Source of the DNA: Dissulfurispiraceae bacterium
GTDB lineage: Bacteria > Nitrospirota > Thermodesulfovibrionia > Thermodesulfovibrionales > Dissulfurispiraceae
Assembly: GCA_041477935.1 (NCBI GenBank)
Contig: JBGOVD010000001.1
Coordinates: 1-27,146, forward strand
Length of the DNA: 27,146 bases
Direction: 5' to 3'
Below are positions 1 to 27,146 of the stretch, in pieces (position 1 is the stretch's first letter; the number at the start of each line of letters is the position of its first letter). The position numbers and the translations under genes were made by a program. The notes beneath the pieces are model-generated. The model was not told the origin of the DNA, made no database searches, and saw nothing but the letters and a program-made list of their open reading frames with translations.

Positions 1-202
1 CCCAAAGTCTTTATAATGCGATAAGAAACCGTATTCAGTCGCGAATAGTAAAGTTGTCTGCGGACAAGATCCTTTTCATGAAGTAATGGGCGGGTATGAA
101 AATCATCAAAGGTATCGCTATAAAGCCTTTGGGGCATCCCTCCCAATCCTGATTTATGCATTTATCTTATAGCTAACTAGGCTTGTTTCAGGAGGAAATG
201 AT

Positions 203-2284
203 ATGAGGGAAAAGGTTTACAGCGTCTGTTCAATGTGTACTGTACGCTGCCCCATCATGGTAGAAGTGGAGGATGGGGTTGTAAAACATATATGGGGCAA
301 TCCCAACGTGTTGGGCGGAATGTATCTCTGTCCGCGCGGCGCTGCAGGGAAGGCATTTCAGTATGACTCCGAGAGGCCCCAGCGGCCGCTGATCAGGGAC
401 GGAGAGCGGGGTTCGGGAAAGTGGCGCGAGGCCTCCTGGGATGAAGCCCTCGACTATATTGCTACAAAGCTTTCCGAAATAAAAGAGACCTATGGCGCAA
501 AGAGTATCGTGTTGAGCGATCGGGGCGGCCCCATCACGGACTTTGAGAAAACTTTCATTACGGCACTCGGCTCTCCGAATTATTTCAACCACCACGCCTC
601 CTGCTCCAACAGCGTGCACAACGCGCACATGTCGGTTGCCGGGTATGCCCGGAATGGTGTCGGTTATGACTACAAGAACTGCAAGTACATGGTGGTCATG
701 GGACGGAACCTCCTCGAATCGATCGGCACCGGCGAAGCGAAGAATGTCATCGATATGCAGGAGGCAGGCGGCAAGCTGGTATATATCGATGTCCGCTGGA
801 ACTACACTGCGGCAAAGGCCGATAAATTTTTTATCATAAGGCCGGGCACCGACTATGCGCTGACACTCGCCCTGCTGAATGTCATACTCAGGGAAAATCT
901 CTATGACCACGAGTTCGTGAACCGCTGGGTTACCGGCATCGAAGACCTTAAAAAATTTGTGCTTCCTTACACCCCCGAATGGGCGGAGAAGGAAACCGGC
1001 ATATCTGCAAAAGAAATCATGAAGATCGCGCATGAGGCCCATGAGGCGAGTCCGTCTGTAGTTTTCCATCCGGGCTGGATGACGGCCTGGCGCGAGAACG
1101 ACTTTTATTTCAGGCGCATGCTCTATATCCTCAACGCCCTGATGGGAAGCTATGAGGCAAAGGGCGGCATCTTTATCAGCAAATCTCCTGCGGATGCCGG
1201 TGTAAAGTTCAGGACGCTGCTTTCACAAGTCCCGAAGGTGAGCGAGGAGCGCTTCGACGGCTGCGGCACTAAATACCCGCATCTCGGCGCCCAATGGGGT
1301 CTTGCGCAAATGCTGCCTCATGCCATCCTTACCGAGGACCCCTATCCTATCAAGGCATACATCGTCATGAGACACGATCCCCTGGCGTCTTTACCCGATC
1401 CTGAAATATTAAAAGAGGCCCTGATGAAGCTCGATCTGATCGTCTCTATAGATGTCAATTACAGCGAGACCGGATGGGTATCTGACGTTATACTTCCAGA
1501 GTCGACATACCTTGAGAGGACCGACCATGTTTTCGCGAGGACCGGACTGAAACCTTCTCTCGCCTTACGCAGAAAGGCAGTAGAGCCAAGGTTCGACAGT
1601 AAGCCGAGATCGTACATATTTAAGGCCCTGGCGGACAGAATGGGAATCGGCCAGTATTTTCCGTACAACACAATAGAGGAACTTATTGCTTGGCAGCTGG
1701 AAGGAACGGGATTTTCGTTTAAGGATTTCGACAAAACGGGCGTCATAGACCTGGTGAAGCGCCCCATCTGGATGGACCGCAAAGAGGGCCTGAAATTCAA
1801 CACGCCTTCCGGGAAGATCGAGATCATTTCGGGCAAACTCGAAAAGAGCGGGATTCCGTCATTTATCCCTTACGAGAGCCCAAAGAAACCCGATGACGGT
1901 TCTTTCTTCCTTGTTACAAGCAAGACCGCGGTGCATACGCAGGGCCGCACGACCGCGAACAACCCCATCCTGAACGAGATCGTATCCGAAAACCATCTCT
2001 GGATAAACAGCGAAGAAGCAGAGATACTCGGTATCAAGGACGGGGATGTGGTTGAAGTTTCGGCAGAAGGCGTCACACAGACCATAAAAGCCCAGGTCAC
2101 TGATTTCATTCATCCGGAAGCAGTCTTCATGCTCCATGGCTTCGGCGATTCTGTCCATTTAAGGACGCGCTCTTTCAGCAGGGGCGCCAGCGACGTCAAG
2201 CTGCAGAAGGGACTTCTCAAGGTTGCGGTGGGCGGAAATTGCCCGATGACTGAGTGCGTCGTCTCTGTGAGACGAGCGGGCTGA
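203..2284 (+). CDS. Molybdopterin (Mo/W-bisPGD) oxidoreductase catalytic subunit, polysulfide/thiosulfate reductase (PsrA/PhsA)-like, apparently cytoplasmic
   Basis: N-terminal FS0 cluster motif CSMCTVRC...CPRG begins at residue 9. Typical DMSO-reductase-family segments are present (RPQRPLIR...WREASWDEALD, IRPGTDYAL, DVILPESTYLER), plus a C-terminal molybdopterin-dinucleotide domain (VHTQGRT...LWINSEEAEILGIKDGDVVEV). Candidate Mo-ligand Cys in NHHASC resembles PhsA HASTC. No twin-arginine leader. SD AGGAGG at 190-195. Confidence 0.85.
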   Translation: MREKVYSVCSMCTVRCPIMVEVEDGVVKHIWGNPNVLGGMYLCPRGAAGKAFQYDSERPQRPLIRDGERGSGKWREASWDEALDYIATKLSEIKETYGAKSIVLSDRGGPITDFEKTFITALGSPNYFNHHASCSNSVHNAHMSVAGYARNGVGYDYKNCKYMVVMGRNLLESIGTGEAKNVIDMQEAGGKLVYIDVRWNYTAAKADKFFIIRPGTDYALTLALLNVILRENLYDHEFVNRWVTGIEDLKKFVLPYTPEWAEKETGISAKEIMKIAHEAHEASPSVVFHPGWMTAWRENDFYFRRMLYILNALMGSYEAKGGIFISKSPADAGVKFRTLLSQVPKVSEERFDGCGTKYPHLGAQWGLAQMLPHAILTEDPYPIKAYIVMRHDPLASLPDPEILKEALMKLDLIVSIDVNYSETGWVSDVILPESTYLERTDHVFARTGLKPSLALRRKAVEPRFDSKPRSYIFKALADRMGIGQYFPYNTIEELIAWQLEGTGFSFKDFDKTGVIDLVKRPIWMDRKEGLKFNTPSGKIEIISGKLEKSGIPSFIPYESPKKPDDGSFFLVTSKTAVHTQGRTTANNPILNEIVSENHLWINSEEAEILGIKDGDVVEVSAEGVTQTIKAQVTDFIHPEAVFMLHGFGDSVHLRTRSFSRGASDVKLQKGLLKVAVGGNCPMTECVVSVRRAG

Positions 2285-2304
2285 TTCAACAAAGGAGGAT
2301 AAGG

Positions 2305-2814
2305 ATGAGCATTTACTACATATACCAGGACCAGAAAAGATGCATAGGCTGCCGTGCTTGCGAGGTACACTGCAAAACGGAAAATGATGTCCCTGTGGGG
2401 CCGAGATTCGGCAGAATAATTCCCGTGGGGCCGAAGGTGATCGGGAACATCCCGCGCATGAACTTCATATTCATGCCCTGCTTTCATTGCGAGAACCCGT
2501 GGTGCGTATCCGCCTGTCCCACAGGGGCGATGAAGACCAGGTCGAAGGACGGGATAGTCTTTATCGAGCCGGCCCTCTGCGTAGGTTGCAAGGCGTGTAT
2601 TACCGCATGTCCGTGGGGAGTGCCGCAATGGGACGAAGAAACCGGCAAAGTCATTAAGTGCGATTATTGCATGCACCGGATCGACAACGGTTTGCTGCCG
2701 GCATGCGTTAGCGGCTGCACAACGAACGCTCTGCGCTGGGTATCGCCTGAAGAAGCATCCAAGCTGAAGCGGGAAAGGCACGCAAAGGAAATAGCGTCTA
2801 ACCTTCCTTATTAG
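2305..2814 (+). CDS. Four-cluster [4Fe-4S] electron-transfer subunit (PsrB/DmsB/NrfC-like)
   Basis: Motifs CIGCRACEVHC, CFHCENPWCVSACP, CVGCKACITACP and KCDYC...PACVSGC. Start moved from ORF-track 2254 to ATG 2305, which has AAGGAGG upstream and avoids overlap with the previous gene. Confidence 0.9.
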   Translation: MSIYYIYQDQKRCIGCRACEVHCKTENDVPVGPRFGRIIPVGPKVIGNIPRMNFIFMPCFHCENPWCVSACPTGAMKTRSKDGIVFIEPALCVGCKACITACPWGVPQWDEETGKVIKCDYCMHRIDNGLLPACVSGCTTNALRWVSPEEASKLKRERHAKEIASNLPY

Positions 2815-2816
2815 AA

Positions 2817-3620
2817 ATGATCATCATTACCCTCAACGGTAGGGAGAGAGAGTTTGAAGAAGGGACATCGGTACTCGAGGCGGCAAGGCGCGAAGGTATC
2901 GATGTCCCTACGCTCTGTTATCACGAATCTCTCGGCCCCTACGGAGTCTGCAGATTGTGCCTGGTGGAAGCTGAAGGACCAAGCTTCAGACGGACTCTTA
3001 TTCCATCATGCAATCTCAAGGTATCGGAAGGGCTGGTTATAGAGACCAACACCCCCCGCGTCAATGCTGCCAGAAAAAGCATAATGGAATTACTTCTCGC
3101 AAGCACTCCAAACACGGAGCCCCTGCTGAAACTGGCGAAAAAGCTCGGCGTTGAAGGTACGCATTACAAAAGTTCAAAGAGAGACAAGTGTATTCTCTGC
3201 GGTCTCTGTGTACGGGTCTGCCGGATGAAGATCGGTGCGGCGGCGCTTGATTTCGCTACCGATGGAAAGAATGACAGGACGGTTGCAGAATACGTAGCGC
3301 TATCGCAGGACAGATGCATCGGCTGCGGTTCCTGTGCCAATATCTGCCCGATCGGAGTCATCAAGGTCAAGGACAGCGGCGGCCAAAGATATATCTATCT
3401 ATACGCGCAACTGGTCAACACACTCAAACTCGTCAGGTGTGAAAGCTGCGGAGAGCCTTATACGACACAGAAGTTCCTGGATTTCGTGCTCTCACGTCTG
3501 GACAATGAAGTAAGCTCCAGAACAAAGCTGAGGATTTGTCCTGAGTGCTCGCGAGAGTATTATACGATTGCTCTGACAGGACAATTCCCCGTATTTGAGG
3601 AATTCCCTCCGATTTTGTAA
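2817..3620 (+). CDS. NuoG-N-terminus/HoxU/BamI-like iron-sulfur protein ([2Fe-2S] + 2x[4Fe-4S] + C-terminal CxxC..CxxC), copy 1
   Basis: IDVPTLCYH...YGVCRLCLVE...IPSC gives the 2Fe-2S site. Also CILCGLCVRVC, CIGCGSCANICP and C-terminal CESC...CPEC. Starts 2 bp after the previous stop. Confidence 0.85.
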   Translation: MIIITLNGREREFEEGTSVLEAARREGIDVPTLCYHESLGPYGVCRLCLVEAEGPSFRRTLIPSCNLKVSEGLVIETNTPRVNAARKSIMELLLASTPNTEPLLKLAKKLGVEGTHYKSSKRDKCILCGLCVRVCRMKIGAAALDFATDGKNDRTVAEYVALSQDRCIGCGSCANICPIGVIKVKDSGGQRYIYLYAQLVNTLKLVRCESCGEPYTTQKFLDFVLSRLDNEVSSRTKLRICPECSREYYTIALTGQFPVFEEFPPIL

Positions 3621-3628
3621 AAGCGCGA

Positions 3629-4414
3629 ATGATAAACATAGTAATCAATGGCAGGCAAATGGAAGTCGATGAGGGCATAAGCGTTCTTGAAGCAGCAAGG
3701 AACGAGGGAATCGATATCCCGACACTCTGCTATCACAAGGCACTGAAACCGTACGGCGGCTGTAAATTATGCATTGTGGAATCTGAAGGCCCGAATCTCA
3801 GAAAGATGTTGAGGCCGTCCTGCATCCTTAAAGTCTCAGAGGGACTTTCGGTCGAGACTGAATCGCTGCGAATCGCGGCCATGAGAAAAGAACTGCTTTC
3901 GCTCTATCTGTCCTTGGCGCCCCATCCGAGATCATATCTGATCGAGATGGCCGACAAGTATGGCGCGAAGCCTGTTACGCCTGAGGCAGGCGCGGATCTA
4001 TGCTCGCGTTGTACTCTCTGCGTAAGGGTTTGCCGTGAACAAATAGGAGCATCTGCGCTCACCCTTGCCAAGGCAGACGGCCCGGCCGGCGGCGCTTCGC
4101 GTTCCATTCGCTTCATCCGGGAGGCATGTTACGGCGGCGGTACCTGTGCCAGCATCTGCCCTTCGGGTATCTTGCGCATGACGGACAAAGGAGCCGAAAG
4201 GACTATGCTGATCCGTGGAAGGTCTGTCGGGACATTCGAGCTGGCCGAGTGTGAGTCGTGCGGAGCTCACTATATGACCCCGCAATATATCGACAAGGTC
4301 CAATCCCGGCTTTCTGTGGAAGAAGGAAAGATCATAAAAAAGGTCTGCCCCGAGTGTGCGCGCCGTTACTACACCGTCGCATTGACCGGGCGGTTTATCT
4401 GCGGAGAGCATTGA
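3629..4414 (+). CDS. NuoG-N-terminus/HoxU/BamI-like iron-sulfur protein, copy 2 (tandem paralogue)
   Basis: IDIPTLCYH...YGGCKLCIVE...RPSC, CSRCTLCVRVC, CYGGGTCASICP (one Cys replaced by Gly) and CESC...CPEC. Collinear with 2817-3620 over its whole length, including the shared YYT(I/V)ALTG tail. Confidence 0.85.
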   Translation: MINIVINGRQMEVDEGISVLEAARNEGIDIPTLCYHKALKPYGGCKLCIVESEGPNLRKMLRPSCILKVSEGLSVETESLRIAAMRKELLSLYLSLAPHPRSYLIEMADKYGAKPVTPEAGADLCSRCTLCVRVCREQIGASALTLAKADGPAGGASRSIRFIREACYGGGTCASICPSGILRMTDKGAERTMLIRGRSVGTFELAECESCGAHYMTPQYIDKVQSRLSVEEGKIIKKVCPECARRYYTVALTGRFICGEH

Positions 4415-4418
4415 GACA

Positions 4419-6389
4419 ATGAAAAACAGAATATTTAAATACTGGAACGAAACATACTCTGAAGAAACATCGGAACTGAGCCTCGGCGGACAGCGGATCG
4501 CCGCGGTCATCGGATGGGGCGGCATTCAGGTCACGGACCCGCAGCTGGATATCGTCGATCTCTGCTGTAAATATGCTAAGGCTTTGCAGGAGAATTCGTG
4601 CGGCCAATGCAACCCGTGCAGGACCGGAACGAGAGTGCTGGCTGAACTCTTCGAAAAGATAAGAACAGGCCATGGAAATGAAAAAGATATCGAAGATATA
4701 GAGGCACTTTCCAGGACGATCTCCGAAGCTTCGATGTGCGAGATCGGGCAGAGCTCTCCGAGGGTATTGCTCTATCTCCTGGAACACTTCAGGGATTCAT
4801 TCACCGCCGTACTCGATGTCGGCAGCAAGAACGGCAACAGGGAAGCTAATAGACAGTATACATTTCATTCGATGCTTACCGCGCCTTGCATTCAGGCATG
4901 CCCTATGCACCTGGACATTCCGAAATACATTGAAGAAATAAAGGGTGGACGGTTCAGGGAATCGCTCGAATGCATAAAGAGCAGGCTCCCGCTGCCCGGT
5001 ATCGTCGGAAGGGTATGCGTAAGACCCTGCGAATCCAATTGCCGGAGGGGACTCGTTGATGAACCTCTTCAGATACGCCACCTGAAAAGATTCGTGGCCG
5101 ACCATGCACGCGGGTGCCCGGATAGGACAACCGGATGCAGGTCCGGAGTTGAAGATACGGCTACGCAACACGAGCCACTTAAAGTTGCAATAATAGGTGC
5201 AGGCCCTTCTGGTCTCACATGCGCGTCTTTCCTTGCAAAGAAAGGTTATGATGTCACCATCTTCGAAATGCTCACAGAATCGGGCGGCATGGCATCGGTT
5301 GGGATTCCTGACTACCGCCTCCCGCGCGATATAGTTCACGATGAAGTGGCTGAAATAGAGAGACTCGGTGTAAAAATCCTCTATGGAAAGGCCCTCGGCC
5401 CCCATTTCACACTGGAGGACCTCGAAAAAGAGGGCTTCAGGGCGATCTTCATCGGTATGGGCTGCCATTGCCATAAGAGCCTGGACATAGAAGGCGAAGA
5501 TCGCGGATATTACGGGTACGTTCCGGGTGTTTATTTTTTAAAGAATATAAACCTCGGGCTGCTGGACGAAGTTCCGAAAGGGAAGAAGATGGTAGTGGTG
5601 GGCGGAGGAAATGTCGCTATCGATTGTGTGCGAACTGCCTTTCGGGTCGGATTCGATGAGTCACATATCGTTTACCGCAGATCGCGAAAGGAAATGCCTG
5701 CGGACCCCGTGGAGATCGATGATGCCGAGGCTGAGGGTGTGAAATATCATTTTCTCACGGCACCCAAGCGCATCATGGGAGAGAATGGCAAGGTCACGGG
5801 GCTTGAATGCGTCCGTATGGAACTCGGAGAACCGGATGCATCCGGCAGGAGAAGGCCCGTTTTGGTGCCGGGATCCGAATTCGTCATCGAAGCTGATGTG
5901 ATAGTAGCAGCCATTGGCCAGGAAGGTGATTTCAACTGCATGTGCAATCTGCCTGGCGTCGATGTCACCAAGAAGGGAGCAATCATCGTCGATGAAAATC
6001 TGATGACCACGAGAAAGGGCGTCTTTGCCGGGGGTGACTGCGTGACCGGACCTGATGTTCTTATCAGGGCCTGTGCTCACGGAAGGCTTGTCAGCATGGC
6101 TATAGATAAATTTCTGACTGAAGGAAAAACCGAACCACTCGGCGAGGTCCTTGAAGAGAAGTTCCTTGCAGGGTTAAAGGTTTATGATCCCGCCGAATCC
6201 ATCGCGCTTCCTGAAGGCCCCGGACGGGTGGCCGTCAAACATGAACAACCAGCAGAAAGAAAAATTGATTTCCGTGAAGTAGACAAAGGATACTCCGACG
6301 AAGAGGCAGTTTCAGAGGCAACGAGATGCCTGCGATGCTATCGCCTTGTAATGTATGCCTGCTCCGACGATGCGTCATCTCATGCCTGA
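4419..6389 (+). CDS. NAD(P)H-dependent Fe-S flavoprotein: N-terminal NuoF-type [4Fe-4S] domain fused to a GltD/SudA/SfrB-type FAD module
   Basis: SCGQCNPCRTG...ASMCEIG is the NuoF-type cluster domain. PCIQACP...GRVCVRPCESNC is the GltD-type cluster domain. FAD Rossmann VAIIGAGPSGL; pyridine nucleotide Rossmann VVVGGGNVAIDC followed by YRRSR (NADPH-type basic motif); FAGGDCVTGP; C-terminal EATRCLRC. Confidence 0.85.
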   Translation: MKNRIFKYWNETYSEETSELSLGGQRIAAVIGWGGIQVTDPQLDIVDLCCKYAKALQENSCGQCNPCRTGTRVLAELFEKIRTGHGNEKDIEDIEALSRTISEASMCEIGQSSPRVLLYLLEHFRDSFTAVLDVGSKNGNREANRQYTFHSMLTAPCIQACPMHLDIPKYIEEIKGGRFRESLECIKSRLPLPGIVGRVCVRPCESNCRRGLVDEPLQIRHLKRFVADHARGCPDRTTGCRSGVEDTATQHEPLKVAIIGAGPSGLTCASFLAKKGYDVTIFEMLTESGGMASVGIPDYRLPRDIVHDEVAEIERLGVKILYGKALGPHFTLEDLEKEGFRAIFIGMGCHCHKSLDIEGEDRGYYGYVPGVYFLKNINLGLLDEVPKGKKMVVVGGGNVAIDCVRTAFRVGFDESHIVYRRSRKEMPADPVEIDDAEAEGVKYHFLTAPKRIMGENGKVTGLECVRMELGEPDASGRRRPVLVPGSEFVIEADVIVAAIGQEGDFNCMCNLPGVDVTKKGAIIVDENLMTTRKGVFAGGDCVTGPDVLIRACAHGRLVSMAIDKFLTEGKTEPLGEVLEEKFLAGLKVYDPAESIALPEGPGRVAVKHEQPAERKIDFREVDKGYSDEEAVSEATRCLRCYRLVMYACSDDASSHA

Positions 6390-6852
6390 CAAAGAAATAT
6401 CCAGATACCAGGCTGCAAAGGCATCCGGGATGAAGACTATTCTCTTCGTCTGTTCCGGAAATTCGATCCGCTCACAGATTGCCGAAGGTATCGTAACCCA
6501 TTTATTCGGGAAGGAATGGGCGGCTTTTTCGGCAGGCACGATGCCGATGCCGGTACCGAAGGACCTTGTGAAAGTAATGAGCGAAATCGGCATAGACATA
6601 AGCAACCGGAAAGGGAAACATGTCGGCGCATTCAAAGACTGTACCTTCGACAGGGTAGTCGTGCTCTGCTCCGACGTAGACAGGATGTGTCCCGTCCTTC
6701 CGGAATGCGCGGAGCAGGAGCGTATTTTTTTCCACGACCCTCTGTCGTCAGCCATGGCGTCGGAGGGGTTTTTCATCAACTTCAAATCATCATATCGACA
6801 GCTTAGAGACGAGATGAGAAAAGTGCTTACTCACTATATGAAGGAAACATGA
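6382..6852 (+). CDS. arsC: ArsC-type arsenate reductase / low-molecular-weight phosphatase family protein (thioredoxin-coupled type)
   Basis: P-loop LFVCSGNSIRSQIAEG (CX5R), resolving pair LCSDVDRMCP (C-X6-C) and DP motif (FHDP). Start uncertain: ATG 6382 overlaps the upstream stop (ATGCCTGA); ATG 6430 (MKTILF) is the alternative. Arsenate versus phosphatase substrate cannot be decided from sequence. Confidence 0.7.
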   Translation: MPDKEISRYQAAKASGMKTILFVCSGNSIRSQIAEGIVTHLFGKEWAAFSAGTMPMPVPKDLVKVMSEIGIDISNRKGKHVGAFKDCTFDRVVVLCSDVDRMCPVLPECAEQERIFFHDPLSSAMASEGFFINFKSSYRQLRDEMRKVLTHYMKET

Positions 6853-6853
6853 T

Positions 6854-9800
6854 ATGAACAAGCTCCTGGGCATTTTTTCAAAGGGCGGAAGATGTCCGTC
6901 GCTGAAGGCGGCCCAGGGTGCTGCTGCTAAGAAATACGCCTCTTTCAAAATCTTGCTCAACCATAATCACGCGGCTCTCGATGCCATAGCCGATATGGAG
7001 AATCTTTATTACTCAGGCAACCCGTTCAGCTTGACATCCGTAAGGATAAAGTATGAGGAACTTCTCGAGGCCGTCACCGGGGTTATCATCGCTCTTGAAA
7101 CTCTCTCAGGGAAGGATTATCACGCATTATCCGATATTATGTCGGGTATCGACAGCGAGCTTTTCCGGGACTTCAATCCCAAGTGCGCGCTACCGGTCGG
7201 CAACCTCGTCATAGGGCTTGATGAAATCACCGACGACATATATCGCATGATCGGCGCGAAGGCCGCAAACCTGGCATCCATTAAAAACGTTCTGGGCCTG
7301 CCCGTCCCGCCGGGATTCGTCATTACCTCACTGGCCTTCGAACGCTTCCTGAAATTTCACAAATTGCTGAAACCAATAAAAGAAGAATTATCGCTTGTCA
7401 CCTCGGAATCGATTGAGGCGATAGAACGAGCCGGCGACCGGCTGCGCAAGATGATACTCGACGCCCCGGTTCCTCCTGAGATACGAACTGAGATTATGAC
7501 GGCCTATTCAACTCTTGAGGAGACCGCCGGAAAAGGCGTGCGCATCGCCATGAGAAGCAGCGCTGTCGGCGAAGACACAGAAGCGACCTTCGCAGGCCAG
7601 TATGATACGGTCCTCAATGTGACCGGCGAAAACATACTGGACGCATACAAGACTGTCCTCGCAAGTAAATATTCAGCAAGAGCTATTGCATACCGGCTAC
7701 ATTACGGGCTTGACGACCGCGAGACGCCGATGTGCGTCCTTGGGATAGTGATGATCGATTCGAAAGCGAGCGGCGTCCTCTACTCGGTCGACCCTTCCCT
7801 GACCCGCTCCTGCCCTGTGAGGATCAACTCCATCTGGGGGATAGGCGAGCACCTTGTCGACGGAAGCGCTTCTCCCGACGTCTTCATCATTGACCGGATC
7901 GATGAGAAGATCATCGAAAAGCATATTGAGGGAAAGGCATCGAGACTGGTGAATCTTCGTGCCGGAGGCACAGGCATTGAATCTGTCCCGGAACATCAAC
8001 GCCACCTTCCTTCCATAGATGACCGAACGATCATACAGCTGACAAGGGACGGCCTGCTGCTGGAGGAATTTTTTGAAGGCCCGCAGGACGTGGAATGGGC
8101 AGTTGATGAGGAAGACAGGGTATTCATACTTCAATCAAGACCTCTCCTTCTTCCGGAAATGACCGCGGCCCCGCAACAGCCTCCGGTCTCTTACGCCAAT
8201 CCCGTTCTCCTTTCGCAGGGCAAGACCGCCTCCGGCGGGATCGCAACCGGAAGGGTCTTCATACTGGAGAAGGAGTGCGACCTTCTGAATCTTCCTGCGG
8301 ATGCAATACTTGTCGCCAAGATCGCCTCGCCCGATTATGCCAAAGTAATCGGACGGATAAAGGGCATCATCACGGATATCGGAAGCGTAACGAGCCACAT
8401 GTCATCCGTAGCCAGGGAGTTCGGCATACCTTCAATTGTAGATACCGGCAATGCTACAACATCATTGACGCACGGCGAGATCGTCACGATGTCGGCGGAC
8501 ACCGTTACTGTATATAGTGGCATCATCGAAGAACTCGCGAGTGAAATCAGGCCCGCGAAAAAGGTGATCTTCGACAGCCCTTTGCACCGCAGGATGCGCG
8601 GAATTCTCGATCGCATTTCCGTCCTGAACCTCACCGATATAAAAGCTGAATCATTTTCCCCGGAAGGATGCCGGACATACCACGACATAGTGCGTTTCAC
8701 CCATGAAACAGCAATACAGGAAATGTTCGGCATCTCTCTCGCATCGGAGCGGAGCGGCGCGTCGGTCAAGCTGACATCGACTCTTCCTCTTGATCTCTGG
8801 CTGATTGACCTTGGAGAAGGTCTCAGAGACGGCCTGACGACATGCGACAAGGTTACACCAGAAATGATCGACTCCTCCCCGATGAAGGCTGTCTGGAGGG
8901 GCTTTACTCATCCCGGAGTGAGCTGGGCCGGCACCATGAATATCGGTACCGGCAAAATATCCGGCATGCTCGCAGCGTCGGCCCTCTCGGAATTCGGAGA
9001 GATCGCAGGTGGGGAGAGCTATGCCTTGCTGTCACGTGACTATCTAAACCTCAGCGTACGCTTCGCCTACCACTTTGCGACTATCGACACCCTTTGCAGC
9101 GATAATGCATCACAGAACTATATATCCCTCCAGTTTTCAGGAGGGGCCGGGGATTATTACGGCCGCTCGCTTAGAATCCAGCTTATGGGACACATCCTTG
9201 AGAGGCTCGGCTTTCGGACCACAATTAAGGGCGATCTCCTTGAGGCATTCATGGCACGATACGATAAAAGATCGACTGAGGAAAAGCTCGACATGGCCGC
9301 CAGGCTGCTGGCCTCCACGCGGCTTCTCGATATCACGCTCTCTAACCAGGATGAATTGGCAGGACTGACCGAGACTTTTCTTAACGGCTCCTACGATTTT
9401 CTCGCCGGCAAGACGGACAATGCACTGCCTAACCTCTACCTTCGCAGCGGACACTGGACGCTTTCAGTTGAAGACGGCCGCACCTGTTGCCTTCAGGACG
9501 GCTCCAGGTGGGGCAGACGGATAGCGTCCGGGATTTCAGGATTTATGGGGAAGGTCGCAGGCGGCACGTATCATGAATTTCTCGATACCATCGAAGCCTA
9601 CCATTATTTCCCGATGGCCATTCTCAGGAACCTGGAACTTTCGGAAGGGACAATACGCGTAAATATCAAGCCGATGGCCGGTAACATCGACAGAGCAGGC
9701 GGCATAGCCTTCGGCGTCAGGGACGTCGACAACTACTTCGTTTTAAGGACCAATGCACTTGAGGGCAATATCATTCTTTTCGAATATATTAACGGAAGAA

Positions 9801-10036
9801 GAATCGAGAAGCGTATCGTAAGAAAGAAGATCGAGACCGGAAAATGGCATAACCTCCGCGTCGATATTTCAGGGCATGACATAAAAGGCTATCTAAATGG
9901 AGAGTTGCTGATGAAGCATGACGCAGGGAGATCGTTGAAAGGGTATATCGGTCTCTGGACCAAAGCGGATTCCGTTACGTGCTTCGATAATTTGACCATC
10001 GAATCAGATGGCCGCCGCGAAGTTATCGGGTTTTAA
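6854..10036 (+). CDS. PEP-synthase/PPDK-like phosphohistidine protein: ATP-grasp + His-swivel domain + atypical C-terminal domains (no pyruvate-binding TIM barrel)
   Basis: PPDK_N motifs IGAKAANL, LPVPPGFVIT, AMRSSAVGED...FAGQYDT, SGVLYS and DVEWA...FILQSRP. Swivel domain TDIGSVTSHMSSVAREFGIP with His515 (codon 8396-8398). The C-terminal ~200 aa look like a concanavalin/DUF1080-type beta-sandwich (AGGIAFG..D.DNYF; KWHNLRV; GYIGLW; FDNL). Confidence 0.8.
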   Translation: MNKLLGIFSKGGRCPSLKAAQGAAAKKYASFKILLNHNHAALDAIADMENLYYSGNPFSLTSVRIKYEELLEAVTGVIIALETLSGKDYHALSDIMSGIDSELFRDFNPKCALPVGNLVIGLDEITDDIYRMIGAKAANLASIKNVLGLPVPPGFVITSLAFERFLKFHKLLKPIKEELSLVTSESIEAIERAGDRLRKMILDAPVPPEIRTEIMTAYSTLEETAGKGVRIAMRSSAVGEDTEATFAGQYDTVLNVTGENILDAYKTVLASKYSARAIAYRLHYGLDDRETPMCVLGIVMIDSKASGVLYSVDPSLTRSCPVRINSIWGIGEHLVDGSASPDVFIIDRIDEKIIEKHIEGKASRLVNLRAGGTGIESVPEHQRHLPSIDDRTIIQLTRDGLLLEEFFEGPQDVEWAVDEEDRVFILQSRPLLLPEMTAAPQQPPVSYANPVLLSQGKTASGGIATGRVFILEKECDLLNLPADAILVAKIASPDYAKVIGRIKGIITDIGSVTSHMSSVAREFGIPSIVDTGNATTSLTHGEIVTMSADTVTVYSGIIEELASEIRPAKKVIFDSPLHRRMRGILDRISVLNLTDIKAESFSPEGCRTYHDIVRFTHETAIQEMFGISLASERSGASVKLTSTLPLDLWLIDLGEGLRDGLTTCDKVTPEMIDSSPMKAVWRGFTHPGVSWAGTMNIGTGKISGMLAASALSEFGEIAGGESYALLSRDYLNLSVRFAYHFATIDTLCSDNASQNYISLQFSGGAGDYYGRSLRIQLMGHILERLGFRTTIKGDLLEAFMARYDKRSTEEKLDMAARLLASTRLLDITLSNQDELAGLTETFLNGSYDFLAGKTDNALPNLYLRSGHWTLSVEDGRTCCLQDGSRWGRRIASGISGFMGKVAGGTYHEFLDTIEAYHYFPMAILRNLELSEGTIRVNIKPMAGNIDRAGGIAFGVRDVDNYFVLRTNALEGNIILFEYINGRRIEKRIVRKKIETGKWHNLRVDISGHDIKGYLNGELLMKHDAGRSLKGYIGLWTKADSVTCFDNLTIESDGRREVIGF

Positions 10037-10079
10037 CTCCGGGATAAACTTACCAGCTCTAGGCTGCTCATGCGAACCT

Positions 10080-10088
10080 TGGTATAAT
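10080..10088 (+). promoter_or_regulatory. Extended -10 sigma70-type promoter (TGnTATAAT) for trxB
   Basis: TGGTATAAT in the intergenic gap after the stop at 10036 is a perfect TATAAT plus the TG extension. No convincing -35 box. Confidence 0.6.
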
Positions 10089-10094
10089 TGCGTA

Positions 10095-11048
10095 ATGAGA
10101 GTTACAGATATGACAGCTAAAGATACCTATGAGGTGATAATCATCGGAGGAGGACCTGCCGGGCTTACGGCAGGACTCTATTGCAAGAGGGCCGCAATGA
10201 AAACGGTCCTGTTCGAAAAGGGATTGATCGGCGGCCAGATAGCCATTTCGAAAGATGTGGAGAACTATCCCGGCATGGAGGGCATAACCGGTTTCGATCT
10301 GGCTGAAAAACTGCTTCATCAGACCCAGACCTTCAACCTGCCTATCGTCCAGCAAACAGTTTCAGAAATAATCGTCGGCCCTGACCTTCACTCAGTCAGG
10401 CTCGACAATGGCGACCTGCTAAACAGTGTTGCCCTTATCCTGGCTGCGGGCGGCTCGGTGCGAAAACTGGGAATCCCCGGCGAAGCTGAATATCTCGGGA
10501 CCGGCGTTTCCTATTGCGCGACCTGCGACGGCTTCTTTTTCAGGGACAAAACCGTCGTCGTTATCGGCGGCGGGGACACAGCAGTTGAAGAGGCCCTCTA
10601 TCTGGCACGACTGACGCGCAAGGTGCGCCTTATTCACAGAGGCAATGCCCTGCGGGCAAGCAAAATACTTCAGGATCGCCTGATGAGCGAGCCCAGGATC
10701 GAAATAATCTGGGATACAGTCATCTCCGAAATCAAGGGAAGCGGAAGCGCCGTGAATGCCGTCTCCTTCGAAAATACCAGGACCGGGGAAAGGGGAGAAT
10801 TGCCGACGGAAGGAGTGTTCATCTTCATAGGGTATTCTCCGAACAATCAATTGATACCGGCAGCAGTCAGAATGGACGATCGCGGCTTTATAATTACCGA
10901 TGAAAAATGTGAGACGAATGTGCCGGGTATTTTTGCGGTCGGAGATTTGAGACATAAGTTCGCCAACCAGATCGTAGTCGCAGCAGCTGACGGCTGCGTG
11001 GCTGCGCTGGCATCCGCTCACTATGTGGAGTTGCATAAAACCGGATAA
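10095..11048 (+). CDS. trxB: Thioredoxin-disulfide reductase
   Basis: VIIIGGGPAGLTAG, GGQI, active site GVSYCATCDGFF, VIGGGDTAVEEA, GVFIFIG and TNVPGIFAVGD. The ORF-track start at 10008 overlaps the upstream gene; the likely start is ATG 10095 or 10110. Confidence 0.92.
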   Translation: MRVTDMTAKDTYEVIIIGGGPAGLTAGLYCKRAAMKTVLFEKGLIGGQIAISKDVENYPGMEGITGFDLAEKLLHQTQTFNLPIVQQTVSEIIVGPDLHSVRLDNGDLLNSVALILAAGGSVRKLGIPGEAEYLGTGVSYCATCDGFFFRDKTVVVIGGGDTAVEEALYLARLTRKVRLIHRGNALRASKILQDRLMSEPRIEIIWDTVISEIKGSGSAVNAVSFENTRTGERGELPTEGVFIFIGYSPNNQLIPAAVRMDDRGFIITDEKCETNVPGIFAVGDLRHKFANQIVVAAADGCVAALASAHYVELHKTG

Positions 11049-11069
11049 AATCCCTTACACTTGTATATT

Positions 11070-11279
11070 CTATTCTTTCACCGGCAAGACATGTATTGCC
11101 TTGATGATAAGACGGACCTGATCGCCCTTTTTCATCTTCAAATCTTCAAGCGATTCAGTTGTCAGTACCGATGCCATTTCGACGGGCACTGTTACTTCAA
11201 ACTTCACCAGCGACATGATATCGCCCTTCTTTACAGACTTGACCTTTGCCGTTATAGCATTCCTTGCTCCATACTTCAT
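11070..11279 (-). CDS. Molbindin / Mop-type single TOBE-domain molybdate/tungstate-binding protein
   Basis: 69 aa: GARNAITAKVKSVKKG...SVLTTESLEDLKMKKGDQVRLIIKA matches the Mop pattern (SARN.L.G.V..I..G ... S.IT..S.E.L.L..G..V...IKA). SD AGGAGG 5 nt upstream (11285-11290 on the minus strand). Confidence 0.85.
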   Translation of the reverse strand: MKYGARNAITAKVKSVKKGDIMSLVKFEVTVPVEMASVLTTESLEDLKMKKGDQVRLIIKAIHVLPVKE

Positions 11280-11318
11280 AGCAGCCTCCTTAAAAGCGGG
11301 ATTTCATGTTATCATCAT

Positions 11319-11339
11319 CACTAGTGTCCGACAGGTTTC
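11319..11339. repeat. IS terminal inverted repeat (transposase 3' side)
   Basis: CACTAGTGTCCGACAGGTTTC; matches the reverse complement of 12617-12637 at 18/21 positions. Confidence 0.85.
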
Positions 11340-12498
11340 ATAACAAAATCAGTTGGTTGCCGTTATCATTCTCATTTTGATCCGGTACCATATCTGTAAG
11401 CAGTTGAAGCACTGGTGTTTTTTCGAACGGAGTCACGCTCAGGATTTGTAACATCGAATGCAAAGACAGATCAAGTTTCATACGCTTTTTGACAATGGCT
11501 ACCAGCACGTACGTGGCTACGGCGATCCACACTTGTGTCTTGACGGCATTCTCCGAAGTGCCGAAGAAGCGCTTGATACGAAGGTGCTGCTTGATCCATT
11601 TGAAGAAGAGTTCCACCTGCCAGCGACTTTTGTAGAGGGCGCAGATGGTCAACGCTGGAAGCGTGGTGTTGTTGGTAAGAAACACCAAGCGCCTGCCTTC
11701 CGGGTCCGTGTAGCGTATACGTCTGAGCCGTTCGGGATAGGCTTGTTGAGAGTAGAAAACCACAAGCTCGACCAGTTGGTCGCACATCAGGCCGGTGCTT
11801 CGATCTACCGGATTGGAATAGACGCGACGGAACTTGGAGTTGGACTTGGCTCGGGTTACAAAGAAGCTGCCTGCTTGATGCAAGCGGTAGAGCCGCTCGA
11901 AGTCGAGATAGCCGCGGTCCATCACATAGAAAGCGCCTGGTTCTGGCACGAGCAAATCCAGAACGTTGACATCGTGCATCTTGCCGTCGCTGATATGGAT
12001 GAAAGTTGGAATGGCGCCTCGCAAATCGAGAAGGGTATGCAGTTTCACCGCAGCCTTTGTTTTGCGAAACTCGGCCCAGGGAAACAACTTCAGACATAGA
12101 TCGACTGTGGTGGAATCCAGCGCATAGACTGTTTCCGAAAGGTCGACGGCCAAAGGTTCGTTGGCATAAAGCCGTCGGGCAATGCGGATAAGCGCTTGCG
12201 CAAATTCGAAATAGATTCGCCAGTCTCGGGTTTCGTTGGCGTCGGCTATAGCACTGCGACTGACCTTGCCACGAATGCCCAAGTGATAGAGTTTCGCGGA
12301 CTGGGAACGCAGGCAGGCCTCGATGTCCCGCAGACTCTCCCTGTAAGTCAGTTGGGCAAAAGCCATGCATAGAAACTGGTCCAAGCAGCTGAAGCTGCGT
12401 ACGTTGAAGTCGCCGCAATGCTTCTCCACCGCGCGGCGAAAAGTATGCCATGGTGCAAATTCCATCACTTGGGCGAAGACGAGTTTGCCAGCGAACAT
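11338..12498 (-). CDS. IS4-family DDE transposase
   Basis: N-terminal MFAGKLVFAQ. Catalytic motifs YALDSTT (D), YVMDRGY (D) and YKSRWQVELFFKWIKQ (Y-2-R-3-E-6-K signature of the IS4 family). ATG at 12498 has SD GGGAGG 5 nt upstream. Frame uninterrupted. Confidence 0.92.
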   Translation of the reverse strand: MFAGKLVFAQVMEFAPWHTFRRAVEKHCGDFNVRSFSCLDQFLCMAFAQLTYRESLRDIEACLRSQSAKLYHLGIRGKVSRSAIADANETRDWRIYFEFAQALIRIARRLYANEPLAVDLSETVYALDSTTVDLCLKLFPWAEFRKTKAAVKLHTLLDLRGAIPTFIHISDGKMHDVNVLDLLVPEPGAFYVMDRGYLDFERLYRLHQAGSFFVTRAKSNSKFRRVYSNPVDRSTGLMCDQLVELVVFYSQQAYPERLRRIRYTDPEGRRLVFLTNNTTLPALTICALYKSRWQVELFFKWIKQHLRIKRFFGTSENAVKTQVWIAVATYVLVAIVKKRMKLDLSLHSMLQILSVTPFEKTPVLQLLTDMVPDQNENDNGNQLILL

Positions 12499-12616
12499 GA
12501 GCACCTCCCGGATATGTCCGGAAAGCCTGACTGAAAACCGCTGTCTCGTTCAAGTCGTTAACACTCATAAAAGCCGTGGAAGTAGCGCCAATGTAAGGTT
12601 TCAAGGAAATAACCCC

Positions 12617-12637
12617 GAATTCTATCGGACACTAGTG
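12617..12637. repeat. IS terminal inverted repeat (transposase 5' side)
   Basis: GAATTCTATCGGACACTAGTG; reverse complement is CACTAGTGTCCGATAGAATTC. Confidence 0.85.
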
Positions 12638-12658
12638 GTAATTATTCATAAATAACTG

Positions 12659-12687
12659 TTGACCTTTTCCTGCTTCTATGTCAGAAT
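12659..12687 (+). promoter_or_regulatory. sigma70-type promoter of the FleQ-like activator gene
   Basis: -35 TTGACC (12659-12664), 17-bp spacer, TG extension (12679-12680), -10 CAGAAT (12682-12687). Confidence 0.6.
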
Positions 12688-12693
12688 TATGAC
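12680..12693. promoter_or_regulatory. FleQ-box-like palindrome overlapping the -10 and start of the activator gene (putative autorepression site)
   Basis: GTCA-GAATTA-TGAC has the same GTCA-N6-TGAC geometry as 13754-13767 and as the Pseudomonas FleQ consensus GTCANTAAANTGAC. Confidence 0.55.
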
Positions 12694-13701
12694 ATGGGTA
12701 ACGATGAGCCGTCAGTCCATCCCAAGGTCCCGCCGATAGTCGGCGCTTCTCCGTCCATCAAGCGTATTTATAATTTGATTTCAAAAGTTTCTCAGTCGAA
12801 CAGCACTGTTCTGGTACTTGGCGAAAGCGGCACCGGCAAGGAGCTGGTTGCCAAGACGATCCATTACAGCAGTAAGAGAGCGGCTAAAAACTTTATCCCT
12901 GTCAATTGCGGCGCAATCCCTGCGGAACTCCTCGAATCCGAGCTATTCGGGCATGAAAAGGGCGCATTTACCGGCGCCATAGCATCCCGCACCGGACGTT
13001 TCGAGCTCGCCGACGGCGGCACGGTATTCCTTGACGAAATCGGCGAGATGTCACCGATGCTGCAGGTAAAGCTCCTAAGGGTCCTCCAGGAAAGGTCTTT
13101 TGAGCGGATAGGGGGGAGCAAGACCGTAAATGTCGATGTGCGGGTTATCTCGGCAACAAACCAGAACCTTGAAGAGGCAGTAAAGACGGGTAGATTCAGG
13201 GAAGACCTCTATTACCGTATAAATGTCATCCCGATAGAGATTCCGCCATTGCGGGAACGGACCGAAGACCTGCCGCTCCTGTGCGATTTTTTCATGGAAA
13301 AGCACGCCATGCGTTTCGAGCGCGCTCCGTTGAAAATTTCGGGTGAGGCGCTTCGGGCGTTTATGGATTATGGATGGCCTGGTAACGTGAGGGAACTCGA
13401 AAATACGCTCGAAAGGCTGCTGGTGCTCAAAGATGACGATGTTGTCACGCCTTACGACCTTTCGGAAAAAATGACAGGCAAAAAACTTCCGGCGCTTCCT
13501 GAGATCGACGACCCTAGCGATGATCCGGATGTCAATCCCTTCGTCCAGGGGATCGATCTCAATTCAGCGCTTGTCGAATACGAAAAGAGGCTTTTGCTTC
13601 ACGCCCTTCAGATCCACGGGAGAGTGAAAAGCCAGGCTGCGAAGTATCTGAATATTAACAGGACTACCCTTATCGAAAAGATGAAGAGACTTGGCCTTTA
13701 A
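12694..13701 (+). CDS. sigma54 enhancer-binding protein, FleQ/FlrA-like (AAA+ and HTH only, no N-terminal regulatory domain)
   Basis: Walker A GESGTGKE, VNCGAIPAELLESELFGHEKGAFTGA, Walker B FLDEIG, FREDLYYR, WPGNVRELEN and HTH ending RTTLIEKM (FleQ-like recognition helix). An in-frame TAA at 12649-12651 rules out an N-terminal extension. Confidence 0.85.
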   Translation: MGNDEPSVHPKVPPIVGASPSIKRIYNLISKVSQSNSTVLVLGESGTGKELVAKTIHYSSKRAAKNFIPVNCGAIPAELLESELFGHEKGAFTGAIASRTGRFELADGGTVFLDEIGEMSPMLQVKLLRVLQERSFERIGGSKTVNVDVRVISATNQNLEEAVKTGRFREDLYYRINVIPIEIPPLRERTEDLPLLCDFFMEKHAMRFERAPLKISGEALRAFMDYGWPGNVRELENTLERLLVLKDDDVVTPYDLSEKMTGKKLPALPEIDDPSDDPDVNPFVQGIDLNSALVEYEKRLLLHALQIHGRVKSQAAKYLNINRTTLIEKMKRLGL

Positions 13702-13753
13702 TCCGGACTATCATGGGTTGTCCTGAGATGGCCGGGGATGTTCTACCGTCTCA

Positions 13754-13767
13754 GTCATAAAATTGAC
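13754..13767. promoter_or_regulatory. FleQ-box-like upstream activating sequence
   Basis: (A)GTCA-TAAAAT-TGAC(T) has one mismatch to GTCANTAAANTGAC. Centre is about 108 bp upstream of the start predicted from the sigma54 motif at 13843. Confidence 0.6.
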
Positions 13768-13842
13768 TAAATTATATTTACCAAGATGCCGGAAGGCCGC
13801 CTTATTATGAAAAACATCGATAAAACAGGGCGATACGATTGA

Positions 13843-13858
13843 TGGCATATTTTTTTCA
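13843..13858 (+). promoter_or_regulatory. Putative sigma54 (-24/-12) promoter of the TPR-fleS-fleR operon, variant -12 element
   Basis: TGGCAT-ATTTT-TTTCA has a good -24 and TTTC in place of TTGC. Position relative to the UAS and the SD (GGAGGG 13887-13892) fits. Confidence 0.5.
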
Positions 13859-13897
13859 ACATATATTTGGAAAAGGCATGCCTCATGGAGGGCCTGT

Positions 13898-15529
13898 GTG
13901 AAAAAGGGGACCGCAGTCGTTCTTTATTTATTGATGCTCCTTTTCTCTACCGCTGAGCTCGCTTCAGCTGCCGAGGATGTTTTTGCTCCGGCGGACGCCG
14001 CAATGACCGCAAAGCAGTACCTCCAGGCCAGGGACCTCTATCGTCAGGTTTTTGTCGCTTCCAGGGAAGGCCCTGATGCCGCCAGGGCGCTGCTTGGGAT
14101 CGCAAAGGCCGATTATCATCTCAAAAATTATTATGAATCCGACATAAACCTGAAGCGTTTCTTTAAATCATTCAAAAACACGGCCCGCGCCGACGAAGCC
14201 CATCTTATATGGGGACTTGACCTTATGAACATTCACAAATATAAAGAAGCTGAAGAGCAGCTGGATCTTGTGAAAGGTGAATTTCAGGAGAAGGCGATTA
14301 TCGCAAAAGCAGAACTTGCGTTTATCCAGGGGGAGGCCGACAAGGCTGAAAAACTGCTCGCTAAGGTAGACCGCAAGGCTTATGAAAGCGACAACCGCGT
14401 CCTTTATATCAGGGCCATGATCCTGAGCTCGCAGGGAAAGCACGAGCAGGCGATCCAGACGATAAACAAAATCCAGGACCAGGCGCTGAAGGCGGAGAAC
14501 ATCGCTGTGAGCAAGGCTATCATTTATTATAATGCCCGCAAATATATCGATGCCAAGGACATGCTGACGGCCATCATAAATGCTCCGTCATCGAGGCTTG
14601 AGGCCATTCAGGCCAAGAGAACCCTGTTCCAGATTTACGATGCGGAAAACAACCAGGATGCGGCGCTTAAGCTGGCGATCGATATACTGAGTTATGATCC
14701 GACCGATGATCTGAGGCTGAAAGCTGTTTCTCTCTTCGAAAAAAAGGGAGATCCCGATTCGGCTTTCCGTTATTTGACATATCTCAAGAACAAGAAGATC
14801 TTATCAGACGAACTCGAAAAAAGGCTGAAGAAACTGCAGGATGAAAAGAACCCGAAGGCCGACGAATATTTGCTGAAATATTTCATCTATCTAAGCATCG
14901 ACAATCCTTATGTTATAGAGGCGGCAAAATATATGGATGAGAAAGGACACAATGAACAGGCCAGGCGGCTGCTCCAGAAGGCGGCAAGAGGCAGGAACGG
15001 CGCGGAGGCTTCGATGGTCCTTGCACGGATGCTGATGAAGGAAAAGAAGTTTTCTGAAGCGAAAAGATTGCTTACCCCTATAACAACTGATGCGAATTAT
15101 TCCGGACAGGCTTCGCTCCTTTTATACGAAATACTCGAAAAGGAAGGGAATGTCTCCGCAGCAGCGGAGTACCGGGCACGCGCCATAAGGGTCCTGGAGG
15201 TCCAGAAAGACTATTCAAGTGTCGGAGACCTCTACGTGAGGTCCGGCAACAATACGGAGGCCTTAAAGAATTATATGAGGGCTGCCAATAAGGGCGACGC
15301 CATTTCGATGTTGAAGGCGGCGGATTTGTATTATCTTTCCGGCAAGCATGACACTGCAAAGGTATATTATAAGAAGGCGATCGACAGCGGCATTAAAGAC
15401 CCTAAAAGTCTTCAGTGGGCTGACTATCAATATGGGAAACTCGCAAAAAGCGACGAGTACCTGAAAAAGGCCGAGGACGGCGGCGGTGCAGTCTCAGAGG
15501 CGGCCGGCTTGTTGCGATCTGGAAAATGA
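13898..15529 (+). CDS. Exported tetratricopeptide-repeat (TPR) protein, flagellar-cluster associated
   Basis: GTG start with SD. Sec-type signal peptide MKKGTAVVLYLLMLLFSTAELASA. Repeated TPR-like helices (ARALLGIAKADYHLKNY, AHLIWGLDLMNIHKYKEAEEQL, VGDLYVRSGNNTEALKNY, AADLYYLSGKHDTAKVYY). Stop overlaps the next start (ATGA). Confidence 0.75.
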   Translation: MKKGTAVVLYLLMLLFSTAELASAAEDVFAPADAAMTAKQYLQARDLYRQVFVASREGPDAARALLGIAKADYHLKNYYESDINLKRFFKSFKNTARADEAHLIWGLDLMNIHKYKEAEEQLDLVKGEFQEKAIIAKAELAFIQGEADKAEKLLAKVDRKAYESDNRVLYIRAMILSSQGKHEQAIQTINKIQDQALKAENIAVSKAIIYYNARKYIDAKDMLTAIINAPSSRLEAIQAKRTLFQIYDAENNQDAALKLAIDILSYDPTDDLRLKAVSLFEKKGDPDSAFRYLTYLKNKKILSDELEKRLKKLQDEKNPKADEYLLKYFIYLSIDNPYVIEAAKYMDEKGHNEQARRLLQKAARGRNGAEASMVLARMLMKEKKFSEAKRLLTPITTDANYSGQASLLLYEILEKEGNVSAAAEYRARAIRVLEVQKDYSSVGDLYVRSGNNTEALKNYMRAANKGDAISMLKAADLYYLSGKHDTAKVYYKKAIDSGIKDPKSLQWADYQYGKLAKSDEYLKKAEDGGGAVSEAAGLLRSGK

Positions 15530-16704
15530 CAGCGGACAAATCGGACCATATGGAGCAGCCAAAAGAACAAAATGACCAGGACATAGGGCTTTTAACCAGG
15601 GCGATCGAGAGCATCAATTCGGTTTCATCCACGCTGATGCAGTATTACCAAACCCTTGAAGACAGGGTCAAGGTGCTCACGGACGAGGTGGACCAGAAGA
15701 AACAGCTGCTCGACAGCATTCTGGACAGCATCGATGTCGGGGTTGTTTTTTTCGATAAGGACGGCGTCATCAGGCTGATTAACAAGGCGTCCGAAGGCTT
15801 ACTCGGCGTCGATTCTGGTACAATAGTGGGAGGAACGTCCCTTCATGCCGAGATAAACGAAGATATGGTAGTCCCTGAGGAGGGAAAGCCTTTTCATGCG
15901 CTGATTTCGAGCTCTGAAGTCAGCGGCGGCGCCGGCAGCACGATCGGGAAGGTGCTTATATTCAAGGATGTAACCAGGCTGAAGCGCCTCGAAGCTGAAA
16001 ACGAAAGGAATCGGAGACTTTCTGCCATGGGTGAACTGGTCATGAAGATTGCGCACGAAATCCGCAACCCCCTCGGGAGCATCGAACTTTTTGCGAATCT
16101 TCTGGCCAATGATCTGAAGGGGACGGAACAGGTCGATTATGCCAGACGAATTTCCAATTCTGTGCGTACACTGGTCAGTACCCTGGACAATATGCTCAGA
16201 TTTTCAGGCGAGATCAGGCCGAAGATGGAATACGGCTGCATCAACGATGTCGTGCGCGAGACGTGTGATGAATTCAGAGAGGTTCTGGCGGCAGGCGGTA
16301 TCGAGATCGAACTTTCCGACGACGGCAGGTATTCTTTCCATCTGGACAAGAACCTTATGCGGCAGGCGCTGATCAACATGGTCCTGAATGCCGTGCAGGC
16401 CATGCACGACGGCGGGAAGATAACGGTGCGTATAGAGCGGGACCCGGATCAAAGGGAAAGGCCTTTCTATGTCCGGATAGCTATCCGGGACAACGGCGCC
16501 GGTATGGATGAGGAGACGAAGGCGCGGCTTTTCGAGCCTTTCTTTTCCACGAAGGACAGGGGCACGGGCCTCGGGATGTCGATAACCCTGGGCATCGTCG
16601 CCGCCCATAAGGGAAGCATAGATGTGGACAGTTTTCCGGGCAGGGGCAGCGAATTTATCATTTCGCTGCCGACCGAAAAAAGAACTGACAAGAGGGTACA
16701 ATGA
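15526..16704 (+). CDS. Cytoplasmic PAS-domain sensor histidine kinase, FleS/FlrB-like
   Basis: N-terminal coiled coil, PAS-like LDSILDSIDVGVVFFDKDGVIRLINKA, H-box IAHEIRNPL, N-box LINMVLNAVQA, G1 DNGAGM, F-box FEPFFSTK and G2 GTGLGM. No transmembrane segment. Confidence 0.85.
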   Translation: MTADKSDHMEQPKEQNDQDIGLLTRAIESINSVSSTLMQYYQTLEDRVKVLTDEVDQKKQLLDSILDSIDVGVVFFDKDGVIRLINKASEGLLGVDSGTIVGGTSLHAEINEDMVVPEEGKPFHALISSSEVSGGAGSTIGKVLIFKDVTRLKRLEAENERNRRLSAMGELVMKIAHEIRNPLGSIELFANLLANDLKGTEQVDYARRISNSVRTLVSTLDNMLRFSGEIRPKMEYGCINDVVRETCDEFREVLAAGGIEIELSDDGRYSFHLDKNLMRQALINMVLNAVQAMHDGGKITVRIERDPDQRERPFYVRIAIRDNGAGMDEETKARLFEPFFSTKDRGTGLGMSITLGIVAAHKGSIDVDSFPGRGSEFIISLPTEKRTDKRVQ

Positions 16705-18005
16705 AATCGGTTTTGATAGTTGATGACGAAATTGACATGGCGACAGCTCTGAAGGAGACGATGAAACGCTTCGGATTCAGTCCTACGGTCTACAATAATC
16801 CTGTCGATGCCCTCTCTAAAGAAAATATCGCGGACTACTCACTTGTAATTACAGACATGAAGATGCCGAAGATGAACGGCATAGAATTCCTCCAGGAGAT
16901 ACGAAAAAAGGGCCTCTTCATCCCGGTCATCGTCATTACCGGGTACGGCACGGTTGAGAGCGCGGTCGATGCCATGAAACTCGGGGCGACCGATTACATC
17001 ATGAAACCTGTATCTTTCGATGCGCTGAAAAGGACCGTGGACAGGATACTCCCGGCAGACAACAGCGATCTGGTAGCCGAGTCTTCAGTCATGAAAAAAC
17101 TCATGTCGATCATCCGGGAGGTTGCGAAGAGCGATATTACGGTCCTGCTTGCCGGCGAAAGCGGCACCGGCAAAGAGATCATCGCAAAGACGATACATAA
17201 ATACAGCAACAGGAATATCAAGCCCTTTGTAGCGGTCAATTGCGCCGCGATTTCGGAGAACCTTCTCGAATCCGAGCTTTTCGGTCATGAAAGAGGCTCT
17301 TTTACCGGTGCAGTCGAAAGGAGGCTTGGAAAATTCGAGCTTGCAAACGGAGGAACACTCCTGCTTGACGAAATCAGCGAAATGGCCTTCTCTCTCCAGG
17401 CCAAGCTCCTCAGGGCCATACAGGAGCGCGAGATCGACCGGATCGGCGGCAAGACACCGGTCAAGCTCGATGTCAGGATAATAGCTACTACCAATAAGGA
17501 CCTGATGACAGAGGTCAAGAAGGGGACCTTCAGGGAGGACCTCTATTACCGGCTGAATGTCTTCCCGGTTAGAATCCCGCCGCTGCGGGAACGTCCGGAA
17601 GATATACTTCCGCTGGCGGAATTTTTTCTCCAGCGGCTTTCCCAAAAGATGGGAAAAATTTTCTCTATTTCAGGGGAATTGAGAAATTATCTGCTGAATA
17701 ACGCATGGGCGGGCAATGTCAGGGAGCTCGAAAATTTCATGTACAGGACCGCCGTAATATCCGGGACCGACAACCTGATGCCTCCTGTCGACAGCATTCC
17801 TTCTGCGTCAGGGACTGAGCAGGCGCCTTATGCGGCCAAGGTGGGCCGCATGAAGGACGTCGAAAGGGACCTGATCATCAAGACCCTCAGGGAGACCGGC
17901 AACAACAGGACAAAGGCTGCCGATGTGCTCGGTGTGAGTGTAAGGACGATCAGGAACAAATTAAAGGATTACAACATAACGGCCGATGAGATTAAAGGGA
18001 CGTAA
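16701..18005 (+). CDS. sigma54-dependent response regulator (REC-AAA+-HTH), FleR/FlrC-like
   Basis: Receiver VLIVDDE...ITDMKMP, GESGTGKE, ESELFGHERGSFTGA, LLDEISE, FREDLYYRLNV and HTH NRTKAADVLGVSVRTIRNKL. Coupled to the kinase gene and directly upstream of flgB. Confidence 0.88.
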   Translation: MKSVLIVDDEIDMATALKETMKRFGFSPTVYNNPVDALSKENIADYSLVITDMKMPKMNGIEFLQEIRKKGLFIPVIVITGYGTVESAVDAMKLGATDYIMKPVSFDALKRTVDRILPADNSDLVAESSVMKKLMSIIREVAKSDITVLLAGESGTGKEIIAKTIHKYSNRNIKPFVAVNCAAISENLLESELFGHERGSFTGAVERRLGKFELANGGTLLLDEISEMAFSLQAKLLRAIQEREIDRIGGKTPVKLDVRIIATTNKDLMTEVKKGTFREDLYYRLNVFPVRIPPLRERPEDILPLAEFFLQRLSQKMGKIFSISGELRNYLLNNAWAGNVRELENFMYRTAVISGTDNLMPPVDSIPSASGTEQAPYAAKVGRMKDVERDLIIKTLRETGNNRTKAADVLGVSVRTIRNKLKDYNITADEIKGT

Positions 18006-18015
18006 TCGGAGCGTC

Positions 18016-18031
18016 AGGTATATAAATTGCA
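18016..18031 (+). promoter_or_regulatory. sigma54 promoter of the flgB operon
   Basis: AGGTAT-ATAAA-TTGCA keeps the GG-N10-GC spacing. Intergenic, 57 bp before flgB. Confidence 0.7.
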
Positions 18032-18087
18032 TGTAATAAGAAGGGAAAAGCTTATTCCCCGACCCTTTTTCTTTATGGAGGAGATGT

Positions 18088-18429
18088 ATGCCGGACAATA
18101 CGTTTAAGATGCTCGAAAATATCATGGATGTGGCCTCATTCAGGCAGAAGATATTGACTTCAAACATAGCTAATGCGGATACGCCGGGATACAGGGCCAG
18201 GGACATATCCTTTCAATCCGAACTGGACAAGGCTGTTAGCGGGCCGAAGGGGAATTACGCTGTTTTCGAAACGGTCCCCACGATGATAACCCGTGATGGT
18301 AATACAGTCAGCATAGACAGCGAAATGACTAAAGTGGCTGAAAACCATCTGCTTTACAATAGCGCAGCCCAGATATTGGCTATGAAATTCAGGATGATGA
18401 AGGATGTGGCTAAAGGAGGCGCTCAATAA
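18088..18429 (+). CDS. flgB: Flagellar basal-body rod protein FlgB
   Basis: RQKILTSNIANADTPGYRARDISF and RDGNTVSIDSEM. SD GGAGG. Confidence 0.92.
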   Translation: MPDNTFKMLENIMDVASFRQKILTSNIANADTPGYRARDISFQSELDKAVSGPKGNYAVFETVPTMITRDGNTVSIDSEMTKVAENHLLYNSAAQILAMKFRMMKDVAKGGAQ

Positions 18430-18836
18430 TGAATGAAATGTTTTTACCCATGCAGGTCAGCTCAACGGCGCTTGAGGCGCAGAAGATCAGGCTGAATGTC
18501 ATTGCCTCGAACATTGCAAATGCCTCTTCAACTAAGACCCCGGAAGGTGGCCCGTACCGGCGCAAGGATGTCCTTTTCAAGACGGTCATGTTTGGAGAAA
18601 CAGGAGCAGGCGTCGAAGTCCCTCAGGTTATCGAGGACCAGGCGCCCTTCAGGACGGTATTCGATCCGAATCATCCTGATGCGGACAAAAAAGGCTTCGT
18701 TTCGTACCCGAATATCAATGTTCTGACGGAAATGGTCAATTTAATGACGGCCCAGAGGTCCTACGAGGCTAATCTGACTATGATTACATCTTACAAAGAC
18801 ATGTATATGAGGACGCTGGATATCCTTAAGGTATAA
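18429..18836 (+). CDS. flgC: Flagellar basal-body rod protein FlgC
   Basis: AQKIRLNVIASNIANA..T.TPEGGPYRRKDV, FDPNHPDAD.KGFVSYPNIN...EMVNLMTAQRSYEAN. TAATG overlap with flgB. Confidence 0.95.
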   Translation: MNEMFLPMQVSSTALEAQKIRLNVIASNIANASSTKTPEGGPYRRKDVLFKTVMFGETGAGVEVPQVIEDQAPFRTVFDPNHPDADKKGFVSYPNINVLTEMVNLMTAQRSYEANLTMITSYKDMYMRTLDILKV

Positions 18837-18894
18837 ATACCCCTCTCGCTCCTCCTATTATTCAGGGAGGATTGGTGGGGTAAAAGGAGGCACT

Positions 18895-19188
18895 ATGAAC
18901 GAAATTAAAATAATAGGAGAGATCAGCCAAAAGATTGCCGAGCCCCAGCAGGCAGGCAAAAAGCCGGGTGTTTCCTTCGAAGACGCTATAAAGGACGCAC
19001 TGAAGGATGTTTCTCAAATCCAGAATGATGCCGAGAAGGCCATCCAGGGCTTTGCAAATGGTGAGGTAAAGGATATCCAGACGGTTGTGGTAGCCATGGA
19101 AAAGGCCGACCTTTCGCTGCAGACTCTTCTGTCGGTAAGAAACCGGCTCATCAGCGCTTATCAGCAGATTTCAAACATGCAGGTATAA
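18895..19188 (+). CDS. fliE: Flagellar hook-basal body protein FliE
   Basis: SFEDAIKDAL...DIQTVVVAMEKADLSLQTLLSVRNRLISAYQQISNMQV. SD AAGGAGG. Confidence 0.93.
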   Translation: MNEIKIIGEISQKIAEPQQAGKKPGVSFEDAIKDALKDVSQIQNDAEKAIQGFANGEVKDIQTVVVAMEKADLSLQTLLSVRNRLISAYQQISNMQV

Positions 19189-19218
19189 AGGCATATAACC
19201 TGAAACGAAGGGGATAGA

Positions 19219-20760
19219 ATGGCACTGAAAGACGTCGTTGATCGATTCATAGCGTGGCCTTTGAAGAATAAGCTGGCACTCTTGTCGGTCATAGCCCTTT
19301 GTATCGCGATAGTTGCTGGGATGATGATGTGGAGCCAGAAGGTCGACTTTCAGGTCCTGTACAGCAATCTTACACAGGAAGACGCGGGACAGGCAATCGC
19401 TAAGCTGAAGGAGATGAAAGTCCCTTACAAGGTTGACGGGAATTCGATTTCCGTTCCGTCCGATAAAGTCTATGAACTCAGGCTCGAACTTGCCTCCCAG
19501 GGAATTCCGCAGGGAGGGGGCATAGGCTATGAGATTTTCGATAAGAACCAATTCGGCGTTACCGAATTTGTCCAGAGACTCAACTATGTAAGGGCGCTTC
19601 AGGGCGAACTTGCCCGTACCATACGGACTCTCACAGAGGTGGACCAGGCCAGGGTGCATATCGCCGTTCCGGAAAAGACCATCTTTACGGATAAAGAAGA
19701 CAAGCCAACTGCATCAGTAGTGCTTAAGCTGAAGGGCGGAAGGACGCTGAACCAGGGACAGATAGGCGGCATCGTTCACCTTGTTTCAAGCAGCGTCGAA
19801 GGTTTGCCGCCCGGCAATGTCTCGGTAATCGACAATATGGGCAATCTTCTGTCGAGGCCGGCTGACGGCGGCGATATGGTCGTAGACGCCAAGCAGCTGG
19901 AATACCAGAAGACGGTTGACCGCGAATATGAATCCAAGCTGCAGAGCATGCTCGAAGGCATCATAGGGAGAGGCAAGGCCATCGTAAGGGTTTCAACGAA
20001 GATAGATTTTTCGAAGGTGGAGCGGACTGAAGAGAAGTTCGACCCCGATACAATAGCGATCAAGAGCGAGCAGACAACCCAGGAAAAATCAGTGGGATCC
20101 ACACAGGGCGGCGTGCCGGGAGTGGCATCGAACCAGCCCGGTCAGCAGCCCGCGCCTGCAGCCGGCGCGCCTTCCGCATCGCAGAAGCAGACTGCGAGCG
20201 CAAATTATGAAGTCAGCCGTGTCGTAAGCAAGATAATTGAGCCGAGGGGAATCGTCAAGAGCCTATCGGTGGCCGTGCTGGTCGACGGGACTTATGGCAA
20301 GGCCCAGGGCGCCCAGAAAGGCGCCTTTGTTGCCAGGAACGAGCAGGAGATGAAAAAATACGACGATATCGTCAAGGCTGCCATTGGTTTTGATAAAAAC
20401 CGCGGCGATCAGGTCATTGTCGAAAATGTTCCTTTCGAGACACCGCTTGAAGAGATGGTGGCGGAGAAAACGGATTACCTCAGGCTCGCGCTTTCATTGC
20501 TGAAATATATTATTCCGATCGGTGTAATACTTCTGCTGTTCACGATGGTCATCAAGCCATTGCTCAAAACCCTCAACGCTCCCATGACCTACAGGATGCC
20601 GGAAGGCATGCCTTCCCCCGGAGCACCGGCAGGACCGGGAGGCTTTGCATATGCTCCACCGCCTGCTCCTGAGGACATCTCCAAGGAAAAGGCGCTCAGC
20701 ATAGTCAACAGCAATCCGAAACAGGCCGCCAACGTCGTCAAGGAATGGCTGCAGGAATAG
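19219..20760 (+). CDS. fliF: Flagellar MS-ring protein FliF
   Basis: Two TM segments, LYSNL, RLELASQGIP, GYEIFD...FGVTEF, RALQGELARTI, ARVHIAVP, PTASVVL and SVAVLVDG. Confidence 0.95.
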   Translation: MALKDVVDRFIAWPLKNKLALLSVIALCIAIVAGMMMWSQKVDFQVLYSNLTQEDAGQAIAKLKEMKVPYKVDGNSISVPSDKVYELRLELASQGIPQGGGIGYEIFDKNQFGVTEFVQRLNYVRALQGELARTIRTLTEVDQARVHIAVPEKTIFTDKEDKPTASVVLKLKGGRTLNQGQIGGIVHLVSSSVEGLPPGNVSVIDNMGNLLSRPADGGDMVVDAKQLEYQKTVDREYESKLQSMLEGIIGRGKAIVRVSTKIDFSKVERTEEKFDPDTIAIKSEQTTQEKSVGSTQGGVPGVASNQPGQQPAPAAGAPSASQKQTASANYEVSRVVSKIIEPRGIVKSLSVAVLVDGTYGKAQGAQKGAFVARNEQEMKKYDDIVKAAIGFDKNRGDQVIVENVPFETPLEEMVAEKTDYLRLALSLLKYIIPIGVILLLFTMVIKPLLKTLNAPMTYRMPEGMPSPGAPAGPGGFAYAPPPAPEDISKEKALSIVNSNPKQAANVVKEWLQE

Positions 20761-20764
20761 AGCC

Positions 20765-21745
20765 ATGAGAAAGCTCTCGGGGGTCGAAAAGGCCGCAGCG
20801 TTTCTCTCGCTGATTGGTGAAGATGCTGCAACTCAGGTATTTAAGCACCTGGATCCTCTCGACCTGGCGCGTGTCATTCCCATGATGGCAAAGGTCAAGA
20901 TACCTCAGGAACTTGCCGACACGGTCCTAGAGGACTTTTGTGTCAAGACCGGCAGTGTCATGCAGGGGGTCGATGAGGCGTATATCAAGGATGTCCTCGT
21001 AAAGGCTTTCGGCCCGGATAGTGCAAAAAAACTTTTCGAAAAGATTGAGAGCGGCGCCAGTGCTTTTGACGTGCTCAGGTGGCTCGATACCGGGGCCATT
21101 GCCAATATGCTCTCAAGGGAGCACCCCCAGACGATTGCAATCATACTGGCTCATCTGGAACCTACGCAGGCCGCTGAAGTCTTGGCGAAGCTTCCTGAAA
21201 ACCTGAAGATCGACGTCTCTCTGAGGATCGCGAGCCTTGACCAGATCTCTCCCTCTATCCTCGTCGATCTGGAAGATGTCCTCCAGTCGCAGCTGCAAAG
21301 CTATACGAGGGGCAAGAAGATCGGTGGCATCAGGACGGTTTCCGAAATCCTGAACCAGATGGACAGGGCCTCCGAAGACCTTATTCTTAAAAATATCGAA
21401 GAGAAGGACCAGATACTTGCCGACGAGATAAGAAAGCTGATGTTCACCTTCGACGACCTCATCTCCATCGACGACAAGGGCATCCAGATGGTGCTCAAGG
21501 AGATCACCACCGACGACCTCTCGCTTGCGCTGAAGATGGCTGTCGACGAACTGAAGGCAAAGATTTTCAAGAATATGTCTCAGCGCGCTGTGCAGATACT
21601 CAAGGAAGAGATCGAGGCCAAAGGTGCGGTAAAGGTGTCCGATGTCGAAAAGGCCCAGATGAATATCGTAAGAGTTGCGAGAAGGCTGGAAGAGGAAGGC
21701 AAGATAGTGATCGGAGGAAAGGGTGGCGAAGAACTCATCGGCTGA
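20765..21745 (+). CDS. fliG: Flagellar motor switch protein FliG
   Basis: LSGVEKAAAFL..IGE, EHPQTIA, MFTFDDL, NMSQRA and VEKAQ..IV...RRLEEEGKI. Confidence 0.95.
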   Translation: MRKLSGVEKAAAFLSLIGEDAATQVFKHLDPLDLARVIPMMAKVKIPQELADTVLEDFCVKTGSVMQGVDEAYIKDVLVKAFGPDSAKKLFEKIESGASAFDVLRWLDTGAIANMLSREHPQTIAIILAHLEPTQAAEVLAKLPENLKIDVSLRIASLDQISPSILVDLEDVLQSQLQSYTRGKKIGGIRTVSEILNQMDRASEDLILKNIEEKDQILADEIRKLMFTFDDLISIDDKGIQMVLKEITTDDLSLALKMAVDELKAKIFKNMSQRAVQILKEEIEAKGAVKVSDVEKAQMNIVRVARRLEEEGKIVIGGKGGEELIG

Positions 21746-22355
21746 TAAGAAGAAGACTGATACGGCCGTGCTTTACGTGCCTGCCAGATTCGACCAGTTG
21801 AATGCCGAAACAGGCAGGATCAATGACGCTGAAAATAAGGCCGAAACGCTCAGGAAATCAGAAGCCGAGGGCTTCGACAAGGGGTACGCCGCAGGTATTG
21901 AGCAGGGGATCAGGGCCGGGCAGAAAGAGATCGCCGAAAGACTCAGTCGGCTTGATTCCGTCATCTCTGAATTGGACCATGTTAAGGAAAGGAAGATCCA
22001 GGAAATACTGCCCGAAATCGTCGATCTGTCCCTCGAAATCGCCAGGAAAATAGTACACAGGAAAATCGAACAGGACCGGGAGATTATAGTTACGGTCGTT
22101 CGCGAGGCGGTGAAAAAAATCGGCAGGGAAGAGAAGATGCTTATCAGGGTGAACCCGGCCGATTACGATACGATGATATCGAATCTCGAAGTGCTCAGGG
22201 AAGAGTCGAGGCTCAAGGACATTACCATCGAGCCGTCGGAATCCGTAACGCCTGGGGGCTGTTATATCGAGACCCCGACGGCGGAAGTGGATGCGAGAAT
22301 CGAAGAGCAGATCAGGGAGCTGCGAGATGCAATCACCACAGCACTTGATAGCTAA
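21723..22355 (+). CDS. fliH: Flagellar export protein FliH
   Basis: GxxxG repeats (AEGFDKGYAAGIEQGIRAG), IRVNPADY and GGCYIET...VDARIE. GTG start with GGAGG 5 nt upstream. Lies between fliG and fliI. Confidence 0.88.
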   Translation: MAKNSSADKKKTDTAVLYVPARFDQLNAETGRINDAENKAETLRKSEAEGFDKGYAAGIEQGIRAGQKEIAERLSRLDSVISELDHVKERKIQEILPEIVDLSLEIARKIVHRKIEQDREIIVTVVREAVKKIGREEKMLIRVNPADYDTMISNLEVLREESRLKDITIEPSESVTPGGCYIETPTAEVDARIEEQIRELRDAITTALDS

Positions 22356-23661
22356 GTGTAAAAACTTTGTCAGGGAAGCCGACCCGATAAAGGTATACGG
22401 TCGGGTCGATAAAGGGGTAGGCCTTGTTATCGAAGGCCTCGGCCCAAGGGCCAATATCGGGGACATCTGCCTCATACAGCCGAGCGAATGGGTAAAAGAT
22501 GAATTCGTCGAGGCCGAGGTCATCGGATTCAAGGAAGACAAGATACTCCTGATGCCGCTGCAGGAAATGAGGGGAATCGGCCCGGGATCGAGGATCATCG
22601 CCCGGGGAAGACAGAGGTATGTCAGGGTGGGAGAGGAGATCCTCGGCCGCGTCATCGACGGGCTCGGTAATCCCATGGACGGCAAAGGGCATATCAACGG
22701 ACAGTTGTATCCGATATACCAGGAGCCGATCAATCCGCTCCTTAGAAGGCGCATAACAGAGCCCCTCGATCTCGGAATCAGGGCCATAAATTCGCTGCTC
22801 ACATGCGGCAAAGGTCAGAGGATAGGAATAATGGCCGGCAGCGGCGTCGGCAAGAGCGTGCTGCTCGGCATGATGGCCCGCAATACAGAGGCGGATGTAA
22901 ATGTAATAGCCCTGATAGGCGAGCGCGGCAGGGAAGTCAGGGAGTTCATCGAAAAAGACCTCGGCGAAGAAGGTTTGAAGCGGTCTGTTCTCGTAGTCGC
23001 CACTTCGGATACGTCTCCGCTTGCACGTCTAAGAGGAGCATTTCTGGCTATTGCAGTGGCTGAGTATTTCAGGTCTATCGGCAAGGACGTGCTTTTCATG
23101 ATGGACTCGCTTACGAGGTTCGCCATGGCCCAGAGGGAGATCGGCCTGGCGGCAGGTGAACCGCCTACCACCAAGGGATATCCCCCATCGGCTTTCAATC
23201 TCCTGCCCAAACTTCTGGAAAGGGCCGGGAACAGTGATGGAGAGGGGACGATAACGGGGCTCTTCACGGTCCTCGTCGAAAGCGATGACATGAACGATCC
23301 CATAGCCGACGCGGCGCGTGCTATTCTGGACGGGCATATCGTTCTTTCAAGGGAGCTTGCGAACCATAACCATTATCCTGCGATTGATGTCCTGCAGAGC
23401 GTCAGCAGGTTGATGAAGGACATTGTCGGCGACGACCAGCGTCTTTATGTCGAGAAGGTGCTTGATGTCATGGCCACTTATAAGCGTTACGAGGATGTTA
23501 TTACCATAGGAGCATACAAAGAAGGTACGAACCCAAAGCTCGATTTCGCCATCGGGATGATGGAGAAGGTCAGGCCATTCCTGAAACAGCGCATTGCTGA
23601 AAAGGTCACATTCGGTGAAGGGCTGGCTCAGCTTCGCACCATATTTGGAGAGACTGCATGA
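22327..23661 (+). CDS. fliI: Flagellum-specific export ATPase FliI
   Basis: GQRIGIMAGSGVGKS, ALIGERGREV, MDSLTRFAMAQREIGL..GEPPTTKGY and ILDGHIVLSR.LA..NHYPAID. Start placed at ATG 22327 (SD AGGGAG) rather than ORF-track 22291. Confidence 0.95.
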   Translation: MQSPQHLIAKCKNFVREADPIKVYGRVDKGVGLVIEGLGPRANIGDICLIQPSEWVKDEFVEAEVIGFKEDKILLMPLQEMRGIGPGSRIIARGRQRYVRVGEEILGRVIDGLGNPMDGKGHINGQLYPIYQEPINPLLRRRITEPLDLGIRAINSLLTCGKGQRIGIMAGSGVGKSVLLGMMARNTEADVNVIALIGERGREVREFIEKDLGEEGLKRSVLVVATSDTSPLARLRGAFLAIAVAEYFRSIGKDVLFMMDSLTRFAMAQREIGLAAGEPPTTKGYPPSAFNLLPKLLERAGNSDGEGTITGLFTVLVESDDMNDPIADAARAILDGHIVLSRELANHNHYPAIDVLQSVSRLMKDIVGDDQRLYVEKVLDVMATYKRYEDVITIGAYKEGTNPKLDFAIGMMEKVRPFLKQRIAEKVTFGEGLAQLRTIFGETA

Positions 23662-24098
23662 AGACTCCGCTCGAGAGCCTGCTTTCCCTCAAGAGATGGG
23701 AGGAGGACGAAGCGAAAAACCTGTTTGCGATTGCCAGGAAAGACGTCGACGAACAGGAGAAACGCCTTGCCCACCTCGAAGATAATTTCGGGGTGCTGCG
23801 CGAAAAGATGCAGTATCCTGAAAAGGGCGCTGTGACGATCGACGAGATTCAAAAGATGAATGAACACATGGACCATTTGTTCGGTCTTCTCCAGAGCCAG
23901 AAGGCGTCCGTGGACGCAAGCAGGAAAAGACTGGATGAAGCCATGAAAATCATGGCCGAGGCTGCAAAGGAGCGCAAGACTTACGAAAAGGTCGATGAAC
24001 GGCACAAAGAAGCCGAGCGCGGCGAACTGAAGAAAAAAGAACAGAGAGGGATGGATGAGCATGCTGTCATGCGTCACAAGAAACATTATGGCGAATAA
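23658..24098 (+). CDS. fliJ: Flagellar export protein FliJ
   Basis: 146-aa coiled coil directly after fliI (ATGA overlap). LESLLSLKRWEEDEAK...ERKTYEKV...EQRGMDE matches the FliJ pattern. Confidence 0.85.
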   Translation: MKTPLESLLSLKRWEEDEAKNLFAIARKDVDEQEKRLAHLEDNFGVLREKMQYPEKGAVTIDEIQKMNEHMDHLFGLLQSQKASVDASRKRLDEAMKIMAEAAKERKTYEKVDERHKEAERGELKKKEQRGMDEHAVMRHKKHYGE

Positions 24099-24546
24099 AA
24101 GAGAGGGAATTCTTCTGCATATGGCGTTCGGAGCTCTCCTTGCCCTTATGCTATCGATACCGATGTTTCCGTGTGTCGCAACTGCGCAGGAAAAGAAGCC
24201 GGAGGCCAAGGCGGCCACTTCACTTGAGGAAGAAAGGCTCAAGATCCTCAGGGCCGACCTGCAGGTCCAGATAGAGCAGTTAAAGAAGTTGAAACAGGAA
24301 CTTGAAGTGATGCAGAAGGGACTCGAGGGCAAAAGGCAGGAACAGCTCACCAAGGTTGTAAAAATATACGAGGCCATGGCAGCTGAAGAGGCTGCGAAGG
24401 CCCTCGAAAAGCTCGATGACGACACCGCAGTACAGATTCTATCTTCACTGAAGGCCCGCTCCGCCGGAAAGATCATGGGACAGCTCGATCCCGTCAAGGC
24501 AGCAGCGCTCTCCAAGAAAGTACTTGCCCGCGGCAAGGGCCTGTAG
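24088..24546 (+). CDS. MotE/FlbB/YlxF-like flagellar accessory protein (N-terminal hydrophobic segment, coiled coil, MgtE_N-like domain)
   Basis: Hydrophobic N-terminus, coiled coil, then VVKIYEAMAAEEAAKAL..LDDDTAVQIL..LKARSAGKIMGQLDP..AA, the typical MgtE_N-like repeat. Conserved position between fliJ and fliK. Confidence 0.72.
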   Translation: MANKREGILLHMAFGALLALMLSIPMFPCVATAQEKKPEAKAATSLEEERLKILRADLQVQIEQLKKLKQELEVMQKGLEGKRQEQLTKVVKIYEAMAAEEAAKALEKLDDDTAVQILSSLKARSAGKIMGQLDPVKAAALSKKVLARGKGL

Positions 24547-24579
24547 GAAGAATCTTCCCCGTAGCCGGAAAAAAATTCC
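24546..24579. promoter_or_regulatory. Tandem GGAA-N5-TTCC palindromes, putative enhancer (UAS) pair for the fliK promoter
   Basis: GGAAGAATCTTCC (24546-24558) and GGAAAAAAATTCC (24567-24579) are 21 bp apart, centred about 121 and 100 bp upstream of the predicted start site. Confidence 0.5.
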
Positions 24580-24646
24580 TCTATTTTTCTGCGACGTTCA
24601 ATGCTATTTCCCTGTCTACAGTATGTTTCAGGCCTTGCCGTCTTCC

Positions 24647-24662
24647 TGGCACGACTATTGCT
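24647..24662 (+). promoter_or_regulatory. sigma54 promoter of fliK-flgD-flgE
   Basis: TGGCAC-GACTA-TTGCT is a perfect -24/-12 consensus. It shows that ORF-track start 24601 is too early. Confidence 0.88.
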
Positions 24663-24693
24663 TTTATCCCTCCAGAACAAAGGAGGGCATTGC

Positions 24694-25965
24694 ATGATTC
24701 AAGGTCTGATACCTGTTGCACCGTCGGCGCCGGAAGTCGCGACTGCCCAGGCAGCTCCGGCTGTGCCGGAAAAAAGCTTCAGCTCTGTCCTCAAGACATC
24801 GGTGCAGAATACCGTTAAGCCTGACGACAGCCGGAAGATGGTATCTTCTGAAGATAATATAAGGAAAGACGTTGCAGATTCTGCCAAAGCTTCGTCTGCA
24901 AAGGGCGCCGGAAGCCGTCGGGACTCAGATATGGTGAAGGATACGCCGGACGCTAAAGAGACGAAAGAGTCACAGCCGGTGCAGGACCCGAATGAAATCC
25001 TGCGGCAGCTTGTGCTCCAGATGACCGCAATCTCCCAACAGATCGTCAATCAACCCGTACTTAAAGATGTCTCAGCAGCTGCGGCTGCCTTGGCATCACA
25101 GGGTGCAGAAGCGGCACAGGCAGCTCAATCAGCGCAGGTCGCTCTGATGCCGGCAATTACCGCAATGTCTTCTTCGGCGAAAGAGACCGCGCAGTCGTCA
25201 CCGGGGTCCGTAACAGCGGCCCAGGGCGGCGTCGCCGATAAAATCGATTTCAAGCTGCCTGATAAGATCTCTGCTAATTCGAAAGACGCGCTTTTGAGTG
25301 CTCTTAAGGGGTCTTCGCAGGATAATCTCACAAATGCCATACCGCCGACTGCCGATTCTGCAAAGACCGAGGCGGAGTTGCAATCCTTCAGTCAAACCGG
25401 TAGAAATGCGGCTTCCCTGTCGAAGTCGGCAGGACCATCCGACGACTCTATTTCGCAGTTCAAGATCGAGAGCAGCTCAGTTCCCGCAGCAGGCCGGACT
25501 TCAGGTGACAAGAACAATTCCAGGGAAGCATCCGGTCTATATGCTCAAACCATTCAGGGGCAGACGACTTCAGGTCATGAGCAATCCCCCATCCAGGAAA
25601 CCGTTCCAGTTAACAGGATGACTTCACTGGATGCGGTCATTTCAAAGGCCGTCGACTCCGGACAGAGAAACCTGGTAATCAGGATAGATCCGCCTGACCT
25701 TGGGAGCATGCACATAAGACTAAGTCTCGACAACGGTGTCCTGAAGGCGGATGTCAGGGTGGATTCAAGCTCTATAAAGGACTCTTTCAATCTCGCATTG
25801 CCGCAGATAAAGACATCACTCGAAAATGCGGGGATCAAGGTCAGCGATTTTCATGTTGATGTCAGGGAAGATCAGTACAGGAACGGACAGGAACGTAACA
25901 ACCAGGGACAACAGCAAAAGCAAGACAGGGGATCGAAGAACGGTTTCTCTGACTTCTTTGCATAG
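24694..25965 (+). CDS. fliK: Flagellar hook-length control protein FliK
   Basis: Low-complexity A/S/Q/K-rich N-terminal two thirds, then C-terminal domain LVIRIDPPDLGSMHIRL...IKDSFNLALPQIKTSLENAGI. ATG 24694 has SD AGGAGG at 24681-24686. Confidence 0.9.
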   Translation: MIQGLIPVAPSAPEVATAQAAPAVPEKSFSSVLKTSVQNTVKPDDSRKMVSSEDNIRKDVADSAKASSAKGAGSRRDSDMVKDTPDAKETKESQPVQDPNEILRQLVLQMTAISQQIVNQPVLKDVSAAAAALASQGAEAAQAAQSAQVALMPAITAMSSSAKETAQSSPGSVTAAQGGVADKIDFKLPDKISANSKDALLSALKGSSQDNLTNAIPPTADSAKTEAELQSFSQTGRNAASLSKSAGPSDDSISQFKIESSSVPAAGRTSGDKNNSREASGLYAQTIQGQTTSGHEQSPIQETVPVNRMTSLDAVISKAVDSGQRNLVIRIDPPDLGSMHIRLSLDNGVLKADVRVDSSSIKDSFNLALPQIKTSLENAGIKVSDFHVDVREDQYRNGQERNNQGQQQKQDRGSKNGFSDFFA

Positions 25966-25983
25966 AAACAGGAGGTAGAAAGA

Positions 25984-26412
25984 ATGAGCACAGCGGCCGT
26001 AAATAACAGCGCTTTGAGTTCTCTTTTAGGTGCAAACAACCAGACGACTGCAAGTTCAAGTGCAAAAAAGACCGGCGGGTTGGGAGAGAGCGATTTCCTT
26101 AATCTTCTTATTACGCAGCTAAAAAACCAGGACCCGTTGAACCCGGTGAAGGACACCGATTTTATTGCTCAATTGGCCAACTTCAGCAATCTGCAGCAGA
26201 CGACCAGCATTAATGCAAACATGAGTAATATGCTCGCGCAGCAAAACTATACTAATGCGGCAAGTATGATCGGCAAACAGGTAACCACTTCCGACAGCAA
26301 GTCCGGCGTGGTAAGCAAGGTAAGTCTGGATCAAGGGCAGATTTCCTTATATGTAGGCACTAACAAGTATTCGCTGAGCGATATCACTTCCGTCAGTAAT
26401 GCGACGGCTTAA
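25984..26412 (+). CDS. flgD: Flagellar hook capping protein FlgD
   Basis: LGESDFLNLLITQLKNQDPLNP...FIAQLANFSNLQQ...A.SMIGKQV. Confidence 0.95.
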   Translation: MSTAAVNNSALSSLLGANNQTTASSSAKKTGGLGESDFLNLLITQLKNQDPLNPVKDTDFIAQLANFSNLQQTTSINANMSNMLAQQNYTNAASMIGKQVTTSDSKSGVVSKVSLDQGQISLYVGTNKYSLSDITSVSNATA

Positions 26413-26423
26413 GGAGGAAGGTC

Positions 26424-27146
26424 ATGTCTATTCTATCATCCATTTTCACAGGTGTCAGCGGACTTAATTCGAACGGGCAGGCATTGTCCGTAATCGGCGA
26501 CAACATCGCCAATGTCAATACCGTCGGCTTCAAGGGCAGCCGTATGGCCTTCGGAGACATTCTTAGCCAGTCGCTCACGGGGCTCTCGGGTTCCTCCCAG
26601 GTCGGCCGTGGCGTCGCGGTAAACGGGGTAACGGCTATGTTCACACAGGGTTCGTTCCAGAATACTTCGAGCGGACTCGATATTGCCGTCGACGGCGAAG
26701 GGTTCTTCATGGTCGACAACAATGGTGCTACTAACTATACAAGGGCGGGGAATTTCCAGCTTGACCAGAGCGGTAATGTAGTAACCCCTTCAGGCGCGAT
26801 CCTCCAGGGGTATCTGGCGGATGCTACAGGTAACATTACAGGCCAGATCGGCAATGTTCAACTCCTTGCAAATGCCAACCTGCCGCAGGCTACAAGCACG
26901 GCTAATCTGGCCGTCAACCTTGACTCCGGAGCCGCTGTTCCGGGTGCTGCATGGGTTTCCCCTGTTGGATCGGCCACGGCGCCGGCCGCTAATACTTTCA
27001 ATAATACTACGTCCGTGACGGCTTATGATTCACAGGGCAATGCGCATCAGGTCAATGTCTATTTCGCAAAAACAGGTTCTAATGCCTATACCGCTCATTA
27101 TGTTTATCAGGATTCGGCCGGGCTTTACCAGGAGTCAGGGGCCGGG
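26424..27146 (+). CDS. flgE: Flagellar hook protein FlgE (5' part; runs off the window end)
   Basis: Absent from the ORF track because there is no stop. My translation from ATG 26424 (SD AAGGAGG): MSILSSIFTGVSGLNSNGQALSVIGDNIANVNTVGFKGSR...FTQGSFQNTSSGLDIAVDGEGFF...YTRAGNFQLD...LQGY...YDSQGNAH, open to base 27146. Confidence 0.93.
   Translation, partial: MSILSSIFTGVSGLNSNGQALSVIGDNIANVNTVGFKGSRMAFGDILSQSLTGLSGSSQVGRGVAVNGVTAMFTQGSFQNTSSGLDIAVDGEGFFMVDNNGATNYTRAGNFQLDQSGNVVTPSGAILQGYLADATGNITGQIGNVQLLANANLPQATSTANLAVNLDSGAAVPGAAWVSPVGSATAPAANTFNNTTSVTAYDSQGNAHQVNVYFAKTGSNAYTAHYVYQDSAGLYQESGAG

Follow-up and report, generated by a model that had tools for sequence, protein, structure and literature searches.

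Gene organization of a candidate soluble molybdoenzyme complex

A locus on the plus strand of a 27,146-nucleotide stretch of DNA from a Dissulfurispiraceae bacterium (the window) raised the question of how a Psr/Phs-type molybdoenzyme with neither a Tat leader nor a quinol anchor would be supplied with electrons, and for which reaction. ORF calling placed five genes, all on the plus strand, within positions 203-6389 with intergenic gaps of 20, 2, 8 and 4 bp, which reproduced the layout given in a first-pass annotation made from the sequence. The second gene was taken to start at the ATG at 2305, and a GTG at 2254 was likewise open. Promoter-like and terminator-like sites within the five-gene block were no commoner than in shuffled sequence. 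The sequencing runs holding the locus were DNA runs only, except for one RNA run with 0.06 of the sampled words. The membrane anchor had been noted as missing, and a scan in 19-residue windows agreed: no helix-like window was obtained in any of the five proteins, while the TauE and NuoH controls scored clearly.

A leaderless PsrA-like subunit and its PsrB-like partner

The first gene (ORF1, 203..2284, plus strand, 693 aa) was assigned from Pfam, NCBIfam and solved relatives as a leaderless PsrA/PhsA-like Mo(W)-bisPGD catalytic subunit. It carries the Molybdop_Fe4S4, Molybdopterin and Molydop_binding domains, and its top NCBIfam model was PhsA, with a score of 563.7 bits that missed the equivalog cut-off of 694; the Fdh-alpha, DmsA and ArrA models scored far lower (256, 207 and 145 bits). 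The closest solved relative was Thermus PsrA (2vpw, E 1.8e-111, 376.6 bits), whose Mo-ligand Cys173 aligned with C134 of ORF1, a residue invariant in 47 sequences. The PhsA alignment began at profile position 42, i.e. beyond the leader, and an AGGAGG ribosome-binding site lies directly 5′ of the ORF1 ATG. Since the first of the FS0 cysteines (C9, C12, C16 and C43) is already residue 9 and only 10 in-frame codons separate the ATG from the preceding stop, no leader fits ORF1, as the first-pass annotation had proposed.

In the phylogeny, the split between leaderless and Tat-exported Psr/Phs enzymes received a support of 100/100. All 35 members of the ORF1 clade were leaderless, in line with the cytoplasmic location suggested earlier, and an RR leader was present in 12/12 Tat-type relatives. 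The catalytic subunit fell as sister to the Tat-exported enzymes, outside the Fdh and acetylene-hydratase clades; on sequence grounds, the PsrA/PsrB pair is a member of a monophyletic leaderless sister clade.

ORF2 (2305..2814, plus strand, 169 aa) matched Pfam Fer4_11 and, as top NCBIfam model, DmsB, and was assigned as a PsrB-like electron-transfer subunit, a four-[4Fe-4S] ferredoxin of the DmsB/PsrB type; its 16 Cys in four cluster motifs were all invariant across 33 orthologs. The best structural and HMM matches of the pair, PsrABC of Thermus thermophilus (PDB 2VPW-2VPZ) and PhsABC of Salmonella, share its catalytic fold, FS0 motif, Cys Mo ligand (C134/C173) and four-cluster PsrB. However, the window complex has neither their Tat leader nor their NrfD/PsrC quinol anchor, and ORF1 shares some 35-39% identity with the Tat-exported forms.

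Thermus PsrA and the PhsA model are the best characterised relatives of the PsrA-like head. Arg332 of Thermus PsrA, which we take to be an active-site residue, aligned with Trp292 of ORF1, and the leaderless clade has conserved residues of its own, so that the substrate may differ from that of Thermus PsrA. We agree with the earlier view that the substrate cannot be read from the sequence.

Two Fe-S adaptors downstream of PsrB

ORF3 (2817..3620, plus strand, 267 aa; adaptor 1) and ORF4 (3629..4414, plus strand, 261 aa; adaptor 2) are paralogs with 47% mutual identity, both carrying Pfam Fer2_4 and dicluster ferredoxin domains of HoxU/NuoG-N-like type. They had been described as two NuoG-N-like Fe-S proteins. 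Two Fe-S adaptors are indeed present, but the nearest relative is WorA, and the His-ligated H-x3-C-x2-C-x5-C motif of NuoG-type N-terminal domains was absent from both, as it is from WorA.

Adaptor 1, with sites for a [2Fe-2S] cluster and two [4Fe-4S] clusters and a C-terminal Cys4 site, found its best full-length solved match in WorA (9mqx_A, E 1.2e-40), the 247-aa subunit of the tungsten aldehyde oxidoreductase WorABCSL of Acetomicrobium mobile (PDB 9MQX; PMC12318220). The clusters of WorA are one [2Fe-2S] and two [4Fe-4S], the third [4Fe-4S] (A3) being absent; the protein ends in a Cys4 zinc finger, and its C-terminus recruits a polyferredoxin subunit (PMC12318220). The four C-terminal Cys of the adaptors correspond to this zinc finger. 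Fifteen of the 16 Cys of adaptor 1 were invariant in a 96-row family alignment (C34/45/48/65, C125/128/131/135, C167/173/177 and C208/211/241/244), and the sixteenth, C170, was replaced by Gly only in the adaptor-2 type. The partners differ: WorA serves a bifurcating BfuBC (NuoEF-like, FMN) core and a tungstopterin WOR, whereas the window adaptors accompany a GltD-type NADPH flavoprotein and a Mo-bisPGD Psr-type enzyme.

When PsrB and adaptor 1 were modelled together, PsrB docked on the adaptor with an ipSAE of 0.74, against 0.00 for the best control; among 80 solved complexes 58 attained this value, and among 110 mismatched pairs 2. The modelled contact involves residues 66-75 and 90-106 of PsrB, around the C71/C92/C95/C98 motifs (distal clusters), and the C-terminal Cys4 region of adaptor 1, the same region as the WorA C-terminus. 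Adaptor 1 thus occupies, in the model, the PsrB end that would otherwise bind PsrC, an arrangement that resembles WorA with WorS and may echo that solved complex.

Adaptor 2 has one three-Cys cluster site. Gly replaces Cys170, and C258 is an additional C-terminal Cys; both changes were also found in counterparts from two other genomes (L004 and P0205). Adaptor 1 is the copy retained in single-adaptor relatives.

An NADPH-binding Fe-S flavoprotein

ORF5 (4419..6389, plus strand, 656 aa) was assigned from Pfam, motifs and structure matches as an NADPH-binding Fe-S flavoprotein. Its Pfam domains are NADH_4Fe-4S (residues 49-130, the NuoF C-terminal domain), Fer4_20 (141-231) and Pyr_redox_2 (255-555, GltD). 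Residues 26-132 matched the cluster-bearing C-terminal domain of NuoF/HydB/HoxF, and residues 154-648 the GltD module of the StnC/NfnA-type proteins 9bov_A, 9n5u_A and 8oh5_C. Among 101 homologs, C61/64/67/107, the FAD motif GAGPSG (260) and the NADPH motif GGGNVA (395) were invariant or nearly so, as were, without exception, Y419, R420 and R421 of the YRRSR motif (residues 419-423); the NuoF-cluster/GltD flavoprotein with an NADPH-type YRRSR that had been read from this gene was thereby recovered. Homologs are named 'formate dehydrogenase (NADP+) beta subunit' in the source databases, and, judged by sequence, ORF5 is of the SfrB / NADP-formate-dehydrogenase beta type.

In SfrAB of Geobacter sulfurreducens and the NADP-dependent FdhAB of Moorella, a cytoplasmic Mo/W enzyme is fed by a beta subunit in which a NuoF-type [4Fe-4S] domain and a GltD-type NADPH/FAD module are fused. 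ORF5 has the same build, so NADPH-fed Mo/W enzymes are of an already known kind. In those enzymes, however, the catalytic subunit is of the Fdh type and carries a fused NuoG-like Fe-S domain, in place of one or two free-standing adaptors and a PsrA/PsrB pair. The nearest solved GltD-type modules, those of the StnABC/NfnABC transhydrogenase (PDB 8OH5, 9N5U, 9BOV; E 1e-98 to 1e-113), are likewise joined to NuoG-like and NuoF-like Fe-S domains, but there the module is one part of a 960-1180 aa fusion subunit that works with an FMN-containing NuoF-like partner; the window has neither an FMN domain nor NuoE.

A 'cytoplasmic PhsAB-like' enzyme is under discussion in genome and proteome papers (PMC13490349, PMC9751629, PMC5165239), represented by Dissulfuribacter thermophilus DITHS69_2027/2028, Desulfolithobacter dissulfuricans GF1_30490/30500 and Thermodesulfovibrio N1 THER_0567/0568. 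Like those of the window, these Psr/Phs-type proteins are leaderless and have no C subunit, and their published descriptions suggest orthology. In thiosulfate-disproportionating Dissulfuribacter, PhsAB-like subunits without Tat leader or PhsC showed log2 fold changes of 2.45 and 3.51 (PMC13490349). The surveyed Thermodesulfovibrio-group genomes (48-50% identical) carried the PsrAB-plus-Nuo arrangement described in PMC5165239. These papers name no donor or a Nuo link only, and the adaptor and NADPH-flavoprotein module appears in none. The earlier remark that no characterised enzyme of this exact composition was known is refined by NADPH-fed Mo/W enzymes being a known kind and by 'cytoplasmic PhsAB-like' proteins having already been discussed.

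Gene neighbourhoods in relatives

The core in relatives was (Usp)-TauE-TauE-PsrA-PsrB, and after PsrB came one of several interchangeable electron modules: a complex-I-like pump of 11 subunits that lacks NuoEFG, attached to the PsrAB head in 14 of 29 informative relatives; NuoEF with a HoxU-like protein; or, as in the window, one or two HoxU/WorA-like adaptors with an SfrB/FdhB-type NADPH flavoprotein. The head faces the cytoplasm in relatives with either of the first two. No genome with a match had more than one leaderless PsrA copy, which suggests that the modules are alternatives.

The PsrAB/HoxU-like/GltD-like gene order was kept in at least six other genomes, across different PsrA sub-lineages; it recurred at loci L004, L011, L031, L036 and L033, and as a fusion at L008. 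Along with the PsrB-adaptor 1 model, this order supports the link to NAD(P)H over a long Fe-S wire put forward in the first-pass annotation. In the relatives, the genes upstream of psrA encode Usp and a pair of TauE permeases but no NrfD, which upholds the absence of a quinol anchor; of 34 relatives, 26 have the TauE pair beside psrA. The pair of this genome closes contig C170, is oriented outward and possibly joins the window start. The genome (80% complete) carries dsrAB and three or four NuoD-like genes, and aprA was not found in it.

Proposed reaction and alternative readings

We consider it rather probable that the products of the five genes form a single soluble complex in the cytoplasm, with NADPH-driven cleavage of thiosulfate or polysulfide/persulfide sulfur as its most likely reaction. 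The Psr/Phs-type Mo (or W) bis-pyranopterin subunit, with one FS0 cluster and Cys134 as metal ligand, would be seated on four-cluster PsrB. The WorA/HoxU-like adaptor would replace PsrC there, via its C-terminal Cys4 region and second ferredoxin cluster, and its [2Fe-2S] end would meet the N-terminal NuoF-type [4Fe-4S] domain of the flavoprotein, in the way that NuoG contacts NuoF in complex I. Two GltD-type [4Fe-4S] clusters would lead on to the FAD and the NADPH site, so that about 14 Fe-S clusters might join NADP(H) to the Mo site. Thiosulfate (or polysulfide/persulfide sulfur) and NADPH would yield sulfide inside the cell, and from thiosulfate also sulfite, the anion probably being moved by the TauE-type permease pair encoded beside the operon. 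Thiosulfate reduction, with a quoted E0′ of -402 mV (PMC13490349), is uphill from NADPH (-320 mV) at standard conditions and requires low product levels. In sulfur-disproportionating and sulfate-reducing bacteria, the cytoplasmic thiosulfate reductase may be encoded by operons of this type, which makes the present one a testable candidate.

The main rival, which we regard as unlikely though worth weighing, is the same complex reversed, a cytoplasmic sulfite dehydrogenase oxidizing sulfite to sulfate and reducing NADP+; in relatives the same head would feed the proton-pumping complex-I-like module. At an E0′ of about -516 mV for the sulfate/sulfite couple, NADP+ reduction and forward proton pumping are both exergonic, and the frequent pump on the head, the membership of TauE in a sulfite/sulfonate-exporter family and the failure to find aprA point the same way. 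The nearest characterised relatives, PsrA and PhsA, nevertheless cleave S-S bonds reductively (SoeABC, the known cytoplasm-facing sulfite dehydrogenase, lay outside the comparison). PhsAB-like proteins were also more abundant in thiosulfate disproportionation than with sulfite plus H2 (PMC13490349).

It seemed improbable that the Mo enzyme works on another oxyanion (arsenate, selenite/selenate or tetrathionate), serving detoxification or assimilation as an NADPH-driven reductase in the cytoplasm. Directly 3′ of the block lies a thioredoxin-type ArsC homolog (probable start 6430) in which the CX5R loop is present and the two distal Cys align with those of pI258 ArsC, a gene for thioredoxin reductase lies at 10008-11048, and the ArsC link recurs in L036 and L033; Psr-like enzymes are moreover known to be recruited for other substrates. 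Yet this link was confined to three loci of one family, other GltD-type clusters having other neighbours, the arsenite pump and ArsR were both absent from the window, and the model scores were 145 bits for ArrA, whose cut-off is 1600, and 57 bits for TtrA.

We gave slightly less credence to the genes being mere neighbours, with PsrAB served by another partner (e.g. a complex-I-like module elsewhere) and the adaptors and flavoprotein forming an NADPH:ferredoxin-type oxidoreductase. Gaps of 2-20 bp, internal promoter or terminator signals not above chance, co-linearity held in several genomes despite differing PsrA lineage (55% vs 82% identity) and the PsrB-adaptor model all argue for the single complex, even though most members of the large flavoprotein family are annotated as formate-dehydrogenase partners, L007 and L037 have PsrAB without an adjacent module, and several NuoD-like genes are at hand.

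Least probable was flavin-based electron bifurcation or confurcation, in which the GltD-type FAD would split NADPH electrons, one branch per adaptor paralog, and a low-potential acceptor such as thiosulfate, itself below NADPH, would be reduced alongside a second, higher-potential one. In its favour, the bifurcating site of NfnSL is a GltD-type FAD (PMC12318220), and two paralogs are present, the second with a conserved unusual three-Cys site. On the other side, one adaptor suffices in most relatives, the block lacks NfnS-like, BfuB (FMN) and BfuC subunits as well as a second catalytic site, and in GltD and dihydropyrimidine dehydrogenase the GltD-type module acts as a simple linear wire. The two-adaptor arrangement itself was seen only in the window, in L004 and probably in the contig with P0129 and P0205.

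Organization of the five-gene operon

The source genome is a 2.3-Mb assembly of 394 contigs and about 80% completeness, and the window is one entire contig of it. Five genes on the forward strand make up the operon: psrA (203-2284; MopB catalytic subunit with Pfam domains PF04879, PF00384 and PF01568), psrB (2305-2814; a Fer4_11 four-cluster ferredoxin by Pfam/NCBIfam), the genes of adaptor 1 (2817-3620, 267 aa) and adaptor 2 (3629-4414, 261 aa), both Fer2_4 plus dicluster proteins, and a flavoprotein gene (4419-6389) whose product joins a NuoF C-terminal [4Fe-4S] domain to a GltD module. The intergenic gaps of 20, 2, 8 and 4 bp claimed in the first-pass annotation were reproduced from the ORF coordinates. 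Promoter-like and terminator-like sites were not commoner in the five-gene block than in shuffled sequence; a sigma-54 promoter scan of positions 1-260 returned none, and an Rfam search of positions 1-400 gave no match. Among the relatives, a sigma-54 site with one mismatch was seen in one locus only (L030), directly upstream of the universal stress protein gene (usp). The sequencing runs containing the locus were of sediment and soil DNA; one RNA run contained just 0.06 of the sampled words.

The catalytic pair belongs to a leaderless Psr/Phs-type clade

The placement of PsrA was based on HMM scores, PDB scores and a tree of leaderless and Tat-type relatives. Against the NCBIfam PhsA equivalog (NF012032) it scored 563.7 bits where the curated cut-off is 694 (a six-frame search of the genome gave 485 bits), and the profile alignment began at profile position 42, beyond the leader; the models for Fdh-alpha, DmsA, ArrA and TtrA gave 256, 207, 145 and 57 bits. 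The closest solved structure was Thermus thermophilus PsrA (2vpw, E 1.8e-111), the next being acetylene hydratase (2.6e-55), so that by HMM and PDB scores the subunit falls outside the formate dehydrogenase and acetylene hydratase groups, one of which might have claimed it. These two identities were rejected at 256 and 191 bits, respectively, against 564 for PhsA and 377 for PsrA.

In common with the respiratory PsrABC/PhsABC enzymes, PsrA has the FS0 [4Fe-4S] motif (C9-x2-C12-x3-C16...C43), all three MopB domains and the Mo-ligand position of Thermus PsrA; C134 pairs in the alignment with Cys173 of 2vpw and did not vary among the 47 sequences aligned, 35 of them leaderless and 12 of Tat type. 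PsrB has 16 cysteines in four cluster motifs, every one of them invariant across 33 orthologs. When the active sites of leaderless and Tat-type enzymes were compared, R107, D392 and H637 came out as specific to the leaderless clade and pointed to no particular substrate, which agrees with the earlier statement that the substrate could not be read from sequence.

The respiratory enzymes carry a Tat leader on the A subunit and a NrfD/PsrC anchor, whereas the window operon has neither. The first cysteine of PsrA is residue 9, preceded by 8 residues, which agrees with the claimed start at the FS0 motif without an RR leader, and just ten in-frame codons separate the upstream stop from the ATG. A Tat leader was absent in 35/35 extracted clade members, while all 12 relatives at 35-39% identity had a leader of the form S/T-RR-x-F-L/I-K; in a maximum-likelihood tree of these leaderless and Tat-type relatives, the two groups split with support of 100/100. 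None of the five proteins contained a membrane-helix-like segment, as had been anticipated, and the TauE and NuoH controls were clearly hydrophobic.

No gene for a NrfD/PsrC-type quinol subunit was found in the window, and none adjoined any mapped relative locus, upstream or downstream; the sole NrfD gene of the genome sits on a separate contig (C45). Because the window and its contig start at the same base, the upstream context was read through the relatives and through the end of another contig of the same genome, C170. The membrane anchor that might have been encoded just upstream did not appear in the relatives' loci, where psrA is often preceded instead by usp and a pair of TauE/TSUP permease genes, one long and one short. 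Contig C170 carries such a pair (the long gene product 73% identical to that of locus L029), facing outward and ending about 90 bp from the contig end, and for this reason it probably adjoins the window start.

Homologs at 47-82% identity were found in Dissulfurispiraceae, other Nitrospirota, Caldimicrobium, Thermodesulfobium, Desulfomonile, Syntrophobacteraceae and uncultured Desulfobacterota. Clusters above about 42% identity were few among the 50%-identity representatives, and these mostly started at the FS0 motif. A match was present in 33 of 301 sampled genomes of the phylum, with one leaderless copy apiece, and in 15/23 genomes of the organism's own family.

The adaptors and the flavoprotein form a candidate NADPH-linked module

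Adaptor 1 has 16 cysteines, 15 of which were invariant in a 96-row family alignment; the remaining one, Cys170, was replaced by Gly only in two rows of the adaptor-2 type. The predicted sites are a [2Fe-2S] cluster (C34, C45, C48, C65), two ferredoxin-type [4Fe-4S] clusters (C125, C128, C131, C135 and C167, Cys170, C173, C177) and a C-terminal CxxC...CxxC (Cys4) site (C208, C211, C241, C244), and the protein lacks the His-ligated cluster motif H-x3-C-x2-C-x5-C. Its top solved match, over the full length, was chain A of 9MQX (247 aa, E 1.2e-40), which is WorA of the tungsten enzyme WorABCSL. WorA was reported to hold a [2Fe-2S] cluster A1 and [4Fe-4S] clusters A2 and A4, with no A3, and its C-terminus forms a zinc finger on four cysteines and recruits the polyferredoxin WorS (PMC12318220). 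On these features adaptor 1 would belong with the WorA/HoxU-like small NuoG-type adaptors. The two adaptors are 47% identical; adaptor 2 is a conserved paralog, sharing the Cys170-to-Gly change and an additional C-terminal cysteine with its counterparts in two other genomes, and relatives with a single adaptor retain the adaptor-1 type.

The flavoprotein (PF10589, PF14691 and PF07992) matches the cluster-bearing C-terminal domain of NuoF/HydB/HoxF at residues 26-132, and at residues 154-648 the GltD modules of StnC/NfnA-type subunits (9bov, 9n5u, 8oh5), NfnI and glutamate synthase. The cluster cysteines C61/64/67/107 are invariant, and the GAGPSG motif for FAD, the GGGNVA and YRR motifs for NADPH and a C-terminal CxxC are invariant or nearly so. 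The YRRSR motif of NADPH type, noticed at the outset, was located at residues 419-423, with Y419, R420 and R421 invariant across 101 homologs. By its NuoF C-terminal [4Fe-4S] domain and its GltD module with FAD and NADPH sites, the protein is of the SfrB or NADP-FDH beta type; source databases name its homologs 'formate dehydrogenase (NADP+) beta subunit'. The SfrB/FdhB architecture occurs in Geobacter SfrAB and Moorella NADP-FDH.

A single complex prediction was run with our own alignments for adaptor 1 and flavoprotein residues 1-250, with PsrB as the scored partner. PsrB docked with an ipSAE of 0.74, and the best of three controls scored 0.00; in the calibration of the tool the mark of 0.74 was reached by 58/80 solved complexes and 2/110 mismatched pairs, counts that apply here only roughly. 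On adaptor 1 the confidently modelled interface takes in the second ferredoxin cluster (residues 134-140 and 170-176) and the Cys4 region (residues 216-254), and on the PsrB side residues 66-75 and 90-106, around C71/C92/C95/C98. By the usual wiring of four-cluster ferredoxins, this region would hold the distal cluster, which faces PsrC in PsrABC. The model supports, rather than demonstrates, binding of PsrB to adaptor 1, and it may in part reflect the interface already solved for WorA and WorS; the contact between adaptor and flavoprotein would follow from the relationship of NuoG to NuoF.

Redox modules are exchanged around PsrAB in relatives

Gene neighbourhoods were surveyed with Pfam-annotated contexts and a tblastn map of 35 loci, window included. 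The conserved core often begins with usp, after which come two TauE/TSUP permeases (the first about 420 aa, the second 129 aa), PsrA and PsrB, and the permease pair was adjacent in 26/34 relatives. At 14 loci, from Thermodesulfobium, Caldimicrobium, the Thermodesulfovibrio group and Dissulfurispiraceae, the accompanying module is an 11-subunit complex-I-like set (NuoB, D, I, A, C, H, J, K, L, M and N) with no NuoEFG. One or two HoxU-like proteins with a NuoF-cluster/GltD flavoprotein were present at seven loci, namely the window, L004, L011, L031, L036 and L033, and in fused form L008, so the proposed gene set does recur beyond the window. CBS, NuoE, NuoF and a HoxU-like protein follow PsrB at three loci (L030, L043, L046), and only a NuoD-like plus NuoI-like pair at two (L034, L039); three loci (L007, L037, L009) have no module adjoining PsrB, and six were uninformative (L006, L038, L040, L041 and L045 at contig ends, and L032 unresolved). 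The module types are interspersed on the PsrA tree, the Nuo type by itself requiring at least six changes, and the family Dissulfurispiraceae alone contains all four types. It is a clear case of redox modules swapped round a fixed catalytic head, including a molybdoenzyme in place of the NADH-oxidising module of complex I.

The pair of a NuoD-like protein (about 400 aa, Complex1_49kDa) and a NuoI-like ferredoxin follows PsrB with no other Nuo gene alongside in L030 (12612-14383), L033, L034 (8605-10358) and L039, and some of these pairs are then followed by soluble NuoEF-HoxU or GltD modules; it would be unusual for the complex-I Q-module pair to serve in soluble form. In L008 (12636-14615), a locus of an uncultured deltaproteobacterial MAG, one fused protein of 659 aa comes after PsrAB and is a compact NADPH module made of a GltD-type flavoprotein without the NuoF-type domain and a C-terminal ferredoxin domain.

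The locus L036, from a genome of the same genus (G226), is syntenic with the window (TauE pair, PsrAB, one adaptor, flavoprotein, ArsC, PEP-synthase-like protein). Identity between the two was 75% for the flavoprotein and 70% for ArsC but only 55% for PsrA; the window PsrA is closer to that of another genus (82%; L004 of genome G288) and to that of a 'Chloroflexota' MAG (79%). The catalytic subunit thus seems to have been exchanged inside a conserved operon frame.

All parts of the operon are of known kinds: a Psr/Phs head, a WorA-type adaptor and an SfrB-type NADPH subunit. In SfrAB and the NADP+-dependent FdhAB, the alpha subunit joins a NuoG-like part at its N-terminus to an Fdh-type MopB domain, whereas here the NuoG-like part is carried by separate proteins of 267 and 261 aa and the catalytic subunit is of Psr type with its own PsrB. 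BfuABC is built on a core of BfuB (NuoF with the FMN domain, PF01512) and BfuC (NuoE, PF01257), and neither domain occurs in the five proteins; both occur in the alternative modules of L030, L043 and L046. SoeABC combines a SoeA-type catalytic subunit with the NrfD-like anchor SoeC, whereas the window operon has no NrfD-type gene. Published work already discusses the leaderless PhsAB-like clade; our literature search found no description of the five-subunit composition, nor the idea that interchangeable NADPH, NADH or complex-I-like modules supply the donor of this clade.

Proposed function and energetics

Thiosulfate and sulfur disproportionation and the cytoplasmic thiosulfate reduction of sulfate reducers are major steps of the anoxic sulfur cycle that are enzymatically unresolved, and recent proteomics picked out a PhsAB-like enzyme without a leader as the likely first step (PMC13490349, PMC9751629). 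In Dissulfuribacter thermophilus disproportionating thiosulfate, leaderless PhsAB-like subunits without PhsC were up by log2 2.45 and 3.51, and the pair was proposed to split thiosulfate in the cytoplasm, its donor and membrane association being unknown there (PMC13490349). Desulfolithobacter has PhsAB without the C subunit, with locus tags immediately preceding Nuo subunits that were detected only under thiosulfate disproportionation; according to the authors, no functional analysis of any PhsAB exists (PMC9751629). In Thermodesulfovibrio N1, PsrAB is attached to a Nuo cluster without NuoEFG (PMC5165239).

The operon combines a leaderless, anchor-less Psr/Phs-type enzyme with adaptors and an NADPH-type flavoprotein in conserved order beside an anion permease, and dsrAB is present in the genome. 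In the reading we prefer, electrons from NADPH would pass through the complex to the sulfur of thiosulfate or polysulfide. The potential of NADPH is -320 mV. That of thiosulfate is quoted as -402 mV (PMC13490349). Thiosulfate reduction by NADPH would be uphill at standard conditions and would become feasible with low sulfite and sulfide.

The main rival reverses this logic, with sulfite oxidation reducing NADP+ or driving a complex-I-like pump; at about -516 mV sulfite oxidation agrees with the energetics, as it does with the TauE family name, but this direction is at odds with the nearest characterised relatives. Less likely are an arsenic or selenium substrate for the Mo enzyme, the absence of a single complex, and electron bifurcation. 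A joint reading would have the leaderless PsrAB as a universal plug-in head of anaerobic sulfur metabolism, re-wired repeatedly by evolution to a complex-I-like proton pump, an NADH module or an NADPH module, with the two adaptors as a branched wire and the GltD-type FAD bifurcating NADPH electrons to drive very low-potential thiosulfate cleavage without proton-motive force. [quoted passage not shown]

The operon is real, widespread, uncharacterised and directly testable. The candidate donors for it and its relatives, each testable, are NADPH through the WorA-like adaptor and SfrB-type flavoprotein, NADH through NuoEF, and quinol plus proton-motive force through the complex-I-like module; purification and assay should be much simpler for the soluble five-subunit form than for the variants bound to the membrane.

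Remaining genes of the contig and a repeat at its start

An ArsC homolog (6355-6852, probable start 6430) of the thioredoxin-type, low-molecular-weight phosphatase family immediately follows the flavoprotein gene, a link also seen in L036 and L033. Its CX5R loop (C33...R39) and distal C105 and C112 align with pI258 ArsC, and it scored 83 bits against an NCBIfam cut-off of 174. The next gene (6854-10036) encodes a 1060-aa protein that shares ATP-grasp and mobile His domains with PEP synthase/PPDK but has no PEP/pyruvate-binding barrel; its C-terminal part of about 490 aa, for which all matches in an Atlas look-up were under 0.8, ends in a lectin/3-keto-disaccharide-hydrolase-like domain, and a protein 71% identical occupies the same position in the same-genus genome. 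A thioredoxin-disulfide reductase gene (10008-11048; TIGR01292, 360 bits, over the cut-off) overlaps the end of this PEP-synthase-like gene by 29 bp, and together with ArsC suggests a thiol-based redox unit adjoining the molybdoenzyme operon. An IS4-family transposase gene (11338-12504, minus strand; DUF4372 plus DDE_Tnp_1) lies between these redox genes and a regulatory and flagellar region (12694-27146), which begins with a sigma-54 activator without receiver domain, a TPR protein, a histidine kinase and an NtrC-type regulator and continues with the flagellar operon flgB, flgC, fliF, fliG, fliH, fliI, fliJ, fliK, flgD and flgE.

At the other end, window positions 1-155 belong to an interspersed repeat of about 170-190 bp, with further copies on other contigs of the genome (C334:581-731, C77:3271-3423 and C192:631-775; 77-86% identical) and fragments on C50, C124 and C8. 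Since the window contig starts inside its left arm, the repeat is the probable cause of the break in the assembly that separates psrA from the TauE pair of contig C170. It gave no Rfam match, and the C334 copy is intergenic. The ends are mutually reverse-complementary: one carries GGGAGGGATGCCCCAAAG and the other its reverse complement, CTTTGGGGCATCCCTCCC. A second imperfect palindrome makes up the interior, and the element resembles a MITE or a large hairpin.

Follow-up and report, generated by a model that had tools for sequence, protein, structure and literature searches.

The gene at positions 6854–10036 of the window (the whole stretch of 27,146 nucleotides analysed here) encodes a phosphotransferase in which, as judged from the sequence, ATP-grasp and swivel domains of the PEP-synthase type are intact. 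In the structural model, a middle domain takes the place of the pyruvate barrel, and no solved structure is clearly related to the predicted fold of this domain. The pairing of the dikinase gene with a phosphatase extends across the family. The reading that we prefer, and to which we give about even chances, is that the protein is the kinase arm of a kinase/phosphatase switch controlling sulfur-oxyanion uptake and reduction.

The barrel-less dikinase family is large, belongs to sulfur bacteria and is without biochemical study. Its members routinely carry the wrong label, PEP synthase or pyruvate phosphate dikinase, and this distorts how carbon metabolism is reconstructed for sulfate reducers and sulfur disproportionators. 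At the core of the Desulfovibrio 'nitrate cluster', a determinant of the nitrate sensitivity that is relevant to oil-field souring control, there is likewise an unexplained barrel-less dikinase. The identity of the phosphoryl acceptor would explain how the uptake of thiosulfate-type anions is controlled in sulfur bacteria, and could bring to light a kinase-phosphatase switch of a new kind together with an unfamiliar catalytic fold.

Domain organisation of the protein

The gene and its domains are as follows.

6854..10036, + strand: dikinase-like gene, whole open reading frame, open over 1060 aa; barrel-less PpsA-like phosphotransferase
6854..7204, + strand: N-terminal extension of ~117 aa; no Pfam match, few positions conserved family-wide
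7247..8146, + strand: ATP-grasp nucleotide-binding domain (PPDK_N, PF01326), residues 132–431; Pfam E 4e-82
8294..8503, + strand: phosphohistidine swivel (PEP-utilizers mobile domain, PF00391), residues 481–550; Pfam E 1e-18
8576..9403, + strand: family-specific middle domain, residues ~575–850 (~280 aa), from alignment and AlphaFold2 model; presumed phosphoryl-acceptor site
9428..10006, + strand: concanavalin-like beta-sandwich (CBM66/DUF1080-like), residues 859–1051, from VIA, Foldseek and PF21708

The sequence-only reading had described an intact ATP-grasp domain and a swivel domain with a TSH motif containing His515, and this is confirmed by the Pfam matches, by alignment with PEP synthases and by the position of the motif at residues 513–515. 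The solved PEP synthases 8a8e, 9dae and 2ols align to residues 118–568 with E values of 1e-60 to 1e-64, and the TSH motif agrees. His515, encoded at 8396–8398, is invariant in the relatives checked (215/215), and position 513 alternates between Thr and Ala among the same 215. Regulation through the Thr of the TSH motif, as in PpsA/PPDK, was rejected for the family as a whole, since Ala often takes the place of Thr513.

The PEP/pyruvate TIM barrel, already reported missing from the sequence, is absent by three measures. The Pfam scan of the 1060-aa protein gave no PEP-utilizers_C (PF02896). The AlphaFold2 model of residues 560–862 (pLDDT 82), which could have revealed a normal PEP-binding barrel, shows an antiparallel sheet within an alpha/beta fold rather than an eight-fold beta/alpha barrel. 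The hhalign profile comparison between the middle domain and the canonical barrel of the same genome, which is encoded on another contig, gave a probability of only 2%. The earlier proposal of an ATP-grasp/His-swivel phosphotransferase for a non-pyruvate substrate is supported.

The sources name the protein 'pyruvate, water dikinase', and its best NCBIfam matches are PEP synthase models. However, the scores are 340.7 against a cut-off of 598 bits for TIGR01418 and 328.8 against 739.75 bits for NF005057, and the matches span only the first 470 of ~790 model positions. Together with the lack of PF02896, the non-barrel model and the canonical enzyme on the other contig, this refutes at the level of sequence and model that the protein is an ordinary PEP synthase or pyruvate phosphate dikinase, a reading whose probability we regard as negligible.

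In the alignment of the middle domain, residues H610, D611, R614, H617, Y730, N732, H740, G763, G764, R774 and D826 are invariant, and E618 is kept in 58 of 59 sequences. The motifs quoted by the sequence-only reading for the C-terminal half map to residues 606–618, 730–745 and 760–764. The domain is common to short relatives (E 1e-50 to 1e-60) and to a paralog in the same genome. Comparison of the model with the PDB using Foldseek (best E 0.058) and with 48,161 chains using VIA-align (best Z 6.0) gave nothing clear, and neither AFDB Swiss-Prot with the model nor the PDB sequences with the middle-domain profile gave a match. Faint likenesses to the phosphagen kinase/McsB and T3SS-chaperone/YbjN folds were set aside because they lie below noise.

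As shown in the list above, the C-terminal beta-sandwich proposed to start near base 9420 was located at bases 9428–10006. It superposes on the CBM66 of Bacillus subtilis levanase (4b1m) with Z 24 and an rmsd of 1.5 Å over 154 residues at 21% identity, and the Foldseek match to CBM66 has an E value of 1e-11. The score for PF21708 is 28.1 bits, just over the cut-off of 27, and that for PF06439 is 20.2, under the cut-off of 26.8. The majority of the family has the middle domain without the lectin domain, and the lectin-like domain therefore cannot be the main acceptor site.

The C-terminal half of the protein has at least 668 homologs of equal length, and the middle domain forms 1137 representative clusters at 50% identity, which indicates that the domain architecture is not a product of chance. 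The lectin-bearing subfamily of barrel-less dikinases occurs in at least 486 species genomes. A language-model Atlas search gave no usable match, and a scan for promoters and terminators gave no signal above chance.

Operon, partner genes and the nitrate cluster

The genes surrounding the dikinase gene are as follows.

203..6389, + strand: upstream same-strand genes for a leaderless Psr/Phs-like molybdoenzyme, a 4Fe-4S subunit, two HoxU-like Fe-S proteins and a GltD-like NAD(P)H flavoprotein
6382..6852, + strand: partner phosphatase gene, LMW-PTP/ArsC-type; Pfam LMWPc, CX5R loop, C33/C105/C112, DP motif
10008..11048, + strand: thioredoxin reductase gene (trxB), overlapping the dikinase stop; TIGR01292 360 bits, over cut-off

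One base separates the end of the partner LMWPc gene from the start of the dikinase gene. The partner phosphatase scores below the NCBIfam cut-offs for ArsC(thioredoxin), with 87.5 versus 215 and 83.2 versus 174.3 bits, and in the alignment nearly all LMWPc copies, whether partner or fused, retain C33, C105 and C112.

The nearest relatives have a common operon of the form TauE-TauE-molybdoenzyme-...-LMWPc-dikinase. The upstream gene order is the same at loci L001, L002 and L005, with a split TauE permease in front; at L003 and L014 the order is kept and a different redox module replaces the HoxU-like and GltD-like subunits. TauE pairs lie upstream at all five of these loci. The contig of the window begins 200 bases before the molybdoenzyme gene. 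The molybdoenzyme was rejected as a conserved target because it is limited to the small clade of the window, and the earlier suggestion that the phosphatase and dikinase regulate the molybdoenzyme is not supported, as this operon accompanies the nearest relatives only. In the operon of the window neither a sensor kinase nor a receiver lies next to the dikinase, and a short paralog of the same genome (contig C35) has both alongside.

The pairing with the upstream LMW-PTP, which the sequence-only reading had suggested, is strongly backed across the family. Some lectin-type dikinases are fused to LMWPc or PP2C phosphatases and a lectin-less member is fused to a DSP (DSPc), so that the fused phosphatases come from three unrelated protein-phosphatase families. 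A phosphatase gene lies within 5 kb of the dikinase at at least 43 of 79 lectin-type loci, about half of 81 loci have one adjacent, and on the tree the type of partner switches 11 times or more. The PP2C partner belongs to the Ser/Thr protein phosphatases of the Stp1/IreP type, HD-type and PP2C partners replace or accompany LMWPc, and DSP-type phosphatases are the partners at some loci. Short-type relatives in Nitrospirota have no phosphatase nearby.

Family-wide partners also include anion permeases (TauE, ChrA, MFS), ChrB and sensor kinase/receiver pairs, and permease genes (ChrA, MFS, TauE) lie near the dikinase at 32 of 81 loci. Shorter relatives occur in arrays of sensor kinase, receiver and dikinase, with TauE within 10 kb in ~13 of 20 loci, and receiver-only genes lie directly upstream of short relatives.

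The middle-domain family very probably includes DVU0246 of Desulfovibrio vulgaris: Q72FG7 (744 aa) has the middle domain at E 8e-27 with 33% identity to the window protein, and its putative identification as DVU0246 is based on the matching length and the accession style. This family and the 1137 middle-domain clusters bear out the earlier statement that such barrel-less proteins are common in sulfate reducers and uncharacterised. The Desulfovibrio 'nitrate cluster' consists of a TauE permease, a sensor kinase, a receiver (DVU0247), the dikinase (DVU0246) and a phosphatase, and its mutants alter nitrate resistance (PMC4001038). In D. vulgaris, mutation of the dikinase, receiver or TauE gene gives nitrate resistance and the phosphatase mutant remains sensitive; the D. 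alaskensis phosphatase mutant behaves unlike its D. vulgaris counterpart (PMC4001038). A leaky thiosulfate transporter was proposed by the authors (PMC4001038, Korte et al. 2014). In Dissulfuribacter, DITHS69_1988, listed as 'PEP synthase' and a possible member of the family, is up in thiosulfate disproportionation, and by number it adjoins the TauE-family genes 1989/1990 (PMC13490349). Literature searches on the gene combination, on ChrA/ChrB with PEP synthase and on later work on DVU0246/Dde_0604 returned no characterisation.

Proposed switch and competing explanations

In the preferred reading, the protein would be a cytoplasmic, ATP-driven phosphohistidine phosphotransferase. The beta-phosphate of ATP would pass to His515 with the release of AMP and phosphate as in PEP synthase, and the swivel domain would bring the phosphate to the middle domain, where the invariant His/Asp/Arg/His-Glu, Tyr-x-Asn, His, Gly-Gly and Arg may form the acceptor site. 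The phosphate would most likely end up on a side chain of a protein, either a partner or the enzyme, from which the upstream ArsC-type LMW-PTP would take it off again. The pair would act as a switch over the import and reduction of thiosulfate-type sulfur oxyanions, via a TauE-type permease and the cytoplasmic Psr/Phs-like reductase of the operon. The CBM66-like domain would be a subfamily add-on, probably an input or docking site in the role of the sensor kinase and receiver of shorter relatives.

The ATP-grasp and swivel domains with His515, the new middle domain common to a large family, the fused and neighbouring phosphatases, the Stp1/IreP type of the PP2C partner, the permease neighbours, the sensor kinase arrays, the D. 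vulgaris mutants and the operon of the nearest relatives count for the switch. The absence of a nearby phosphatase in the Nitrospirota short-type relatives and the difference between the D. alaskensis and D. vulgaris phosphatase mutants count against it, as does the resemblance to a small-substrate active site of the charged residues that are invariant in the middle domain. Direct phosphorylation of the permease fits poorly because the permease partners come from three unrelated families. The tight position within the operon suits an enzyme as well as a regulator. A broader possibility, which we put forward tentatively and hold to be less probable than the switch itself, is that the family could be a new class of bacterial protein kinase, which would combine ATP-grasp/swivel-His chemistry with an acceptor domain of new fold, have no Hanks or histidine-kinase core, be reversed by the classical protein phosphatases LMW-PTP, DSP and PP2C, and gate anion permeases in sulfur-cycle bacteria.

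A small-molecule dikinase that works by phosphorylation, processing and dephosphorylation is a doubtful but serious competitor. Here the middle domain would bind a metabolite or imported anion, the phosphate would trap or activate this compound for an enzyme, be it the molybdoenzyme or a different one, and would later be removed by the phosphatase. To our knowledge, all characterised barrel-less swivel dikinases act on small molecules, such acceptors being found for rifampin phosphotransferase, phenylphosphate synthase and the CreHI/HpeHI types, and some of these pathways include a phosphatase. The invariant His, Asp, Arg, Glu, Asn and Tyr of the middle domain, which make up an enzyme-like set together with a Gly-Gly-x-x...Arg loop, and the location of the gene within a tightly packed enzyme operon, are consistent with this. 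However, no processing enzyme accompanies the family throughout, a kinase and a phosphatase fused in one chain would cycle a free small molecule to no purpose, and the sensor kinase/receiver partners and the Stp1-type PP2C point to signalling. A further alternative would be an unorthodox phosphorelay from His515 through a middle-domain histidine (H617-E618, on a long helix, like the H-box of histidine kinases) to a receiver aspartate. The receiver-only genes upstream of short relatives (DVU0247 in D. vulgaris), the invariance of H610, H617 and H740 and the presence of E618 after H617 would fit, but the operon of the window and most lectin-type loci are without a receiver, loci with receivers already have a canonical sensor kinase, and the H-box likeness was judged by eye only; we consider such a relay unlikely.

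Two further explanations are both very improbable. The fold of the C-terminal domain is very close to that of a real carbohydrate-binding module and DSP-type phosphatases occur at some loci, as would suit a glycan dikinase like plant glucan water dikinase with its SEX4/laforin-type phosphatase, in which the CBM66-like domain would bind a polysaccharide that is then phosphorylated. Against this, the lectin domain is dispensed with by most middle-domain proteins, glycan-metabolism genes do not recur nearby, and the protein is cytoplasmic in an oxyanion-reduction operon. Alternatively, the dikinase would phosphorylate an inert oxyanion, the cysteine of the ArsC-type partner would attack it and the Cys triad would reduce it, with recycling by thioredoxin and the thioredoxin reductase encoded next to the dikinase. 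The complete ArsC-type Cys triad of the LMWPc partners, the trxB gene following the dikinase and the recurrent oxyanion permeases agree with this, but the PP2C and HD partners that replace or accompany LMWPc are incapable of thiol chemistry, and in the tblastn survey trxB lies next to the dikinase only in the window and at locus L004. We know of no precedent for oxyanion activation by such a dikinase.

Comparison with known systems

The window protein shares with PEP synthase PpsA (TIGR01418; 2ols, 8a8e, 9dae) the order from ATP-grasp to swivel and the TSH histidine motif, whereas the PEP/pyruvate barrel is absent and the scores lie far under the family cut-offs. The first strand of the PpsA barrel carries CRTEH, and in the profile comparison with the barrel of the same genome a C-[RK]-[TS]-x-H motif of the window protein matches it at the same spacing, ~48 residues past the swivel, which is a weak hint only.

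Rifampin phosphotransferase (NF041857) and related enzymes likewise use ATP-grasp/phosphohistidine chemistry on a non-pyruvate acceptor. However, the swivel of rifampin phosphotransferase is C-terminal with the substrate domain in the middle, whereas in the window protein the swivel is central (481–550) and the middle domain comes after it; the acceptor domains have no similarity, and the window protein scores 240 bits against a cut-off of 999. In glucan water dikinase and PTS enzyme I, the swivel histidine passes phosphate to a polymer or protein, and glucan water dikinase is opposed by a dedicated phosphatase (SEX4/LSF2). Their acceptor domains and domain order are unrelated to those of the window protein, and the phosphate donor of enzyme I is PEP instead of ATP.

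The CBM66 of Bacillus subtilis levanase SacC (4azz, 4b1m) and DUF1080 proteins match residues 859–1051 in fold. In contrast to these, the domain of the window protein is cytoplasmic and fused to a kinase.

A further close counterpart is DVU0246/Dde_0604, of which DVU0246 is described by mutant phenotypes only. The window protein differs from DVU0246 in its extra CBM66-like domain and in its partner, which is an ArsC-type LMW-PTP instead of a DSP; no sensor kinase or receiver accompanies it, and its gene is part of a cytoplasmic molybdoenzyme operon. Both have the ATP-grasp domain, the swivel His and the same middle domain, both are encoded alongside a cysteine phosphatase, with a TauE permease in relatives, and the hosts of both are anaerobes of the sulfur cycle.

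Domain composition of the dikinase

The ORF at positions 6854-10036 (+ strand) encodes a dikinase of 1060 residues, in which the following domains were assigned by residue number.

Residues 132-431, + strand, PPDK_N ATP-grasp domain (Pfam, E 4e-82)
Residues 481-550, + strand, PEP-utilizers mobile domain (Pfam, E 1e-18)
Residues 859-1051, + strand, concanavalin-like beta-sandwich (AlphaFold2 model)

The Pfam search gave no match to the PEP-utilizers_C barrel, and the NCBIfam PEP synthase models were matched over only the first 470 of their about 790 positions, with scores far under the cut-offs (341 vs 598 bits and 329 vs 740 bits). Residues 118-568 align to solved PEP synthases with E values of 1e-60 to 1e-64, where the histidine motif coincides; in the window dikinase this is TSH at residues 513-515. 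His515 is the same in all 215 aligned relatives (minimum length 800 aa), and the position of Thr513 is T or A. The motifs quoted in the sequence-only reading, including TSH, are present where it placed them, and its account of an intact ATP-grasp and swivel with the barrel absent agrees with the Pfam result, the NCBIfam coverage and the AlphaFold2 model. The ATP-to-histidine module of the protein is intact. A canonical barrel-bearing dikinase is encoded on another contig of the same genome (C299), so that the window gene is dispensable for PEP synthesis. The identity of an ordinary PEP synthase is excluded.

The C-terminal half was modelled with AlphaFold2 as residues 556-1060 (pLDDT 75.5) and 560-862 (pLDDT 82, core above 90), and the models divide it into two domains. 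The predicted structure of the middle domain (residues about 575-850) is alpha/beta, contains an antiparallel sheet and differs from a beta/alpha barrel. No clear relative of its model was found in the PDB by Foldseek (best E 0.058) or by VIA structural search, where the best Z of 6.0 lies within the tool's range for unmatched models, nor in AFDB Swiss-Prot. The profile comparison with the same genome's canonical barrel gave a probability of 2%; there, C-[RK]-[TS]-x-H (606-610) pairs with the CRTEH motif of the first barrel strand, both lying about 48 residues after the swivel, and this correspondence is possibly a barrel remnant. Among 59 diverse members, H610, D611, R614, H617, Y730, N732, H740, G763, G764, R774 and D826 are invariant, and E618 and C606 are kept in 58. 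The middle domain is conserved and non-barrel, with a predicted fold that has no clear known relative.

A 655-aa Pseudomonadota protein cluster, 40% with PhoU_div (DUF47), resembles the middle domain at TM 0.50 (row 6 of the structure search). DUF47 proteins usually accompany PiT-type anion permeases, and the likeness may be another link to permease control. CBM66 of the B. subtilis levanase superposes on residues 859-1051 with Z 24 and an rmsd of 1.5 A over 154 residues (Foldseek E 1e-11), and this CBM66-like lectin domain is an add-on to the dikinase.

Distribution of the family and surroundings of the gene

Homologs of the C-terminal half number at least 668, nearly all close to 1060 aa, and a pattern scan located relatives in at least 486 species genomes, mostly of Nitrospirota and Desulfobacterota, with some sulfur-oxidising Betaproteobacteria and one Chloroflexota MAG. 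The middle domain alone gave 1137 representative clusters (520 at E 1e-30 or better), and most matches are of the short type, 820-870 aa long, in which the ATP-grasp, swivel and middle domains are present and the lectin domain is missing. It is present in 44 of 151 genomes of the window's phylum, in two size classes, both of which are carried by several genomes and by the window's own. The short paralog in the latter, at locus L090 (contig C35, 2-9752), is lectin-less with 850 aa or more; near it on the opposite strand lie a receiver, a PAS sensor kinase, Usp, a 250-aa unknown and a TauE permease. A tandem pair of short-type paralogs occurs in one Nitrospirota genome (L102, G086:C11:274102-277499).

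The operon order is split TauE permease, Psr/Phs-like subunit, Fe-S subunit, NAD(P)H module, LMWPc and dikinase. The window is the whole contig and begins 200 bases before the molybdoenzyme gene, and therefore the TauE pair is not visible in it. The break falls exactly where relatives carry this pair, upstream of the molybdoenzyme gene, and a minus-strand ORF at 1-136 starts at about 136 and runs off the contig end. In related operons (L001:580-2271, also L002, L003 and L005), the first TauE gene, of about 425 aa, comprises an N-terminal extension of about 280 aa and the first half of TauE, and the second, of 129 aa, the second half. The extension gave no family match and is a candidate regulatory target. 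The molybdoenzyme, proposed earlier as the regulated target, is not the conserved one; its operon is common only to the nearest relatives. At L003:7093-8889 and in L014, where the dikinase carries a fused LMWPc, one protein that combines Fer4 with a pyridine-nucleotide-disulfide oxidoreductase domain and has a rubredoxin-like C-terminus stands in for the HoxU-like and GltD-like subunits.

On the 3' side, trxB as called shares its first 29 bases (10008-10036) with the end of the dikinase gene; the true start may be further downstream, because alignment to the TrxR model begins only at residue 41. Directly after trxB, an IS4-type DDE transposase (DUF4372 and DDE_Tnp_1; 11338-12504, minus strand) bounds the operon.

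Phosphatase and permease partners

Phosphatases of three unrelated families, LMWPc, PP2C and DSPc, are fused to family members as follows.

N-terminus of the dikinase, LMWPc (P0044, P0123 and others)
C-terminus of the dikinase, PP2C (P0085)
In place of the lectin domain, DSPc (P0252)

Clustering of the neighbour genes across 81 lectin-type loci brought out HD, MFS, ChrA, ChrB, LMWPc, histidine kinase, DSPc and PP2C as the families that recur. Within four genes of the dikinase, 42 of these loci have a phosphatase and 32 a permease. The suggested pairing with a phosphatase is thus borne out by both fusions and neighbours, and pairing with phosphatases and anion permeases is family-wide. A tree of 79 C-terminal halves shows at least 11 changes of partner type, with LMWPc, DSPc and PP2C as mutual alternatives, which HD can accompany. 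The PP2C partner belongs with the Ser/Thr protein phosphatases of Stp1/IreP type. The LMWPc partners and fused copies keep the CX5R loop, the DP motif and two further cysteines, which correspond to those of thioredoxin-coupled ArsC.

Short relatives and possible function

Almost every one of 20 short-type Nitrospirota loci contains a sensor kinase, a receiver-only protein and the dikinase, with TauE within 10 kb in about 13; no phosphatase was found near the dikinase in these 20. Short relatives in public assemblies show the orders dikinase then DSP gene, receiver then dikinase, and, in another, phosphonate-binding protein, kinase, receiver and dikinase-DSP fusion.

The 'nitrate cluster' of Desulfovibrio consists of a TauE-like permease (DVU0251), a hypothetical protein, a PtxB-like binding protein, a sensor kinase, a receiver (DVU0247), a dikinase (DVU0246) and a dual-specificity phosphatase (DVU0245) (Korte et al. 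2014, PMC4001038). DVU0246 (2235 bp), called 'pyruvate phosphate dikinase', contains just the ATP-grasp and mobile domains. Growth in 100 mM nitrate was seen for transposon mutants of DVU0246, DVU0247, DVU0250 and DVU0251, the phosphatase mutant was still inhibited by it, and G20 mutants were mildly sick on thiosulfate; a leaky thiosulfate transporter was suggested (PMC4001038). In the AFDB cluster search, Q72FG7 (744 aa) matched the middle-domain model at E 8e-27 and 33% identity; from the length match we infer that it is DVU0246, because a 2235-bp gene gives exactly 744 codons plus stop. No later biochemical work was found in the literature.

In 2026 proteomics of Dissulfuribacter thermophilus, a 'PEP synthase', DITHS69_1988, numbered beside two TauE-family genes (1989/1990), is up 3.4 log2 units in thiosulfate disproportionation and was read as gluconeogenic (PMC13490349). 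That paper gives two locus tags for it, DITHS69_1988 (Table 2) and DITHS69_1161 (text, section 3.2.1). If tag 1988 is right, the gene lies beside TauE and may encode a barrel-less protein of this family instead of an enzyme of gluconeogenesis.

The middle domain would bind the acceptor to which His515 passes the phosphate. We favour, at about even confidence, a kinase/phosphatase switch that regulates the uptake and reduction of sulfur oxyanions, because the interchangeable partners are classical protein phosphatases, switches usually show such single-chain fusions, two-component systems are linked to the short relatives, and the D. vulgaris kinase and phosphatase mutants show opposite phenotypes. 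The main rival, a small-molecule route in which the substrate is phosphorylated, processed and dephosphorylated, agrees with the enzyme-like pattern of conserved residues in the middle domain and has a precedent in every barrel-less swivel kinase characterised so far, and we consider it rather improbable. A phosphorelay from dikinase to receiver, a glycan dikinase and oxyanion activation for thiol reduction are less likely.

The window protein belongs to a family known genetically and never characterised biochemically, of which it is the lectin-bearing, LMW-PTP-paired variant; the locus of its C35 paralog resembles the Desulfovibrio 'nitrate cluster'.
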